DNA of 60,349 nt. Source: Acidimicrobiales bacterium (GTDB lineage Bacteria > Actinomycetota > Acidimicrobiia > Acidimicrobiales > SZUA-35). Below, one piece after another: positions 1 to 60,349 of this stretch. The translations under genes and the position numbers were made by a program. The first letter of the stretch is position 1. The number at the start of each line of letters is the position of its first letter. The notes below the pieces were generated by a model. The model did not search any database, was not told the DNA's origin, and was given only the letters and a program-made list of their open reading frames with translations. The DNA lies in assembly GCA_020629695.1 (NCBI GenBank), contig JAHDCV010000002.1, positions 37,895-98,243 of the forward strand. The letters run 5' to 3'.

Positions 1-78
1 GGAACCGGCGAAGACACCGGAACCGGCGAAGACACCGGAACCGGCGAAGACACCGGAACCGGCGAAGACACCGAGGCC
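1..78. repeat. 18-bp perfect tandem repeat, about 4 copies
   Basis: ggaaccggcgaagacacc repeated head-to-tail from position 1. Confidence 0.8.
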
Positions 79-159
79 GACCCCGATCCCGAGATCGACG
101 ACGCCTCGGCTCAGACCTCGAGTTCGGAGATCGAAGGCATCACGGTTCCGGAGCCGTAA
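1..159 (+). CDS. 3' end of an upstream CDS (partial; starts outside the window): acidic low-complexity tail with 4 tandem GTGEDT hexapeptide repeats
   Basis: Frame 1 reads GTGEDT x4 then EADPDPEIDDASAQTSSSEIEGITVPEP and a TAA stop at about 157-159. The DNA is a perfect 18-bp tandem repeat (ggaaccggcgaagacacc) in 1-72. It overlaps the convergent enoyl-CoA hydratase end by about 50 nt. It may be a repeat-driven artefact. Confidence 0.3.
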   Translation, partial: GTGEDTGTGEDTGTGEDTGTGEDTEADPDPEIDDASAQTSSSEIEGITVPEP

Positions 160-947
160 GCGGCGAACGCCGGATCGCGCTTCTCGACGAAGCTGTCGAC
201 GCCTTCGACGAAGTCCTCACCCTCCAACGACGCTCGCATCAACACGACCGATTCGTCGACCGCGGCCTGGAGTGGCATCCGTGGGTGCCGGTAGATCTGC
301 GCCTTCATGGTCGCCATCGACGACGGCGACACCTTCGCGCCCAGATCGGCGGCGTAGGCGAGGGTGCGGTCGAGCAACCGATCGGCCTCGACGACCTCGT
401 TCACGAGGCCGAGCCGCTCGGCCTCCTCGGCGAGCACGACCCGCCCCGAGACGAGCAGATCGAAGGCGCGGGCGGTTCCGACGAGATTGGGAAGGAGCCA
501 CGAGCTGCCGTACTCCGCGATCAGGCCGCGTCGGGAGAAGGCGGCGGTGAACTTCGCCCCTGAGGCTGCGAACCGCAGATCACAGGAGAGCGCCAACACG
601 AGCCCGAGCCCGGCACAGGCGCCATTGACGGCGGCGATCACCGGTTTCGGCAGCGTCGTGGCGTGATGGGGCTGACGACGCTCGGAGCGCTCCTCGACAC
701 CGGCACCACCGGTGTCCCCCAGATCCTGCAGGGTCGACATGTCCGCCCCGGCGCAGAAGCCCCGCCCGCTCCCGGTCACCACGATCACCCTCACCCCGGG
801 ATCGGCGACGGCGGCGTCGAGTGCGTCGTAGTAGGCCGTTCCGAGATCCTGGGTCCAGGCGTTCAGCCGATCCGGCCGGTGCAGTGTGATCACCGCGGTG
901 CTGTCGACGCGGTCGACCAGCACGGGCGTTTCGTCGGTTGCGGACAT
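111..947 (-). CDS. echA: enoyl-CoA hydratase/isomerase (crotonase family), 278 aa
   Basis: Starts MSATDETPVLVDRVDSTAVITLHRPDRLNAW. Contains GSGRGFCAGADM and the oxyanion-hole region AAVNGACAGLGLVLALSCDLR. The ORF-track 666-aa minus-strand ORF is only real from this ATG (frame arithmetic gives 947). Confidence 0.85.
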   Translation of the reverse strand: MSATDETPVLVDRVDSTAVITLHRPDRLNAWTQDLGTAYYDALDAAVADPGVRVIVVTGSGRGFCAGADMSTLQDLGDTGGAGVEERSERRQPHHATTLPKPVIAAVNGACAGLGLVLALSCDLRFAASGAKFTAAFSRRGLIAEYGSSWLLPNLVGTARAFDLLVSGRVVLAEEAERLGLVNEVVEADRLLDRTLAYAADLGAKVSPSSMATMKAQIYRHPRMPLQAAVDESVVLMRASLEGEDFVEGVDSFVEKRDPAFAAYGSGTVMPSISELEV

Positions 948-1109
948 GTGGCACCCCTTCACTCGTAGGGCGACGACCTTAGGGACACGGGATCCTCGGC
1001 GACAGTCCGGCCCGTCGACCGTGCGCCTGTCGGCGAGCTGGTCTGGGAGGTTGCCGCAGCACGTGTCTATGCTCCCCGCCGGACCGTTCCCCACCTCTGG
1101 AGCCTTCAC

Positions 1110-2012
1110 ATGACCGCAGATCTCGGATTCGACGGCAAGGTCGCCATCGTCACCGGCGCAGGCGGCGGCCTCGGCCGCGAGCACGCACTCGAGTTCGCCC
1201 GCCGTGGCGCCCGGGTCGTCGTGAACGATCTCGGTGGAGCCGTCGACGGCTCCGGCGGCTCGGTCACGGCGGCGGAGGCCGTGGTGGCGGAGATCGAGGC
1301 GCTCGGTGGCGAAGCCGTCGCCAATGGCGACTCGGTCGCCACCGAGGCGGGCGGTAAGGCCATCGTGCAGTCGGCGATCGACGCCTTCGACCGCGTCGAC
1401 ATCATCGTCAACAACGCCGGCATCCTCCGCGACAAGACCTTCCACAAGATGACCGACGCCGAGCTGTCGGCCGTCATCGACGTCCATCTCAAGGGTGCGT
1501 TCTACGTGACCATGCCCGCGTGGACGCTCTTCCGCGAGCAGGGCTATGGCCGGGTGATCAACACCTCGTCGAACTCCGGCCTCACCGGCAACTTCGGGCA
1601 GGCCAACTACGGCGCCGCCAAGATGGGTCTCGTCGGCTTCACCCGGGTGCTGGCCGCCGAGGGTGCGAAGTACAACATCAAGGTCAACGCCATCGCGCCC
1701 GTCGCCAAGACCCGGATGACCGAGGATCTGCTCGGCCCGATGGCCGACACGCTCAACCCCGAGTTCGTGACCCCCGTGGTCGTCTACCTCGCCCACGAGT
1801 CGTGCGAGACGACCGGTTCGGTCTACTCCGCAGCCGGCGGCACCATCGCCCGATACTTCATCGGACTGACCCAGGGCACCCATCGCGGCGCCGACATCAC
1901 AGCCGAGACGGTGCGCGACGACTGGGACGCCATCAACGACGAGACGGACTACATCGTGCCGGGCGGCCCGGCCGACGAGTTCGGCAAGCTCATGAAGCAG
2001 TGGAACGCCTGA
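1110..2012 (+). CDS. short-chain dehydrogenase/reductase of the MFE-2 / 17beta-HSD4 (Hsd4A-like) 3-hydroxyacyl-CoA dehydrogenase type
   Basis: Rossmann motif VAIVTGAGGGLGREHAL, NNAGI, and the S..YGAAK catalytic triad context (SSNSGLTGNFGQANYGAAKMGL). 300 aa. Confidence 0.85.
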   Translation: MTADLGFDGKVAIVTGAGGGLGREHALEFARRGARVVVNDLGGAVDGSGGSVTAAEAVVAEIEALGGEAVANGDSVATEAGGKAIVQSAIDAFDRVDIIVNNAGILRDKTFHKMTDAELSAVIDVHLKGAFYVTMPAWTLFREQGYGRVINTSSNSGLTGNFGQANYGAAKMGLVGFTRVLAAEGAKYNIKVNAIAPVAKTRMTEDLLGPMADTLNPEFVTPVVVYLAHESCETTGSVYSAAGGTIARYFIGLTQGTHRGADITAETVRDDWDAINDETDYIVPGGPADEFGKLMKQWNA

Positions 2013-2042
2013 GCGTTCGACCGCACATCTGACCGTCACCGG

Positions 2043-2067
2043 CATCGGCGCCCTCGGGGCGCCGATG
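2043..2067. terminator. bidirectional hairpin between convergent genes (10-bp perfect inverted repeat, 5-nt loop)
   Basis: CATCGGCGCC-ctcgg-GGCGCCGATG between the SDR stop (2012) and the crotonase stop (2080). No U-tract was checked. Confidence 0.5.
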
Positions 2068-2079
2068 TCGCGTCCGGCC

Positions 2080-2874
2080 TCAGGTCGGGAAGGTGCCGCT
2101 GCGACCCTCACCGCCAGCGAACCGGGTCGCCCCTTCGACCGTCTCGCCCGAGGCGATCACGTCGAGCCCCGTGTCGATCTCGAACTGCATCGCCTCGTCA
2201 CCCGGCAACTCCCATTGCGCCAGGGCCGACGCCCGGTCGGATCGCATGCACCGCTGCGGGAACGCCGACAGCGACCGAGCGAGCTCGACCGCCGCATCCA
2301 GTGCGTGCCCCGGAGCGACCACACGGTTCACCAGACCGATGCGCTCGGCCTCGGTGCCGTCGATCCCCCGACCGGTCAGGATCAGGTCGATCGCCCGCGA
2401 CTGGCCGATCAGGCGCGGCAACCGCACCGTGCCACCGTCCACCAACGGCACACCGAAACGGCGGCAGTAGACCCCGAGCGTCGCGTCCTGGGCGGCGACC
2501 CGGAGGTCGCACCAGAGTGCGAGTTCGAGACCGCCGGCGACCGCCGGACCTTCGATCGCGGCGATCACCGGTTTGGTCAGACGCATCCGGGTCGGACCCA
2601 TCGGACCGGGACGGGCGAGGTCGGCCGACATCACGTTGCCCGCACCCGTGCTGATGGCGCCCAGATCCGCTCCGGCGCAGAACGCACCGCCGGCGCCGGT
2701 CAGCACGGCGACATCGACCGAGTCATCGGCGTCGAAGTCGGCGAAGGCGGCCTCGAGCTGCGCGGCCGTCGACCGATCGACGGCATTGCGGACCTCGAAG
2801 CGGTCGATCGTGACGATCCGGACCCGATCGGCGGTCTGGGTCGTCACGGTGGTCGGGGCGTCGGGATCGCTCAT
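2080..2874 (-). CDS. enoyl-CoA hydratase/isomerase (crotonase family), 264 aa
   Basis: Starts MSDPDAPTTV. Contains LTGAGGAFCAGADL and AAIEGPAVAGGLELALWCDLRV. The upstream part of the ORF-track ORF (to 3426) is out-of-gene read-through. Confidence 0.85.
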   Translation of the reverse strand: MSDPDAPTTVTTQTADRVRIVTIDRFEVRNAVDRSTAAQLEAAFADFDADDSVDVAVLTGAGGAFCAGADLGAISTGAGNVMSADLARPGPMGPTRMRLTKPVIAAIEGPAVAGGLELALWCDLRVAAQDATLGVYCRRFGVPLVDGGTVRLPRLIGQSRAIDLILTGRGIDGTEAERIGLVNRVVAPGHALDAAVELARSLSAFPQRCMRSDRASALAQWELPGDEAMQFEIDTGLDVIASGETVEGATRFAGGEGRSGTFPT

Positions 2875-2952
2875 GGCGCCGAGCTTGCCAAGCAGCGATC
2901 GGTCACACCAGACGCAGTGCACGAGACCGAGGACGTGCCCGGTGGAGTTAGC

Positions 2953-3498
2953 GTGGCCGGTGTGACCCGCCTCGGCTCGCTGTTCGCCCACTTCGAGCAG
3001 TTCGACCGGACCGTGGACGGCTGGTTCGACCCGGTCCGCGGCAACCCGACGTTCGATCGCGTCGCCTTCCTGGCCAGCGAACTCGCCGACCATTCCATGG
3101 CCTGGCACATCTCGAGTCTCGGCCGAGCGCTCGTGCAACCGTCGTTCGAGCGGGAAGCCGTGCGACTCGCCGTGGCACTCGGCGTCGAGTCCGCGCTGGT
3201 GAACGGGGTGATGAAGCCACTCATCGATCGCCCGAGACCGGATGGCTGGGAGGATGTCGCTCCCGATGTCCGCCGGCCGAAGACCGCGAGCTTCCCGTCG
3301 GGCCACTCCTCCTCCGCCGCCCTCAACGCGATGTTGATGACGGCGGCGCCGCCGCCGCTCCGCCCGCTGTGGTGGGGCGTCACGGGACTGGTCGCCGCTT
3401 CGCGGATCTACAACCGGATGCATCACCCCTCCGACGTGGTCGTCGGACTCGCGATCGGCGTCGGACTCGGCCGTCTCGCCCGACGACTGCCGTCCTGA
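2953..3498 (+). CDS. PAP2-family phosphatase (short form)
   Basis: The three PAP2 motifs are present: KPLIDRPRP, PSGHS and SRIYNRMHHPSDV. The start is a GTG at 2953 or 2962. The upstream part of the 477-aa ORF lies antisense to the crotonase and is judged spurious. Confidence 0.65.
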   Translation: MAGVTRLGSLFAHFEQFDRTVDGWFDPVRGNPTFDRVAFLASELADHSMAWHISSLGRALVQPSFEREAVRLAVALGVESALVNGVMKPLIDRPRPDGWEDVAPDVRRPKTASFPSGHSSSAALNAMLMTAAPPPLRPLWWGVTGLVAASRIYNRMHHPSDVVVGLAIGVGLGRLARRLPS

Positions 3499-3588
3499 TC
3501 CCCCCCCGAACTCCGGCGGCCGCTCGCTCGTCCGCGACCCGTCGGCTCACTGGGGTCACCGTTCCGACCACGAACTAGCGTCGCCGAC

Positions 3589-4560
3589 GTGCCGACCGGA
3601 CTCACCACCGCCTCGTTCACCGCCCTCGGGCTCGACACGGTGCGCGCCGCTGCGCAGCGTGCCATCGATCTCGGGACCGACTCCGTCTGGGCCGCGGAGA
3701 CGACGGGGCCCGAGGCCTTCACGCTGCTCGCCGCGCTCGGAAACGGTTCGGTCGGCCTCGGCACCGGGGTGGTGCCGATCCAACTCCGCACACCGCAGAC
3801 GGTCGCCATGGCCGCTGCGACGCTCCAGGCCCTCAATCCGGACGCAGACATCTGGGTCGGCATCGGCATGTCGTCGCCCATCATCACCGAACGCTGGCAC
3901 GGCACCGAACACGGCGATCGACCGATCGCCAGGATCCGCGAGTACGTCGAGCTGCTCCGGGCCTGCTGGTCCGGTGAACCCGTCGACCACCGGGGCGAGT
4001 TCTTCTCCGCTCGTGGCTTCCGCCTCGGCGTCCGGCTGGGCGAGCGTCGCCCGAAGGTGGTCCTCGCGGCGCTCGGACCGAAGATGTTGGAACTCGGCGG
4101 CGAGATCGCCGATGCCGTCCTCCTGAACTACCTCCCGCCCGCCCACGTTCCCTGGTCGGTCGAGAGGGTCCGGGCCGGTGGAGACGCCCGGATCCAGGCC
4201 TATGTCCACCTCGGCCTCGGTGAACGCACGCCCGATACGGATCGACTCGCGCGTCGCGACCTCTTCGGCTACGCGTCGGCCGATGCATACCGGGCGAGCT
4301 TCCGCCTCGCCGGCTTCGATGACGAGATGGACGCGTTCGAGATCGCGAAGTCGGCGCGCGATCGTGACGGCCAGATGGCGGCCATCAGCGACCGGATGAT
4401 CGACGAGATCGACACCATCGGCGACGAAACCCGCCTGCGCAGTGCGCTCGATGCCTATCGCTCCGCAGGTGTCGACGATCCGATCGTCATGCCGCTGCCG
4501 TGGGGTGAGGACCGACGACAGGTGCTGTTCGACACCATCGAGGCCACCCAAGGCGTCTGA
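3589..4560 (+). CDS. LLM-class (luciferase-like) F420-dependent oxidoreductase
   Basis: 323 aa with a GTG start. Typical LLM/F420 fold signature with conserved TIM-barrel segments (VWAAETTG, LGTGVVPI, LALGP). Confidence 0.7.
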   Translation: MPTGLTTASFTALGLDTVRAAAQRAIDLGTDSVWAAETTGPEAFTLLAALGNGSVGLGTGVVPIQLRTPQTVAMAAATLQALNPDADIWVGIGMSSPIITERWHGTEHGDRPIARIREYVELLRACWSGEPVDHRGEFFSARGFRLGVRLGERRPKVVLAALGPKMLELGGEIADAVLLNYLPPAHVPWSVERVRAGGDARIQAYVHLGLGERTPDTDRLARRDLFGYASADAYRASFRLAGFDDEMDAFEIAKSARDRDGQMAAISDRMIDEIDTIGDETRLRSALDAYRSAGVDDPIVMPLPWGEDRRQVLFDTIEATQGV

Positions 4561-4574
4561 TCGGCGCAGCGCCG

Positions 4575-5276
4575 ATGACCCTCAGCGCGAGCGAACCGAC
4601 CCCGCCGATTCTCAAGGGGGCGACCGACCAGGCCGAAGCCCTCAACACGACCATGTCCAGTCCGTCGCGGCGCGCTTCGCTCCTGAATCCCTGGACCACG
4701 CTCGGGGTGGCCCTGATCGTGGTGGCGATCGGGCTGCTCGTGAACGCCCAACGGGCGGGGAGCGACATCGGTGTACCGGGCGCTCCACCGGCGGCGCTCG
4801 TCCTCGACGGAGCACCGGTCGTGTACGACGACGACGAGATCGAGGCCATGGCGGCGCCCGCTCTGGCCGCGATCGACTACGACTGGCCGACCCACCTCGC
4901 GGGCTGGCGGATCGAGTTCACCCGTGGCGAGGGCCGCGTGGCGGGCTACACGTGGTCGCGGGAGCAGCGGATCCAGATCTTCATCCGGCCCAGCACGACC
5001 ACGGCGAACCTGCCGCGCGTGATCGCCCACGAACTTGGCCATGCGGTCGACGTGACGCTCAACGACGCCGAGGACCGCCGCCGCTGGATCGAGCTCCGGG
5101 GCTTCACCGCTCCGTGGTGGCCCGATTCCGGGGCCGCCGACTTCGCCACGGGCGCCGGCGACTTCGCCGAGTCGTTCGCGATCTGGCAGGCGCCGACGTC
5201 GGACTTCCGGTCCGAGATCGGGGATCCTCCAGACGCGGAGGCGTTCGAGTTGATGGCGGAGTTGTCCACCGACTGA
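4575..5276 (+). CDS. membrane-anchored HExxH (zincin-like) metallopeptidase-like protein, hypothetical
   Basis: One N-terminal TM helix (TLGVALIVVAIGLLV). A VIAHELGHAVDVT zinc-binding motif with a downstream E/D. No family assigned. Confidence 0.5.
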   Translation: MTLSASEPTPPILKGATDQAEALNTTMSSPSRRASLLNPWTTLGVALIVVAIGLLVNAQRAGSDIGVPGAPPAALVLDGAPVVYDDDEIEAMAAPALAAIDYDWPTHLAGWRIEFTRGEGRVAGYTWSREQRIQIFIRPSTTTANLPRVIAHELGHAVDVTLNDAEDRRRWIELRGFTAPWWPDSGAADFATGAGDFAESFAIWQAPTSDFRSEIGDPPDAEAFELMAELSTD

Positions 5277-5332
5277 CACAGATCGCGGCACCGGGCCACC
5301 GGAGCCGGGGTGGAGTCTGCGAAGCTGGGGGG

Positions 5333-7741
5333 ATGAGTGACGCAACACCCCTCGAGAAGCCGGCCGGCCATCTGCACCTCGGTGAGGAACTGCACGACGG
5401 CGAACGATCGGGCACGCCGATCCTGCTCGACTCGGCCGACCTGACGACCCACGGGGTGATCGTCGGCATGACGGGCTCCGGCAAGACCGGTCTGGGTGTC
5501 GTGTTGCTCGAGGAGGCGCTGCTCGCCGGCATCCCCGTGCTGGCGCTCGACCCGAAGGGCGACCTCGGCAACCTCGCGCTGACCTTCGGTGACCTGGACG
5601 CCGCGTCGTTCGAGCCGTGGATGGATGCCGGCACGGCACGGGTCGAGGGCACCGACGTCGCCGGTCTGGCCGAGACGACGGCGGAACGATGGACGAAGGG
5701 ATTGGCCGGCTGGGGACTCGAGGGCGACGACGTGGCCCATCTCGGCTACGCCGCATCCCCCGTCATCTACACCCCCGGCTCCGACGCCGGAATCCCGCTC
5801 GATGTGCTCGGCAAGCTCACCGTGCCGGCCGTCGACGATCCCCAGGACGAGATCGACGCCACCGTCGCCGGCCTCCTGCAGCTCGTCGGTGTCGACTCCG
5901 ATCCGCTGTCGGGTCGCGAACACATCCTGTTGGCGAACCTCATCGCCCGATCCTGGAACGACGGCATCGACCTGGACATGCCGACGCTGCTCGGGCAGAT
6001 CCTCGATCCGCCGATCCGGAAACTCGGCGTGCTCGATCTCGAGACCTTCTATCCCGCAGCCGACCGCCAGAAGCTCGTGATGAAGCTCAACGGATTGCTC
6101 GCTTCGCCGTCCTTCGCCGCCTGGGCGGAGGGAGCACCGCTCGACATCGCCTCGATGCTCTGGGACGGTGCCGGCAACGCCCGGGCCGCCGTGGTCTCGA
6201 TGTCCCACCTCGACGACAGCGAACGGCAGTTCACCGTCACGATGGTGCTCTCCAAGCTCATCTCCTGGATGCGGACCCAACCGGGTACGTCACAACTCCG
6301 CGTGCTGGTCTACATGGACGAGGTCATGGGCCTCGTGCCGCCGGTCGGCAATCCGCCCGCCAAGGGTCCGATTCTCACCCTCCTCAAGCAGGCCCGCGCC
6401 TTCGGTGTCGGCCTGGTGCTCGCCACCCAGAACCCCGTCGACGTCGACTACAAGGCGCTGTCGAACGCCGGCACGTGGATGATCGGCCGGCTCCAGACCG
6501 AGCAGGACAAGAACCGACTCGTCGACGGCCTTCGTTCCGCGGACGGCTCCACCGATCTGGCGCAGGTCGAAGCGACCATCTCCGCGCTGGGCAAGCGGGA
6601 GTTCATGCTCCGGACGACCCGATCGAGCGATCTGCCGAGGTTCACCACCCGGTGGGCGATGTCGTACCTCGCCGGACCTCTCACCAGGGATCAGATCTCG
6701 ACGCTCATGGATCCGAAGCGCGAGGCACTGCTCGCCGGTGGCGCGATCGCCGGCACCGGGTCGACCGCCGGTCCCGTATCGAGCGAACCCGAGCTCGCCG
6801 ACGACGAGTCGACGCTCGCTCCCACCCTGCCCGACGGGCTCGGGTCCAAGTTCGTGCACCCGTCGGCGCCCTGGGCTCGCGAGCTCGGCCTCACCGTCAA
6901 CGGACGCCGACACGTTCCGTACATCGCCGCACGGGTCAACCTGCTGTTCGACGAGACCAAGGCGAAGCTCCGTGAGAACGTGGAGTGGGAAGCACTCATC
7001 CCGTTCGGCTCGAACGGGCCCGACCTCGACGAGTTGGTCGAGGTCGACTACGACGATCGTGATCTCGTCGACGAACCCACGTCGGCAGACGTCGCCTATG
7101 TCATCGATGGCGTCGACCTGACCAAGACCGACCTCACCACCCTCCAGCGCGAGCTGAAAGCCCGGCTCCACCGGACCGAGATGCTGACGCTCCAGGTCAA
7201 TCCGGAGCTCAAGCTCTACAGCCGGCCGGGTGAGGCCGCCGACACCTTCGCCGCCCGCTGCGACGCCGCCGCGTCCGACGCGGCCGACGCCGAGGCGGAG
7301 AAACTCCGGGCCAAACTCGAGACCAAGACGGAGCGGGTCCAGGCCGCCCTCGCAAAAGCCGAGGACCGAGTCGAGGAGCTCGAGGTGCAGACGAAGGGCC
7401 GCGAGCGCGAGCAGTGGCTGCGGGTCGGCGGGTCCGTGCTCGGCGGGCTGCTCGGCAGCCGACGATCGGCTCGCGGCCTCGCCTCGGCGGCACGCGGTGT
7501 CGCGAGCGGTCAGCGGCAGAAGGCCGCGGCCGAGACCCGTCTGGAGTCCGCCAAGAATCGGGTGATGGAGAAGATCGACGAGCTCGAGGACCTCGAACTC
7601 GAGCTCGGCGAGGCACTCATCGAGATCGACGACGAGTGGACCGAGAAGGCCACCGCCATCGAGTCGTTCGAGGTGCCGCTGGAGAAGACCGACATCACGG
7701 TCGACGATCTCTGCGTGGTCTGGGTCTCGACCGACGGCTGA
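5333..7741 (+). CDS. HerA-like / DUF853 (YjgR-type) P-loop ATPase with a C-terminal coiled-coil extension, 802 aa
   Basis: The 1099-aa ORF-track ORF is real only from the ATG at 5333 (MSDATPLEKP). Walker A is GMTGSGKTGL; Walker B region is LRVLVYMDEV; the ATQNPVDVD segment is typical of HerA/FtsK-like DUF853. Residues about 620-760 are heptad-rich (AEAEKLRAKLETKTERVQAALAKAEDRVEELE...). Confidence 0.75.
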   Translation: MSDATPLEKPAGHLHLGEELHDGERSGTPILLDSADLTTHGVIVGMTGSGKTGLGVVLLEEALLAGIPVLALDPKGDLGNLALTFGDLDAASFEPWMDAGTARVEGTDVAGLAETTAERWTKGLAGWGLEGDDVAHLGYAASPVIYTPGSDAGIPLDVLGKLTVPAVDDPQDEIDATVAGLLQLVGVDSDPLSGREHILLANLIARSWNDGIDLDMPTLLGQILDPPIRKLGVLDLETFYPAADRQKLVMKLNGLLASPSFAAWAEGAPLDIASMLWDGAGNARAAVVSMSHLDDSERQFTVTMVLSKLISWMRTQPGTSQLRVLVYMDEVMGLVPPVGNPPAKGPILTLLKQARAFGVGLVLATQNPVDVDYKALSNAGTWMIGRLQTEQDKNRLVDGLRSADGSTDLAQVEATISALGKREFMLRTTRSSDLPRFTTRWAMSYLAGPLTRDQISTLMDPKREALLAGGAIAGTGSTAGPVSSEPELADDESTLAPTLPDGLGSKFVHPSAPWARELGLTVNGRRHVPYIAARVNLLFDETKAKLRENVEWEALIPFGSNGPDLDELVEVDYDDRDLVDEPTSADVAYVIDGVDLTKTDLTTLQRELKARLHRTEMLTLQVNPELKLYSRPGEAADTFAARCDAAASDAADAEAEKLRAKLETKTERVQAALAKAEDRVEELEVQTKGREREQWLRVGGSVLGGLLGSRRSARGLASAARGVASGQRQKAAAETRLESAKNRVMEKIDELEDLELELGEALIEIDDEWTEKATAIESFEVPLEKTDITVDDLCVVWVSTDG

Positions 7742-7765
7742 ACCCGGGGGACGGCCCGCGCCGGG

Positions 7766-8740
7766 TCAGTCCGGGGCGAGGTCCCGGACGGCCTGGATCG
7801 GATCGATTCCACCGAACGGCAGCACGGCGATCGCCGGGGTGTCGACACCGGCGTCGACATAGGCCCGCAGATGTTCCTTGCAGGCCTCCGGCGATCCGTG
7901 GATGACGAGTTCGTCGACGACGGAATCGGGAATCGCGGCGAGTGCGGCCTTGCGGTCGCCGGCGGCCCAGTGATCCCACATGCCCTGGAGACGGTCGCCT
8001 CGGCCGAGCCATCGATGGAACTCCGCGTAGACCGGCACGTTGAGGTAGGCCGCGATCGCGAACTTCGCCTGGGCTCGCACGGTCTCGGCGTCCGGATTGG
8101 GGCAGACGAACAGACGAGCGACGATCTCGGCCGACTTGCCCGCCCCCGCGGCCGCCTCGTGCACGATGGGGGCGACGGTGCGAACATCCTCGGCGGACAA
8201 CCAGTTGATGATCGCGCCGTCCCCCTCCCGACCGGCCAGGCGGAGCATGCCGGGCCGAAGCGCAGCCACGAGGATCGGGGGCTGCTCGGCGACCCGCAGG
8301 CCGAGGCGGAACCCGTTCACCGTGAAGGTGTCGTACTCCTCCTTGACCTTCTCGCCCGACAAGGCGGAACGCAGGAAGCGGACAGTGTCCCGCGTGCGCT
8401 TGTAGGGCTCCTCGAAGGGGATCCCGTTCCAGCGTTCGACGATCACGTTCGACGACGAGCCGAGACCCATCACGAAGCGACCGGGAGCGGCGTCGGCGAG
8501 CGCGGCGACCGACTGGGCCAGGAGCGCCGGACCGCGGGTGAACGCGGGAATGATCGCCACGCCGAGCCGGAGCTCGGGGGCCCAGGCCGCTGCGAGGGCC
8601 AGCGGCGTGAACCCGTCACTGCCATCGGCCTCCGAGGACCAGACGTCGGTGTATCCCAGGTCGACGAGCTCCCGGTAGTGATCCCGGTGCTCACTGAGTG
8701 CGACGCCACCCAGTGGCACGCTCATTCCCCATCGACCCAT
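7766..8740 (-). CDS. LLM-class F420-dependent oxidoreductase
   Basis: Luciferase-like fold. ATG at 8740 (by frame arithmetic) is preceded by GAGGAGG. Confidence 0.7.
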   Translation of the reverse strand: MGRWGMSVPLGGVALSEHRDHYRELVDLGYTDVWSSEADGSDGFTPLALAAAWAPELRLGVAIIPAFTRGPALLAQSVAALADAAPGRFVMGLGSSSNVIVERWNGIPFEEPYKRTRDTVRFLRSALSGEKVKEEYDTFTVNGFRLGLRVAEQPPILVAALRPGMLRLAGREGDGAIINWLSAEDVRTVAPIVHEAAAGAGKSAEIVARLFVCPNPDAETVRAQAKFAIAAYLNVPVYAEFHRWLGRGDRLQGMWDHWAAGDRKAALAAIPDSVVDELVIHGSPEACKEHLRAYVDAGVDTPAIAVLPFGGIDPIQAVRDLAPD

Positions 8741-8822
8741 GTCGCCTCCTCGGCTCGTCCGACTCGGCATCGCCGATGCGGATCCGTCGGCGATCACCGC
8801 CGGACGCCCCGAGTGTCGCGGC

Positions 8823-9791
8823 TCAGGCCGTCGCGTTCCAGCCCCGGTGATCGGACGACAGTTCGACCGTCACCTTCGGCTTCGGGCCACCCCAGGCGCC
8901 GACCACGAGACTCGGCCCGGCCGTGTGGATCCCGAGCAGACCCCGGTCGAGCCCCAGCTCCGTCGACGACGTGAGCGTCTGGCCGAACTCGGCCTCGAAC
9001 GTGTGCCGCAGCGTGTCGGAGAGCTCGGCCGAGCGGGGCTCCAGCACAGCGGCGAGTCGCGCCTCGCGCAGTTGGTGTTTCAGCGAGGTCCTGGTCGGCT
9101 CGGTCCGTCGGAACCGGCGCCACGACCTGGCCGGTGTGAAACCCGGACGCACGGCGACCTCGGTGCCGGCGAAGGCCACGCCGAGCAAGCTCTTCAGGCC
9201 ATCGCTGTCGACACCCGCTCCCGCGATGGCGAGGCGTTGCCATTCGGCACCGATCGCCAGGCCGAGGCGGGGCCGGGAGATCCGCACGACCACCCAGCAG
9301 CGATCGTCGAGCAGATGGGTCAACCGGATCGTCGCACGCTCCCAGCCGATCGGCCCCAGGTTGCCGGCGACGAGCACGCCGCGCCCGGTCCACAGCGCAG
9401 GGTCGGGGTCGGCCTGATCCACGTCGATCTCGCGGGAGGCCGCCCAGAGACGCTGGGCGTCGAGGAGCTCGTCACGCGCTCGATCCTTCGCCCGTTCGGC
9501 GTCGACCAGCGTCGGCGAAGGGGTGGCGATCTCGCCGCCGGGGCCCATCGGAGCGCCGACGACGGCCGAGGTCCGGAGCTCGCTCGCCTGGACGGCCTCC
9601 TCGTAGGCCGCGACCGCGTGGGTGAAGCGCGAGCGGGCGGCCAACAACACGCCGAAGGCGTGGTGGGTCTGGTCTCGTTGCTCCGCTGTGGCCCGGGCGA
9701 GACGAAGACGACGCCGCATCGCCAACTCACCCACCACCACGACGGAGACCACGGCCGCGACCACGGCTCCTGCTGCGACTGCCCACATCAC
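8823..9791 (-). CDS. hypothetical membrane-anchored protein
   Basis: N-terminal TM helix MMWAVAAGAVVAAVVSVVVVG, then a charged helical region. No recognisable domain. Confidence 0.45.
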   Translation of the reverse strand: MMWAVAAGAVVAAVVSVVVVGELAMRRRLRLARATAEQRDQTHHAFGVLLAARSRFTHAVAAYEEAVQASELRTSAVVGAPMGPGGEIATPSPTLVDAERAKDRARDELLDAQRLWAASREIDVDQADPDPALWTGRGVLVAGNLGPIGWERATIRLTHLLDDRCWVVVRISRPRLGLAIGAEWQRLAIAGAGVDSDGLKSLLGVAFAGTEVAVRPGFTPARSWRRFRRTEPTRTSLKHQLREARLAAVLEPRSAELSDTLRHTFEAEFGQTLTSSTELGLDRGLLGIHTAGPSLVVGAWGGPKPKVTVELSSDHRGWNATA

Positions 9792-9907
9792 CTGGGCGAG
9801 GCTAGCGGGGGGTGAACGTCGCGATGGAACGCTCGGCCCGATTGGATCCGGAGGTCCCGAATCAGCCCCGTGATTCCAGTGTCACACCCCCTCGTCAAGA
9901 TGGTCGC

Positions 9908-10096
9908 ATGAACACCGCACAGCTCCAGCTCGTTCCCGGGACCGCCTCCTCCCCGTGGCGCCTGAGCCACGAGACCCGCCGGATCGGTCGGGCCGGCATC
10001 GCCGAAGCCCGCGCCGCCCTCGCCGCCCGGGAGGTCGCCACGGCCCCCGAGGTCGACGAGTCCACCGACCTGCCCACCCTGCCGTTCGCCGCATGA
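9908..10096 (+). CDS. small hypothetical protein (62 aa)
   Basis: Begins MNTAQLQLVPGTASSPWRL in the intergenic space upstream of the thiolase. No homology recognised; could be non-coding. Confidence 0.2.
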   Translation: MNTAQLQLVPGTASSPWRLSHETRRIGRAGIAEARAALAAREVATAPEVDESTDLPTLPFAA

Positions 10097-10240
10097 GCGA
10101 CGTCCCCGGTCCGCCCTCGATCGACCGCGTTCGCCCGGCCGACGGCCTCTGCTCGGCCCGCAGGGGGCGCCCACGATCCGCACGGACCTCCATCGTCCCG
10201 GTTTTGCGCCCGTCGCTCGCCGGATGATCGACTTCGCGTC

Positions 10241-11419
10241 ATGACCGAGATCGTGATCATCGATGCCGTCCGCTCCCCCATCGGAAAGCGCAACGGCGGC
10301 CTGTCGTCCATGCATCCCGCCGAGCTCCTCTCCGCCGTGTTGCAGGGACTCGTCGAACGCACCGGGATCGATCCGGGCGAGGTCGGCCAGATCGTGACCG
10401 GCTGCGTCTCGCAGGTCGGCGAACAGTCCTTCAACATCGGCCGGACGGCCTGGCTGAGCGCCGGCTTCCCCCTCGAGGTGCCCGCCACCACCGTCGACAC
10501 GCAGTGCGGCAGCTCGCAGCAGGCGACCAACCTGGCTGCCGCGCTCGTCGGCTCCGGCGTGGTCGACGTCGCCATCGCCTGTGGCGTCGAGACGATGAGC
10601 CGGGTGCCGATCGGGTCCAACTCCTCGAAGAAGCTGGGATTGGGTGGGCCGATCCCGCCGACCTACTCCGATCATTACGAGATGACGAGCCAGTTCGAGG
10701 GGGCCGAGCGGATCGCCGACCACTGGGAGATCTCACGGGACGACACCGACGCGTTCGGACTTCGCTCGCAGGAACTCGCGGCACAGGCGTGGGCCGAGGA
10801 CCGCTTCGCCACCCAGATCGTGCCGATCGACGCCCCCGTCCTCGACGACGACGGCCAGCCCACCGGCGAGACCCGCCGCGTCGTTCGAGACGAGGGCCTG
10901 CGGGACACGAGCCTCGAGGGGCTGAGCAACCTGAAGCCGGTCGCCCGGCCCGATGGGGTCCACACCGCCGGATCGGCGTCGCAGATCTCCGACGGTGCCG
11001 CAGCGGTGTTGATGATGACGGCTGTGGCGGCCGAGCGGCTCGGTCTCACACCGATGGCGGCGATCGTGGACACGTGCCTCGTCGGGGTCGACCCCGAGTT
11101 CATGCTGACCGGACCGATCGATGCCACGAAGCACCTGCTCGATCGAAACCAGCTCTCCATCTCCGACATCGACGTGTTCGAGATCAACGAGGCCTTCGCA
11201 TCGGTCGTCCTGGCCTGGCAGAAGGAGCTCGGCCCCGACGCCGACGCGGTCAACCCGAACGGCGGCGCGATCGCGCTCGGCCACCCACTCGGGGGCACCG
11301 GTGCGTTCCTCATGACCAAGGCCGTGCACGAGCTCGCACGGACCGGAGCGAATCGAGGCCTGGTCTCGATGTGCTGCGGCGGCGGCATCGGGACCGGCAC
11401 GATCGTCGAGCGACGCTGA
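10241..11419 (+). CDS. fadA: acetyl-CoA C-acyltransferase (thiolase II / FadA-like)
   Basis: 392 aa. Active-site Cys region VDTQCGSSQQA, and the C-terminal catalytic NPNGGAIALGHPLGGTG / CCGGGIG motifs. Confidence 0.9.
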   Translation: MTEIVIIDAVRSPIGKRNGGLSSMHPAELLSAVLQGLVERTGIDPGEVGQIVTGCVSQVGEQSFNIGRTAWLSAGFPLEVPATTVDTQCGSSQQATNLAAALVGSGVVDVAIACGVETMSRVPIGSNSSKKLGLGGPIPPTYSDHYEMTSQFEGAERIADHWEISRDDTDAFGLRSQELAAQAWAEDRFATQIVPIDAPVLDDDGQPTGETRRVVRDEGLRDTSLEGLSNLKPVARPDGVHTAGSASQISDGAAAVLMMTAVAAERLGLTPMAAIVDTCLVGVDPEFMLTGPIDATKHLLDRNQLSISDIDVFEINEAFASVVLAWQKELGPDADAVNPNGGAIALGHPLGGTGAFLMTKAVHELARTGANRGLVSMCCGGGIGTGTIVERR

Positions 11420-11952
11420 CCCCGAACCGCACCGTCGTCGCGCTCGGCCTGATCGCCGCAGGCTGCACCCCGTTCGCCACCTCGACCCAATCCGACTCGG
11501 CGACGGTGTTCGCCGAGGTGGAGCACGTTGTCGACGGCGACACGGTCGACCTCCTCTTCGAAGACCCCACGGGAGTGATCGAGGAGCGGGTCCGGTTGAT
11601 CGGCATCGATGCGCCCGAGTCCGTCTCGCGCTCCGACCCCCAGCAGTGCTTCGGCTCCGAAGCATCCGACGCACTCACGGGCCTGTTGCCGGTCGGCAGT
11701 CAGGTCATCGTCATCCGAGACCGCGAGGCCCGCGACCGATTCGGTCGCCTGCTCGCCTACCTGGAGCGAACCGACGGCCTCGACGTCAACCTCTGGCTCA
11801 TCGAGCAGGGCTTCGCCGACGCACTGTTCTTCGAACCGAACACGAGCCGCCGGGGCGAGTTCACCGAGGCGGCGGAGACCGCACGCTCCGAGGGTCGGGG
11901 GCTCTGGGGTGTCTGTGATGGCCCGGACCAGCCGCTCGACCCTGGCGGATAA
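11371..11952 (+). CDS. thermonuclease (SNase/micrococcal nuclease-like) lipoprotein
   Basis: GTG at 11371 overlaps the thiolase 3' end by about 50 nt. Arg-rich n-region, then VVALGLIAAGC (lipobox AAGC). SNase motifs are present (DGDTVDL, RLIGIDAPE, GRGLWG). Confidence 0.7.
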   Translation: MLRRRHRDRHDRRATLTPNRTVVALGLIAAGCTPFATSTQSDSATVFAEVEHVVDGDTVDLLFEDPTGVIEERVRLIGIDAPESVSRSDPQQCFGSEASDALTGLLPVGSQVIVIRDREARDRFGRLLAYLERTDGLDVNLWLIEQGFADALFFEPNTSRRGEFTEAAETARSEGRGLWGVCDGPDQPLDPGG

Positions 11953-11961
11953 CTTGGTCGG

Positions 11962-12789
11962 GTGAGCCTTCTGAACCGCCTCGGGCTGGACGACGACGCC
12001 CGGGCGCTGATCATCACATGTGTCGGGCTCGGGACGATGCACGCGGCGAACGTCGCCGTCGAGGAGGCGTTGCGGGACGGGCTGGCCACCGATGCGACCC
12101 TGCACGTGCCGGGCCCCTGGGCGCGCGGTGCGATCTCGATCTGGAAGGACCGCCCCATCGGTGTCGGGCTGACCCTCAACGCGGAGTTCGATCACGTCCG
12201 ATGGGGACCGATCACGGTGGCACCGACGCTGCTCGACGGCGATGGCGGGTTCCCACGCACCGTCACGGACCTGTGGGAACACGCCGACACCGACGAGGTC
12301 CGGCGGGAGTGCCGGGCCCAGCTCGAACGGGCGATCGGTTGGGGCGTCGACGTCACCCATCTCGACGGGCACCTCCTCGCGCTCCACGGGCGGCCGGAGA
12401 TGTTCGACGTTCTGCTCGACCTCGCGGTGGAGTTCGCGCTCCCGATCTCCATGCCGGCCGACGACCTCGATCTCGGGTTCCCCGCGCGGGACCTGGCCGC
12501 CGACGAGGGCATCGTGATGGCCGACCACACGGTGCGCTGGCGAGCCGGTGTGGAGTCGCGCGAGGCCGTCATCGCAGCCCTCACCGATCTCCCGGCCGGC
12601 GTCACCGAACTCCAGGTACGTCCGACGGCCGACACCCCCGAACACCGGGCCATGACGCCGACGTGGCCGGCAGGAGTGGGCGACGCCCACCTCGTCACAC
12701 ACGACTGGGGTGTGCGCGCCGCGCTGCATCGCAGCGGCGCGGTCACGACCGGATTCGCGGCGCTCCGCTCGCTCCAGCGAGCGGACTGA
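11962..12789 (+). CDS. YdjC/ChbG-like carbohydrate deacetylase family protein (tentative)
   Basis: His/Asp-rich segments THLDGHLLALHGRP and HVRW. The family call is from memory of PF04794 motifs and is not firm. Confidence 0.4.
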   Translation: MSLLNRLGLDDDARALIITCVGLGTMHAANVAVEEALRDGLATDATLHVPGPWARGAISIWKDRPIGVGLTLNAEFDHVRWGPITVAPTLLDGDGGFPRTVTDLWEHADTDEVRRECRAQLERAIGWGVDVTHLDGHLLALHGRPEMFDVLLDLAVEFALPISMPADDLDLGFPARDLAADEGIVMADHTVRWRAGVESREAVIAALTDLPAGVTELQVRPTADTPEHRAMTPTWPAGVGDAHLVTHDWGVRAALHRSGAVTTGFAALRSLQRAD

Positions 12790-12798
12790 CCGTCCGGA

Positions 12799-13152
12799 TC
12801 AGCCTTCGGCCGCCAGGGCGCTGGCCAGCGCCGATCGTGTGTCCTCGCGTTCGAGGACGTGGAACAGCGCGGCCGCGGCCCGAACGGATCCCTCCGGCTT
12901 GAGATCGCCTCGCATGTAGTCCTGGGAGGGTGTGCCGGTGCCGTCGGCCAGCGCGGCGAGCTGCGTCGGTGAGAACGTCACCGACACGGTGGGCTCACCG
13001 GCGGGTTCGACGTCGACCACCTGTCCGCCGATGATCTGGATCGTGCTCGTCGATCCCGACGCCGTGATCTCGGCGACCGCGTCGAGGCCGTCGATCGGGT
13101 CGGGTGCACCGCCGGCGAACCGGGCTGCCGCGGCGATCGCTGCACCGCTCAC
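12799..13152 (-). CDS. SCP2 sterol-carrier-like domain protein
   Basis: 117 aa; the Gly/Ala-rich MSGAAIAAAARFAGG.. segment and the C-terminal helix are typical of the SCP2 fold. It overlaps the mca stop by 4 nt (an operon). Confidence 0.6.
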   Translation of the reverse strand: MSGAAIAAAARFAGGAPDPIDGLDAVAEITASGSTSTIQIIGGQVVDVEPAGEPTVSVTFSPTQLAALADGTGTPSQDYMRGDLKPEGSVRAAAALFHVLEREDTRSALASALAAEG

Positions 13153-14021
13153 GCGACACCCGCCAGGATGTCGGTCTCAGGGCGACGGACGGGGACCCGC
13201 GACCGGGCGAGGATGTAGTCGTCATACGGATAGGCCGATGCGGCGACGTCGTCCGGCAGCCCGAACCAGAACTTCTCGTTCGGGTCGCACTGGGTCGCAT
13301 GGGCGAGCAACGCCTGGGTCCTGGCCGAGTAGAACGGGCCGATGTCGACCGTGGTGGTGATCCGATGGTCCATACCCGGGCGCTCGAACCACCGCTCGTC
13401 GTAGGGCGACTCCACCCCGATCGCGGAGAACGCCTCGTGGTGGGCGAGCATCCGGCGACGGGCCCACATCATGTAATAGAGCTTCGCCGGGGCGTAGGGC
13501 TCGCCGGCGTCGGGGTACCAGTTCGGGTCACCGGCCCGCAGCCATGCCGGCACGCTGATGTCGTGCACCTTCAGGTGGTCGGGGTGGCGGTAGCCCTGCT
13601 GATCGTCGGCATAGGTGATGATCACGTCGGCCCGATGCGACCGGATCAGGCGAACGAGTCGTTCGACGGCTTCGTCGAGCGGGGCGTTCTGGAAGTTCGT
13701 CGGATCGGCGTTGGCCTCCATGTCGGGCATACCGGAATCCCGGTACCCGAGCATCTCGAGCGAGGTGTAGCCGATCGCTGCCACCGAGGCGTCGAGCTCG
13801 GCGGCGCGCACGGCCGGCAGGTCGGCCTCGACCTCGGGGCGCTTCATCGCCTCGTTGAGGATGTCGCCCTCCTCCCCCCCGGTGCAGCACACGAGCACGG
13901 CCTGATGACCCTCGGCGACATAGCGGGCGATCGTCGGCGCCCCCTTCGAGGCCTCGTCGTCGGGGTGGGCGTGCACGGTGAGGATCGTTGCCACGGACGT
14001 GACGATATCGGCGACCTTCAT
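13149..14021 (-). CDS. mca: mycothiol S-conjugate amidase (LmbE/PIG-L family; Mca-like rather than MshB)
   Basis: Starts MKVADIV... The HAHPDDE motif is present. Recalled Mca sequence matches closely along the length, including the C-terminus (ARSRVPVRRPETDILAGVA vs ARARVPVTLPEDDLFKGVE). The upstream 37 codons of the ORF-track ORF are judged read-through. Confidence 0.8.
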   Translation of the reverse strand: MKVADIVTSVATILTVHAHPDDEASKGAPTIARYVAEGHQAVLVCCTGGEEGDILNEAMKRPEVEADLPAVRAAELDASVAAIGYTSLEMLGYRDSGMPDMEANADPTNFQNAPLDEAVERLVRLIRSHRADVIITYADDQQGYRHPDHLKVHDISVPAWLRAGDPNWYPDAGEPYAPAKLYYMMWARRRMLAHHEAFSAIGVESPYDERWFERPGMDHRITTTVDIGPFYSARTQALLAHATQCDPNEKFWFGLPDDVAASAYPYDDYILARSRVPVRRPETDILAGVA

Positions 14022-14109
14022 CCGGCCTTCGAACCGCCGATGGGAACGACGAAGTTCGTGGGAACCCGGACAGCAGGGCCGACGTTTGAGATGCTGTCGG
14101 AACGTCGCT

Positions 14110-14127
14110 CGACAGATCCGACAGATC
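14110..14127. repeat. perfect 9-bp tandem direct repeat (CGACAGATC x2) in the mca / nfeD divergent promoter region
   Basis: An adjacent 6-bp inverted repeat CTGTCG-N10-CGACAG lies at about 14094-14115. Confidence 0.5.
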
Positions 14128-14152
14128 GCCACCCCTCAGGAGACACCAGACC

Positions 14153-14599
14153 ATGGACGACGGCATCGTGTTCGCCATCATCTTCGTCGGCCTCGCCGCC
14201 ACCCTCGGCATCGGCGAACTGCTGCTCACCGGGACGTTCTTCCTCCTCCCCTTCGCCGTCGGCGCGCTGCTCGCCGCCTTCGCGTCGCTGGTCTCCCCCT
14301 GGCTCGGGATCGCCGTGTTCCTCGTCGGCTCCGCCGCCGCCTTCTTCGCCCTGAAGCCGCTCGCCCGACGACTCGACGACTCGACGCCGAACCCCAGTGG
14401 CGTCGGGGCCAACCGCCTCGTCGGCGAGGCCGGCGTGGTCCTCGAGCAGATTCCGGGTGGACCGAGTCAGACCGGGCTGGTGCGGATCGGCCGAGAGAAG
14501 TGGCGCGCGGAGTCCTCCAGCGACGCCGGCATCGGCGTCGGCCAGAACGTCAGCGTGCTCGAAGTCGTCGGCACCAGGGTCATCGTGGAAACCCGATGA
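14153..14599 (+). CDS. NfeD-family membrane protein (OB-fold C-terminus), partner of the SPFH protein
   Basis: 148 aa; two to three TM helices, then a beta-rich C-terminal domain (GEAGVVLEQI..GLVRIGREKWRA). Immediately upstream of the SPFH gene. Confidence 0.7.
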   Translation: MDDGIVFAIIFVGLAATLGIGELLLTGTFFLLPFAVGALLAAFASLVSPWLGIAVFLVGSAAAFFALKPLARRLDDSTPNPSGVGANRLVGEAGVVLEQIPGGPSQTGLVRIGREKWRAESSSDAGIGVGQNVSVLEVVGTRVIVETR

Positions 14600-14648
14600 C
14601 CACACCTGCTCGCACCGCTCGCCCATTCCCCCAACCAGGAGGTCTCCT

Positions 14649-15767
14649 GTGCCGTTCCTGATCGGCTTACTGGCCGTCATCATCATCTTCGCCCTGGTCT
14701 ACGCCGCGGCCGGCATCCGGATCGTCCGCCCGTACCAGCGGGGCGTCATCGAGTACCTCGGCAAGTACAAGGAGACCGCGGACCCCGGCCTGCGGATCAT
14801 TCTCCCGTTCGTGCAACGCATGCGGATGGTCGACATGCGGGAGCAGGTCATCGACGTGCCCCCGCAGGAGGTCATCACCCAGGACAACGTCGCCGTCTCG
14901 GTCGACGCGGTCATCTACTTCGAGCCGACCGACCCCCAGCGCCTCATCTACAACGTGTCGAACTTCATCCTCGCCGTCACGAAGCTCGCGCAGACCAACC
15001 TGCGGAACGTGGTCGGCGAGATGTCGCTCGACGAGGCGTTCACGTCCCGCGAGCGGGTCAACGCCGCACTCCGCCAGATCCTCGACGACGCCACCGACAA
15101 GTGGGGTGTCCGGGTCGTTCGTGTCGAGATCCAGCGCATCGACCCACCGCAGGACGTCATGAACGCCATGCACGAGCAGATGAAGGCCGAGCGGACCCGA
15201 CGAGCCGTCGTGACCGAAGCCGAAGGTGCTCGTCAGGCGGCGATCACCCGTGCCGACGGCGAGAAGCAGGCCGCCATCCTCGAAGCAGAGGGTGTCCGCC
15301 AGCGCGACATCCTCACGGCCGAAGGTGAGGCACAGGCCGTGCGGACCCGGGCCGAAGCCGAACAGTTCCGCCTGGAGGTCGAAGCCCAGGGTGAGGCCCA
15401 CGCCCTCGAGAGCGTCTTCGGGGCCATCGACGAATCCGGTGTCGACGACCGCTTCCTGGCCCTGCGTTACATGGACGCGCTGGAGGGCATCGCCGACGGG
15501 AAGGCGACGAAGATCTTCCTCCCCGCCGACATGTCGAACACGATGGGCGCACTCGGCGGGATCGCCGAACTCTTCCGACCCGATCCCGATGACGACAACC
15601 CGACACCGGCACCCCGGATCCGAGCCGACGCCGCTCGTCGCGCCGAGACCGCGAAAGCGGCGGCCGAGCTCGAGGGGCGACCTCAACCGCAGCGTCGCCC
15701 GGCACCGAACCCGGCCCCGGCGCCCGGAGGCACCACCCCGCCACCTCCACGACGGGCGGGCGCGTAG
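14649..15767 (+). CDS. SPFH/band-7 (stomatin-like) protein
   Basis: GTG start preceded by AGGAGG. An N-terminal TM helix, then an SPFH core (IRIVRPYQRGVIEYLGKY...VDMREQV...TQDNV). Ala/Glu-rich coiled coil and a Pro-rich tail. Confidence 0.85.
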   Translation: MPFLIGLLAVIIIFALVYAAAGIRIVRPYQRGVIEYLGKYKETADPGLRIILPFVQRMRMVDMREQVIDVPPQEVITQDNVAVSVDAVIYFEPTDPQRLIYNVSNFILAVTKLAQTNLRNVVGEMSLDEAFTSRERVNAALRQILDDATDKWGVRVVRVEIQRIDPPQDVMNAMHEQMKAERTRRAVVTEAEGARQAAITRADGEKQAAILEAEGVRQRDILTAEGEAQAVRTRAEAEQFRLEVEAQGEAHALESVFGAIDESGVDDRFLALRYMDALEGIADGKATKIFLPADMSNTMGALGGIAELFRPDPDDDNPTPAPRIRADAARRAETAKAAAELEGRPQPQRRPAPNPAPAPGGTTPPPPRRAGA

Positions 15768-15770
15768 ACG

Positions 15771-17000
15771 TCAGACGTCGAGCGCCTCGAGGATGATCTC
15801 ACCGTCCTCGTCGTCGATCTCGATGCGCCAACCGAACAACTCGGCCAGGGCCTCCCGACCTTCCTCGGGACCCGACGCCAGCACACCGTCACCGGCCCGG
15901 AGCGTCTCCAGATGCCCGGGCCGGTACGCGTACCGGCCCTCCCGCTCGATGGCCAACACCGAGAAACCCGGCTCGATCGGCAACGAGAGCTCACCGAGAG
16001 CCCGGTCGGCGACGGCACTACCGGGGGCGACGGGCATCCGCACCACGACGTCGTCGGTGTCCCCGAGCGCCATCGCGAGGATGGGGTGGAGCTCCTGGGT
16101 TCCCTCGACGAGCCAGACCATCTGCTGGGCCTGATCGCCGATGTCCTCTGCGGCGGCGCCGAGATGGAGCAACCCACGGAGCGGGGCGGGATCGAGGCCG
16201 TCACCCGCCGCACGCAGCACCCAGGTCTCGAGACGGTGGTTCATCTCGTCGAGCCGATCCTCGAGGTGGCGGACCTCGGCTGCGAGCGACCGATCCCGGA
16301 GCACCAGGGCGGAGTAGGCGAGACCGACGGCCACCTCCGAGAGGTTCTTCATCTCGACCAGGACATCGATCGCCCGATCGAGGTCGCTCAGCGGTCCCGT
16401 GTCGTCGGCGACGGTCGGCGGCACCCATGCGGGCGCACCGGCGAGCTCGCGCAGCCGGGGGATCCCGGCGGGCGACCCGCGCAGGAACATCACGTCGTTC
16501 GGTTGCAGGATCTCGTCGCCGTCGGGGTCGACGATCCACCGTCGCGACCTGCGGATCGCCATGACCCGCAGACCGGTGACGACCGGCAACTCGAAACTCC
16601 CGAGCGGCCGGTTCGCGAAGTGCGAACCCTGGGCGATCTCGACGCGATGCGCGACCTCCTCGGCCTCGGAGAGATCCACGACGAGCGCTCGCGGGATACC
16701 GAGCCGGGCGGTCACGATCTTCGCGACGTCGACGGCATCGTTTCCGATGCGTTCGACCGCGCTCACGACCTGGAGCACCGCCGACATGGCCTCGGCCTCC
16801 TTCGCATGCCGGACCGCGACGATGCACAGGGTCCGCATGGCGTGCACCAGCTCGGAGAGTTCCTGCTCGAGCTCCTCGACCTCGTCCGCCATGTCCGGGT
16901 CGTCGAAGTACAACGACGCGTAGGCCAGGTCCACCATCAGCTCGCTGGTGTCCTTGGCCTCGGCCAACATCTCCCGCAGATTTCTGCCGTCCACTGCCAT
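15771..17000 (-). CDS. cytoplasmic regulator with 2x PhoU-like and 2x TrkA-C (RCK_C) domains
   Basis: Repeated PhoU-like helical segments (DLAYASLYFDD, GLAYSALVLRD) alternate with TrkA-C beta segments (GLRVMAIRR, FSVLAIEREGRYAYRP). Downstream of, and tightly linked to, the MgtE-like membrane gene. Confidence 0.6.
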   Translation of the reverse strand: MAVDGRNLREMLAEAKDTSELMVDLAYASLYFDDPDMADEVEELEQELSELVHAMRTLCIVAVRHAKEAEAMSAVLQVVSAVERIGNDAVDVAKIVTARLGIPRALVVDLSEAEEVAHRVEIAQGSHFANRPLGSFELPVVTGLRVMAIRRSRRWIVDPDGDEILQPNDVMFLRGSPAGIPRLRELAGAPAWVPPTVADDTGPLSDLDRAIDVLVEMKNLSEVAVGLAYSALVLRDRSLAAEVRHLEDRLDEMNHRLETWVLRAAGDGLDPAPLRGLLHLGAAAEDIGDQAQQMVWLVEGTQELHPILAMALGDTDDVVVRMPVAPGSAVADRALGELSLPIEPGFSVLAIEREGRYAYRPGHLETLRAGDGVLASGPEEGREALAELFGWRIEIDDEDGEIILEALDV

Positions 17001-17028
17001 CCTCAGACGCGCCGCTTCATCGCCGTGA

Positions 17029-18252
17029 TCATGCCACTCCCCACAGCAGGAGCGCACCGACGAGGGTCACGGCACCGACCACGTCGATCGTCGCCGTCAC
17101 GATCGGGATGCCGTGGTTGTCCGGATCCAGGCCGAACCGGACGACCAGCAACGTCCCGTAGTAGGCCACCAGGGCCACGACGGCGGTCGACACGAGACCG
17201 GCGGTCATCACCACGCCGATGAGCAGACCGAAGCCGGGCGTCGAGTGGTCGCCCCATGTGGCCGCCAGGCCGACCACGACGCCCAGCAGGAGGAAGATGG
17301 GCAACGCCAGCACCAACGTCGAGCGCATGTCATCGAGGGCGGCACCCCGAGGCCGTCGTCCAGCGTCGATCAGGCCGAGGTGGAACTTGGTCCCGAGCCG
17401 GTTGCTCAGGATCCCTCCGAGTGCTCCTGCGGTGGTGAGGTAGCCGGGGAGCAACACCAACAACACCGTGAAGGAGAGGAACTCGGCCTTGTTGCGTTCG
17501 ACGGCGACGCCCGCCAACAAGCTCAGCAGACCGGCGGCACACAGAACGGGGAGCGTCTCGCCGACGATCCTCCGGGCCGTCGCCATCGATGCGACGGCGA
17601 GTGGCGCCATCGAGGCCAGGCAGGCCACCACGGCGATCCACGCCATCGTGGTCGTCAGACCCCCACGATCGATGAACCGGGCTGCGAACACGAGCGTCGG
17701 AAGCGTCACGATGTCGCCGGCTGCCGTGACCATGGGCGCGGTCACGTTGTCGAGGTCCCAGCCGAACCGGACGGAGCCGAGGGTCAAGGCCATCGTGATC
17801 GCCACGACCACGACCGAGGCGAGAGCACCGCCGAGCACCGACACGACGATGAAGTCGGCGAGCCCGATCGGATTCTGCGTGTCGAGCACGAACAGGGTCA
17901 CGACCTCGGCGAGCCCGGCGAGCACGAGCGCCGCGGCCATCGAGGTCACCATCGAGGACACGAGGTTCTGCCCGAGCAACGAATCGGGTCGCCAGCTCCA
18001 GGCGAAGGTACCGGTCTGGATCGAGGTCGACAGTCGGCCTCCGAGCGGCCCGAAGACGTTTCCACGGAGTCCGATCGCCGGCGGCACGAACAGCAGGAGC
18101 CCGGGAAAGGACGCGAGATCGGACTCGAACGCCGCGAGCGTGAGCCCGGCCACGAGGCTGGCGACGACCGAGAGGCTGAGGGCTGCGAGGCTCTGACCGA
18201 TGTCGCCGAGACCCGGCCCGAGGACACCGCCGAGCGGCCGACGCACACGCAT
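17029..18252 (-). CDS. MgtE-like divalent cation transporter membrane protein (duplicated MgtE TM module, no cytoplasmic MgtE_N/CBS domains)
   Basis: Two copies of the MgtE TM-domain signature around LDNVTAPMVT and DPDNHGIPIVT. About 10 TM helices. Start MRVRRPLGG at 18252. Confidence 0.65.
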   Translation of the reverse strand: MRVRRPLGGVLGPGLGDIGQSLAALSLSVVASLVAGLTLAAFESDLASFPGLLLFVPPAIGLRGNVFGPLGGRLSTSIQTGTFAWSWRPDSLLGQNLVSSMVTSMAAALVLAGLAEVVTLFVLDTQNPIGLADFIVVSVLGGALASVVVVAITMALTLGSVRFGWDLDNVTAPMVTAAGDIVTLPTLVFAARFIDRGGLTTTMAWIAVVACLASMAPLAVASMATARRIVGETLPVLCAAGLLSLLAGVAVERNKAEFLSFTVLLVLLPGYLTTAGALGGILSNRLGTKFHLGLIDAGRRPRGAALDDMRSTLVLALPIFLLLGVVVGLAATWGDHSTPGFGLLIGVVMTAGLVSTAVVALVAYYGTLLVVRFGLDPDNHGIPIVTATIDVVGAVTLVGALLLWGVA

Positions 18253-18393
18253 GACGTCGTCTCCCCTCACGCCGGCTCCAACGTCAGCGCATGCTAGCCA
18301 CGGGCCGCCGGAGGGATCGACGTGGCGGCCCGGATCGGCCGCCATGAGCACTTCTGCTCAACTCACGGCCCGATTCGGTCGACGAAACCGGAC

Positions 18394-19668
18394 ATGACCG
18401 ACGCGTTCGGCGACCCGCCCACATCGATCGATCTCGATGACATTCCCGACATCTGCCTGATCACCGATGGCATCGGGACGATCTCGCGAGCGAACCGCGC
18501 CTGCGCCGAGGCGCTCGGCTACCCGGTCGACGACTGGGTCGGTCGCAACGTCCTCGACGTGCTCCACCCCGATGATCTCGAACCGGCGATCGCCGCCTTC
18601 ACCTCGATGGGCGACCGAACCGGTGGCGGTTCCGGTCTGCTCATGCCCGTCCGTGTCCGGCACGCGAACGGCAGCTGGTTGCCGTGCGAGGTCCGAGGTC
18701 GGGTCAGTGGGGAGGACCGCATCACGCTGGTCGTCCGGGACCTCACCGATCGGCACGCGTTGAGCCTGGCTCAGGGCGACGCCGATCTGCTCCGTGCCCT
18801 CGTCCACCACGCCTCGTCGATCCTGCTGACCCTGGAGGCGGACCACACCGTCCGGAGTACGAATGCCGCGTTGACCCGGATCCTCGGAAGGGACGGTTAC
18901 CGAACCCAGGGCACGGCGTTCGCGAGCCTCGCGGCGCCCGAGGACCGGACGTTCGTCGCATCCCGCCTCGACGAGGACGCCGGCCGGTTCGAGGCCGACT
19001 TCGTCCACGTCGACGGGTCCAGGGTCGTGCTGGAGGTGAGCGTCCAGGACCTCCGCTCCGACCCACTCGTCGGCGGTTACCTGGTGAACGCCGTCGACAT
19101 CACGGATCTGCGGGAGACCCAGATCGCACTCCGCAGGATGGCGGACACCGATCATCTGACCGGCCTGCTCAATCGTCAGGCGTTCCTGGATCGTGTCCGC
19201 ACGATGCTCGACGCGACCGATGATGCCGGCGATCTGGCGATCCTCTTCTGTGACCTCGACGGCTTCAAGTCGATCAACGACGAGCTGGGTCACGCCGCAG
19301 GTGATCATCTGCTGAGTGAGGTCGCCGGACGGATGCAGCGTTGCGTCCATGCCGACGACCTCCTGGGTCGCCTCGGTGGGGACGAGTTCGTCGTGGTGCT
19401 GCGCGACACGGCGAAGAACGGGCCCGCCGTCGTCGCCGACCGGATCCGGCGAGCCATCGAGGAACCGTTCTCCTATCAGGGTCGAGCGGCACGGGTCGGG
19501 GTCTCCATCGGTGTCGCGGTGGCCAGCGATCATCCGACGATCACGAGCATGATCGCCGCAGCGGACGAAGCGATGTACCAGGTCAAGCGGTCACGCTCCC
19601 GACGAGACGTTCCCGGCGCACGGCGCGCCACCGAACGGCGAACGGACCCGGCGTGGGCGCCCCGTTAG
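18394..19668 (+). CDS. PAS-domain diguanylate cyclase (GGDEF)
   Basis: Two PAS-like segments, then LTGLLNRQAF...DLDGFKSINDELGHAAGD...RLGGDEFVV (the GGDEF active site is intact). Confidence 0.85.
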   Translation: MTDAFGDPPTSIDLDDIPDICLITDGIGTISRANRACAEALGYPVDDWVGRNVLDVLHPDDLEPAIAAFTSMGDRTGGGSGLLMPVRVRHANGSWLPCEVRGRVSGEDRITLVVRDLTDRHALSLAQGDADLLRALVHHASSILLTLEADHTVRSTNAALTRILGRDGYRTQGTAFASLAAPEDRTFVASRLDEDAGRFEADFVHVDGSRVVLEVSVQDLRSDPLVGGYLVNAVDITDLRETQIALRRMADTDHLTGLLNRQAFLDRVRTMLDATDDAGDLAILFCDLDGFKSINDELGHAAGDHLLSEVAGRMQRCVHADDLLGRLGGDEFVVVLRDTAKNGPAVVADRIRRAIEEPFSYQGRAARVGVSIGVAVASDHPTITSMIAAADEAMYQVKRSRSRRDVPGARRATERRTDPAWAPR

Positions 19669-19678
19669 AGTCAGCCGG

Positions 19679-20284
19679 GTGCGTCATCGCCGCGGCTCGA
19701 TCCTGATCCCTCTCGCACTGTTGTTCGCCGCGGGCTGCGCCGACGACGGTCGCGAACTCGCCGAGCCGTCCGACTGGCAGACCACCACGACCCGACCGCC
19801 GCCACCCACGTCGGCACCACCGGAGCGTGTGTCCGACTCGGGCCTGCGGATCTGGTCACCGGACTTCGAACCGGCCGCTGCGATCCCACTCGCGGTCCAG
19901 TGCGCCGGCGACAACCTCTTCCCGAGCCTCCGATGGGAGTCGGTGCCCGACGGCACGGTCGAGCTGTCGGTCACACTCGCCGACCAGACCGACCCCGAGG
20001 ATCCGCTGCTGCTCTGGCTCGCCGCGGGGATTCCTCCCGCCACCCGATCGCTCGACGCCGGCTTCCTGCCCGCCGGTGGCTTCGAGACCCTGAACGACTA
20101 CGGCGCGCTCGGATGGGGTACCCCGTGCCTGGAGGAACTCGGCGACAACCGTGACCTGCAGTTCACCATCTGGGCGCTCGGCTCACCTGCGGGCTTCGCT
20201 CCGGGAGCGCCCGGCAACGAGGCGTGGGACGATGTCGCCGCTCGGGCGATCGACTCGGCGACCGTCCTCATGCGGATCCCCTGA
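19679..20284 (+). CDS. YbhB/YbcL-type PEBP (Raf-kinase-inhibitor-like) lipoprotein
   Basis: Signal peptide plus lipobox LFAAGC. The PEBP-like core includes FPSLRWESVP. Confidence 0.55.
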   Translation: MRHRRGSILIPLALLFAAGCADDGRELAEPSDWQTTTTRPPPPTSAPPERVSDSGLRIWSPDFEPAAAIPLAVQCAGDNLFPSLRWESVPDGTVELSVTLADQTDPEDPLLLWLAAGIPPATRSLDAGFLPAGGFETLNDYGALGWGTPCLEELGDNRDLQFTIWALGSPAGFAPGAPGNEAWDDVAARAIDSATVLMRIP

Positions 20285-20285
20285 C

Positions 20286-21152
20286 TCAACCGGCGCCGCG
20301 ACTCCGGACCGCCGCGGCGAATCGGGCGGCCGCAGGCGGATCGATCTGGAAGAACAGTCCCGGCTCGATGAGCTCCACCTCCAGGATCTTCGGACCGTCG
20401 ACGTCTTCGACGAGGTCCACCCGTGCGTACAACTGCGGACCGAAACGATCCGCGATCCACTCGAGTGTCGCACCGGCGAGCTCGAGCTCGGGCGCGGACG
20501 GAGTCACGAGTTCGATGTGTTCGCGGGCGAACAGCCCGTCCACATCCGCACCGCCACCCGGTTCCAACAACGGGCCCTTCAGGAACGTGTGGCTCACGGC
20601 GCCGTCGATCGCGACGATGCCACGCTCGCCCCGACGGTCGACGGAGGCGACGTAGGGCTGGACCATCGCCGTCCGCCCCGAGGCGGTCAGGCGGCCGATC
20701 GCTGCCTCGATCTGGTCCGGGTCGTCGAGGCGCAAGGTGTCGTTCGACCCGGCCGACACCGTCGGTTTCACGACCACCTCGCCGAGCTCGGAGAGATCGA
20801 GCACGAGCGCGTCGTCGGGCGACACGAACGTGCTCGACACGACGGGTAGTCCGGCGGCGTCGAGGTCGGCGAGGTATCGCTTGTCGATGTTCCAGCGGAT
20901 CACGTCGAGGTCGTTGCGCAGCCGGGTCGCCGCCGACACACGTTCGCACCAGTCGAGGAAGGCCGCTGGTCGACGCCAGTAGTCCCAGGTGGCCCGGATG
21001 ACGACCAGGTCGAAGACCGACCAGTCGACCGACTCGTCATCCCAGATCGCGACCGACTCGTGCAACCCGATCGATCGGGCGGCGGCGCGCAGGAGCGGCC
21101 CCTCCGTGTCGAGGTCGGTGGCGTCGGCCGATGCCGCCCACGCGACGCGCAT
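20286..21152 (-). CDS. ATP-grasp domain protein (RimK/glutathione-synthetase-like ligase)
   Basis: 288 aa from MRVAWAAS. ATP-grasp motifs (VVVKPTVSAGSNDT, ELIEPGLFF). Its start overlaps the stop of the upstream CoA-transferase gene as TGATG. Confidence 0.6.
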   Translation of the reverse strand: MRVAWAASADATDLDTEGPLLRAAARSIGLHESVAIWDDESVDWSVFDLVVIRATWDYWRRPAAFLDWCERVSAATRLRNDLDVIRWNIDKRYLADLDAAGLPVVSSTFVSPDDALVLDLSELGEVVVKPTVSAGSNDTLRLDDPDQIEAAIGRLTASGRTAMVQPYVASVDRRGERGIVAIDGAVSHTFLKGPLLEPGGGADVDGLFAREHIELVTPSAPELELAGATLEWIADRFGPQLYARVDLVEDVDGPKILEVELIEPGLFFQIDPPAAARFAAAVRSRGAG

Positions 21153-22366
21153 CACGACCCGCCGGGGATCACACCGGCGGTGGCGAGCGCTTCGATCTGG
21201 TCGGCGCTCCTGCCGAGCTCGGTGAGCACCTCCACCGTCTGGGCGCCGTACCCGGGAGCTCCCGACGGAGCGTGGGGCTCGGCGGCATCGAACCGCGCCG
21301 CCGGGCGGGCCTCCCGCACGCCACCGATACTGCCGGAGTCGTACTCGACGAACGAGTTGCGGTGCACGACCTGGGGGTCGGCCGCGACATCGCCGAGCCC
21401 GAGCACCGGTCCGCCCGGCATGTCGTTGGCGCGGAGCCGCTCGAGCGCCTCGTCGGTGTCGATCGTCGAGAGCACGGCGTCGACGGCATCCCGGAGCGCG
21501 GCGGCATTCCGCTGCCGGTCCTCGAAGGTCGCGAACCGGGCGTCGTCCATGAGCGCCGGATCGATGGCAGCCGCGAGCCGAGGCCATGTCGAGTTCGTCG
21601 CCAGATTGAGGGTGATGTGGCCGTCCGATGTCGGACGCACCTCGTAGTTCGTGGCCATCGGCGGCACCGAGCGTCCACCCTCGCCGAGGAGTCCGTGACC
21701 CCATCCGCCGTCGGGCCAGAAGAACTGGAGTCCGGCGTCGAGCATCGAGACCTCCAGATGCTGACCGCCGGCGCCGCGGGACGCGGCCAGCAGTGCAGCG
21801 GTCGTCGCCTGGGCCACGGTGATCGCCGTTGCCTTGTCGACCACGAGATTGAGGAGGAGCGCCGGGTCACCATCGGCGAGGCCCTGGTGGGCGGCCATCC
21901 CGATCAGTCCCTGGATCACGAAGTCGTAGACCATCTGATCGGCGTAGGGGCCGGTCGGACCGAAGCCGGAGACCGACACGTAGACGAGGTCGGGGTGACG
22001 GGCCAACATCGCATCAGGCCCCACACCCATTCGCTCGACCGCGCCCGGCCGGAAGTTCTGGATGAACACATCCGCCGTCCCGATCAGATCGTGGAGGATC
22101 GCCGTGCCCGCATCGGTTCGGGTGTCGACGGCGATCGAGCGCTTGTTCCGGTTGCAGGCGTGGAACACCGTGCCCATCCCGTTGCGGATGTCACCGAGTG
22201 TCCGCATCCGGTCGCCGACCCCGTTGGCCGCCTCGACCTTGATCACCTCGGCGCCCTGGTCGGCCAGGATCGCCGACGCGAACGGCGCCGAGATCATCTG
22301 CGCCGCCTCGACGACACGAAGACCGGCGAGCGGCTGGCGGCGTACGAGGTCCGGATCGACATCCAT
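21152..22366 (-). CDS. CoA-transferase family III (CaiB/BaiF)
   Basis: 404 aa from MDVDPDLVRR. N-terminal LAGLRVVEAAQMISAPFASAILADQGAEVIKVE is typical of family III CoA transferases. A conserved Asp lies in the VYDFVIQGLIGM region. Confidence 0.8.
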   Translation of the reverse strand: MDVDPDLVRRQPLAGLRVVEAAQMISAPFASAILADQGAEVIKVEAANGVGDRMRTLGDIRNGMGTVFHACNRNKRSIAVDTRTDAGTAILHDLIGTADVFIQNFRPGAVERMGVGPDAMLARHPDLVYVSVSGFGPTGPYADQMVYDFVIQGLIGMAAHQGLADGDPALLLNLVVDKATAITVAQATTAALLAASRGAGGQHLEVSMLDAGLQFFWPDGGWGHGLLGEGGRSVPPMATNYEVRPTSDGHITLNLATNSTWPRLAAAIDPALMDDARFATFEDRQRNAAALRDAVDAVLSTIDTDEALERLRANDMPGGPVLGLGDVAADPQVVHRNSFVEYDSGSIGGVREARPAARFDAAEPHAPSGAPGYGAQTVEVLTELGRSADQIEALATAGVIPGGS

Positions 22367-22433
22367 GGGTCCAGGGTGCCACGGTGTCGGAATCGACACG
22401 AGTTCACCGACCCCACCGTTCGACCCGCACACC

Positions 22434-23249
22434 GTGCCGGTCACCGACGCCGCGACGGTGATGCTCGTGGCCGACCGACCCGAGCTGGAGGTGTTGCTCG
22501 TCCGTCGCACGGCGCGTCTGGCGTTCGCCGCCGACGCCTGGGTGTTCCCCGGCGGCCGGGTCGACCCGGGTGACCGCCGGGTGCACGGTCCGTGGGTCGG
22601 CCGCAGCGAGACCGACGCCGCACGAGCCGTCGACGCCGACGCCCACGGGTTGTCCTTCTGGGTCACCTCGGCCCGGGAGACCATCGAGGAGGCGGGTGTT
22701 CTCCTCGGTCGACAGGGCCACGGGTCGATCTCGGAGGTCCGAGCGGGGCTCGAGGCCGGACGCGACTTCGCCGATCTGCTCGAAGCCGGCGGTCACCGGC
22801 TCGACTTCTCCGACGTCGAGTTCGTCGCCCGGTTCATCACCCCGGTCGGCTCCCCCCGGAGGTTCGACGCACGGTTCTTCGTGGCGCCCGCACCCGCTGA
22901 TGCCGCGCCCGAGCACGACGACGGCGAGATCGTCGACTGGGACTGGTTTCGACCGTCAGAGGCGCTCGAGCGCTACCGAGCCGGCGAGATGACGCTCATC
23001 AGCCCGACCGTTCGCATGCTCGCCTGCCTTGCCCGCTACGACTCCGTCGACCAGGTCATGGCGGTGGCCCGAGCCGATCACCCGATGGCCAGGGTCCGCG
23101 TGATCGACCCCGCGGGTGCCTACGTCGTGGTCCTCCCGGGCGAGCCCGGCTACGAGACGGCCGAGCTCGAGGTCGAGTCGGGCTGGGTCAAGCTCTGGGA
23201 ACCCGACGGCCGACCGGGGCGCTCCGGACTCGCCGGCCGCCCCTGGTGA
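22434..23249 (+). CDS. NUDIX hydrolase
   Basis: Nudix box GGRVDPGDRRVHGPWVGRSETDAARAVDADAHGLSFWVTSARETIEEAG (REx2EE). The start is a GTG at 22434 or an ATG at 22461. Confidence 0.65.
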   Translation: MPVTDAATVMLVADRPELEVLLVRRTARLAFAADAWVFPGGRVDPGDRRVHGPWVGRSETDAARAVDADAHGLSFWVTSARETIEEAGVLLGRQGHGSISEVRAGLEAGRDFADLLEAGGHRLDFSDVEFVARFITPVGSPRRFDARFFVAPAPADAAPEHDDGEIVDWDWFRPSEALERYRAGEMTLISPTVRMLACLARYDSVDQVMAVARADHPMARVRVIDPAGAYVVVLPGEPGYETAELEVESGWVKLWEPDGRPGRSGLAGRPW

Positions 23250-23252
23250 CCA

Positions 23253-24068
23253 TCAGGCCGGCAGCAGCTGGCTGATGTCGATCTCGCAGGCGGCGAGGGC
23301 GATGAACAGGCTCGGTGCACCGGCCAGATCCTGCGCCGCCAGCGCGGAGAACTCCTCGGCCGGCAGTTCGTCGAGGAAGCACTCGACCTGCTCGGTGGCG
23401 AGACCGGTCTGGCTCGCGAACCCCTCGACGACCAACGCCCGGCCCTCCTCGGTCGCGAGCAGGCTCTCCAGCTCGGCGGGATCGATCTCGGGGAGCTCGT
23501 CGAGCGCCTCTTCGGTCACGGTGCCCTCCGGGCAATTGGTGTCGACGAAGTCGGACACCCGATCACTCGCATCGTCGACCTCGGAACCGGTGGCGTCCAG
23601 TTCGGCCTCGGGGATCGAGATGATGTCGTAGCCGTACTCCTCGAACAGCGTCTGGAGCTCCTCGGTGGCCGCGACCATCGTGGCCATGTCGCCGGAGATC
23701 TGATCCGGCGCCACCTCGGCGCCCTGCCGCATCAGGGCGAGGTTGTCCTCGAACCAGGTCTGGACCGATTCGGGATCGAAGAAGTTCTCGGGGTCGCTGA
23801 TGGCGTCGGCCTGCGCTCGGAGGCCGCAGAAGGCCTCGAGCTCGGGCGTCATCGAGACCTCAGCCATCGCCTCGGTTGTCTTCGGCGCCGCCTCGGTCGT
23901 GGTCACCGCCTCGGTCGTCGTGGTCTCGGCTTCGGTCGTCGTGGTCTCGGCCTCGGTCGTGTCGGCATCCGCGGCGGTGTCGGCGTCACTGCCGCCACCA
24001 CAGGCGGCAAGGGTGAGCGCCAGTGCGGCGATCAGGCTGACGGGACGAGAGGTTCGAGTGCGGATCAT
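23253..24068 (-). CDS. acidic secreted lipoprotein, hypothetical, with Thr/Glu/Ala repeats
   Basis: Signal peptide plus lipobox LTLAACGG. It carries the (TTEAETT) repeats and is very acidic (pI low by inspection). Confidence 0.55.
   Translation of the reverse strand: MIRTRTSRPVSLIAALALTLAACGGGSDADTAADADTTEAETTTTEAETTTTEAVTTTEAAPKTTEAMAEVSMTPELEAFCGLRAQADAISDPENFFDPESVQTWFEDNLALMRQGAEVAPDQISGDMATMVAATEELQTLFEEYGYDIISIPEAELDATGSEVDDASDRVSDFVDTNCPEGTVTEEALDELPEIDPAELESLLATEEGRALVVEGFASQTGLATEQVECFLDELPAEEFSALAAQDLAGAPSLFIALAACEIDISQLLPA
23890..23965. repeat. about 24-bp tandem repeats (about 3 copies) encoding TTEAETTT repeats
   Basis: ggtcgtcgtggtctcggc(t/c)tc units inside the lipoprotein gene. 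Confidence 0.6.
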
Positions 24069-24250
24069 GGTTCCTCCGGGGCAACGGGTGACGAGGGTTC
24101 CATCGGCCACAGTGACAGAAAACTGCATCGTTCGGGTCGCTGCGTGGCAAACGACCGTGCAGAGGTTCTCGTCGGGCGCCGATACCGTGAGCACCACGCG
24201 TCCCGTTCCGCCACCCCCGGCGGTCCGCCCACGTGATCGAGGTACACGTC

Positions 24251-26098
24251 ATGGCTCGTCGCGAGCAGCTCCGCAATCTGGCCATCGTGGCCCACGTCGA
24301 CCATGGCAAGACGACCCTCGTCGACGCGATGCTCGCACAGACCGGTGCCTTCGGCGCCCACGAAGAGGTCATCGACCGGGTCATGGACTCGGGCGATCTC
24401 GAGAAGGAGAAGGGCATCACGATCCTGGCGAAGAACACCGCCGTGCGTCGTGGTGACACCGTGCTCAACATCGTGGACACCCCGGGCCACGCCGATTTCG
24501 GCGGTGAGGTCGAGCGAGCGCTCACCATGGTCGACGGTGTCGTGCTGCTCGTCGATGCGGCCGAAGGTCCCCTCCCCCAGACCCGATTCGTGCTGCGGAA
24601 GGCCCTTGCCCGCAAGCTCCCCGTCATCCTCGCCATCAACAAGGTCGATCGCCCCGACGCCCGGATCTCCGACGTGGTCGACGAGGTCTACGAGCTGTTC
24701 CTCGACATCGACGCGAGCGACGACCAGATCGACTTCCCGATCGTCTACTGCGCTGCCCGCGACGGCTGGGCGTCCCTCGAGGAGGGCGTGCCCGGCGAGA
24801 ACCTCGAGCCGCTGTTCGAGCTGATCCTCGAGCACATCCCGGCGCCGAGCTACGAGGAGAACCACCCGCTCCAGGCGTGGGTCACGAACCTCGACTCCTC
24901 GCCGTACGTCGGCCGGCTCGCACTGTGCCGCATGGTCAACGGCACCCTCAACAAGGGTGAGTCCGTCGGTCTGAGCCGGATCGACGGCTCGATCCAGCGG
25001 GTGAAGATCACCGAGATGTACCTGACCGAGGCCCTCACCCGGGTTCCTGCCGAGTCCGCCGGCCCCGGCGATCTCGTCGCCATCGCCGGGATCGAGGACA
25101 TCCTCATCGGTGAGACCATCGTGGCGCTGGACGACCCCCGTCCGATGCCGGTGATCGCCGTCGACGAACCCGCACTGTCGATGACCATCGGCATCAACAC
25201 CTCGCCACTCGCCGGCTCGGACGGCGACAAGCTGACCGCCCGGGTCGTCAAGGCCCGCCTCGACGCCGAGCTCGTCGGCAACATGAGCCTGCGGGTCCTG
25301 CCGACCGAGCGACCCGACGCCTGGGAGGTCCAGGCCCGGGGAGAGCTCCAGCTCGCCATCCTCGTGGAACAGATGCGGCGTGAGGGCTTCGAGCTCACCG
25401 TCGGCAAGCCGCAGGTCGTCACCCGCGAGATCGACGGAGAGCTCCACGAGCCGGTCGAACGCGTGACGATCGACGTGCCCGACGAGTACCTCGGTGCGGT
25501 CACCCAGTTGCTCGCCACCCGGAAGGGTCGGATGGAGAACATGGTCAACCACGGCACGGGCTGGATCCGCCTCGATCACGTGGTCCCGGCCCGCGGCCTC
25601 ATCGGTTTCCGTACCGAGTTCCTCACCGAGACCCGGGGCACCGGCGTGCTCAACCACACCTTCGAAGGCATGGAGCCGTGGTTCGGTGAGCTGCGCACAC
25701 GGCGCACCGGTTCGTTGGTCGCCGACCGGAAGGGTCCCGTGACGGCCTATGCACTGATCGGTCTGCAGGAGCGGGCACAGATGCTCGTGGGCCCGACCAC
25801 CGAGGTCTACACCGGCATGATCGTCGGCGAGAACAGCCGCTCGGAGGACATGGACGTGAACGTCTGCAAGGAGAAGCAGCTCACGAACCACCGGGCCGCC
25901 GCCGCCGACCAGACCGTGAAGCTGACTCCGCCGAAGGTGCTCTCACTCGAGCAGGCGCTCGAGTTCATCGCCGACGACGAGTGTGTCGAGGTCACCCCGA
26001 CCCACGTTCGACTCCGCAAGCTCGACATGGACCCCATCGTCCGAGCGCGCCAGGCCAAGGCCCGCAAGAACGCCCGTCTCGCCGAAGCCAAGGCCTGA
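24251..26098 (+). CDS. typA: translational GTPase TypA/BipA
   Basis: AIVAHVDHGKTTLVD, DTPGHADF, NKVD G-motifs. Full-length, about 615 aa, with the BipA C-terminal domain. Confidence 0.92.
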   Translation: MARREQLRNLAIVAHVDHGKTTLVDAMLAQTGAFGAHEEVIDRVMDSGDLEKEKGITILAKNTAVRRGDTVLNIVDTPGHADFGGEVERALTMVDGVVLLVDAAEGPLPQTRFVLRKALARKLPVILAINKVDRPDARISDVVDEVYELFLDIDASDDQIDFPIVYCAARDGWASLEEGVPGENLEPLFELILEHIPAPSYEENHPLQAWVTNLDSSPYVGRLALCRMVNGTLNKGESVGLSRIDGSIQRVKITEMYLTEALTRVPAESAGPGDLVAIAGIEDILIGETIVALDDPRPMPVIAVDEPALSMTIGINTSPLAGSDGDKLTARVVKARLDAELVGNMSLRVLPTERPDAWEVQARGELQLAILVEQMRREGFELTVGKPQVVTREIDGELHEPVERVTIDVPDEYLGAVTQLLATRKGRMENMVNHGTGWIRLDHVVPARGLIGFRTEFLTETRGTGVLNHTFEGMEPWFGELRTRRTGSLVADRKGPVTAYALIGLQERAQMLVGPTTEVYTGMIVGENSRSEDMDVNVCKEKQLTNHRAAAADQTVKLTPPKVLSLEQALEFIADDECVEVTPTHVRLRKLDMDPIVRARQAKARKNARLAEAKA

Positions 26099-26113
26099 CC
26101 CAAATCCCAGGCT

Positions 26114-26136
26114 GAGGCGACAACATTCGTCGCCTC
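26114..26136. terminator. hairpin downstream of typA (8-bp stem GAGGCGAC / GTCGCCTC, 7-nt loop)
   Basis: Begins 15 nt after the typA stop. Confidence 0.45.
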
Positions 26137-26235
26137 GGCCATGCAATTCCAGCAAGCGGTTGGGCGAGAAGGTCCAACACGGCAGGCTGTGCATGCTTCC
26201 CCCGGACGACCTCCAGCAACCTGGATGGTGACACG

Positions 26236-27174
26236 GTGGCCTCACGAGCCGACCACGCCTTGGCCGATGCAGCGGAACACGCCCATGGCGTCTTCTCCCG
26301 ATCCGAAGCCCGCTCGCTCGGACTCTCGGACCGTCAGATCAGATATCGCGTCGCCACCGGCCGATTGATCGAGGTCCACCCCGGTGTCGTCCGGCTACGC
26401 GGCTGGCCAACGACCTGGCAGAGCGAGACCCGGGCTGCCGTGCTCGCGACCGACGGGGTCGCCTCACATTGGAGCGCCGCAGCGCTCTGGCAGCTCCACG
26501 GAGCACGACCGGGCAGCCGACCGGAGGTGGCGGTCCGGCGCGGTCGCACGACCGTTCTGCCCGGGGTTCGCCAACACGAGACCACGCAGTTCGTCGGCAT
26601 CGACCCTGTCGAGATCGAGGGGATCCGCTGTACGGACATTCATCGCACGCTGCTCGACATCGCCCATCGCGTGGAGCTGGCGCGGTTCGTCCTCTTCGTC
26701 GACGACGCCCGGCGGCGAGATCTCGTCGACTGGCGATCCCTCCTCCGCTACTACCGACGATTCGGCCGACGCGGCCGCAACGGCAGTGCCCACCTGCGAG
26801 CCCTTCTCGATGCGCACTTCGGCTCCCAGGCACTGCCTGACTCGGGGTTCAATCGTGAGGTGGGCCAGCGGTTGATCGATGCCGGGCTTCCCCGGCCGGT
26901 GTTCGAGTACACCGTGGTCTTCCCAGATCGGTCGACGGCCCGATACGACCTCGCCTGGCCCGAGTTGCGGGTCGCAGTGGAACTCCATTCGGCGACCTGG
27001 CACCTCACGCGTTCAGCGTTGTCCAACGATGCTCGGAAGATCACCGATGCGATCCGTCTCGGTTGGCAGGTTCTTCCGTTCACCTGGGATCAGTGGCGTG
27101 CCTCGCCGGTCACGGTGATCTGTGCCATCGACGACGTGCTGCGCGAGCGGGCGCTTGCTGGAACTGCAGCCTGA
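26236..27174 (+). CDS. AbiEi-antitoxin-like N-terminal domain plus DUF559 (endonuclease-like) protein
   Basis: N-terminal GVFSRSEARSLGLSDRQIRYRVATGRLIEVHPGVV (the AbiEi_4-like wHTH). The C-terminal VFEYTVVFPDRSTARYDLAWPELRVAVE..H matches the DUF559/Vsr-like fold. Confidence 0.6.
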   Translation: MASRADHALADAAEHAHGVFSRSEARSLGLSDRQIRYRVATGRLIEVHPGVVRLRGWPTTWQSETRAAVLATDGVASHWSAAALWQLHGARPGSRPEVAVRRGRTTVLPGVRQHETTQFVGIDPVEIEGIRCTDIHRTLLDIAHRVELARFVLFVDDARRRDLVDWRSLLRYYRRFGRRGRNGSAHLRALLDAHFGSQALPDSGFNREVGQRLIDAGLPRPVFEYTVVFPDRSTARYDLAWPELRVAVELHSATWHLTRSALSNDARKITDAIRLGWQVLPFTWDQWRASPVTVICAIDDVLRERALAGTAA

Positions 27175-27223
27175 TGACGACCGAATTTGTCGTTCTGACC
27201 TGGAATTTCGGAAAGGAGGGGAG

Positions 27224-30200
27224 TCAGCGGAAGTTTCGGGCCATGGATTCGAGGCGGGCCGTCGACTGGGTCGGGTCGCTCCCGGGTGGCGCGTCGGTTG
27301 TCCACGGAGTCGGCCCGTGCTGGAGCTTCGGCGCGCTGCCGACCGGCAGCGGTTCGAACTTGTCGGCCACGACGTTGACCACCGTGCCCTGCTTCTCGAC
27401 CCGCCCCCGCACGAGCAGGGCCGGCGCGGACCGCACGATCTTGCGATACCGGCTCCAACACCCCACCGAGACGACGATGTTCATCAACCCGGACTCGTCC
27501 TCCATCCCGATGAACGTCGTCCCCGACGCCGTCGCCGGACGCTGCCGATGGGTGACCACACCACCGACCAGGACCCGGCTCCGATGCTCCAGCCCGCCGA
27601 GGTCGATCGCCCGGACCACACCGATCTCCCCCATCGAATCCCGGAGGAACTTCGTCGGGTGACCGTCGGGGGCGACACCGGTCGCCCAGAGATCGGCGAG
27701 AGCCTCCTCACGGTCGTCCATACCGGGCAGTGTCGGCGCCTCGAGACCGGTGACGATGCCCTCCAGGCGATCCGCTCCCATCTGTGACACGGCGCCCGCC
27801 GTCCACAGACTCTGCCGCCGCGACACACCCAGGCTGTCGAAGGCACCCGCCGTCGCCAGGGCTTCGAGCTGCTCCTTCGACACTCCGGTGCGCCGGGCCA
27901 GGTCCTCGATCGAGTGGTAGGGCCGCGCAGCGGCGATCACCTCGGCCAGATCTTCCCCGACACCTCGGACCGAGCCGATCCCCATCCGCACCGCCCAGCC
28001 GTGATCACGTCGTTCGACCTCGATCTCGTCCGCACCGGCGATCTCGATCGGTGTCGGTGGATGGTCGGCCGGCACGGGGGTGAGGATGGCATCGGCGGCC
28101 GAGGCGTTGACACAGGGCGACAGGGTCGGCACCCCGTGTCGCCGGGCGTCCTGCACCAGAGAATGCGGCGAGTAGAACCCCATCGGTTGCGCGTTGAGCA
28201 GCGCCGCACAGAACGCCGCCGGATACCGCAACTTCAGCCAGGAGGACGCGTAGACCAGGTAGGCGAAGCTGATCGAGTGACTCTCGGGAAAGCCGTAGTT
28301 CGCGAAGGCGGCGAGCTTGTGCCAGATCTGGTCGATGATGTCGGCCGGTACACCCCGTTCGGCCGCACCGACATCGAAGCGCGCTCGCAACTGCTCCATC
28401 CGTTCCCGTGAACGTTTCGACCCCATCGCCTGACGGAGTTGGTCGGCCTCGGACGGAGTGAACCCGGCCACGTCGATCGCCATCTGCATGAGCTGCTCCT
28501 GGAACAGCGGGATGCCCAGGGTCTTCTCGAGCGCAGGCTCCAGCAGCGGGTGGAGGTAGGTGACCGGCTCCTCGCCGTTGCGTCGACGGATGTAGGGATG
28601 CACCGAGCCGCCCTGGATCGGACCGGGCCGGATCAGGGCGATCTCGACCACGAGGTCGTAGAACGTGCGCGGCTTCAACCGCGGCAGCGTCGACATCTGC
28701 GCCCGGGACTCCACCTGGAACACCCCGACCGAGTCCGCCTTGCACAACATCGAGTAGACCGCGTCGTCCTGGGGAAGCGTCGCCAGATCGATCTCGACGT
28801 CGTGGTTCGCCTCGACGAGGTCGACACAGAGATGCAGCGCAGTCAGCATCCCGAGGCCGAGGAGGTCGAACTTCACGAGGCCGGCGGCGGCACAGTCGTC
28901 CTTGTCCCACTGGAGCACCGTCCGGTCCTCCATCCGGGCCCACTCGACCGGACAGACCTCGGTGACCGGCCGGTCGCACATCACCATGCCACCCGAGTGG
29001 ATCCCGAGATGACGTGGCAGGTGCTCGAACTGCACGGCGAGCTCGGCGACGTCATCGGGCAGCTCGTGGCCATCGCCGGGGCCGCGGGGTTCCGAGGTCG
29101 GCAGCGACGTCGGGCCGTCGGCGGCGGGGATCTCCACTCCGACCCTGCCCGGACCTCGCACCGCCGCGACCTGATGCTTCAGGCTCGACCACCGGTCCAG
29201 CGACTTGGAGAAGGCGTCCTGTTGACCCGGTGAGTAACCGAGCGCCTTGGCGGCGTCGCGCACCGCCGACTTCGATCGGTAGGTGATCACGTTGGCGACC
29301 TGCGCTGCGTGCCGGCGACCATGACGCTCGTAGACGTACTGGATCGCCTCTTCCCGGCGACCCGATTCGATGTCGAGATCGATGTCGGGAGGGCCGTCAC
29401 GCTCCGGGGACAGGAATCGTTCGAACAACAATCCGAGGCTCACGGCGTCGGCCTTGGTGACCCCCAGCACGTAACAGACCGCCGAGTTGGCCGCCGAGCC
29501 CCGGCCCTGGCAGTAGATGTCATGACGTCGACAGAAGTCGACGATGTCCCACACCACCAGGAAATAGCCGGGGAACCCGAGGGACTCGATCAGGTCGAGC
29601 TCACGATCCAGTTGCACCCAGGCCTCGGGACACCACGAGGCGTCGCGGGGCCCGTAACGCTGCACCCCACCCTCTTCGACGAGACGGCGGAGGTAGCCCA
29701 TCTCGGACAGACCGTCGGGACAAGGGAACGGTGGCAGGTTCGGGGCGACGAGCGACAGATCGAAGGCACACTCGCGCCCGATCGCCGCCGCTCGGGCGAT
29801 CACCCCGGGATACCGGGCGAACCGACGGGCCATCTCCTCCCCCGACCGCAGATGGGCGCCCGCACCCGCCGGCAGCCACCCCTGGATCTCGTCGAGGGAA
29901 CGTCGAGCCCGCACCGCGGCCATCGCTGTCGCCAGCCGCCGGTCCGAGGTGGTGGCGTAGTGCACGTTGTTGGTCGCCACGACGTCGAGGTCGAATGCCA
30001 CGGCCAACTCGGCCAGAGCGTCATTGCGCACCGTGTCCGAGGGATCCCCGTGATCCCACAGCTCCACGGCGACGTTGCCGGCGCCGAATCGATCGACCAG
30101 CGCCCCGAGTTCCCGGCGAGCCGCCGCCGGCCCCTCCCGCACCAGCGCCCGCGGGACCGAGCCCTTGCGGCATCCGGTCAACACCTGCCAATGGTCGACC

Positions 30201-30766
30201 TCACCCGGGCGGAGCCAACCATCGAGGTCGGCCATCGTCATCCGTGGCGCACCCTTCTGCCCGGCGAGCTGGGCTTCGGAGATCACCCGGGCGAGCGAGG
30301 CGTACCCCTCCGGCCCGCGCGCCAACACCAGCAGATGCGTGCCGTCCGGGTCGGCCTGGCCGGGTTCGGTGTCGAGCTTGTCGACCGTGAGTTCGGCCCC
30401 GAACACCGTCGGCAGACCCACCGACCGGGCCGCTTCGGCGAAGCGCACGACACCGTAGAACCCGTCGTGGTCGGTGATCGCCAGGGCTTCCAACCCGAGG
30501 CGGGCCGCTTCGGCCGCCAGCACCTCGGGATGGGATGCGCCGTCGAGGAAGCTGAACGTGGAGTGGGCATGGAGCTCCGCATACGGCACACGACCGGGCC
30601 GATACACCGACGGTGACGGCGCCAACTCCTGCCGCTTGGCCGACCACGCCGGAGCATCCCCTCCATCGGCGCCGGGGCCATAGCGGCGCGCGTCGGCAGG
30701 ACGACGATCGGAGAGCCGCGCCTCGATCTCGGACCAGGGCACCGGCGGGTTTCCCCATCCCATCAC
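27224..30766 (-). CDS. dnaE2: error-prone DNA polymerase DnaE2 (ImuC)
   Basis: 1180 aa. PHP domain (ELHAHSTFSFLDGAS), then the polIII alpha core. Start is GTG-ATG at 30766/30763. A Cheo box lies 9 nt upstream. Confidence 0.92.
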   Translation of the reverse strand: MMGWGNPPVPWSEIEARLSDRRPADARRYGPGADGGDAPAWSAKRQELAPSPSVYRPGRVPYAELHAHSTFSFLDGASHPEVLAAEAARLGLEALAITDHDGFYGVVRFAEAARSVGLPTVFGAELTVDKLDTEPGQADPDGTHLLVLARGPEGYASLARVISEAQLAGQKGAPRMTMADLDGWLRPGEVDHWQVLTGCRKGSVPRALVREGPAAARRELGALVDRFGAGNVAVELWDHGDPSDTVRNDALAELAVAFDLDVVATNNVHYATTSDRRLATAMAAVRARRSLDEIQGWLPAGAGAHLRSGEEMARRFARYPGVIARAAAIGRECAFDLSLVAPNLPPFPCPDGLSEMGYLRRLVEEGGVQRYGPRDASWCPEAWVQLDRELDLIESLGFPGYFLVVWDIVDFCRRHDIYCQGRGSAANSAVCYVLGVTKADAVSLGLLFERFLSPERDGPPDIDLDIESGRREEAIQYVYERHGRRHAAQVANVITYRSKSAVRDAAKALGYSPGQQDAFSKSLDRWSSLKHQVAAVRGPGRVGVEIPAADGPTSLPTSEPRGPGDGHELPDDVAELAVQFEHLPRHLGIHSGGMVMCDRPVTEVCPVEWARMEDRTVLQWDKDDCAAAGLVKFDLLGLGMLTALHLCVDLVEANHDVEIDLATLPQDDAVYSMLCKADSVGVFQVESRAQMSTLPRLKPRTFYDLVVEIALIRPGPIQGGSVHPYIRRRNGEEPVTYLHPLLEPALEKTLGIPLFQEQLMQMAIDVAGFTPSEADQLRQAMGSKRSRERMEQLRARFDVGAAERGVPADIIDQIWHKLAAFANYGFPESHSISFAYLVYASSWLKLRYPAAFCAALLNAQPMGFYSPHSLVQDARRHGVPTLSPCVNASAADAILTPVPADHPPTPIEIAGADEIEVERRDHGWAVRMGIGSVRGVGEDLAEVIAAARPYHSIEDLARRTGVSKEQLEALATAGAFDSLGVSRRQSLWTAGAVSQMGADRLEGIVTGLEAPTLPGMDDREEALADLWATGVAPDGHPTKFLRDSMGEIGVVRAIDLGGLEHRSRVLVGGVVTHRQRPATASGTTFIGMEDESGLMNIVVSVGCWSRYRKIVRSAPALLVRGRVEKQGTVVNVVADKFEPLPVGSAPKLQHGPTPWTTDAPPGSDPTQSTARLESMARNFR

Positions 30767-30774
30767 ATCACGTT

Positions 30775-30790
30775 ACGAACACCTGTTCGA
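30775..30790. promoter_or_regulatory. LexA (SOS/Cheo) box ACGAAC-ACCT-GTTCGA upstream of dnaE2
   Basis: Matches 11/12 of the actinobacterial consensus TCGAAC-N4-GTTCGA. It sits in the dnaE2 / methyltransferase divergent region. Confidence 0.8.
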
Positions 30791-30819
30791 TCGCGCAACG
30801 CGCCAGTCGATTGCTCCGA

Positions 30820-30863
30820 ACACATCGAAACCGACCACCCGACACATCGAAACCGACCACCCG
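30820..30863. repeat. 22-bp perfect tandem direct repeat (x2): acatcgaaaccgaccacccg
   Basis: Located between the dnaE2 Cheo box and the methyltransferase start. Candidate operator. Confidence 0.6.
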
Positions 30864-30883
30864 GCTCGCTACGCTGCTCGGCC

Positions 30884-31870
30884 GTGTCGGGGTATGCGGT
30901 CCTGATCCGGGAGTCGTCGAATCGGGTCTACGACGGCGACGGCGCGCGCCTCCTGGCCGCCGAGCTCGCCGCACATCGACCCCACCTCCGCGCCGCCCTG
31001 ACCACCATCGAACGATGCGGGCCCGACGACCCGATGGACCTCCACCTCACGATCGAGGGCGACCTCGACGAGCACGATCGGCGCCTCCTCGGCAACACCT
31101 CCGGACTCCGTCTCCTGTTCCGCCGCCACGGCGACCTCCTCGAACCGGTCGCACTCCCGGTCTCGGCCGAACACGACAGCGACCTGATCACGATCCAGCG
31201 GTATCGGGGCAAGACCAACGAGCAGTTCACCCACCTCCTGGTGAACCTCACCGTGCTCGCCGCCAGTCCGGCGGACGATCGTCGGCTCCACCTGCTCGAC
31301 CCGGTCGCCGGTCGCGGCACCACCCTCAACCGCGGGCTGGTGCTCGGCTTCGACGTCGCGGGCGTCGAGAAGAGCGGCACCGAGGTCGACGCCTACCGGA
31401 CGTTCCTGTCCAACTACTGGAAGGACCATCGGGTCAAACACAAGCTCCACCGGGAGCGGATCCGCAAGGGCCCGCACGCCGGTTCGCAACGCTTCTCGAT
31501 CCGCCTCGGCACGGGTCAACGGATCGACGTCGCCCAGGCCGACACGTCAGCCGTCGGTGGCGTCTTCCCCGGTCGCAAGTTCGACGTGATCGTCGGTGAC
31601 CTGCCCTACGGCGTCCAACACGGAGCCCGGCACGGCGAGGAGACCGACCGATCCGCGGCTCGCCTGCTCGAGACGGCGCTTCCCGAGTGGCGACGGGTGC
31701 TCCGTCATGGTGGCGCGATCGGCTTGGCCTGGAATCTCCGCACGCTGCCGCGCGCCGAGATGATCACGTCACTGCGTGAGCACGGCTTCGACGTCGTCGA
31801 CCATCCACGCTCGTTCGAGCACGTCGTCGACCGTTCGATCACCCGGGATCTGGTGGTCGCCACCCGCTGA
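30884..31870 (+). CDS. SAM-dependent methyltransferase (UPF0020/TRM11-like; DPPY-type motif IV DLPYG)
   Basis: VIVGDLPYG motif IV and a Gly-rich motif I region (LDPVAGRGTTL). 328 aa. Confidence 0.55.
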   Translation: MSGYAVLIRESSNRVYDGDGARLLAAELAAHRPHLRAALTTIERCGPDDPMDLHLTIEGDLDEHDRRLLGNTSGLRLLFRRHGDLLEPVALPVSAEHDSDLITIQRYRGKTNEQFTHLLVNLTVLAASPADDRRLHLLDPVAGRGTTLNRGLVLGFDVAGVEKSGTEVDAYRTFLSNYWKDHRVKHKLHRERIRKGPHAGSQRFSIRLGTGQRIDVAQADTSAVGGVFPGRKFDVIVGDLPYGVQHGARHGEETDRSAARLLETALPEWRRVLRHGGAIGLAWNLRTLPRAEMITSLREHGFDVVDHPRSFEHVVDRSITRDLVVATR

Positions 31871-31904
31871 GGGCGGCGACCACACGATCATCCCGGCCGA
31901 CGGA

Positions 31905-32396
31905 TCAAGTCGCGGCACCCTTGCCCGAGCCGACCAGCGTGTCTGCTTCGAACGGCGTGAGCAGGCAGACGATCTCCCGATCGTCTCCGAGCTCCCACGA
32001 GTCCTCGGTGGGGATCAACCACGAGATGTCGTAGGTCATCGACGCCGCGTACTCGATGCCGACGTAGTCGGTGAACTCCGCGAGACAGGTCTCGCCGGCG
32101 AGTTCGGTCAAGGCTTCTTCCCCGGGGAACACGACCGAGGTCGAGTTGAACAGGTGATACACCTCCGACTCGTGCTCCTCGGCGCAGGGCACACCCTCGA
32201 AGCCGCTCACCTCGCCGACCGTGTTGCCGCGGAGGCAGTCGCCGACGCTCAACACGAAGGCGCCGAGCTGGCCGCTCTCGGTGATCTCACCGGTCTCGGC
32301 ATCCCGTTGGGTGTCATCCGTCTCCCCTTCGTTGCCGCAGGCGGAGAGGACCAGGGCGAGGAAGGCGGCGAGGGCGATTCGTCGAAGTGCAGTCAT
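31905..32396 (-). CDS. secreted lipoprotein of the septum-formation (DUF4190-like) family, tentative
   Basis: Signal peptide plus lipobox LVLSACG. Conserved Cys pairs (GDCL...PCAEEHESEVY). Confidence 0.45.
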   Translation of the reverse strand: MTALRRIALAAFLALVLSACGNEGETDDTQRDAETGEITESGQLGAFVLSVGDCLRGNTVGEVSGFEGVPCAEEHESEVYHLFNSTSVVFPGEEALTELAGETCLAEFTDYVGIEYAASMTYDISWLIPTEDSWELGDDREIVCLLTPFEADTLVGSGKGAAT

Positions 32397-32532
32397 ATCG
32401 ACAGCATCGGCACCAGGACGGGAGGACTCATTCCAATCCGCCCCCGATTCAGGGGATTTGGCACGATCGACCCACACGAACCGGGACCATCGGCCCGCTT
32501 CGGCACGCCGACGGCGCCGTCGGGTGACCGGA

Positions 32533-33384
32533 TCAGGGACCGAGGCGCAGACCGAGGCGGGCGGCGAGCACACCTGCCTGGGCGACGCCCAGACCGTGGC
32601 GCCGCCAGCGGTCGGCATCGGTGCCGCTGAGGAATCGAGCGACGTCCCCACCTCGGGAGTGGAGCACCGGCCCGACCTGCACGTGCTGCACCCGGATCGT
32701 GAACAGCGCCCACGACACGCCATCGTCCGATGGGACCGCCGACAACGTCTGGCGCTCGCTTCGCAGCCAGAGCTCGTCGTCGAGCCGTTCGAGTGGAACC
32801 ACCTCGGAGAGATCGTGCCGCTCCGGCTGGAACCACTGGTCGTGTGCGTGGAGGAACCAGTTGCGTCGCCACACGACACGGTCCCCGAGACGATCGAGCA
32901 GGCTCTCCACCCGGTCGTGCAGCACCGGTTCGTACCCCGGCACGGGCTCGTGCACACCGAGCAGCGGTCGTCCCACCTTCTCGGTCAAACGCCACGAACT
33001 CGGGAAGCACAACACACCGCCGGCCAACACCCAGCCGCCGACATCACGTCGTAGGACGCACAGGTCCTCCACGACCTCCAGCGCCGCGTGGACGAGAGCG
33101 TGCTCCCCCGCGACCGTGCCGCCGCCACCGACCCGCTCGGCGATCACGGAGGCGACGGGCCCCGGCACGTCGTCCACGGCGACCACCTCGCTCCGACGCT
33201 CGGCCACGAGGGATCGCCGCAGCCCGGCCAGGTCTCCCTCCTCCGGCGACGCGGGCACGAGCCAGTCACGATCGGCCAGCCGACGTGTCCCCATGGTGGG
33301 TGCGGCGACCGCGGGGTCGAAGTCGATCTCGTCGACCCATGGAGGTGGTTCGACGGCACCGGGCATCCCGACATCGTCGCTCAT
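32533..33384 (-). CDS. DUF3445 / heme-dependent oxidative N-demethylase-like family protein
   Basis: LCFPSSW motif, as recalled for DUF3445. 283 aa from MSDDVGMPGAV. The upstream part of the ORF is spurious. Confidence 0.45.
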   Translation of the reverse strand: MSDDVGMPGAVEPPPWVDEIDFDPAVAAPTMGTRRLADRDWLVPASPEEGDLAGLRRSLVAERRSEVVAVDDVPGPVASVIAERVGGGGTVAGEHALVHAALEVVEDLCVLRRDVGGWVLAGGVLCFPSSWRLTEKVGRPLLGVHEPVPGYEPVLHDRVESLLDRLGDRVVWRRNWFLHAHDQWFQPERHDLSEVVPLERLDDELWLRSERQTLSAVPSDDGVSWALFTIRVQHVQVGPVLHSRGGDVARFLSGTDADRWRRHGLGVAQAGVLAARLGLRLGP

Positions 33385-33508
33385 CGCCACCGGTCCCGTC
33401 GATGCCGGCCCCGATTCGCCCGTCCGCCCGCACCTCGGCGATGGAGTCGACCAGCGGCCCACGATCGACCAGAATCCCCGAACACACGCACGAACCGGAG
33501 AGGTCTCC

Positions 33509-34597
33509 ATGAAGGCAGCGGTACTCAACTCAGCTCCCGGACAGCTCGACATCGAGGACGTCCAACTCGATGAACCGGGCCCCAACGAGGTCCTCATCAC
33601 CACGAAGGCCGCCGGCCTCTGCCACTCGGACCTCCACTTCATGGAGGCCACCTACCCCCACCCCTGCCCGACGGTGCTCGGCCACGAATCCGCCGGAGTC
33701 GTCGAAGCCGTCGGTCCCGGCGTGCGCCACGTGCAGCCCGGCGATCACGTCATCACCTGTCTCTCGGCGTTCTGCGGCACGTGCTCGATGTGCACCAACG
33801 GCAACATGTCGCTCTGTGAACGCAAGCGCATCGACCTCGTCCGCCAGCCCGACGAGGGCTCCCGGATCCGACGGGGCGACGAGGACGTCCACCAGTTCCT
33901 CCACCTGTCGTCCTTCGCCGAGCAGATGCTCGTGCACGAGAACGCACTGGTGAAGATCCGCGAGGACATGCCACTCGACAAGGCCTCACTCATCGGGTGT
34001 GGCGTCACCACGGGTCTCGGTGCGGTGTTCCGGACCGCACGCGTGGAGCCCGGCACCTCCGTGGTGGTCATCGGTTGTGGCGGCATCGGCCTCTCGGCGA
34101 TCCAGGGTGCCCGCATCGCCGGTGCCAACAAGATCATCGCCGTCGACATGCTGCCGTCGAAGCTCGAGCTCGCCCAACAGATGGGCGCCACCCACGTCGT
34201 CGACGCTTCGTCGAACGACGCGGTCGCCGCCGTCAAGGATCTCACCGGTGGTGGCGCGCACTATTCGTTCGAGGCGGTCGGCCTGCCCGTGACGGCCCGG
34301 CAGGCATTCGAGATGCTCCGCCCTCGTGGGCAGGCCACGGTGATCGGTCTGATCCCGGTCGGCGCCGAGGTGACGATCACGGGTGTCGATCTGCTCGACG
34401 AGAAGATCCTCACCGGATCGAACATGGGCTCGAACCAGTTCCGGACCGACATGCCCCGGTTCGTCGACATGTACCTCGACGGCAAGCTGATGCTCGATGA
34501 GATGGTGAGTCAGCACATCTCACTCGACCAGATCAACGAGGGCTTCGACGACATGAAGGCGGGCAAGGTCGCCCGGAGCGTCATCCTCTTCGACTGA
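33509..34597 (+). CDS. zinc-dependent alcohol dehydrogenase (class III / mycothiol-dependent formaldehyde dehydrogenase-like)
   Basis: GLCHSDLH, GHESAG, structural Zn Cys cluster CGTCSMCTNG, and a GCGGIGL Rossmann motif. The ATG is preceded by GGAGAGG. Confidence 0.85.
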   Translation: MKAAVLNSAPGQLDIEDVQLDEPGPNEVLITTKAAGLCHSDLHFMEATYPHPCPTVLGHESAGVVEAVGPGVRHVQPGDHVITCLSAFCGTCSMCTNGNMSLCERKRIDLVRQPDEGSRIRRGDEDVHQFLHLSSFAEQMLVHENALVKIREDMPLDKASLIGCGVTTGLGAVFRTARVEPGTSVVVIGCGGIGLSAIQGARIAGANKIIAVDMLPSKLELAQQMGATHVVDASSNDAVAAVKDLTGGGAHYSFEAVGLPVTARQAFEMLRPRGQATVIGLIPVGAEVTITGVDLLDEKILTGSNMGSNQFRTDMPRFVDMYLDGKLMLDEMVSQHISLDQINEGFDDMKAGKVARSVILFD

Positions 34598-34617
34598 GCC
34601 ATCCATCCAGGCTCGCG

Positions 34618-36252
34618 CTAGTCGTAGCGGGCCTCGATCATCCACTGCTGGTGCTCCACCACCAGCAGACAGGCGGATCCGTCGTCCAGGCGGACTTGGA
34701 GTCGCGCTCGTCGCCGATGATGCAGTGGATCCCACCAGCGCTCGTCGGCCGCCCAGGGGCCGACCCAACCCTCGATCCCGGCTCGCCACCCTCTCCCGAC
34801 GATTCGGACCGGCTCCGCCGAGGCCTCTCCACGCCCGCTCACCACCACGGGCTCGTCGAGGATGTCGAGCAGGGCCACCGGCTCGGGTTCGGGCAACACG
34901 GACAACGGCAACGGTGACGGGACGGAACCGGGCCAGGGTTCACGGACCCAGCCGGCAGCCGCGGCCGGACGGGCCTCGGCGAGATCGACCACGGCGGCAG
35001 GCACCAGTTCGATGCGCTCGTCGGGACCCCGACCGCCTCGCCACTCCGGCACGGTCACCGCATCCGGGCCGAGCAACCCCTGGAGCCGGGCGACGGCACG
35101 ACCGACCTGTTCGCCCCGATCGCTCCGTCCGCCCCAGAACCCCAACTGCCGACCGGTCGCCGCCACGACCTGATCGGGGATCAGGTGCAATCGGGTGATC
35201 GCCCCAGGTCCGGTGTCGAGATGGGTGTCGCCGGGCTCGACGGCCTGCCCGGTCCGATCACGACCGGTCCGCCGCTGATGGTCCACCGATCGCTGATGGA
35301 GCCAACCATCGAGTTGCCAACGAGCCCGGTCGGCGACGGCGGACGGTGACAGTGCACCCTCGTGCCGCCACAACCGCCGGTGCACCTCACCGCCCGCGTT
35401 CTCGGCTTCCACAGCCAGCCGCACACACGCGAGACCACGCCGACCGAGTACGAGGTCCAGCTCGTCCGCCAGCGCCTTGGCCGCGAAGGCGCACTGGTCG
35501 AGACGGTCGGCCGGAGGGTCGAAGTCCCAGCTGACCGCGAGATCCGGTGCCGGCCGTCGGAGATCCGGAGGATGCGCATCCTCGCCGCGGGCCAGACGAT
35601 GCGCGACCAGCCCGTCCTCCCCGAACCGTCCGAGCACATCGGCAGCAGACAGTCCGGCGAACGCTCCGAGGGTGCGGAGCCCCAACCGGCGGAGCACGTC
35701 GCACAGCTCCGGGCGCTCGAGCAGGCCGACGTCGAGACCGGCGAGGAATGCCGGGCTGCCGTCGACCTCCACGATGGCGGCGCCGTCGGCGGCCCGGCGG
35801 TGCCGTGACGCCAGGGATGCGGCGAAGGTGCCGTCGGCGACACCGATGTGCAGTGGGGCCCGTCCGTCGAGGACCGGCTCGATGGCCTCGCGCACCCGAT
35901 CGGCGACGGGTTCGTCACCGCCGAAGTACCGGGACGGACCGCGCATGCCGAACCCGACCAAGCCCGGCATCGAGACCTCGACGAGTGGCGTCAGATCCTC
36001 CAGGCAGGCGGCGACCGGCTCGAATCGTCGGGCCTCGCGCTCGAGATCACGCTCCACGATGGCGACATCGGGACATCGACTCTGCGCCTCGCGCCGTCGT
36101 TGTCCGACCTCCACACCCTCCGCCCGTGCCGCGGGCGACGTGGCGAGCACCCGATTCGCACGGACGACCGCCACGGGTTCGTCGAGTGGGATCCCCGACA
36201 CGACCACGGGCCAGTCCGGCACCCGGGCGGCGAGCGACCGAGCACCGGTCAC
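34618..36252 (-). CDS. imuB: ImuB (Y-family polymerase-like mutasome subunit)
   Basis: N-terminal ...RVPDWPVV (the CPDWP-type motif of UmuC/DinB-like proteins). 544 aa, a typical ImuB length. Has its own Cheo box 58 nt upstream. Confidence 0.75.
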   Translation of the reverse strand: MTGARSLAARVPDWPVVVSGIPLDEPVAVVRANRVLATSPAARAEGVEVGQRRREAQSRCPDVAIVERDLEREARRFEPVAACLEDLTPLVEVSMPGLVGFGMRGPSRYFGGDEPVADRVREAIEPVLDGRAPLHIGVADGTFAASLASRHRRAADGAAIVEVDGSPAFLAGLDVGLLERPELCDVLRRLGLRTLGAFAGLSAADVLGRFGEDGLVAHRLARGEDAHPPDLRRPAPDLAVSWDFDPPADRLDQCAFAAKALADELDLVLGRRGLACVRLAVEAENAGGEVHRRLWRHEGALSPSAVADRARWQLDGWLHQRSVDHQRRTGRDRTGQAVEPGDTHLDTGPGAITRLHLIPDQVVAATGRQLGFWGGRSDRGEQVGRAVARLQGLLGPDAVTVPEWRGGRGPDERIELVPAAVVDLAEARPAAAAGWVREPWPGSVPSPLPLSVLPEPEPVALLDILDEPVVVSGRGEASAEPVRIVGRGWRAGIEGWVGPWAADERWWDPLHHRRRARLQVRLDDGSACLLVVEHQQWMIEARYD

Positions 36253-36303
36253 GGTCGCTCCGAACTCAGGTCGTGATGACCGCCGAGGTGTTCCGCCATC
36301 GCC

Positions 36304-37593
36304 TCATGATCGAACACGTGTTCGTTCGACGTCAACCCCGAACGCCCCCGGCGCCATCTCGACGGGCCCCGCTCGGTCGATGCGACGGATCACGACGGCG
36401 TAGAGCACGGCCGCAGCCATCGTCACGACACCCATCACCAGGAACGATCCGGACAGGCCGACCGCCTCGGCCAACAGACCGAGCGGGTAGGCGGCGATGC
36501 CGAAACCGGCGAACGACAACATCATCAGACTCTGCACCCGGCCCCGGTGAGCGTCGTCGGTGAGGCCGAGGGCGAGGGTGTTCGACAGGGACTGGAACCC
36601 CGTGGTGGCCGATCCGATCAACACCACGACGGCGAACGCCCACCAGAACGAGTCGGCGAACGCGAGCAGGGCGACCGTCGCCCCGAAGGCCACCCCGGAC
36701 CCGATCATCCAGCGACGTGCCCCAGGAGCGTCGGCGCGGGCGGCGAGCGGCAGACCGACCACCAGCGCACCGAGCGACGAGGCCGACATCAGGTACCCGA
36801 CCCACGCCTCGTCCCGCCCGAAGGTGTCCTCGACCAGAGCGGGGATGAACGCGACGTAGTTGAAACCGAACATGATGATCACCGTCGAGGCCACGATGAT
36901 CGCCGCCAGCCGCGGCTCGGCCGCCACGTGTCGGACACCTTCGACCAACTCGGCGATCGGCCGGCGATCCGACGTCGACGCCGGCGGACGGCTCGGCAGT
37001 CGAAGCAGGAACAGCCAGGCACCGACGGCGAAGGCGGCCGTCACGAGGTAGGTGCCGCCGATCCCGAGTGCCGGGATGGAGAGCAACAGGCCGGCGCTGG
37101 TCGGCGCGAAGATCCGGGTCGTGTTGAGCGTCAACAGCGACAGGGTGATCGCGTTGCCGATGCGGTCCGCGCCGACGAGCTCGGCGGTGTAGGCCACACG
37201 CGCCGGGCCGTAGAACCCGAAGGCGAGCCCCTGTGACCCACTCGCCACGAGCAGCATCCAGAACGACACCACGTCGGCGAGCACGACGATGCCCATCCCG
37301 AGCGCCACCACGAGCAACACCGTCTGCGAGACGAGCAGCACCGCACGCTTCGGCAGACGGTCGGCCGCCACACCCCCGGAGAGCGTGGCGACGAGCATCG
37401 AGAGTCCGAAGACGAGGTAGACGAGGCCGAGGGCGCCTTCTGCCTCGGTCAGATCCCAGGCCAGCACACCACGGAGCAGCAGCTGCATCTGGACCGACAT
37501 GAACGAGAACAAGCCGGCGAACCAGAGTTGACGGAAGTCCCGGACACGCAACGACGACCCGGCGTCGATGACGGTCTGGCGCAGCGAACTCAC
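36304..37593 (-). CDS. MFS transporter (about 12 TM)
   Basis: GTG start at 37593 (VSSLRQTVIDAG...). Continuous hydrophobic helices with MFS-type loop motifs (GVAADRLPKR). Lies between imuA' and imuB. Confidence 0.75.
   Translation of the reverse strand: MSSLRQTVIDAGSSLRVRDFRQLWFAGLFSFMSVQMQLLLRGVLAWDLTEAEGALGLVYLVFGLSMLVATLSGGVAADRLPKRAVLLVSQTVLLVVALGMGIVVLADVVSFWMLLVASGSQGLAFGFYGPARVAYTAELVGADRIGNAITLSLLTLNTTRIFAPTSAGLLLSIPALGIGGTYLVTAAFAVGAWLFLLRLPSRPPASTSDRRPIAELVEGVRHVAAEPRLAAIIVASTVIIMFGFNYVAFIPALVEDTFGRDEAWVGYLMSASSLGALVVGLPLAARADAPGARRWMIGSGVAFGATVALLAFADSFWWAFAVVVLIGSATTGFQSLSNTLALGLTDDAHRGRVQSLMMLSFAGFGIAAYPLGLLAEAVGLSGSFLVMGVVTMAAAVLYAVVIRRIDRAGPVEMAPGAFGVDVERTRVRS
36310..36325. 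promoter_or_regulatory. LexA (Cheo) box TCGAAC-ACGT-GTTCGT upstream of imuB, lying inside the last codons of the MFS gene
   Basis: Matches 11/12 of the consensus. The MFS ORF stop is at about 36304. Confidence 0.7.
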
Positions 37594-37650
37594 CCGGAGA
37601 CCGTACGTGCGGCCCACTCCGACGACCGCATCGACGTACGAGGTCTCCCG

Positions 37651-38361
37651 TCACGCCTCGACCGGTGACCGCCGCCTCACCCGACGGGGTGCGAACTCCC
37701 GGATGTCCGCGCCGGCCGCCTCCAACCGGCCCGATGGCCCGGGGAGCAGGACCTCGACCGAGCGGGCCCGCGACGCCGACCGCCGACCGGCGGCCTCCAC
37801 ACGCACCCGACGTTGACGCAACAGGCCGTGGCCACGCTCGAGCCCCTCCCAGGCACCGGCCGAGACCCGCAGCCCCACGTCCACGGCCTGCGGCCAGCTC
37901 CGCTGATCGCCCAGCTGGAACACCAGACCGTCCCGCTCGCGGGCACGGGCGACCAGCCGACGGGCATCCCGTCGGGTGACCGGTCGGTCCGGGGACACCA
38001 CCACCACGTCGACCGCGTCGATGAGTGTCGAGGTGACCACACCCCACCGCTCCGCACCGGGCGGCTCGACCACCACGACCCGATCGAGCGGCACACCCAG
38101 CTCACTCGCCGCCGCGAGATTGAAGCCACCGACGCCGACCAGCGCGACCCACCCGTCAGCACCCATGACCTCGGCGACGAGGGCAGCCACCAAGGACGAG
38201 GCTCCGTCGCCGTCGAATCCGACGGTCCAACCCGGTTGCAGACCTCCCATCGGGAACAACGGCCGCAGGGGCTCGGGCACCGGGCGGAGCCGCTCGACCG
38301 CGAGTGTCACCGGTGCCACCCGCTCGATCAGTTCCGCCAGCTCTGCACGGGAGGTCGACAT
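37651..38361 (-). CDS. imuA': ImuA' (RecA-fold/SulA-like mutasome subunit)
   Basis: MSTSRAELAELIERV...GGLQPGWTVGFDGDGASSLVAALVAEVMGADGWVALVGVGGFNLAAASELGVPLDRVVVVEPP. A degenerate RecA-like P-loop region typical of ImuA'. Confidence 0.75.
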   Translation of the reverse strand: MSTSRAELAELIERVAPVTLAVERLRPVPEPLRPLFPMGGLQPGWTVGFDGDGASSLVAALVAEVMGADGWVALVGVGGFNLAAASELGVPLDRVVVVEPPGAERWGVVTSTLIDAVDVVVVSPDRPVTRRDARRLVARARERDGLVFQLGDQRSWPQAVDVGLRVSAGAWEGLERGHGLLRQRRVRVEAAGRRSASRARSVEVLLPGPSGRLEAAGADIREFAPRRVRRRSPVEA

Positions 38362-38371
38362 CACCCCATCA

Positions 38372-38387
38372 TCGAACACTTGTTCGA
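38372..38387. promoter_or_regulatory. LexA (Cheo) box TCGAAC-ACTT-GTTCGA upstream of imuA'
   Basis: Matches 12/12 of the consensus, 11 nt upstream of the imuA' ATG. Confidence 0.85.
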
Positions 38388-38422
38388 CGATGGCAACACG
38401 CGCGACCAGAAGGGCGCCGACA

Positions 38423-39385
38423 CTAGGACTCGATCACCACCGGGACTCCCTCCGGATGGGCGGGAGCGGCCTCGATGGCCCGGATCTCGACGTCGAGCCC
38501 GGCGACCGCGGCGAGCACGGCTTCCACCCCTCCCTCGGGCATCAACCCCACGACCGCGCCACCCGACCCCGTGAACGTCGCCGGAATCCCCGCTTCCGAC
38601 AGCCGATCGATCGGGATGAGCTGCGCCGGAGCGACCGGGGCGAGGGTTCGCCGGATCGCCATGTTCTCGGCCATCAGCGCGCCGAACCGAACCGTGTCGC
38701 CCCATCGCAGCGCGGCGCGCCCGTCGAGCACGAGCGCGGCCAGCCGCTGCAGGCTCCGGCGAACCACCGCATCGCCGTCGTCGAATCGGGCCCGGAGCAC
38801 GCGATGGAACCCGTCCGAAGGTTCGGCCGCTCCGGTTCGCCAGCCGAGGAACAACGCCGGAAGCCGCTCGGGATCCACCGCCTCGTCCTCGCCGTGACGC
38901 ACACCGAAGCGCGCCTCGGACCGCAACTCCGAGAAGTCCATCGCCACCAATCCCCCGCGGCTCTGCACCACACGGTCCTGCAGCCCCGCGGCGATCCCGA
39001 GACGTCCGGTCTCGACCCCGAGCGCCACCGGTGGGAGCACCGCAGCCGGCCACGTCAGCCCCGCGTGTCGACCGAGAACCGACAACGCGGCGAGCACCAG
39101 GGCCGACGAGCCGGCCAGGCCGACGGCGCGGGGGATCCCGGTCGAATACCGCAGCTGGAACCCTCCCGGCCGATCCAGACCGAGCCCGTCCAGCACATCG
39201 CAGAAGGTCCGGATCGTCGCCGTCAGCAGTTGCGTTCCCGTCCCCAACCCGTGCCGGTCGACATCGGTGCACAACGCGTCGAGATCCACCCATGCGGGCG
39301 CGTCGCCGGGACCGGGCACCACGACCACGTCGTCGGCCGGCTCGAGCTCGACGGTGGCGGCCATTCCGGCCACGGCCATCGCCAA
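38423..39385 (-). CDS. GHMP-family kinase
   Basis: The ATP-binding motif P..GLAGSSA (AVGLAGSSALVLAAL) is present. 320 aa; substrate unknown. Confidence 0.55.
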   Translation of the reverse strand: MAMAVAGMAATVELEPADDVVVVPGPGDAPAWVDLDALCTDVDRHGLGTGTQLLTATIRTFCDVLDGLGLDRPGGFQLRYSTGIPRAVGLAGSSALVLAALSVLGRHAGLTWPAAVLPPVALGVETGRLGIAAGLQDRVVQSRGGLVAMDFSELRSEARFGVRHGEDEAVDPERLPALFLGWRTGAAEPSDGFHRVLRARFDDGDAVVRRSLQRLAALVLDGRAALRWGDTVRFGALMAENMAIRRTLAPVAPAQLIPIDRLSEAGIPATFTGSGGAVVGLMPEGGVEAVLAAVAGLDVEIRAIEAAPAHPEGVPVVIES

Positions 39386-39465
39386 GGTCCGACCGCCGTA
39401 CCCGTCGGACGGATTCCCGAGCAGCCCGACCCGGGCCGGGACTCGGCAGACGAGGTGTCCGCTCA

Positions 39466-39783
39466 GGCGAAATCCTCGGGCTGGGGAATCGGCACCCCTG
39501 GCTTGTAGTGGATGTAGAGGTCCCGCAAGACGTCGGCGAGGCCGTCGGAGGTCTCCCCGGCGGTGAGCGTCACCGTGATCGTCTGGGCGTAGACGTGCAC
39601 CTTGTCCACCTGACCCGTCGAGAACAACAACCGGGCGATCTCGTCGGGCGGACGATCCCCGGTCACCTCCTGGTCGAGCAGATAACGCTCGTGGCCCATG
39701 CCGGTGAAGTTGCGGTTGGTCTCGAAACGCACCACGCCGTGGCGAGACGATGGACGTTCGACGACGGTGACTGGCTCTCCCAT
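39466..39783 (-). CDS. Nfu_N-domain protein (Fe-S scaffold N-terminal-like)
   Basis: About 105 aa: MGEPVTVVERPSSRHGVVRFETNRNFTGMGHERY...DKVHVYAQTITVT. The upstream part of the ORF is spurious. Confidence 0.45.
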
Positions 39784-39796
39784 AACGGGCCGAAGG

Positions 39797-40177
39797 CTAG
39801 CGGGGTCCGGCCATCGATGGCGAGGTCTGATCGGCGGGTCGGCCGTGCCACCAGGCGAGACCCGCCAATCCGATCGACACGAGAGCGAGCACGGTGTGCA
39901 CGGCGATGAAACCGAGCTCGTGATCGGCGACCGCGATCTGCACACCACGCACGGCCCACACCGTCGCCGTGAGCACCGACAGGCAGACGACGACCGCCCG
40001 ATGGCGCCCCCGTGCCACGAACCAGACGGCGACGACGGCGAGGGCCAGGCCACAGAACACCACGGCCAGGACGAACGACACCGGCGCGTCCTCGTCGCCG
40101 CGGATCAGGTTGCGGAGACGACCACCCCAGACGAACAGCGTCCAGGCCACGAGGATCAGCCAGGCGATCACGACCAC
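39797..40177 (-). CDS. small integral membrane protein (about 4 TM), hypothetical
   Basis: Hydrophobic helices VVIAWLILVAWTLFVW, FVLAVVFCGLALAVVAVWFV, VVVCLSVLTATVWAV, IAVHTVLALVSIGLAGLAWW. Start uncertain (GTG about 40177). Confidence 0.4.
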   Translation of the reverse strand: MVVIAWLILVAWTLFVWGGRLRNLIRGDEDAPVSFVLAVVFCGLALAVVAVWFVARGRHRAVVVCLSVLTATVWAVRGVQIAVADHELGFIAVHTVLALVSIGLAGLAWWHGRPADQTSPSMAGPR

Positions 40178-40208
40178 TCCGTCGACGTCATCGGGTTCAT
40201 CGGGGCCA

Positions 40209-40904
40209 TCAGAAGAGCGTCTCCTGCCCGCCGGGCACGAGGCGTGGTTGCGCCGACCAGGGGTTCGAGTCCATGAACGCCCACGAGCGGCGGTGGATCG
40301 ACGTCGCGCCATACCCGACCAACGCCGTCTGGTGCCGAGGACAGGGGTAGCCCTTGTTGTCGTCGAACGCGTAGGCCGGGAAGTTCTCGGCATCAGCCCG
40401 CATCAGGCGGTCCCGGGTCACCTTCGCGAGAATCGACGCTGCCGCGATCGAGACGGATCTCGCGTCGCCCTTCACGAGGGTGATGGTGCGGCGATGACCG
40501 ACGAAGTCCCAGTTGCCGTCGACCAGCACGGCATCGACGGGGAAGGCCAACCCATCGAGCGCCCGACGGGTGGCGAGTCGCTGGGCATCCGACATCCCCA
40601 GCCGATCACACTCGTCGGGCCAGACGTGGCCGACCGCCCAGGAGTCGGCCCAATCGACGATGCGGTCGTACATGGCCTCGCGCTCGGCTTCGGTGAGCTG
40701 CTTGGAGTCGCGCAGCTTGTAGATCCGACGATCCTTCGGCACGACCACGGCCCCGACCGTCAAGGGTCCGGCCCACGCGCCACGTCCGACCTCGTCCACG
40801 CCGACCACGATCGACGCCCCCGAACGCCAGAGCGCTCGCTCCTCACCGAGCCCGGGCGCCGACTTCTTCAGTGCGGAGCGGAGTTGAGGCACGGAACGGC
40901 TCAC
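40209..40904 (-). CDS. rnhB: ribonuclease HII
   Basis: IVVGVDEVGRGAWAGPLTVGAVVV, DSKQLT, LVDGN motifs. GTG start at 40904 by frame arithmetic. Confidence 0.85.
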   Translation of the reverse strand: MSRSVPQLRSALKKSAPGLGEERALWRSGASIVVGVDEVGRGAWAGPLTVGAVVVPKDRRIYKLRDSKQLTEAEREAMYDRIVDWADSWAVGHVWPDECDRLGMSDAQRLATRRALDGLAFPVDAVLVDGNWDFVGHRRTITLVKGDARSVSIAAASILAKVTRDRLMRADAENFPAYAFDDNKGYPCPRHQTALVGYGATSIHRRSWAFMDSNPWSAQPRLVPGGQETLF

Positions 40905-40998
40905 CCCCCGGATCGTACGTCCGTGGGCCGCCGGTGACCGCTCAGTGCCGTTCGGAGAGCTAGATTGACGACTCCCGCCTCTTGGAGTCCCGCATCTC

Positions 40999-42165
40999 AT
41001 GCAGAACACGCATCGGCTTCCGCAAGTCCTGCTCGTCGCTCTGGCGTCGCTGGCCCTGATCCTCGGCTTCGCGCCCACCGCCGGATCACAGACCCTGATC
41101 GACTCGGGCACCTCGACCGACCCGACCGTGCTCCCCCCGGAGCCGAACTGCGGCGACCCCATCGACGTGTCGGTGCTCACCGGCGACGAGGCGAACTCAC
41201 TCTCCCCGCCCCGCTTCGGCATCGGCGGCGGCATGGTCCCGACCGCCGAGGTCGCCGTCGACCTGCCCGCTGGCCGCTATCGCATCGAGTCCGTGACCGT
41301 GGATCGCTACGACATCCGGGCGACGACCGGCCTCCAGGCCAACGAGCAGGTGCGGCTGCGCTTCTTCTCCGGAGCCACCGAGCAGGACGTGACGCCCTAC
41401 ACCGTCGACCTGATCGATGGTTTCGAAGCGGCCTGGGCCATCACGGACCTGGGTGTGGTGGATCTGGCCGACGGAGCCGACCGCATCGTCGTCGAGCACT
41501 ACGGCCACAACAACGCCATCAACTCCCCCGACTCGCTGAAGGTCTCGTCGATCTGTGCGCTTCTCGAGGAGCCCGCGCCGACGACGACCACCACCGACCC
41601 GTGCGCTGACGACGACGGCGACGACGACGGCATCCCGGCCGCCAACGACATCGACGACCCCTGCGGCCCCTGCACCGACGGCGACAACGACGGCATCACC
41701 GCCGACAACGACATCGACGACCCCTGCGGCCCGTGTGCTGACGGCGACGGCGACGATGACGGCATCCCGGCCGCCAACGACATCGACGACCCCTGCGGCC
41801 CCTGCACCGACGGCGACAACGACGGCATCACCGCCGACAACGATGCCGACGACCCCTGCGGTTCGACGACGACGACCCAGCCGACGACCACGACGACCGA
41901 AGCCCCGACGACCACGACGACGCCGCCGCCGACCGTGGCCCCGACGACGGTCATCCGCACCTCGACGACCGCTCCGGCGACCACCACGACCGCAGGCGAC
42001 ACCGAGACGACCCCGACCGCTTCGGTGCTCGGCGTCCAGCAGGATCGTGATGATCTCGCCGTGACCGGTTCGAGCACGCTCCGTCTCGTGTGGATCGGTT
42101 CGCTGGCCACCGCCGTCGGTGTCCTGCTCATCGCCTTTGCGGTGCGTCGACGCGAGTTCGGCTGA
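40999..42165 (+). CDS. cell-wall-anchored surface protein: signal peptide, TSP3-like Ca-binding repeats, Thr/Pro linker, LAXTG sortase (class E) sorting signal
   Basis: N-terminal signal peptide. 4 repeats of D.DDPCGPCTDGDNDGI.ADND. A TTTTEAPTTTTTPPPT linker. C-terminal LAVTG plus a hydrophobic helix and an RRREFG tail. Confidence 0.7.
   Translation: MQNTHRLPQVLLVALASLALILGFAPTAGSQTLIDSGTSTDPTVLPPEPNCGDPIDVSVLTGDEANSLSPPRFGIGGGMVPTAEVAVDLPAGRYRIESVTVDRYDIRATTGLQANEQVRLRFFSGATEQDVTPYTVDLIDGFEAAWAITDLGVVDLADGADRIVVEHYGHNNAINSPDSLKVSSICALLEEPAPTTTTTDPCADDDGDDDGIPAANDIDDPCGPCTDGDNDGITADNDIDDPCGPCADGDGDDDGIPAANDIDDPCGPCTDGDNDGITADNDADDPCGSTTTTQPTTTTTEAPTTTTTPPPTVAPTTVIRTSTTAPATTTTAGDTETTPTASVLGVQQDRDDLAVTGSSTLRLVWIGSLATAVGVLLIAFAVRRREFG
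41605..41865. repeat. about 120-bp tandem repeat (about 2 copies; about 60-bp sub-units) encoding the TSP3-like repeats
   Basis: gacgacggcatcccggccgccaacgacatcgacgacccctgcggcccctgcaccgacggcgacaacgacggcatcaccgccgacaacga... recurs. Confidence 0.7.
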
Positions 42166-42196
42166 TCCGAGTCCCGGCCCCGGCCGGGGCGCCAGG

Positions 42197-43753
42197 TCAG
42201 GAGAAACTCTGACCCTCGGCCGGTGCCGCTTCGACACCGGTTCGTTGACCGGACAGGAGCGTCTCTCCCTTCGCGTCGAGCGTCGACCACTCGGCGTCGA
42301 GGGCGGAGCACCGCAGACGGACCGGTTCGGGCGCGTCGAGATCCCAGAGCAGGGCCGGGCGCTCCCCGTGCCAGCGGATCGCGAACGAGAGACGACCGAA
42401 GACCGTGGGTAGCCCGATCACCTCCAGGGAGCCACCTCGCCACGCGGCGAGATGGCCCGGAGCGAGGTCGAGCTCGGCCCCGGTGCCCACACCGACCTCG
42501 TCGACGATGACGTCACGAACGGCGTCCCAGGCGATGACCGCCGCACGGACGTCGTCATCGGCACCGAATCGACCGCTGTCGCCCCGGGCCTCGATCAGGG
42601 CCGTGATCCGTCCGGCGACGTCGGTCCGATCCTTCGGCGGTTCGACGCCACGAGCCAGATCGGCTGCCGCATCCGCCTGTCCGGAACGATGGGCCAGGCG
42701 GGCCACCGCCGACTTCGCCCGACCCACGAGGTCGGCGTCGGCGCCGCGCCGGTCGATCCGCCCCAGCGTCCCGACACCCGCCTCGAGGAGAAGGTCGAGG
42801 TGAGCCGGGTCGAGCCCATCGGCCGACAGGAGGGCCGAGGCCTCCAGGACCTGCAGCGCAACGGCGGGATCCGATTCCGAACGCCCCCGGGCGGCAGCAT
42901 CGATCAGTGCGATCCCGACATCGGCGCCACGCCCGGTCGAGGTCATCGGCCACCACGTCGTCGGGCCGCCGCGGCCGTCACCACCCTCCAGGAGGATCCT
43001 GGCGCGGGCGCCGTCCGCCAGCTCGGACACGGCGTCGTCGGGCAGGGCGATTCGTCCACCGGCCTCGAGCAGCGCGTCCCAGCCGTCCGTGACCTGTGAG
43101 AGCGCCGGCAGCCGGCCGAGCGATGCACCCGTCGCCGGGGCGAGGGCCACGCGCAAGGTGGCCGTGTGCGGGAGCGGGAAGACGAGCACACCGTTCGCCG
43201 ACTGACCCTCGACTGATGCCGGGCCGTCGGAGACGACCTGTCCGGCGGTGATCCGCTCGGCGAGTTCGTCGGTGCCGAGGCTCCGCTCCACGGGCGAACG
43301 TTCGGCGATCAGGACGTCGTCGCCGATGCGCAACTGCGCTCCGTCGAACCGGAGCGACGGCTGGCCGGGAGCACCATCCAGACCGACGGGTCGAACAGCC
43401 AGCGCGATCGCGACCGCACTCGAGGTCGTGTTCTCGATCTCGACCACGACCCCTTGTCCCCCACCGACGACGACGGCACCGACACGCTGGAGGATGTCGC
43501 CACCGGGAACCCGCACCATGGTCTCGACCACCGGGCCCGCTCCGAGTCGGCGCTGGCGGACCGCGGATTCGACCGCGGGCACGTACCAACGATCCCCGCC
43601 ACCGATCCACCAGTCGAGCGTCCAGTCCCGACCGTCGAGTTGCACCGCACCCCCGCCATCGAGCCGAGCGGTCTGCCCGGCGTCGAGGGTGCCGAGTGCG
43701 GTCGAGCCGGCATCGGCCGGACGGGCGACGGAACGAGGACCGAAGCGTGACAT
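42197..43753 (-). CDS. hypothetical protein, 518 aa (conserved-looking, no domain recognised)
   Basis: Long ORF with ordinary codon usage and no internal overlap. Convergent with the LAXTG protein gene. Confidence 0.4.
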   Translation of the reverse strand: MSRFGPRSVARPADAGSTALGTLDAGQTARLDGGGAVQLDGRDWTLDWWIGGGDRWYVPAVESAVRQRRLGAGPVVETMVRVPGGDILQRVGAVVVGGGQGVVVEIENTTSSAVAIALAVRPVGLDGAPGQPSLRFDGAQLRIGDDVLIAERSPVERSLGTDELAERITAGQVVSDGPASVEGQSANGVLVFPLPHTATLRVALAPATGASLGRLPALSQVTDGWDALLEAGGRIALPDDAVSELADGARARILLEGGDGRGGPTTWWPMTSTGRGADVGIALIDAAARGRSESDPAVALQVLEASALLSADGLDPAHLDLLLEAGVGTLGRIDRRGADADLVGRAKSAVARLAHRSGQADAAADLARGVEPPKDRTDVAGRITALIEARGDSGRFGADDDVRAAVIAWDAVRDVIVDEVGVGTGAELDLAPGHLAAWRGGSLEVIGLPTVFGRLSFAIRWHGERPALLWDLDAPEPVRLRCSALDAEWSTLDAKGETLLSGQRTGVEAAPAEGQSFS

Positions 43754-43837
43754 GGGCGGCAGGGTACGGGCGCCGGGCTCCGGCGGAGACGCCGAACCCG
43801 ACCGGAGTCATCGTCGGCGTCGGCGGCCAGTGACGGT

Positions 43838-44860
43838 TCAGCTCCCGCCGGCCCGCACCATCCACGGCGCTTCGTGCGTGAGGCGACCGCGGAGCAAGCG
43901 GTCGTGCGCCCAGCTGGCCTCCAGCCCGTCGTGGCACACCGCATAGACCTGCGAGGCGATCGGCAGGTTCAGCTCGTGCTTCTCGGCCAGCTCCATCACG
44001 ACGCGGACGGCCTTGACCCCCTCGGCCACCTGGTCCATCTCGCCGAGGATCTCGTCGATCGTCCGACCCGCGCCGAGTGCCCGGCCGACGCTTCCGTTGC
44101 GCGACTGCGGGCTGATGCAGGTCGCCAGCAGGTCCCCCATCCCGGCGAGGCCGGCCAGGGTCATCGCGTCGCCCCCGAGCGCCGTCCCCAACTCGATCAG
44201 CTCGGCGAGCCCGCGGGTGATCACGGCCGAGCGGGCGTTGTCGCCGAGTCCCATGCCCTCGCAACTGCCGGCGGCGATCGCGTAGACGTTCTTCAGCGCA
44301 CCGCCGAGCTCGCAGCCGATCACATCGTGGTGGAGGAAAACCCGGAAGGTGGGCGTGGTGAAGATCGACTGGAGCCGTTCGGCGATGTTGAGTTCCGAGA
44401 GGGCGATCACCGCACCGGCGGGTTGGCCCGCCAGGATCTCCTTCGCGAGATTCGGCCCGGTCAACACACCGCGGGGCCGGTCGGGTAGCTCCTGCTCGAT
44501 GATCTCGGTCATCCGGAGGTTCGTCCCCTCCTCGAAGCCCTTGGCCAGGGAGACGACCGGCACCCACGGCCGGATGCTCTCGGCGACGATCTTGGCCGTG
44601 GCGCGGAACGCCGAGGTCGGCACGCCCATGATCAGCAGGTCGGTCTCGGCGACCGCCTGTTCGAGATCGGTCGTGGCCCGCAGCGACGGATGCAGGTCGT
44701 AGCCAGCGAGGTAGCGCGGGTTCTGGTGCTTCGTGTTGATCGCCTCCACGACACCCGGGTCGCGGGCCCAGATCGTGGTGGGCGCGTTGTGCGCCGAGAG
44801 GTGGGCGACGGTGGTTCCCCAGGAGCCACCACCGAGCACGGTCACGCGTAGATCGGCCAT
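43838..44860 (-). CDS. gpsA: NAD(P)H-dependent glycerol-3-phosphate dehydrogenase
   Basis: MADLRVTVLGGGSWGTT Rossmann motif. KGFE, GALKNV motifs. Confidence 0.9.
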   Translation of the reverse strand: MADLRVTVLGGGSWGTTVAHLSAHNAPTTIWARDPGVVEAINTKHQNPRYLAGYDLHPSLRATTDLEQAVAETDLLIMGVPTSAFRATAKIVAESIRPWVPVVSLAKGFEEGTNLRMTEIIEQELPDRPRGVLTGPNLAKEILAGQPAGAVIALSELNIAERLQSIFTTPTFRVFLHHDVIGCELGGALKNVYAIAAGSCEGMGLGDNARSAVITRGLAELIELGTALGGDAMTLAGLAGMGDLLATCISPQSRNGSVGRALGAGRTIDEILGEMDQVAEGVKAVRVVMELAEKHELNLPIASQVYAVCHDGLEASWAHDRLLRGRLTHEAPWMVRAGGS

Positions 44861-44997
44861 GCGGATCGAACCTAGTCGGCGAGCTGCCGGAGGACCGACG
44901 CGACACGCGCCACGGCATTCCCGGCCGACGGCGTCGGGAGAGGACGCACACCCGAACACCGCGTTAGCGTGACCGGGTGCCGAGTTCGTCCACACCG

Positions 44998-45603
44998 GTG
45001 ATGATCCCGGTCAAGGCTTTCGATCTCGCGAAGGGGCGACTGGCGGACCGCCTGGACGCTGGGCAACGGGCACGGCTCGCCGAGGCGATGGCCACCCGGG
45101 TGGTCCGGGCCGCCGGGCCACTCCCGGTCTGGATCGTCTGCGACGACCCGGCGGTGGCCCGCTGGGCGGTGCGGATCGGCGCCCATCTTCTGTGGCGTCC
45201 CGCCCAGGGCCTGAACCACGCCGTGGAACAGGCGCGGTCCTTCGCCCGGGCGAACGGCCACGAGCACGCGATCATCGCCCATGCCGATCTCCCGATGGCC
45301 GACGATCTGACGTTCTTGCTCGATCGACCGGAGCCGTCCGTGCTCGTCACCGACCGTCATGGCGACGGAACCAACGTCTGGATGCTGCCCACGAAGCCGA
45401 CCATCGAGTTCGGCTACGGCCCCGGATCGGCGGCCCGACACGTCGCCCACGCCGCGGAGGCCGGCATCGGTGTGACGGTGATCCAGCACGACACGTTGAG
45501 CTGGGACGTCGACACCCCCGACGACCTCACCGGTCTACCCGACGACCTGCTCGCAGCGTTGCAGCCCGACCCGACCACCACGATCCAGGCGGACGAGACA
45601 TGA
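44998..45603 (+). CDS. cofC: 2-phospho-L-lactate / PEP guanylyltransferase (CofC/FbiD), F420 biosynthesis
   Basis: MIPVKAFDLAKGRL N-terminus and the overall MobA-like fold. The gpsA-fbiD adjacency is as in mycobacteria. Confidence 0.75.
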   Translation: MMIPVKAFDLAKGRLADRLDAGQRARLAEAMATRVVRAAGPLPVWIVCDDPAVARWAVRIGAHLLWRPAQGLNHAVEQARSFARANGHEHAIIAHADLPMADDLTFLLDRPEPSVLVTDRHGDGTNVWMLPTKPTIEFGYGPGSAARHVAHAAEAGIGVTVIQHDTLSWDVDTPDDLTGLPDDLLAALQPDPTTTIQADET

Positions 45604-46367
45604 CCGAGGCCCAGAATCCGCTCACGCCGGCTCCCGTCCGGCTCGGCGTGCACACGACCGACCTGGCGACGCCGAGGCGTGCGCTGGCCGTGGGAGCCCA
45701 CCCGGACGACGTCGACTTCTTCGCCGGTGGCACGCTCGCCAAATGGGCTGCCGACGGGTGTGAGGTCTCGGTCTGTGTGTGCACCGACGGCTCCAAGGGG
45801 ACGTGGGATCCCGACGCCGACGAGGCCGAGTTGATCGAGACACGTCAGCGGGAGCAGCGAGCCGCCGCCGCCGCCCTCGGCGCGACCGGACAGGTCGTGT
45901 TCCTCGGCCACACCGACGGCGAACTGGAGTCCGGGCTCGCCCAGCGGGCACAGATGGCGCTGGTCATCCGCGAGCTGCGTCCCGACGTCGTCCTCGGGCA
46001 CGATCCGTGGAAGCGCTACCGGCTCCATCCGGATCACCGGAACGCCGGCCTGCTCGTGACCGAGGGGATCGTCGCCGCCCGCGACCCGAAGTTCTTCCCC
46101 GACCAGCCGTTCCCGCATCACCGACCCGACCGCCTCCTGCTGTGGGAGGCCGACGAGCCGGATCACGCCGAGGACACGACCGGCTGGTTCGACGCCAAGT
46201 ACGCCGCACTCATGGCACACGAGTCGCAGTTCGAGTCGACGATGAAGTCGGGCGACGACCCCGGACTCGACGGGTTCCGTCAGCGGGTGCTCGGGAAGCT
46301 CACCGCAGCCGGTGACGCCGCGGGCATGGTCGAGGCCGAAGTCTTCAAGCTCATCGACGACCTGTGA
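45600..46367 (+). CDS. PIG-L/LmbE-family N-acetylglucosaminyl deacetylase
   Basis: AHPDDVDF motif and H..H..D metal ligands ([13 protein letters not shown]). Its ATG overlaps the cofC stop (ATGA). Confidence 0.7.
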
Positions 46368-47319
46368 CGGGTTCGGCGGCCAGCTCGACGTCGAGACGTT
46401 CGAGCAGGTCGCTGTCTGCGTCGTCGCCGGGGTTGTCGGCCGTGAGCAGGCGGTCACCGAGGAAGATCGAGTTCGCACCGGCATGAAGGCAGAGCGCCTG
46501 GAGCTCGTCGGTCATCGAGCTCCGCCCGGCGGACAAACGCACGACCGAGGCCGGCATCATCAGCCGAGCCGCGGCGATGGTACGCACCAACTCGAGACCG
46601 TCGAGGTCCTCGACATCGGCCAGCGGGGTGCCCGGGATGCGGATCAGCAGGTTGATCGGCACGGACTCCGGGTGCGGATCGAGCCGGGCGAGCTCGGCGA
46701 GCAGGCCGGCGCGATCCCGCCGTGACTCACCCATGCCGACGATGCCTCCGGCGCAGAGACCGAGGCCGGCGTCACGGCAGTGACCGAGGGTCTCGAGGCG
46801 GTCCTCGTAGGTCCTCGTCGTGATGATCTCGCCGTAGAACTCGGGCGAGGTGTCCAGGTTGTGGTTGTAGAAGTCGAGCCCGGCTGCGGCGAGTCGCCGC
46901 GCCTGGGGCTCGGTCAACATCCCGAGCGTCACGCAGGTCTCCATCCCGAGCGCACCGACCGCTTCGACGGTGCCGGCGACCTGCTCCACCTGCCGGTCGT
47001 TGGGTGCCCGCCAGGCCGCGCCCATGCAGAAACGGGTGGCCCCGGCCGCCTTCGCCGCTTCGGCCGCGGTCACGATCTCGTCATGGTCCATGAGCGGCTC
47101 CGGCTTGAGCCCGGTCATGTGCACCGCCGACTGCGGGCAGTAGGCGCAGTCCTCGGGACACGCACCGGTCTTGATCGAGAGCAGCATCGCCCCTTCGATC
47201 TCGGACGGATCGAACCGCTCGATGTGGGCGAGATGGGCGGTGGACAGCAGATCGTGGAACGGTCGTTCGATCAGCGCGAGGGCCTCGTCGGCGGTCCAGT
47301 CGTGTCGCAGCTCGGTCAT
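46351..47319 (-). CDS. bioB: biotin synthase
   Basis: Radical-SAM cluster motif CPEDCAYC. The [12 protein letters not shown] motif characteristic of BioB. Confidence 0.9.
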
Positions 47320-47396
47320 GGGGCGAGGGTGGCGGCGTGGGGTGGGGATTTGCAACGGGATCCCCTCGGTAACCGGTCACGTGTCACGCTGGTGCG

Positions 47397-47639
47397 ATGA
47401 CCGATCCGACCGACGCTGATCCCGCCGTGCTCGACGATGGGGTCTACGACGTGTTCGTCGTCGGCGCCGAACCCGACGACGGTGCGGTCGCGTTGTCGTT
47501 GACGGTGACCTCGGGACCGTTGAAGTCCGAGGTCGTGGAGCTCCGTCGGTCGGGCACACCCCTCGATGCCGTGCGCTGGCTCGGGTTGCCCGGAGAACTG
47601 ACCGTCGACGGCGGTGTCCCCCGTGTCCGCCTGGGCTGA
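47397..47639 (+). CDS. small hypothetical protein (80 aa)
   Basis: ORF only. Its end overlaps the DUF429 gene start. Confidence 0.3.
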   Translation: MTDPTDADPAVLDDGVYDVFVVGAEPDDGAVALSLTVTSGPLKSEVVELRRSGTPLDAVRWLGLPGELTVDGGVPRVRLG

Positions 47640-48321
47640 CTCGGGAATCGTCGTCGGCGTCGACGGCTGCCCGGGTGGCTGGAGCGTCGCGACGTGGGAC
47701 GGCGGTGAGCTGACCCTCGAGCGACACGACCGATTGGGCGGCCTCATCGGCCGAGCACGCGACGGCGAGGTCGACGTCGTGGCGATCGACATGCCGATGG
47801 GGTTGCTCGACCACGACCGGCGGAAGTCGGACGGCGACCTCCGCCGACGTCTCGGACCCCGGCGGGCGTCGCTGTTCCCACCGCCCATCCGGGCCGTGCT
47901 CACCGCTCGGGACTATGACGAGGCCCGCTCGAGGTCCCGAGCCGTCTGTGGCCGAGCGCCGTCGATCCAGGCATGGAACCTGGTCCCGAAGATCCGCGAA
48001 CTCGACGACCTCATCACCCCCGATGACCAGACGGTCGTCATCGAGGCCCACCCCGAGCTCGCCTTCGCCGCGCTGGGGGACGGCCCCCGACCAGCCGCGA
48101 AGTCGACACCCGAGGGTCGGGCGGACCGACGACGGCTTCTCGACGCACGCTTCGGGACATCGGCGGTGAGCAACGCACTCGTCGACCGTGCCGTTCCACT
48201 CGTCGACGCACTCGACTCGATCGTCCTGTGCGACCTCGCCGACCGTGTGCGCTGTGGCCGGGCCGAGGCCGTCGGATGGCAGCGCGACGCTCGCGGGCTC
48301 CGGGCGACGGTCTGGGTCTGA
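47614..48321 (+). CDS. DUF429-domain protein (predicted RNase-H-like nuclease)
   Basis: N-terminal GIVVGVDGCPGGW, typical of DUF429. Confidence 0.55.
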   Translation: MSPVSAWADSGIVVGVDGCPGGWSVATWDGGELTLERHDRLGGLIGRARDGEVDVVAIDMPMGLLDHDRRKSDGDLRRRLGPRRASLFPPPIRAVLTARDYDEARSRSRAVCGRAPSIQAWNLVPKIRELDDLITPDDQTVVIEAHPELAFAALGDGPRPAAKSTPEGRADRRRLLDARFGTSAVSNALVDRAVPLVDALDSIVLCDLADRVRCGRAEAVGWQRDARGLRATVWV

Positions 48322-48350
48322 CCGACGGTCGCCGGCTGAAGCCGGTGCCC

Positions 48351-49376
48351 TCAGGTGCCCCTGGGGCCGAGACCGCCCTCCCGGTAGCACTCGTCGATGA
48401 TCGCCATGGTGGCGATCGAATCCGACCCGCCGGTCGGCACCTCGGCACCGTCGAGCACCGCGGCGACGAAGGCTTCCATCTGATGGTGATAGGTGGTCAC
48501 CCCGTCGACCTGCTCGGTCGTGGTGGCTCCGTCTCGAGTCACCGTGATCCGGTGCCCGAACTGCGGGGCGATCGGGTTGTCGACACGAATCGAGCCGCCC
48601 GGGCCATCCACCTCGATCCACGAGGCACGCTCCACACCGTCGGCCATCGAGGTGTGGAGCTCGGCGATCAGGCCGTCGCCGAAGTCGAAGGTCATCCGGG
48701 TGTCGACGTCGACACGCTCGCGCCCGGGTGCGGTGTCGGGGACCATCGTGGCGTCGATCGTCACCGGTTCGCGACCAGCGACGAACCGGGCCCACTGCAC
48801 CGGATAGCACCCGAGATCCATGAGCGCGCCGCCCGACAGCTCGAACGTACGCCGGACCTCGTCGCGTGCAGGGATCGGCACCGTGAACGCCGTGCGGATC
48901 GCCGTCGCTCCGCCGATCTCAGCGACGAGCTCGACGAGGCGGTCGGCCAGCGGGTGGTAGCGCCAGTGGAACGCCTCGACGAGCACGAGACCGGCGCTGT
49001 CGGCCGCCTCGACCATCTCGCGGGCCTCGGCTTCGTTGGACGCGAACGGTTTCTCGCAGAGCACGTGTTTGCCGGCGGCGAGCGCCGCGAGCGTCCACTG
49101 GTGGTGGAGGCTGATCGCCAGAGGGATGAACACGGCGTCGACGTCGTCCCGGGCCAGCAACGCCTCGTAGTCGTCGGCCACATGGGCGATGCCGTGTTCG
49201 GCGGCGTGGGCCTCCGCTCGGGCACGGTCTCGGGCGGCGATCGCGACGAGCTGGACCCGATCGACGGTCTGCATCGGCTCGTAGAGCGCCTTCGTCGAGA
49301 TGTTGGCGGCACCGAGCACACCCAGCCGGAGTGGGGCGGTCGGGCGGGAGGCGGCGTCGGTCGTCATGGCGCTCAT
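48351..49376 (-). CDS. Gfo/Idh/MocA-family oxidoreductase
   Basis: N-terminal Rossmann motif LRLGVLGAANIS. EKP motif (VLCEKPFA). 341 aa. Confidence 0.8.
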   Translation of the reverse strand: MSAMTTDAASRPTAPLRLGVLGAANISTKALYEPMQTVDRVQLVAIAARDRARAEAHAAEHGIAHVADDYEALLARDDVDAVFIPLAISLHHQWTLAALAAGKHVLCEKPFASNEAEAREMVEAADSAGLVLVEAFHWRYHPLADRLVELVAEIGGATAIRTAFTVPIPARDEVRRTFELSGGALMDLGCYPVQWARFVAGREPVTIDATMVPDTAPGRERVDVDTRMTFDFGDGLIAELHTSMADGVERASWIEVDGPGGSIRVDNPIAPQFGHRITVTRDGATTTEQVDGVTTYHHQMEAFVAAVLDGAEVPTGGSDSIATMAIIDECYREGGLGPRGT

Positions 49377-49807
49377 GATGTCGCCGATTCGGGATCGTCG
49401 CGCAGCCACGTCCGAAGCCCGCCGGCGATCTCGGCCGCCTGGTCGGTGGAGGCGTACTTGGTCCGCGGCCAGAAGAAGCCCCGGAGCCCATCGCCCTTCG
49501 TCCTCGGCACGACGTGGACGTGGAGATGCGGCACGCTCTGCGACACACGGTTGTTCATGGCGACGAAGCTTCCCTGGGCGCCGAGTACCGCCTCGAGCGC
49601 GGCGGCGACCCGCCGCGCTCGGCCGAAGACGGCGTCGAGGTGCACGGGATCGAGGTCGACCAGCGTCTCGACGTGATGCGTCGGGACCACCAGGGTGTGG
49701 CCGTGGAACAGCGGCGTGTGATCCAGGAACGCCATCGTGGACTCGTCTCGCCACACCACGTGGGCGTCGAGCGAACCGTCGAGGACCTGGCAGAACACAC
49801 AGCTCAT
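49373..49807 (-). CDS. HIT-family (histidine triad) protein
   Basis: HVHVHVVPR histidine triad. Zn-finger-like CVFC N-terminus. Overlaps the Gfo start by 4 nt (ATGA). Confidence 0.8.
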   Translation of the reverse strand: MSCVFCQVLDGSLDAHVVWRDESTMAFLDHTPLFHGHTLVVPTHHVETLVDLDPVHLDAVFGRARRVAAALEAVLGAQGSFVAMNNRVSQSVPHLHVHVVPRTKGDGLRGFFWPRTKYASTDQAAEIAGGLRTWLRDDPESATS

Positions 49808-49952
49808 CGCCCGATGATCGCGTCGTTCGGCACCACGCACCGCACCTCTGGGGAATTCTCGAGAAACCGTCCCGGAAATCCCCCTCTGTGGTCGACCGAC
49901 CACCTAGGGTGCAACAGCGGTCGGAGGCCCTCGCCCAGGAGCACCCCTGTTC

Positions 49953-50534
49953 ATGCTGTCTTTCAACGGCTCGACACCGACCCTCTACGGACTCGACGTC
50001 CTCGCACTGACCGATGCCGATCCGGTCGACCCCGAGCGGGCGCGGATCCGCACGATCGGCATCGCGACCGACGCCGGAGCCGTCAGCTTCTCCGGTGACG
50101 AGGCGACGGTCCTCTCCGACACCGTCGACTTCCTCCGCACGAGCGAGGCGGGCTGCATCGTGACCTGGCGAGGCTCGTCGCTCGTGCTGCCCCTTCTGGT
50201 GGCCAGGGCCGAGATCATCGGCCTCGACCTCGGTCTGCGCTGCACCGAGGACCGACGGGGGGCGCAGGTCGACGTCGCCGGGTTCGACCAGCCACTGCTC
50301 GCCACCTGGCTGCAGCACCAGCATCTCGACCTCAAGCGGTTCTACGACCAGCGAGCCATCGGTGAGCCGGAACAGGAGCCCGACACCGACGAGTTCTGCG
50401 ACCGGGACCCGGCCAACACCGCCGGATTGCTGCGTTCCATGGCACGGCGACGGTGGGACCGCGCTCGGCGGTCCGTCGATCCGACCGGGCATCCGTCCTC
50501 ACCGTCGTTTTCCGATGAGGTCATGACTCGATAG
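49953..50534 (+). CDS. hypothetical protein (possible RNase-H-like/DEDD exonuclease fold)
   Basis: GLDVLALTDADP...IRTIGIA resembles an exo-I motif; weak. Confidence 0.3.
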   Translation: MLSFNGSTPTLYGLDVLALTDADPVDPERARIRTIGIATDAGAVSFSGDEATVLSDTVDFLRTSEAGCIVTWRGSSLVLPLLVARAEIIGLDLGLRCTEDRRGAQVDVAGFDQPLLATWLQHQHLDLKRFYDQRAIGEPEQEPDTDEFCDRDPANTAGLLRSMARRRWDRARRSVDPTGHPSSPSFSDEVMTR

Positions 50535-50545
50535 TCTCGGCCGCC

Positions 50546-50968
50546 GTGCAGTTGGAGCTCGGCCCGATCGATGCCAGGGACATGGAACGTTGGACCCGCT
50601 TCGCGCGGCGCGTGCTCCTGGAGGTCCGGACCGACGTCGATCACGACGCCGTGATCGACGTCGACGTGCTCGATGGTTGGGCTCGCCTCATCGACTCGTG
50701 GCAGCGCACGGCCGCCGCGAGCACGACGACCTTCCGGTGGACCGAACAGCTCGACTGCGACCAGGGTGAGTACCTCCTCCACGGCCTCATCCGAGGCCTC
50801 GGTGGACAGGATCTCGGCGAGCTCGTGACGCTCGAGGACGTCGCTGATCAGGCCGTGGTGACCCGCCACGTCCTCGGGTGCTTCCTCGACGCGATGTGCG
50901 ACGAGAACGACGCGGCCGCGGCCTTCACCGAGGATCTGCGCCACCGCTATCTCAGCAACGCGACCTGA
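50546..50968 (+). CDS. hypothetical protein, 140 aa
   Basis: GTG start; acidic; no domain recognised. Confidence 0.3.
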   Translation: MQLELGPIDARDMERWTRFARRVLLEVRTDVDHDAVIDVDVLDGWARLIDSWQRTAAASTTTFRWTEQLDCDQGEYLLHGLIRGLGGQDLGELVTLEDVADQAVVTRHVLGCFLDAMCDENDAAAAFTEDLRHRYLSNAT

Positions 50969-50977
50969 GCCGCTCCC

Positions 50978-53900
50978 TCAGCGTTCACGATCGAGCGCAT
51001 CGGCGATCCGTCCGAGCGCGGCGACCGCATCGCTCGCCGGATCGCGGCCCGCACTCGCCCATCGGGATCGGATGGCATCCCACCGCGCGATCTGGTCGGG
51101 GTCGAGGCGATCCCGCATGGCGCCGAGCGCGAGGAGGTTCTGTTCGGCGCGATCGGTGAGCGTCTGAGCCTCGGACTGATAGTGGTCGTGCACCACCGCA
51201 TCGAGCTCCTCCGGCCGCATCGCGGCGACGACTCGCGAGGCGATCCGAGCCATGTTGCGGTAGGAGCCCTGCAGGAGGAACGGCGGAGCGACCCGGTCGG
51301 CGTCGTTCATCGCCGCCGAGGCCACATAGGCCGCATTCACGGCCATGACCGTCTCCTGGGCCCGGTCGAGCAGTCCGATGAGTCGCACGACCTGGGCGAG
51401 ATCGGCGCCGTCCCACCGGTGAGCGAGGCCGTCGCTCGAGGTCGCACGGCGACCGCGGGCCATGGCGAGCACCGCCTCGACGTCGTCGACGAGCCTCGCG
51501 GCGAACGGCGCGAGATCGGCGCACGCGGTCACGGAGTTCTCGAGGTACGACAGCGCGAAGTCGTCGGCGTGTTCGTCGGCGACGTCGCCGAGATTGTGCA
51601 CATCGGCTCGGTTCACGAGCATGTCGGGCAGATCGAACCGGACACCGCCGGTCGAGTACGGGTTGCCCGCCATGACCACGGCGAAGCGGCGCCCCCGCAG
51701 GTCGTGGGTGACGGCCTCACCGTCGACCACTCCTTCGATGCGTCGGGTCGCATCGGCCAACGGGATGAACCGGGAGAGCAGTTCGGGTGAGGTGAACTGG
51801 ATGTCGTCGATGAACAGCATCACGTTCCGGCCCATCCGCAGCGCGAGATTGATCTTCTCGACCTCGGCTCGGGCCGCGGCGTCGGGTGCATCCGCGGGAT
51901 CCAGTGAGGTCGTACCGGTGCCGAGCGCGGGCCCGTTGACCTTGACCATCAACATGCCGAGCCGGTCGGCGAGCCAGGCCATGAGCGTGGTCTTGCCGTA
52001 ACCGGGAGGCGATGTGAGCACCAGCACGCCGCTGCGGGCCTGCTCGGCTCCGTCGACCGTGCCGATCTGACGGGCGAGGTTGGCACCGATCAACGGCAGC
52101 AGCGCACGATCGATCAGTCGATTCCTCACGAATCCGGCCATCACCTGGGGACGATGACCGTCGAGATCGAGCGCCGCCCGAGCGTCGGCCACCACGGCAC
52201 GTCGCGCCGCCTGGTAGGCCGGCCACCGGAGCGCCATCCGTTCGAATCGTCCTCCGACTCGATCCGCCAGTTCGTCGAAGCGGACGGCGAGCACACCGTC
52301 GCTGATCCGCCGGTGACCGCTCACCAGGCCGTCGACGAGCACGGTGCCACGGTGGGCGACGACCTCGCTCCCGACGTGGGGAGCGGCGAGCACCGCGGCG
52401 GCCTCGTCCACGTCGAACGCCGCGGCGCCGAGCGCTGCGTGGGTCTCGATCGCGCCGTCGAGCCAGGAGCGGGCGACCCCGATCCGGTCGTGGAGATCGG
52501 GCGCCGCATCGAGCGCCGTCCGGAAGGCGGCCCAACCATCGGTCCCGAGTGCGTCTTCGGTCTGGCGCAGGAGGTCGTCGACGGTGGAGGGCAGGCTGAG
52601 CCGGCCCGGCGATCGACCGAGATCGTCGAGCAACACGGCCACACCGGCCACGGCGTCGAGACCCGACGGAATCTCGGCACCGTCGATGAGCTCCCGTGCC
52701 AGTCCCTCCAGACCGGCGCGGACTCCGACGTGTTCGGCTGCCGCCCGACCGGCCCGGGCGCGCCGCTCCGCGGCTTCGAGTCGTTCCGGCGACCACTCGG
52801 CGACGAGGAGGCGAGCGGCGGCTCGGGCGGAGCCCGCATGGGTCAGCACGGGATCGTCGGCTCCGTGTCCCGACAGTGCGGCGAGGATCCTCACGGCGTC
52901 GTGATCGTGGACGCCGATCTCGTAACCCTCCCCGTGTCGGTGCTCGGCGACGCGGCGGACCGTGACCTGCAGCTCGTCGGGTGACGCGGCCAACGACGCG
53001 ATCGATCGGCCTCCGGCTCGGAGTTCGGCGACGACCGCCCATGCGAGGAACTCGGCACGAGCGACCTCGGCGTCCTCCGACGGATGGCTTCTGTCGAGCA
53101 GATCGGCGAAGTCCCCGAGCGCGTCGGTCACGTCGAGCGAGAACTCCGTTCCCGTCACCACGGCGTCGATCCGGCCGGAACCGGCCGGCGCGAGGACGAG
53201 CTCGAAGGGCTGATGGTTGGGTGCGAAGCGGAAGCCGCCGAACACGACCGAACCGTCGTCGGCCACCAGGTCGGCCGTGTCCCGGACCCGACGTCGCGCC
53301 TCCTCGGCGGACGAGATCAACTCGTTGCGGACCTCGGCCGCTCGACCCGTCTCGCCGAGCTCCTCCAGCTCGTCGGCCAGTCCGCGGACCCGGGCCACCA
53401 TCTGATCCGCGGCGAAGAAGCCAGCGATCTCGGCGTCGTCGGCTGCTTCGGAAGCTCGACGGACCACCGTCGCCAGCAGTCGCCGGGCGGCGTCCACGAG
53501 TCGCTGCGTCCTGCGGGCCCGTTCGTCGACGAGTTCGGACCGCCGGGCCCCGAAGGTCTCGTTGAGACGGACGCGCAGCTCGATCAGCCGGTCGAGTCGG
53601 TCCGGGTCCTCGCCGTAGCGGGTCTCGATCCGCTCGAGATTCACCAGAAGCCGTGCGAGCTCCGCATCGACGGCCTCGGGCGTGTCGACGCCGCTGACTG
53701 CGCCACGCATCGATTGCTCGAGCAGGGCGAACTCGGCGTCGAACGCCTCGTCGGATTCCGCCGACCGCAATGAGCCCCGACGCGTCTCGAGCTGGGCCCG
53801 CACCCGGTTCGACTGAGCCGTGACATCGGCGATCCGCCGGACGATCCGCGTTCGTGCCGTCGGTTCCCCGGCGTCGAGCGACGAGACCGCGTCCACGACG

Positions 53901-55810
53901 GCGTCGAGATCGCCCGTGACCTCGACGATCCGCTCGAGTACCGCATCGACCGACGACGCGTCCGGTGCGGCGAGTCCGTCCGTCGACAGCTGATCGAGCC
54001 GCGAGGCGAAGCCGGCGAACGCGGCGTCGTCGTCCAGGATCGAGGCCGCCCGCTCCGCGAGCGAGACCATCGCCGCGTCGAGATCACCGAGGAGACGGGC
54101 GACGCCGTCGTCGTCGATCTCGGCGACGTCGGTCAACAGGCTCGCTTCGCCCCGCTGCCGGCGGAGCGCTCCGAGAGCACCGACCACCTCGGTCGGATCC
54201 GTCGCCCGGTCGGCGTCGTCCACGGCCCGGGCGGCGCTCCGTCGCGCGTCGGCCAACCGCGACTCGGCCTCGGCGCGCTGTCGGCGGACCTTCACGTACT
54301 CGTCGACGAGCAACCCGGCGGTGTCGACGATCTCACGCAGGCCGTCGTGCAACGCACTGGCTTCGGGATCGGCCAACCAGAGGTGCGTGTCGAGCGCACG
54401 ACGAGCCGCGACGATGATCGCCTCCCAGGTGCGCTCCGACGGATCGGCATCGTCCACGAGTTGGCCGACGTCGTAGGCGTCGGCCAGTCCGGCGACGAGG
54501 TCGGCGTTGCCGACCCGGGTGATCCACGGATCACCGTCCTCGGCGACCGGCTCGCGATGATCCGGATCGACGAACGGCGTCTCCCACCACTGGATGGGAT
54601 GAACTCGGGCCGGGTCGGCGTCGGTGGGCGCGGCCCGGAAGAGCACCATCCGACCGTCCGAGAACAACGTGAAGCCGTGGCACGGGATGATCTGGGCGAT
54701 CTCGCGCCGCACGCGGTTGTAGGGCGCCAGCAGATAGTCGCCGTTCTCACGATGATGGAAGACGTACAGGAGGTCCTCACCATTCGGAGCGGCGACCAGC
54801 TCCTCGAAGACCATGCCGTCGGTGTCGACATCGAAGAGCCGGGTTCCGGTCGTGGCGAGGTGGTAGCCGCCGGGGAACACGACCCCGTCGCCGCCGGGCA
54901 GTGTCCGTGCCGCCTGACCGAGTGCGTCGACACGGGTACCACGTCGGGTGCGACGGCCGAAGAGATAGTGGCGCGCCGGCTCGGCGTACAGCTCGACCCG
55001 GATCGCGAGCTCCTCGCCGACCTCGGCCGAGGCGACCCCGACGTCGGCGAGCGACTGACCGGGCACCTCGACCGGCTCGTCGAGCTCGACACGACCGCCC
55101 GGTGTGCCGTCCTCGACACGCAACTGGAGTCGCCCTCCGCGGAATCCGACGAAGACCTCGTCGAGCACCGACACCGTCGGGTGAGCGCCCGCTCGCTGAT
55201 CCTCCCGGGTCGCGGCGACCCACCGGAGATCGTGGGTCTCCGGCCAGGCGTAGTCACGCTCCCCTCGACTGTCCAGGAACGTGACCTCATCGTCGGCCGA
55301 GACCGTCCAGCGGAGCACCACGAGATCGTCGAGTCGCTCGCCGATCCGGAAGGCGGCGAGGATCTGGGTCGCGGTGCGACGGAGATCGGCGAATCGGGCC
55401 TTCCCGTAGAACTTGTGGAGCTTCTCGAACGCGGTGCGGAACTCGGGATCGGCGAGGAAGTTCCGAGGGTCGTCACCGGCCAGGGGCGCCAGTTCGTCGC
55501 CGTCGTGTGGTTCGTAGAGAGCGAAGACGTGCTCGGGCGCGACCTCGGCCAGCTCGGGCGTCGCCAGGTACCCCAGGAGGAGCAGCTCACCGACGCGGAT
55601 CATGTCGCGCGGGCGGCAGGCGAGATCGGTCCGGAGACGATCCGACGACGCGAGCCGGACCGGACGGCGCCCGAATCGTTCCGTACGTCGATCATCGAGC
55701 GCCGCGGCCGCGTCGACCGTCTCACGGACGGTCGTGCGGAGTCGACGGCGGAGCAGGTCGTAGGACCCGCCAGCGGGCGCTCCGTCGGATGACGGCTCGG
55801 TGTCAGTCAA
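50978..55810 (-). CDS. giant (1610 aa) flotillin-operon protein: novel N-terminal about 1100 aa with coiled-coil stretches, plus C-terminal AAA_5/MoxR-type ATPase
   Basis: TTG start 9 nt after the flotillin stop. The C-terminal domain has a Walker A VLVLTSPPGYGKTTLMAWLADRLG, a Walker B NVMLFIDDIQ, and a sensor FAVVMAGNPYS. The N-terminal region has no recognisable motifs. The alternative-strand ORFs here are low-complexity Arg/Pro artefacts. Confidence 0.7.
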   Translation of the reverse strand: MTDTEPSSDGAPAGGSYDLLRRRLRTTVRETVDAAAALDDRRTERFGRRPVRLASSDRLRTDLACRPRDMIRVGELLLLGYLATPELAEVAPEHVFALYEPHDGDELAPLAGDDPRNFLADPEFRTAFEKLHKFYGKARFADLRRTATQILAAFRIGERLDDLVVLRWTVSADDEVTFLDSRGERDYAWPETHDLRWVAATREDQRAGAHPTVSVLDEVFVGFRGGRLQLRVEDGTPGGRVELDEPVEVPGQSLADVGVASAEVGEELAIRVELYAEPARHYLFGRRTRRGTRVDALGQAARTLPGGDGVVFPGGYHLATTGTRLFDVDTDGMVFEELVAAPNGEDLLYVFHHRENGDYLLAPYNRVRREIAQIIPCHGFTLFSDGRMVLFRAAPTDADPARVHPIQWWETPFVDPDHREPVAEDGDPWITRVGNADLVAGLADAYDVGQLVDDADPSERTWEAIIVAARRALDTHLWLADPEASALHDGLREIVDTAGLLVDEYVKVRRQRAEAESRLADARRSAARAVDDADRATDPTEVVGALGALRRQRGEASLLTDVAEIDDDGVARLLGDLDAAMVSLAERAASILDDDAAFAGFASRLDQLSTDGLAAPDASSVDAVLERIVEVTGDLDAVVDAVSSLDAGEPTARTRIVRRIADVTAQSNRVRAQLETRRGSLRSAESDEAFDAEFALLEQSMRGAVSGVDTPEAVDAELARLLVNLERIETRYGEDPDRLDRLIELRVRLNETFGARRSELVDERARRTQRLVDAARRLLATVVRRASEAADDAEIAGFFAADQMVARVRGLADELEELGETGRAAEVRNELISSAEEARRRVRDTADLVADDGSVVFGGFRFAPNHQPFELVLAPAGSGRIDAVVTGTEFSLDVTDALGDFADLLDRSHPSEDAEVARAEFLAWAVVAELRAGGRSIASLAASPDELQVTVRRVAEHRHGEGYEIGVHDHDAVRILAALSGHGADDPVLTHAGSARAAARLLVAEWSPERLEAAERRARAGRAAAEHVGVRAGLEGLARELIDGAEIPSGLDAVAGVAVLLDDLGRSPGRLSLPSTVDDLLRQTEDALGTDGWAAFRTALDAAPDLHDRIGVARSWLDGAIETHAALGAAAFDVDEAAAVLAAPHVGSEVVAHRGTVLVDGLVSGHRRISDGVLAVRFDELADRVGGRFERMALRWPAYQAARRAVVADARAALDLDGHRPQVMAGFVRNRLIDRALLPLIGANLARQIGTVDGAEQARSGVLVLTSPPGYGKTTLMAWLADRLGMLMVKVNGPALGTGTTSLDPADAPDAAARAEVEKINLALRMGRNVMLFIDDIQFTSPELLSRFIPLADATRRIEGVVDGEAVTHDLRGRRFAVVMAGNPYSTGGVRFDLPDMLVNRADVHNLGDVADEHADDFALSYLENSVTACADLAPFAARLVDDVEAVLAMARGRRATSSDGLAHRWDGADLAQVVRLIGLLDRAQETVMAVNAAYVASAAMNDADRVAPPFLLQGSYRNMARIASRVVAAMRPEELDAVVHDHYQSEAQTLTDRAEQNLLALGAMRDRLDPDQIARWDAIRSRWASAGRDPASDAVAALGRIADALDRER

Positions 55811-55818
55811 CGGAGGCC

Positions 55819-57846
55819 TCAGCCCTGGTCACCGTCGAGCAAGTCACGCACCGACGCCTCACCCAGCCCACCCGATGCCACGGCGTCTCGCAGGCGTTCC
55901 ACGAGATCACCACCACCGAGACGACCACCGAGCCGATTGACCAGATCGGCCACGGTCAGGTCGCGGATGCCGGCGGCGCCGATGCCGCCGATGCCGTCGG
56001 CGACGTCGCTGACCAGATTCGCCTCGCCCTCGAGGTACGGCGACAACATGCGCCGACCGGCGGCACTCGAGTTCACGAACCCGTCGATCGCCTGACCGTG
56101 CCCCGCCGCCGACAGGATGCGCTCGACGATGCCCTCGTCCGAGACGATCTGCACGTCGGCGTTCGACAAGGATTCGCCGAGGGCACTGGCGGCCGACTTG
56201 GCGACTTCGGCTCGGGCGCCGATCGCGGCGAGCTCGATCTCACGATCGGTGTCGAGTCGGAGGCGGAACTCCTCGTGCTCCTGGCCGGCGGCGGTCATCG
56301 CCCCGACACCTTCCGACTTCGCCTTGAGGCCCGCACCCTCGCCCTCGAGCCTCGAACGGGTCGCATCACCCTCGGCGACACCCAGTTCACGCACCGCTTC
56401 GGCATCGGCTCGCTTGACCTCGACCTCGGCGAGCCCGGTCGCCCGGATCGCATCGGCCCGCTCGCGTTCGACCTGGACCGCAGCGAGCCCGTCGGCTGCA
56501 GCGACGGCCTGGGAACCCTCGGCCCGCCGCTTGTTCGCCTGCATCTCCTGGGCGGCGGCGTCGGCCTCGGCCCGGGCCAGCGTCGTGAGTCGCTCGGCTT
56601 CGGCACCGGCGGCCTGCTTGTCCGCGTCGGCTTCCTTCACTCGGGCGATGAAGGCGGCCTCCGCCTGCCCTTCTGCGCTCTTGACCTCGGCCTCGGCTTG
56701 CCGCTGTGCCTCCTCGACGACGCGCAGCGTCGCGATCTCCTCTTCCTTCTCGGCCACACCGAGCTCGGCTTCGACCCTGCCCCGGCTGAGTTCGGCGAGC
56801 TCCCGCTCGGTGGCTTCCTTGTCCTTCGCCGCCTCGGCGACCGCGGTGTCCCGACCGATCTCGGCCAGGGCCCGATCCCGCTCGATCTCCTCGGTCTGCA
56901 CGGCGATCACGCGCTGGCGGTTCGCATCGGCGAGAGCGATCTCCCGGTCCTTGTTCTGATCGGCCACGCCGACGTTCTGTTCGGTCGAGATCCGGGCCTC
57001 CTCGGCCACACGAACCGCTTCGGCCTCGGCAGCGCGGGCTTCGGCCTCGGCGCGGGCCTTGACCGTGCGGATCTCCTGCTGCTGCCGGGCCTCGGCCTCG
57101 GCACGGTCGCGGTCCATCTCGAACACGGCCTTGTCCGCATCGGTCGTGCGGCGGGTGGTCTCCTCGCGCTCACGCTCCTGGGCGTCATTGGTCCGGATGT
57201 GCTGGTCGGCGGTTCGTTCCGTGATCTTCCGGATGCCGTCGGCGTCGAGGATGTTCTGCGGATCGAGCGCCTCGATCGGCGTCTGCTCGAGATAGTCGAT
57301 GGCGACGTCCTCGAGGACGTAGCCGTTGAGGTCCTGGCCGATGATTCCGATGATCACGTCCTTGAACTGCTGGCGGCTCGTGTAGAGGTCCTCGAAGTCG
57401 AATTCCTTGCCGGCCGACTTCAGTGCCTCGGAGAACTTCGCGGCGAACAGCTCCCGCAGCGTGTTCTGGTCGGACGCCCGGTCGACACCGACCTGTTGCG
57501 CGACCCGGATGACCGCCTCCTCGGTCTTGTCGACCTTCACGTAGAACTCGACGGCGATGTCGGCTCGGACGTTGTCCTTGCAGACGAGCCCGTCCTTGCC
57601 GCGGCGATCGACCTGGATGTTCTTGACCGAGATGTCCATGACCTCGGCTTTGTGGATCACGGGGATCACGATCTGACCGGTGAAGGTCACCACCACCGCC
57701 TTCCACTTGGACACGACGAGCGCCTGGCCCTGGGGGACCTTGCGGAAGAGGCGAGTCACGAGCAGCCCGAGTGCGATCAGCACGACCGCCGAGATTCCGA
57801 TCACCGTGAGCGCTGCGGCGAGAACACCGTTCATGTCAGATGCCAT
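55819..57846 (-). CDS. flotillin-family SPFH protein (FloT/YuaG-like), about 675 aa
   Basis: N-terminal TM VLAAALTVIGISAVVLIALGLLV, then an SPFH core (VPQGQALVVSK...VIPVIHKAEVMDISVKNIQV). A very long Ala/Glu-rich flotillin coiled coil (EA-repeats) and a C-terminal flotillin tail. Confidence 0.85.
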   Translation of the reverse strand: MASDMNGVLAAALTVIGISAVVLIALGLLVTRLFRKVPQGQALVVSKWKAVVVTFTGQIVIPVIHKAEVMDISVKNIQVDRRGKDGLVCKDNVRADIAVEFYVKVDKTEEAVIRVAQQVGVDRASDQNTLRELFAAKFSEALKSAGKEFDFEDLYTSRQQFKDVIIGIIGQDLNGYVLEDVAIDYLEQTPIEALDPQNILDADGIRKITERTADQHIRTNDAQEREREETTRRTTDADKAVFEMDRDRAEAEARQQQEIRTVKARAEAEARAAEAEAVRVAEEARISTEQNVGVADQNKDREIALADANRQRVIAVQTEEIERDRALAEIGRDTAVAEAAKDKEATERELAELSRGRVEAELGVAEKEEEIATLRVVEEAQRQAEAEVKSAEGQAEAAFIARVKEADADKQAAGAEAERLTTLARAEADAAAQEMQANKRRAEGSQAVAAADGLAAVQVERERADAIRATGLAEVEVKRADAEAVRELGVAEGDATRSRLEGEGAGLKAKSEGVGAMTAAGQEHEEFRLRLDTDREIELAAIGARAEVAKSAASALGESLSNADVQIVSDEGIVERILSAAGHGQAIDGFVNSSAAGRRMLSPYLEGEANLVSDVADGIGGIGAAGIRDLTVADLVNRLGGRLGGGDLVERLRDAVASGGLGEASVRDLLDGDQG

Positions 57847-58519
57847 CCGTTTCTGTTGTGTCGAGATCTGGGGTCGCGTCCGCGCCGAAGAGATCGGCGT
57901 CCGGGGACACGAGGTAGACGCCACGGTCGGCGTCGTGGGAGAGGAGGCGGACGATCGCACCGGGGCCGATGCCGCTGAGGTCCGTGCCGTCGAGGGGTCG
58001 GATGTCGATCCGGGACCGGGACCCGTCGGGCCAGTCCGCGTCGGCGTAGCCGAAGTCGGCGTCGACACGACCGGAACGCACGACGGCCTCGCGACCGACG
58101 AGTTCAGCCGCCCGTGGGGCACGCGCCGTCTGCATGAGCCCGGCGAGGGGCCGACTCACCCGGACACCGAGCACCAGCCCGACGGCGAAGGCGACGACCA
58201 GCAACACGACGGCGGCGGCGATGGCCGCACCGCCACCGAGCGGATCGACGACGAGCATCACCCCGACGATGGCGACGAACCATCCGACCAGGCTCACGGC
58301 GGTGAGGAGGAACAGCGGTGGCACACCGGCCACCCCAGCTGACTCGAGCAGTCCTCCGGCCGCGCCGTCCGCACCGTCGACGTCCAGGTCCAGGTCGACA
58401 TCGAGATCGAGATCGACGAAGCCGATCAGACTGATCATCCAGAACACGAGGCAGACGGCGAGCGGGACGAAGAAGACCAGCACGACGGGATGGATGAAGG
58501 CGTTCCAGAACTCGGACAT
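57836..58519 (-). CDS. NfeD/YqiJ-like membrane protein (partner of flotillin)
   Basis: TM helices plus an acidic DLDLDVDLDLDVDG segment and a C-terminal OB-like region (GREAVVRSGRVDADFGYAD..GSRSRIDIRPL). Overlaps the flotillin start by about 11 nt. Confidence 0.6.
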   Translation of the reverse strand: MSEFWNAFIHPVVLVFFVPLAVCLVFWMISLIGFVDLDLDVDLDLDVDGADGAAGGLLESAGVAGVPPLFLLTAVSLVGWFVAIVGVMLVVDPLGGGAAIAAAVVLLVVAFAVGLVLGVRVSRPLAGLMQTARAPRAAELVGREAVVRSGRVDADFGYADADWPDGSRSRIDIRPLDGTDLSGIGPGAIVRLLSHDADRGVYLVSPDADLFGADATPDLDTTETDGI

Positions 58520-58634
58520 CCGTGGGCGATCGCTCCTGACGTGGACAGTTGGGATGCCAACGACTCGATCGTTCGTCTGGTTCCACCCCTGACGGAGAAA
58601 GTGTCCCAGTTTCCGGGGGCCAGCCCGCGGACGC

Positions 58635-59099
58635 TCAGCCCTTGGGCGCCGACACCTTGTAGACGCAACTGCCGGCCGTGACGAGCGTGCCCCGGTCGTC
58701 GACCACCTCGGCCCGACAGAACACGACGCTGCGGCCACGACGGGTCACCCAGCCCTCGGCCATGAGCGTCGACGCGTCACGGTGAGCGGCTGCCTGGAAC
58801 TCGACGGTCATCGAGATCGTGGAGAAGCGGTGCTCGGCCGACAGGACCGAGCCGACCGCCGGCACGACCACCGTGTCGATCATGGTCGCCAGAACACCGC
58901 CGTGCACGATGCCCGCGGGCTGGAGATGGTGCGGCTGCACGTCGAGCTCCAGCCGACCGTAGTCCTCACGCACCTCGGCCAACCGCAGCCCGATGAGGGT
59001 CGGGAAGTAGACCGTGTCCCACCCGAGGAAGCCCTGCCAGGCGGTCGCCGCCTTCCCGGTGAGCGGCGCGAATCGGTCGGCGTGGCGAGGCTCGATCAT
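58635..59099 (-). CDS. PaaI/4HBT-family hotdog thioesterase
   Basis: GIVHGGVLATMIDT catalytic region. 154 aa. The upstream part of the 539-aa ORF lies antisense to purK and is judged spurious. Confidence 0.7.
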   Translation of the reverse strand: MIEPRHADRFAPLTGKAATAWQGFLGWDTVYFPTLIGLRLAEVREDYGRLELDVQPHHLQPAGIVHGGVLATMIDTVVVPAVGSVLSAEHRFSTISMTVEFQAAAHRDASTLMAEGWVTRRGRSVVFCRAEVVDDRGTLVTAGSCVYKVSAPKG

Positions 59100-59207
59100 C
59101 GTCGCACGATGGCAGCCCATCGGCGTCGAAGCGAGCCGGTCGGTCCGGAGGCGGTCGAAACACGCTCGCTGCACGCCCTCGGCAGTAGCGTCACCATCGT
59201 GTCCGAG

Positions 59208-60344
59208 ATGCCCACACTGAGCCCCCTCGGAATCGTCGGCGTGGGCCAGATCGCCAGGATGACGCAACAGGCCGCGCTGAAGCTCGGCATCCAGCCGCGC
59301 CTGCTCGTGGAGGGTCTCGACGACTCGGCGGCACAGGCCGCGGCCGACCGTGTGATCGCCCACCCCGACGCCGTGGCCGGCCTCGTCGAGGAGTGTGGGG
59401 TCGTGACGGTCGAGCACGAGCGGGTCGACATCGGCCTGTTGCAAGCACTCGAGGACGCCGGGCACTGCATCCGCCCCGGCATCAAGACGATCCGCGCCGC
59501 GTTCGACAAGATCCACCAGCGCCGCATCCTCCTCAATCGGTCGTTGCCGGTCCCGGTGTTCGCCGAATTGAACTCGGCCGACGACCTCATCGACTTCGCC
59601 ACCGTCTTCGGGTGGCCCGTCGTGATCAAGTCGGTCCGGGCCGGCGCGGCCGCCGACCGCAACGTCTGGATCGTCGAGTCGCGGGCCGAGGGCCTGCGGG
59701 TCATGTCGGAGCAGGCGGGCCGACCGCTGATGGCGGAGAACTTCCAGCCGATCGTGACCGAGCTCGTCGTGATCCTCGCCCGCCGTCCCGGCGGCAACAT
59801 CCGCGTCTACCCCGTCGTCGAGTCGATCCAGAAGGACGGCCAGCGCCACGTGATGCGCTCGCCGGCCTCGGTCGGGCGGGAGATCGCCAACGAGGCGCGG
59901 GCCATGGCCTCGTCCATCGCCGAACATCTCGACGCCGTCGGCGTCCTCGCGGTCGAGTTCTTCCTGACCAACGACGGCTTGATCGTCAACGAGATCGCCG
60001 CCCGCCCCCACAACGCCGGCCACATGTTCATCGAGGGCAGCCCGACCTCGCAGTTCGAGAACCACGTGCGTGCCGTGCTCGACCTCCCGCTCGGCCCGAC
60101 CTGGGCGACCCACTCGGCGATCGTCACCCGCAACGTGATCGGCGGCATCGATCGTGTGGACCCGGCTCAGAACCTCGCCGACGCCCTCGCCGTCGAGGGT
60201 GTCTCGGTGCACCTCTACGGCAAGATGGCCGCGCCGGGCCGGAAGCTCGGCCACGTCACGGCGGTGGGCGACGACCTCGATCAGGTCGACGAGATGGCGA
60301 TGCGGGCCGAGGCGGCCCTGCTCGGCCGACGCCCCAGCTGGTAG
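59208..60344 (+). CDS. purK: N5-carboxyaminoimidazole ribonucleotide synthase
   Basis: ATP-grasp fold: IGVVGVGQIARM, VVIKSVRAG, ENHVRAVLDLPLG, GRKLGHVT. Confidence 0.85.
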   Translation: MPTLSPLGIVGVGQIARMTQQAALKLGIQPRLLVEGLDDSAAQAAADRVIAHPDAVAGLVEECGVVTVEHERVDIGLLQALEDAGHCIRPGIKTIRAAFDKIHQRRILLNRSLPVPVFAELNSADDLIDFATVFGWPVVIKSVRAGAAADRNVWIVESRAEGLRVMSEQAGRPLMAENFQPIVTELVVILARRPGGNIRVYPVVESIQKDGQRHVMRSPASVGREIANEARAMASSIAEHLDAVGVLAVEFFLTNDGLIVNEIAARPHNAGHMFIEGSPTSQFENHVRAVLDLPLGPTWATHSAIVTRNVIGGIDRVDPAQNLADALAVEGVSVHLYGKMAAPGRKLGHVTAVGDDLDQVDEMAMRAEAALLGRRPSW

Positions 60345-60349
60345 CGCTC

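Follow-up and report, generated by a model that had tools for sequence, protein, structure and literature searches.

In bacteria without Pol V, the LexA-controlled imuA-imuB-dnaE2 cassettes are a main source of damage-induced mutations, mycobacterial drug-resistance mutations included. Both intact cassettes and split ones are known, the parts of the latter bearing SOS boxes. How may LexA control be kept when the break falls between imuA' and imuB? The question is raised by a locus of an uncultured Acidimicrobiales bacterium, where three consecutive genes lie on the minus strand: imuA' (37651-38361), a transporter gene of the MFS_3 type and imuB (34618-36252). The window, i.e., the whole stretch of DNA that was analysed, comprises 60,349 nucleotides, and positions refer to it. 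In our reading this is probably a LexA-controlled mutasome locus, in which imuA' and imuB were split by a local duplication or rearrangement that copied the promoter, and in which imuA', imuB and dnaE2 all stay under LexA control.

Gene Identities

The genes concerned are the following:
37651..38361, minus strand: imuA', ATG start, 236 aa; probable leaderless start, 6 nt past the −10 element
36304..37593, minus strand: MFS transporter gene, GTG at 37593, 429 aa (more likely), or GTG at 37617, 437 aa
34618..36252, minus strand: imuB, GTG start, 544 aa, Y-family polymerase homologue (PF00817, 50.5 bits)
27224..30763, minus strand: dnaE2 (imuC), error-prone DNA polymerase, 1179 aa (NF004225, 1421 bits, cut-off 939)

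In a profile search the imuA' product scored 124.7 bits with the NCBIfam model NF058630 'ImuA'' (cut-off 65), and a precomputed match to Pfam PF27531 (MT3502_N) is on record for the identical protein. It is 77 and 81% identical to the ImuA' of L010 and L012, respectively, the closest relatives (ImuB 83 and 85% identical). The imuB product shares 54–85% identity with proteins that JGI names 'protein ImuB', and contains the clamp-binding motif QLGFWG (residues 369-374), of which Q369, L370, W373 and G374 do not vary among 36 homologues; the β-clamp-binding motif in M. tuberculosis ImuB is QLPLWG (PMC10421592). The dnaE2 product stays under the cut-off of the DnaE1 model NF004226 (721 bits, cut-off 1002). 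The order imuA'-MFS-imuB on one strand, proposed in an earlier note on this DNA, is thus confirmed by coordinates and profile matches. The distance between imuA' and imuB is 1398 nt, with the MFS gene inside, and the usual adjacency, imuA' immediately upstream of imuB and mostly overlapping it in a two-gene operon, is absent here. No LexA gene is present in the 60 kb window.

Gene Order in Relatives

In all of 75 other species-level loci no gene lies between imuA' and imuB, which bears out that the two are normally adjacent: the imuA' stop is at most 60 nt from the imuB start in 65 of them, and the gap is 83–468 nt in the remaining 10. Both L010 and L012 have a 4-nt overlap of imuA' and imuB and no MFS gene; the same overlap is found in L013. 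The synteny check proposed earlier shows the imuA'-MFS-imuB order to be rare, shared with only one other lineage (MFS 86% identical). Since the source is a metagenome-assembled genome (MAG), it might be argued that the gene order is an assembly chimera. However, imuA', the MFS gene and imuB follow one another without a break in an NCBI MAG and again in four independent assemblies from Logan, the imuA'-to-MFS junction is found again in the diverged ENA contig L014, where the imuA' 3′ end lies directly upstream of the MFS gene, and GC content is even across the junctions, so that the probability of a chimera is close to nil.

The transporter is a familiar neighbor of these genes. In 7 of the 10 lineages of the sister clade, as defined in the ImuB tree, MFS homologues of 51–56% identity lie downstream of imuB (L013, L015, L016, and L018-L021). 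The view of the MFS gene as an unusual foreign insertion is weakened by this, and the transporter is probably not foreign; the MFS-imuB linkage would be older than the imuA'-MFS-imuB arrangement, because in the sister clade the homologues follow imuB. In L013 and L015 other genes sit between imuB and the MFS gene, which favors plain synteny over an operon. Members of the family are also located 3–6 kb from dnaE2 in the malic-enzyme clade, so that linkage to mutasome genes occurs in three arrangements: downstream of imuB, near dnaE2, and between imuA' and imuB. The MFS tree puts the genes of the window and of L014 on a separate deep branch, outside the imuB-linked homologues, which tells against the explanation preferred below.

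LexA Boxes and Promoters

The actinobacterial LexA operator (SOS box) has the consensus TCGAAC-N4-GTTCGA (PMC3381160). The following boxes, predicted promoters and short reading frame bear on the regulation of the split genes:
38372..38387, unstranded: LexA box 1, TCGAACACTTGTTCGA, 0 mismatches, palindromic, in the spacer and −10 of P1
36310..36325, unstranded: LexA box 2, TCGAACACGTGTTCGT (ACGAACACGTGTTCGA on the gene strand), core CGAAC-N4-GTTCG perfect
30775..30790: LexA box 3 (dnaE2), TCGAACAGGTGTTCGT on the gene strand, 1 mismatch, at an outer base
38368..38396, minus strand: P1, predicted imuA' promoter; −35 TTGCCA (38396-38391), 17-nt spacer, −10 GATGAT (38373-38368)
36283..36342, minus strand: P2, predicted second mutasome promoter module; −35 TTGACG (36335-36330), 18-nt spacer, −10 GATCAT (36311-36306), ATGGCG
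30770..30798, minus strand: predicted dnaE2 promoter; −35 TTGCGC, box 3, −10 TAACGT, leaderless ATG at 30763
36249..36299, minus strand: 16-codon ORF, MAEHLGGHHDLSSERP*, starting at the P2 ATGGCG; its TGA overlaps the imuB GTG (GTGA)

All three boxes have at most one mismatch to the consensus and stand above chance, the exact core CGAAC-N4-GTTCG occurring at 3 sites, before imuA', imuB and dnaE2, against 0.18 expected in the 60 kb window. Box 1 lies 10 nt from the imuA' ATG. Box 2, whose one mismatch is at the outermost base, falls within the six codons that end the MFS gene, and 57 nt separate it from the imuB GTG. The earlier note was right in calling box 1 perfect and box 2 near-perfect and placed inside the last MFS codons, but its spacings of 11 and 58 nt are each one too many. 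Every box is situated between −35-like and −10-like hexamers, where bound repressor would be expected to block the promoter; 61 imuA' promoters from other species are built in the same way. A PafBC-type motif was not seen at the locus on inspection by eye.

A promoter scan of 34400-38600 (4.2 kb) returned just two sigma-70-like sites, each bracketing a LexA box. On a matrix built from the 61 imuA' promoters of other species, P1 scored 40.5 bits, P2 33.1 bits and the dnaE2 promoter 25.4 bits (window background −48.7 ± 12.3), and P2 with the box masked still scored 9.5 against a background of −14.5 ± 5.8. Local alignments of P2 to the imuA' upstream regions of L010 and L012 and to P1 were above all 500 shuffles (for L010, a score of 47 vs. 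17.8 ± 2.6 shuffled); beyond the functionally constrained core, the P2 flanks show no significant similarity to any imuA' upstream flank. P2 is thus a full imuA'-type module, with −35, box in the spacer, −10 and an ATGGCG at the leaderless position, and it is fused to the MFS 3′ end, where the last codons and the stop codon of the gene overlap it. The ORF which starts at this ATGGCG ends in the same 4-nt overlap with imuB that imuA' has in relatives, and 5 nt ahead of the imuB GTG there is a GGAG. Over its 41-nt body the ORF is not significantly similar to imuA'; it is possible that the ORF is the relic of a second imuA' copy.

Did imuB keep its LexA-regulated promoter, or gain it? Both had been proposed. 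Having its own predicted promoter agrees with P2, but that it was kept does not agree with the relatives, in which there is one box only, ahead of imuA', and none before imuB or directly before the MFS gene. Nor does box 2, embedded in a full imuA'-type module with ATGGCG, look as if it arose alone; the whole module together with the relic start codon and the short ORF suggests that a mutasome promoter already in place served as the template for it. It could be objected that box 2 and P2 are by now inert, that imuB is served by read-through from the imuA' and MFS promoters alone, and that the module persists only as MFS coding sequence. Because of its overlap with the end of the MFS reading frame, P2 could be preserved by coding constraint, and its flanks, like the body of the short ORF, seem degenerate. 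Yet the −35, both half-sites and the −10 are intact, and in L014 these elements are kept at 34 of 36 nt, compared with 81% identity gene-wide (box 2 reads ACGAAC-AGGT-GTTCGA there, with both half-sites kept). Moreover, the P2 matrix score is within the range of real imuA' promoters and MFS homologues differ in their C-terminal tails, thus the coding constraint on P2 should be weak. Loss of P2 function is, on this evidence, distinctly improbable.

The Transporter Gene

The MFS protein is of the MFS_3 (DHA3/EntS-like) type, with matches to Pfam MFS_1 (110.2 bits, cut-off 33.4) and MFS_3 (91.9 bits, cut-off 27, residues 22-411). It scored under the cut-offs of the NCBIfam EntS model (129 bits, cut-off 324) and of the Tet(V) model (60 bits, cut-off 640). 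A crude hydropathy scan was ambiguous for 12 transmembrane helices. The gene is intact and, by sequence comparison, under purifying selection (dN/dS = 0.13, window vs. L014). One further element lies ahead of it:
37600..37605, minus strand: candidate MFS −10 element TACGGT, followed by 6 nt and the GTG at 37593; predicted from sequence

TACGGT-N6-GTG is present also in L014, and MFS homologues in other contexts have comparable TANNNT or CANGGT elements 6–9 nt before the start. It appears that the gene carries its own −10 element and a leaderless start.

According to the earlier note, the pump is probably co-transcribed with imuA'. The gap between the two genes is 57 nt and no terminator-like site was found in the scan of 34400-38600, the stretch between imuA' and the MFS gene included; co-transcription is possible for this reason, but the −10-like element means that it is not required. 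Transcription of the pump gene probably starts at a promoter of its own, and its SOS induction by read-through from the imuA' promoter is plausible. The earlier note also suggested that damage tolerance could be linked to genotoxin export. Taken further, this would make the pump, inserted into the cassette, a functional component of the SOS response, transcribed together with imuA' under LexA control and exporting a genotoxin or damage product. The short terminator-free gap, the purifying selection and the linkage of the family to mutasome genes in three arrangements are in keeping with this, as is the precedent of E. coli dinF (PMC3327717), an SOS-controlled pump that at the same time makes such a pump less unusual than had been claimed. 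Against it stand the promoter-like element before the MFS gene in every context examined, the lack of a LexA box directly ahead of the gene in any relative, the other genes that part imuB from its MFS neighbor in L013 and L015, the cassettes of L010 and L012 retained without a pump, and the EntS and Tet(V) scores under cut-off. On balance we find a working SOS pump unlikely. There is also little probability, taken jointly, that in an Acidimicrobiales clade the MFS_3 transporter truly serves the actinobacterial DNA-damage and mutasome response as an accessory that has so far gone unrecognised, with LexA co-expression, export of a genotoxin or damage product and a promoter duplication driven by selection. 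In that case, the repeated linkage to imuB, imuA' or dnaE2 would mirror joint expression once LexA is cleaved, and the promoter duplication, by which imuB was rescued, would be the outcome of selection for a pump that stays inside the SOS transcription unit.

Origin of the Split

How could the arrangement have arisen? In the explanation that we prefer, an ancestral leaderless imuA'-imuB operon with a 4-nt overlap would have been opened up by some 1.4 kb of inserted DNA, made up of an intact MFS_3-type gene and a second complete mutasome promoter module. As imuA', imuB and dnaE2 would then each stand behind a promoter that LexA could occlude, co-induction would be kept, though the translational coupling of imuA' and imuB would be lost. 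The pump would be transcribed from its own promoter and, after LexA cleavage, by read-through from the imuA' promoter as well. Since the transporter is an old neighbor of the cassette (imuA'-imuB-MFS in the sister clade), local duplication and rearrangement seem the best explanation, and capture of a foreign pump less likely. One route would be a tandem duplication of promoter-imuA'-imuB-MFS, followed by the loss of one copy of each gene; because the ORF body does not resemble imuA' significantly, this route is a model and not a demonstrated course of events. Furthermore, L010 and L012 have no MFS gene, so the ancestral linkage would need extra losses, the alternative being re-acquisition.

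The split may instead have come about by recombination and not by tandem duplication in place. DNA of a related strain, for example a circularised promoter-imuA'-imuB-MFS segment, would have been integrated by homologous recombination and its redundant parts deleted, or only a promoter module of roughly 50 nt would have been copied by illegitimate recombination. The P2 −35 (TTGACG) is as in L010 and the P1 −35 (TTGCCA) as in L012, but the promoter differences amount to a few bases only. The imuB-ADH junction is tight in the window and in L010, as if their common ancestor had no MFS gene there. The C-terminal 44 aa of L014 ImuA' are closer to the MFS-less L012 than to the window (84% vs. 72–79%), a comparison of 44 residues. 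However, no high-identity donor was found in a protein database of about 5.8 billion sequences, where the best MFS match outside the lineage was 63%. Recombination is thus a tentative alternative to the local duplication and rearrangement preferred here, and a somewhat doubtful one.

Comparison with Known Systems

The mycobacterial mutasome is split into an imuA'-imuB operon (Rv3395c-Rv3394c) and a separate dnaE2, each LexA-regulated (PMC3381160; PMC10421592; PMC8682763). Its components are ImuA', DnaE2 and an ImuB that lacks catalytic activity and has a clamp-binding motif, and predicted homologues of all three are encoded here; the SOS box consensus is the same, and dnaE2 likewise has a promoter and a box to itself. 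Unlike in mycobacteria, 1398 nt and a transporter gene part imuA' from imuB, and imuB has a box-bearing promoter. Fully dispersed imuA/imuB/imuC cassettes with an SOS box on each gene were described (Erill et al., 2006, as summarised in PMC3901139). The locus resembles them in being split with predicted LexA control on every piece, but its pieces lie within 11 kb and its imuB promoter is a recognisable imuA'-type module with a relic start and short ORF. For the actinobacterial imuA' type, no report of an imuA'/imuB split is known to us.

The sister Acidimicrobiales loci (imuA'-imuB-MFS) share the MFS_3 family, the strand and a GHMP kinase upstream, and L013 also the alcohol dehydrogenase downstream. 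In these loci a single LexA box precedes imuA', imuA' and imuB are adjacent and the MFS gene follows imuB, whereas here the order of imuB and MFS is swapped and a second promoter added. In E. coli lexA-dinF, too, an exporter-type membrane gene lies in an SOS operon, as the MFS gene here lies downstream of a LexA-type promoter; yet DinF is a MATE transporter with demonstrated SOS regulation and phenotype (PMC3327717), while the protein described here belongs to the MFS and probably has its own promoter.

Conclusions

The accepted view of how the mutasome works is unchanged by this locus, which neatly illustrates how a split operon can keep its regulation but does not represent a novel type of system. 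A transporter family stays near mutasome genes throughout an order whose actinobacteria are mostly uncultured, and this linkage is a weak lead for a damage-linked efflux function. As a candidate case of promoter duplication that conserves regulation when an operon breaks, the locus offers a probable route by which a piece of a split mutasome gains its own operator.

Organization of the interrupted mutasome

In the window the mutasome genes are arranged on one strand, with an MFS_3-type transporter gene (hereafter MFS gene) placed between imuA' and imuB, and with dnaE2 a further 3.9 kb past imuB.

Genes of the mutasome region
37651-38361, minus strand, imuA' (NCBIfam ImuA' model NF058630, 124.7 bits, cut-off 65)
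36304-37617, minus strand, MFS gene, 437 aa (Pfam MFS_1 and MFS_3 above cut-off)
34618-36252, minus strand, imuB (Y-family IMS domain; 54-85% identity to source-named ImuB proteins)
27224-30763, minus strand, dnaE2 (error-prone polymerase model, 1421 bits, cut-off 939)

The best specific models for the MFS protein, EntS and Tet(V), both score well under their cut-offs, so that no substrate can be assigned to it. Residues 369-374 of ImuB (QLGFWG, whose Q, L, W and G do not vary among 36 homologues) match the mycobacterial clamp-binding motif QLPLWG (PMC10421592). Sequence searches of the PDB with three proteins returned no close solved homologue. Beside the dnaE2 3' end, on the opposite strand (about 26236-27174, plus), precomputed Pfam matches place a gene with an AbiEi_4 antitoxin-like domain, as they do at L001 20445-21314.

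The source is an Acidimicrobiales MAG, and the window is 99.9% identical to GCA_020630995.1. Since the imuA'-MFS-imuB order is contiguous also in four further independent assemblies, it is not an assembly chimera. To judge how unusual it is, 80 species-representative loci with imuB were examined, in 75 of which imuA' was detectable. The imuA' stop lies at most 60 nt from the imuB start in 65/75 loci and 83-468 nt away in the other 10, and no gene intervenes in any of the 75, in agreement with the view of the earlier note that the two genes are normally adjacent or overlapping; the gap in the window is 1398 nt. The closest relatives with data, L012 (ImuB 85% identical) and L010 (83%), have a 4-nt imuA'/imuB overlap and no MFS gene there, and the L010 neighborhood is otherwise that of the window (RNase HII, two small genes, GHMP kinase, imuA', imuB, a convergent alcohol dehydrogenase (ADH) gene, two more genes and dnaE2).

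Among about 5.8 billion database proteins, a single further cluster (P0002, 86%) is more than 63% identical to the MFS protein. Its 1.5-kb contig, L014 (ENA ERZ27295575), carries an imuA' 3' end directly upstream of the MFS gene, and a comparison of its MFS gene with that of the window gives a dN/dS of 0.13, which indicates that the gene is functional. The C-terminal 44 aa of the L014 ImuA' (L014 1-168) are nearer to L012, which is without the MFS gene, than to the window (84% vs 72-79%), a hint that the arrangement was lost, recombined or incompletely sorted between sibling lineages, although so short a stretch cannot settle it.

LexA boxes and promoter modules

The LexA consensus of M. tuberculosis is TCGAAC(N4)GTTCGA (PMC3381160). 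With at most one mismatch it is matched 7 times in the window vs 0.34 expected, and the stricter core CGAAC-N4-GTTCG occurs exactly 3 times vs 0.18 expected, once before each mutasome gene. A consensus scan of 34400-38600 for sigma-70-like sites found only two (0.2 expected), both on the minus strand and each bracketing a box; these are the predicted promoters P1 and P2.

LexA box cores and predicted promoters
38373-38386, core of box 1, before imuA'
36311-36324, core of box 2, before imuB
30776-30789, core of box 3, before dnaE2
38396-38368, minus strand, P1 (TTGCCA, 17 nt, GATGAT)
36335-36306, minus strand, P2 (TTGACG, 18 nt, GATCAT)

The earlier note had described imuA'-MFS-imuB with two boxes, the second one embedded in the final MFS codons, and this observation proved accurate to one base: box 1 is separated from the imuA' ATG by 10 nt (11 had been claimed), and box 2, which lies inside the last six MFS codons, is separated from the imuB GTG by 57 nt (58 claimed).

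In both P1 and P2 the -10 is followed by six bases and then ATG. After P1 this ATG is the imuA' start codon, which implies a leaderless imuA' mRNA, and the layout is the same at dnaE2. P2 resembles the imuA' upstream regions of the relatives closely, with alignment scores of 47 for L010 (shuffles 17.8 +/- 2.6) and 50 for L012 (16.2 +/- 2.3), each reached by 0/500 shuffles. A position matrix derived from 61 imuA' promoter modules, each of another species (consensus TTGcc..atCGAACAngTGTTCGATACTGggGggATGg), gives P1 40.5 bits, P2 33.1 bits and the dnaE2 promoter 25.4 bits, against a background of -48.7 +/- 12.3, and P2 stays 4 standard deviations over background when the box columns are masked. 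Box 2 is thus predicted to be part of a whole promoter module. In L014 the last MFS codons retain the P2 -35, both half-sites and the -10, and the P2 region is identical at 34/36 nt vs 81% across the whole MFS gene.

The one-mismatch matches at 8851, 24804, 34418 and 47255 were rejected as LexA boxes, as their GAAC/GTTC core is broken or they lie within coding sequence. The match at 34418-34433 (TCGAACATGGGCTCGA), within the convergent ADH gene, is also the next-best, fourth-ranked matrix site (17.3 bits); since the L010 ADH gene contains a similar site, this look-alike is most likely a by-product of the ADH protein sequence.

Across the 61 imuA' promoters (L010-L096) and the window's P1, P2 and dnaE2 promoter, a strongly conserved module of ~50 nt is common to imuA' and dnaE2 in Acidimicrobiia and the other actinobacterial loci sampled. 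It consists of a -35, a LexA box in the spacer, a -10 of the form GAT(A/C)(C/A)T, about 6 nt and then ATGG, a layout that implies leaderless imuA' and dnaE2 mRNAs throughout the group. Just upstream of the window's dnaE2 -35, two perfect tandem copies of a 22-nt repeat (GGGTGGTCGGTTTCGATGTGT, minus strand; 30820-30863) sit in the divergent intergenic region facing a 328-aa gene (30884-31870); the repeat is absent from the corresponding L010 region.

Origin of the second promoter

P2 ends in ATGGCG, the first two imuA' codons in L010 and L012. Here it opens a 16-codon ORF (36299-36249) that ends in a TGA shared with the imuB GTG (GTGA), the same 4-nt overlap as at the imuA'/imuB junction of the relatives; GGAG lies 5 nt before this GTG. 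The short ORF can be called only a possible relic of a second imuA' copy, because its 41-nt body has no significant similarity to imuA' of the window, L010 or L012; only the L012 match beat most shuffles (4/500 reached its score), and, being mid-gene, it was not treated as meaningful. The possibility that the sequence behind the complete imuA' stop (GTGACGGG) derives from the 5' end of imuB was rejected as well, since the similarity was not significant.

The locus probably descends from an arrangement promoter-imuA'-imuB-MFS, in which a rearrangement would then have inserted the MFS gene between the other two and fused its 3' end to a copied mutasome promoter. The observed junction, short relic ORF included, is exactly what would result if the entire unit had been duplicated in tandem and one copy of every gene had then been lost. 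Two other routes would work as well, namely insertion of related DNA and copying of the roughly 50-nt module alone. The three are not separable, because similarity is not significant beyond the functionally constrained core, which even distant actinobacteria share almost unchanged. A search of JGI metagenomes for the MFS-P2 junction found only two distant actinobacterial imuA' promoters, which indicates that the core is conserved by function, so that core similarity alone cannot date the P2 copy. When the flank was compared with 91 upstream flanks of such modules (mostly imuA'), L010 came first for the L014 copy of P2 by one point (21 vs 20) and stood outside the top five for the window P2, which is no proof of a clade-local origin.

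Linkage and descent of the transporter

The next-closest Acidimicrobiales, whose ImuB is 54-61% identical, carry an MFS homologue of 51-56% identity shortly after imuB and on its strand; it follows directly in L016, L018, L019, L020 and L021, and one gene is interposed in L013 and L015. An ImuB neighbor-joining tree groups these loci in the clade sister to that of the window, L012 and L010; the linkage is present in 7/10 members of this sister clade, and the MFS gene thus appears to be an old neighbor of the mutasome cassette. In a third context the order is DUF3039, malic enzyme and MFS, 3-6 kb downstream of dnaE2, so that in each of three arrangements the transporter is found close to mutasome genes. 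The malic-enzyme clade (L006 1474-4926 and 8001-9287; L009 1-1896 and 8001-9275) is compact, its MFS proteins being about 75% mutually identical, and in L006 a degenerate LexA-like box accompanies dnaE2, whose ATG is leaderless. In the MFS tree the window and L014 form their own deep branch, equidistant from the other two groups, which fits vertical descent at about the divergence of ImuB and does not prove it.

A -10-like hexamer precedes the MFS start by 6-9 nt in every context examined. In the window and L014 it is TACGGT, followed by six bases and a GTG (37593 in the window), which makes a protein of 429 aa likelier than one of 437. A PafBC / RecA-NDp motif (PMC8682763) was sought by eye before the MFS gene and rejected, since a GTCGG is present but stands 13 nt (window) or 9 nt (L014) from TACGGT, against a consensus spacing of 10 nt. 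In two sister-clade MAGs (L018 about 7795-7824; L020 about 4655-4685) an AT-rich palindrome, TTAGA(G/C)TTTCTAA, that immediately precedes the leaderless ATG of the MFS gene linked to imuB looks like a candidate operator for a pump regulator.

Implications for SOS control

In mycobacteria, LexA has been confirmed to target the promoters of imuA'-imuB and of dnaE2 (PMC3381160, PMC8682763), and dinF is an SOS-controlled efflux pump of E. coli (PMC3327717). Split cassettes are known, among them cases in which every gene stands at a separate locus and has an SOS box to itself (PMC3901139, citing Erill et al. 2006). A literature search found no paper linking an MFS gene with imuA' or imuB. What is new is the location of the split between imuA' and imuB, together with the predicted origin of the added operator, visible as a copy of a whole promoter module, and the recurrent linkage of an MFS_3 transporter with mutasome genes in the Acidimicrobiales.

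The observation of the earlier note stands, and its interpretation is partly supported. It had proposed that imuB "keeps or has gained" its own LexA-regulated promoter; in relatives the box before imuA' is the sole one, with none before imuB, which speaks for a gain, and not a retention, of the predicted promoter. imuA', imuB and dnaE2 would each have a promoter with a LexA site as spacer, an arrangement which suggests that joint induction has been kept. The GGAG before imuB, possibly with termination-reinitiation from the short ORF, would replace the coupling to imuA'. Since the scan of 34400-38600 found no terminator-like site separating imuA' from the MFS gene, transcripts started at P1 once LexA is cleaved would also extend into the pump gene by read-through.

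Follow-up and report, generated by a model that had tools for sequence, protein, structure and literature searches.

A conserved three-gene operon pairing a flotillin with a large AAA+ ATPase in an Acidimicrobiales bacterium

Three consecutive minus-strand genes for a small membrane protein, a flotillin and a 1610-residue ATPase raise the question of whether the ATPase belongs with the flotillin and, if so, what it might do there. The genes lie in a 60,349-nucleotide stretch of DNA from an Acidimicrobiales bacterium (contig JAHDCV010000002.1), which we refer to as the window. The function and control of bacterial flotillin assemblies are still debated. The original prediction, made from the sequence of the window, put forward the three genes as an undescribed system, a claim that cannot be maintained: the operon, including its three-gene form, has already been reported by comparative genomics (Ravi et al., 2024; mSystems, PMC11237479). 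As the operon was published in 2024, the value of our analysis lies in confirmation, quantification and structural classification rather than in the discovery of a new kind of system.

Gene order and conservation of the operon

The three predicted genes were all found as open reading frames on the minus strand (Table 1). The expected 11-nt overlap of the first gene with the flotillin gene was borne out, the flotillin gene starting with the ATG at 57846; if the ATG at 57834 were used instead, a 1-nt gap would take the place of the overlap. The gap before the third gene, predicted at 9 nt, is in fact 8 nt from the flotillin stop codon to the ATPase start, the latter being a TTG codon with GAGG just upstream. 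Neither a promoter-like nor a minus-strand terminator-like site was detected between the three genes, and scanning the window for Rfam families and tRNAs gave no matches.

Table 1. Positions of the three genes and of features within and upstream of them in the window.
Feature	Position	Strand	Description
Intergenic region upstream of first gene, likely promoter region	58520-58634	-	115 nt
First gene, YqiJ/NfeD-like membrane protein	57836-58519	-	227 aa; ORF and translation
Second gene, flotillin	55819-57846	-	675 aa; ORF and Pfam
Third gene, ATPase (DUF3686, DUF7902 and AAA+)	50978-55810	-	1610 aa; ORF and Pfam
DUF3686 region (aa 33-476)	54383-55714	-	long N-terminal helix, beta-propeller-like domain, helical bundle
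DUF7902 (aa 597-678)	53777-54022	-	Pfam E=2.7e-17
AAA+ core and lid (about aa 1231-1451)	51458-52120	-	
Walker A GYGKTT (aa 1270-1275)	51986-52003	-	
Walker B LFIDDIQ (aa 1332-1338)	51797-51817	-	
Sensor-1 AGNPYS (aa 1381-1386)	51653-51670	-	
Candidate Arg finger NRAD	51602-51613	-	

Within the 115 nt preceding the first gene is a motif resembling an ECF sigma factor site (GGAAC-N17-CGTT, 58559-58584), which occurs four times in the window against about one expected occurrence. We rejected this motif as a conserved promoter of the operon, since just 2 of the 64 related loci have a copy upstream of their first gene. It is consequently a weak lead only, and stress regulation of the operon stays putative.

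That the ATPase is tied to the flotillin had been part of the original prediction, along with a proposed census of gene neighbourhoods. Of at least 568 confirmed loci, our census took in the best 80, and 7 further loci were added. Among the related loci, 74 had sufficient upstream sequence, and in 73 of these the ATPase gene directly followed a flotillin gene on the same strand. All six distant loci, those of Pseudomonas, Hymenobacter, Proteus, Vibrio, Deinococcus and Halomonas, had the same arrangement, confirming the association. In 64 of the 74 loci, the flotillin gene was in turn preceded by a homologue of the first gene. All-against-all clustering of the open reading frames of 81 loci identified no fourth conserved gene, with no other family present in more than 19 of the 81, the clusters being partly polluted by off-frame reading frames in high-GC DNA. 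We conclude that the three genes are a genuine operon that is kept in at least six bacterial phyla.

A single apparent fusion of NfeD1b_N to DUF3686 (P0177) was considered as a Rosetta-stone protein and set aside. Its stretch from about residue 230 to residue 490 is rich in Arg and Pro, like an off-frame read, and the name of its contig suggests coverage of about 5x; the fusion is probably a frameshift artefact.

The operon has a patchy distribution in the six phyla, with copies on megaplasmids or beside transposases in some cases, indicating horizontal transfer. Such a spread would also be consistent with an anti-phage or conflict system at the membrane, in which the propeller of the ATPase would sense an invader and the AAA+ motor would trigger a flotillin/YqiJ-based membrane effector, and conflict systems often contain AAA_5/McrB-like motors and beta-propeller sensors. 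However, none of the three proteins had a match in PADLOC-DB 2.0 (E<=0.01), tblastn identified no homologue in 50,697 phage records, the operon is surrounded in the window by housekeeping genes (for a 4HBT thioesterase, PurK and a HIT protein), and there is no conserved nuclease, toxin or other recognisable effector nearby. We therefore consider a role in conflict quite improbable.

The membrane protein and the flotillin

The product of the first gene has about three hydrophobic segments by hydropathy, an acidic loop and a beta-rich C-terminal domain. Its predicted likeness to NfeD/YqiJ proteins was upheld in part. The family profile of the first gene aligned with E. coli YqiJ (hhalign probability 84.6%, E=6.8e-6) and the Hymenobacter orthologue is annotated as DUF1449, but the protein itself had no match in Pfam or NCBIfam. 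When six orthologues were checked against Pfam, five likewise had no match and one showed YqiJ_N at E=0.15. Because a direct Pfam match is lacking, we assign the protein with only moderate confidence, and on sequence comparisons, to the YqiJ/YuaF type with three transmembrane segments.

The second gene was predicted to encode a flotillin with a long coiled coil, and several lines of evidence agree with this: a Pfam Band_7 match (E=1.4e-11), 29% identity to E. coli YqiK (E=8e-35), a single N-terminal hydrophobic anchor by hydropathy, and a coiled coil composed of 25% Ala and 18% Glu. Its score against the NCBIfam FloT equivalog was 20.8 bits, far under the cut-off of 700. ATPase-linked flotillins from the six phyla have normalised bit scores of 0.19-0.56 among themselves vs. 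0.07-0.15 to E. coli YqiK, and the normalised similarity of the window flotillin is 0.10 to YqiK vs. 0.24-0.38 to other flotillins of this kind. In addition, a C-terminal segment (HEEF[RK]L...IVGGDG...GK.VDG) is kept in the ATPase-linked flotillins and is unalignable in YqiK. By these sequence measures, the ATPase-linked flotillins form a subfamily of their own that is separate from E. coli YqiK.

The arrangement of the first two genes resembles that of YqiJ-YqiK of E. coli and YuaF(NfeD2)-FloT of B. subtilis, in which a gene for a small partner with several transmembrane segments is likewise immediately upstream of the flotillin gene. The window operon differs from E. coli yqiJK in having a third gene, and its flotillin is of a separate subfamily that has its own C-terminal segment.

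Domains and motor class of the ATPase

The N-terminal part of the ATPase, about 1100 residues that had been thought unrecognisable, contains two Pfam families: DUF3686 (E=1.2e-132, 443 bits, cut-off 25) and DUF7902 (63.2 bits, cut-off 26). In two structure models there are helices on both sides of residues 520-840, and this region, which includes DUF7902, is probably helical or a coiled coil. The N-terminal domain matches 524 clusters at 50% identity, and full-length homologues share 38-77% identity. Hydropathy analysis revealed no segment resembling a transmembrane helix and the ATPase is a soluble protein.

The Walker A, Walker B and AGNPYS motifs were all identified in the C-terminal part of the protein, as had been predicted. 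The Walker A Lys, the Asp-Asp of Walker B (in place of Asp-Glu), the sensor-1 Asn and two Arg residues are invariant in 37 homologues. The further prediction that the motor is of the AAA_5 type holds with a qualification. Its core fold is MoxR/dynein/midasin-like and AAA_5 exceeds the Pfam cut-off of 22 bits in the homologues P0269 (27.7) and P0155 (25.2), but in the window ATPase itself the score is 17.3 bits, under that cut-off. Structural comparison placed the AAA+ core nearest to MoxR/dynein/midasin members, which points to a motor of the pre-sensor-1-hairpin group with the MoxR-type CbbQ/NorQ as its likely nearest relatives, an assignment that is not clear-cut because the Foldseek E-values put RuvB slightly ahead of CbbQ/NorQ.

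MoxR ATPases are normally paired with a VWA partner. No VWA partner was present among the conserved neighbours of the census loci and none of the three proteins had a VWA match in Pfam. In contrast to CbbQ-CbbO and NorQ-NorD, MoxR-type ATPases that work with adaptors, the motor of the window protein is fused to about 1200 residues of propeller, stalk and helical domains. It is further set apart from MoxR-type remodellers by its Walker B Asp-Asp and by an AAA_5 score that falls short of the Pfam threshold.

The resemblance to RuvB bears on the name of the protein in databases, where Pfam describes DUF3686 as an "ATPase involved in DNA repair" and NCBI uses "DNA repair ATPase." On this reading the ATPase would act in DNA repair and its adjacency to flotillin would be incidental. 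These names and a weak similarity to RuvB in the Walker A region are what speak for it. Against it, no nuclease or DNA-binding domain (nor any protease domain) was found in the ATPase by Pfam, no repair gene is a conserved neighbour, and the adjacency to a gene for a membrane scaffold is near-obligate. The PDB provides little to set beside the names: a sequence search with the ATPase as a single query found nothing, and with the family profile the similarity was limited to about 35 residues around Walker A. In the literature, we found no paper that mentions DUF3686 and none that joins flotillin with "DNA repair ATPase." We therefore view a function in DNA repair as extremely improbable, and the database name, unsupported by the present data, is probably misleading.

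Published relatives and a proposed role at the membrane

Operons of a band-7/flotillin protein, a YqiJ/YuaF protein and a beta-propeller AAA+ protein were described as partners of PspA envelope-stress systems by Ravi et al. (2024; PMC11237479), who found them to occur with or without CesT/Tir-PspA, noted that "abbreviated operons" without this dyad are widely distributed, and proposed a chaperone-like or ESCRT-like role. In Acidobacteriota, PspA has been reported with band-7/FloT and NfeD (Popp et al., 2022). All three components of the window operon, and their domains as described, recur in the operons of Ravi et al. (2024). As tblastn with Hymenobacter PspA and Tir detected no CesT/Tir-PspA dyad in the window, the window operon represents the abbreviated form. 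Their paper is without quantified linkage, a structural class for the AAA+ motor or experiment; our analysis adds the frequency of adjacency (73 of 74 loci), a MoxR-like fold for the motor and the recognition of a dedicated subfamily of flotillins. Our literature searches found no experimental study of the system.

The link to PspA varies among lineages. On a Hymenobacter plasmid, genes for CesT/Tir, PspA, DUF1449, flotillin and the ATPase are in one row, and on pQBR103 the module comes after yjfKLMC-like genes. By tblastn, PspA and CesT/Tir were not detected within 10 kb in 80 genome loci or anywhere in the 60-kb window, a search of low sensitivity since it used a single Hymenobacter query and PspA is a coiled coil. 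Neither the window nor any of these 80 loci gave a tblastn match to the yjfKLMC-like proteins of pQBR103. It has to be considered, then, whether the substrate of the ATPase is a polymer of the PspA/ESCRT-III type, with the AAA+ motor recycling PspA as Vps4 does ESCRT-III, and the flotillin and YqiJ-like protein only recruiting the polymer to damaged membrane. The genomic link to PspA in some lineages and the functional analogy to Vps4, an AAA+ protein that recycles a membrane-bound polymeric scaffold, are in keeping with this scheme. Unlike Vps4, however, the window ATPase belongs to another AAA+ clade, has no MIT domain by Pfam, and has as its conserved partner a flotillin and not an ESCRT-III protein, and we think it unlikely that PspA is the substrate.

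We consider it reasonably probable that the operon is a module for membrane maintenance whose ATPase remodels either flotillin assemblies or the clients of these assemblies. HflK/C-FtsH, in which an SPFH cage surrounds an AAA+ protease, provides a precedent for the pairing of an SPFH scaffold with its own AAA+ machine at the membrane. FtsH is membrane-anchored, of the classical AAA+ clade and has a protease domain, whereas the window ATPase is soluble, MoxR/RuvB-like and without a protease domain.

In such a module, the YqiJ/NfeD-like protein would be the integral membrane component and the flotillin scaffold would be anchored at the cytoplasmic face of the membrane. The ATPase, with its predicted N-terminal propeller, helical bundle and long helical stalk fused to the C-terminal AAA+ motor, may oligomerise like other AAA+ proteins and could dock on the flotillin assembly through the propeller and stalk, for which the subfamily-specific C-terminal segment of the flotillin is a candidate site. 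ATP would then be spent to assemble or disassemble the flotillin platform or to load clients onto it. Maintenance of the membrane or envelope may proceed alongside PspA-type proteins, whose genes belong to this operon in certain lineages (Hymenobacter) and are located elsewhere in the genome in the rest.

More tentatively, and as a possibility to which we give less credence than to the module itself, the ATPase may be a dedicated ATP-driven assembly/disassembly factor of flotillin (SPFH) cages, with the propeller and stalk gripping the subfamily-specific C-terminus of the flotillin and the MoxR-like ring remodelling the scaffold. If this were true, the ATPase would be the first known energy-dependent regulator of bacterial flotillin and a counterpart of Vps4 for ESCRT-III. 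A large AAA+ motor accompanied in six phyla by a flotillin subfamily of its own offers a concrete experimental handle on these assemblies.

Operon layout and gene products

The three minus-strand ORFs lie at the positions of the original prediction in a window of ~70% G+C (see table of features), except that the gap between the flotillin stop codon (TGA) and the giant-gene TTG is 8 nt rather than 9 nt; the GAGG preceding this TTG overlaps the stop codon. With the flotillin start listed, the first two genes share 11 nt; were the alternative ATG at 57834 used instead, they would be 1 nt apart. No promoter-like or minus-strand terminator-like sites were found inside the three genes by consensus scan, and 50978 appears to be the end of the operon, judging solely from how the ORFs are arranged. 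Neither of the two plus-strand ORFs beyond this point had a Pfam match. Upstream, a 115-nt spacer separates the first gene from a 4HBT thioesterase gene. The ECF-sigma-like motif in this spacer occurs four times in the window (~1 expected), but was rejected as a conserved operon feature, being upstream in only 2/64 loci.

Features of the window and of loci carrying homologues of the giant protein
Source	Feature	Position	Strand	Remarks
Window	First gene	57836-58519	-	ATG at 58519; AGGAG ahead of start
Window	Flotillin ORF	55819-57846	-	675 aa; ATG at 57846
Window	Giant ORF	50978-55810	-	1610 aa; TTG start at 55810
Window	Flotillin C-terminal segment HEEF[RK]L...IVGGDG...GK.VDG	55819-56280	-	aa ~523-675; common to ATPase-linked flotillins of six phyla
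Window	ECF-sigma-like promoter motif GGAAC-N17-CGTT	58559-58584	-	In spacer upstream of operon
Window	Two ORFs	49953-50968	+	193 and 140 aa; converge on giant-gene end
Window	ORF with acidic repeats	40999-42165	+	388 aa
Hymenobacter sp. DG25B plasmid (L082)	Module	1496-10809		Tir-type chaperone, PspA/IM30, DUF1449 (YqiJ-like), flotillin-like and 'DNA repair ATPase' genes in one row
P. fluorescens SBW25 plasmid pQBR103 (L081)	Module	92-11226		Straight after DUF2491, DUF350, DUF1190 and glutathionylspermidine-synthase-family genes
Myxococcales bacterium 68-20 (L079)	Flotillin; giant gene	1479-3404; 10001-14890		Non-adjacent
ENA metagenome contig (L088)	Variant locus	5706-17909		Flotillin, then NfeD1b-DUF3686/DUF7902 gene call

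Elsewhere in the window, the 388-aa ORF has a signal-like N-terminus, Thr/Pro-rich linkers, a C-terminal hydrophobic anchor and about five tandem acidic repeats (DDPCGPC[AT]DGD[ND]DGI[TP]A[AD]NDI). It had no Pfam match; it looks like a cell-surface protein, and calcium binding by the repeats would be our guess.

The first-gene product matched nothing in Pfam or NCBIfam. We assign it with moderate confidence as YqiJ/NfeD-like because it has about three hydrophobic segments, E. coli YqiJ aligned to a profile of 12 of its orthologues (hhalign probability 84.6%, E=6.8e-6) and the Hymenobacter orthologue is labeled DUF1449 by NCBI. The second product matched Pfam Band_7 (E=1.4e-11) and E. coli YqiK (29% identity over 438 residues, E=8e-35), and has a single N-terminal hydrophobic anchor by hydropathy and a coiled coil rich in Ala (25%) and Glu (18%). 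The E. coli yqiJ-yqiK pair, unlike the window operon, is without a third gene.

The giant ATPase

The N-terminal region of the giant protein, originally considered unrecognizable, matched Pfam DUF3686 (aa 33-476, E=1.2e-132) and DUF7902 (aa 597-678, E=2.7e-17). Searching with the N-terminal 520 aa gave 524 matches at E<=1e-3 among 1.84 billion cluster representatives, and nearly all of the matches listed carry the domain at or near the protein N-terminus. The closest named relatives are from Acidimicrobiia (e.g., Ilumatobacter, 53-54% identity), and full-length homologues (1575-2159 aa) are frequent in Streptomyces, Micromonospora, Nocardia and Myxococcales. No TM-like segments were identified by hydropathy.

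The ATPase motifs quoted originally were located at aa 1270-1275, 1332-1338 and 1381-1386, within a region (aa 1260-1390) having weak, generic AAA, AAA_22 and AAA_5 matches, that to AAA_5 falling under the cut-off. A model of aa 840-1610 (pLDDT 90.8) shows an AAA+ core with its lid alongside a small mixed domain and a long stretch of helices. In Foldseek searches with this model the lowest E-values were for RuvB (~2e-6), followed by CbbQ (1e-5), and the best target TM-score was for NorQ (0.65), a ranking that places the modeled core in the pre-sensor-1-hairpin group, nearest MoxR. The original AAA_5 assignment was thus reasonable, although not clear-cut. The Walker A Lys, Walker B Asp-Asp and sensor-1 Asn are invariant in all 37 homologues, as are two candidate Arg residues (in NRAD and GSYRNM); this invariance of catalytic-site residues argues for the giant protein being an active ATPase.

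NCBI names the full-length homologues 'DNA repair ATPase' and Pfam describes DUF3686 as 'ATPase involved in DNA repair'. A role in repair has the name alone in its favor and we regard it as highly improbable: we found no repair-related domain in, or repair-related neighbor of, the giant gene or its homologues, and no paper mentioning DUF3686. Both the name and the description appear to be without experimental or contextual basis.

Conservation of the module and a dedicated flotillin subfamily

To survey gene neighborhoods, the main check proposed originally, one genome per GTDB species was scanned; this confirmed at least 568 loci, and the survey used the best 80 of them. A tblastn homologue of the window flotillin was found in 74 of these 80; in the other six, the sequence available ahead of the giant gene is no longer than 113 nt. 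At 73 of these 74 loci the flotillin gene immediately precedes the giant gene and shares its strand, the sole exception being L079, where it is 6.6 kb upstream. Iterated HMM searches identified a YqiJ-like gene upstream of flotillin in 64 loci; of the rest, three have no DNA upstream and most others are Streptomyces loci in which none was detected. All-against-all ORF clustering revealed no further family near the giant gene that exceeded 19 of the 81 loci. Six more distant loci (32-37% identity) from a plasmid collection (Pseudomonas pQBR103, Hymenobacter, Proteus, Vibrio, Deinococcus, Halomonas) all have flotillin directly upstream and, in five, a YqiJ-like gene. From this adjacency in both sets, the module is conserved in Actinomycetota, Myxococcota, Acidobacteriota, Pseudomonadota, Bacteroidota and Deinococcota, and the evidence for the proposed functional coupling of ATPase and flotillin is far stronger than could be known at the time of the original prediction.

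One possible instance of a split ORF, which the original prediction had considered evidence against its proposal, is L088, whose contig name suggests ~5x coverage. Here the AAA+ part is on its own gene (982 aa), with a classical AAA protein (610 aa) downstream and an IS110 transposase upstream. We rejected an NfeD1b protease-like-DUF3686 fusion at this locus because the 260 linking residues resemble an off-frame read.

A defense or conflict system would be in keeping with the patchy occurrence of the module among phyla, its presence in some cases on megaplasmids and the transposases near some copies, yet there was no PADLOC match, no homologue was found in 50,697 phage records and the neighbors in the window are housekeeping genes, leading us to consider such a role unlikely.

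The ATPase-linked flotillins form a separate subfamily: their normalized bit scores are 0.19-0.56 among themselves but drop to 0.07-0.15 against E. coli YqiK, and the linked flotillin of the enterobacterium Proteus is no exception. Their shared C-terminal segment, to which YqiK does not align, is a candidate ATPase docking site. In a Mycobacterium chelonae double lysogen, a flotillin gene that may or may not belong to this subfamily was the most induced gene (99-fold; PMC8191103).

Prior descriptions and a proposed role in membrane maintenance

The original observation is for the most part correct, but its two claims of novelty fail. The N-terminal region falls into Pfam families, and the operon, put forward as a candidate undescribed system, is of a type already in the literature (Ravi et al., 2024, PMC11237479), with a chaperone-like or ESCRT-like role proposed. 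PspA has also been noted alongside band-7/FloT and NfeD in Acidobacteriota (Popp et al., 2022). The Hymenobacter locus is the full form, flanked by a divergent LexA-family regulator upstream and a LytTR/histidine-kinase pair downstream. On the environmental plasmid pQBR103 (425 kb), the module is followed by an opposite-strand gene of the MvaT/MvaU family, and the genes ahead of the module resemble the E. coli yjfKLMC group. As no PspA or Tir genes were detected in the window or the 80 loci (by single-query tblastn, of low sensitivity), the window operon is the abbreviated form. That PspA is the true substrate of the ATPase seems to us doubtful, if somewhat less so than a defense role. Our literature searches turned up no experimental work on the ATPase; the window adds another member to a kind of operon that is computationally described and experimentally uncharacterized.

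The three genes form a tight unit with defined domain identities and fold classes and a strongly constrained ATPase site, and the ATPase and its dedicated flotillin subfamily are near-obligately co-inherited. We think it rather probable that a ring-forming AAA+ motor would engage the flotillin platform through its predicted propeller and stalk, possibly at the subfamily-specific flotillin C-terminus, in order to remodel this scaffold or to load or unload clients, in a membrane-maintenance role beside PspA-type proteins. Two known pairings offer precedents: HflK/C with FtsH, in which an SPFH cage is combined with an AAA+, and Vps4 with ESCRT-III. The module does not represent a new category, but it offers experimenters a good way into flotillin regulation.
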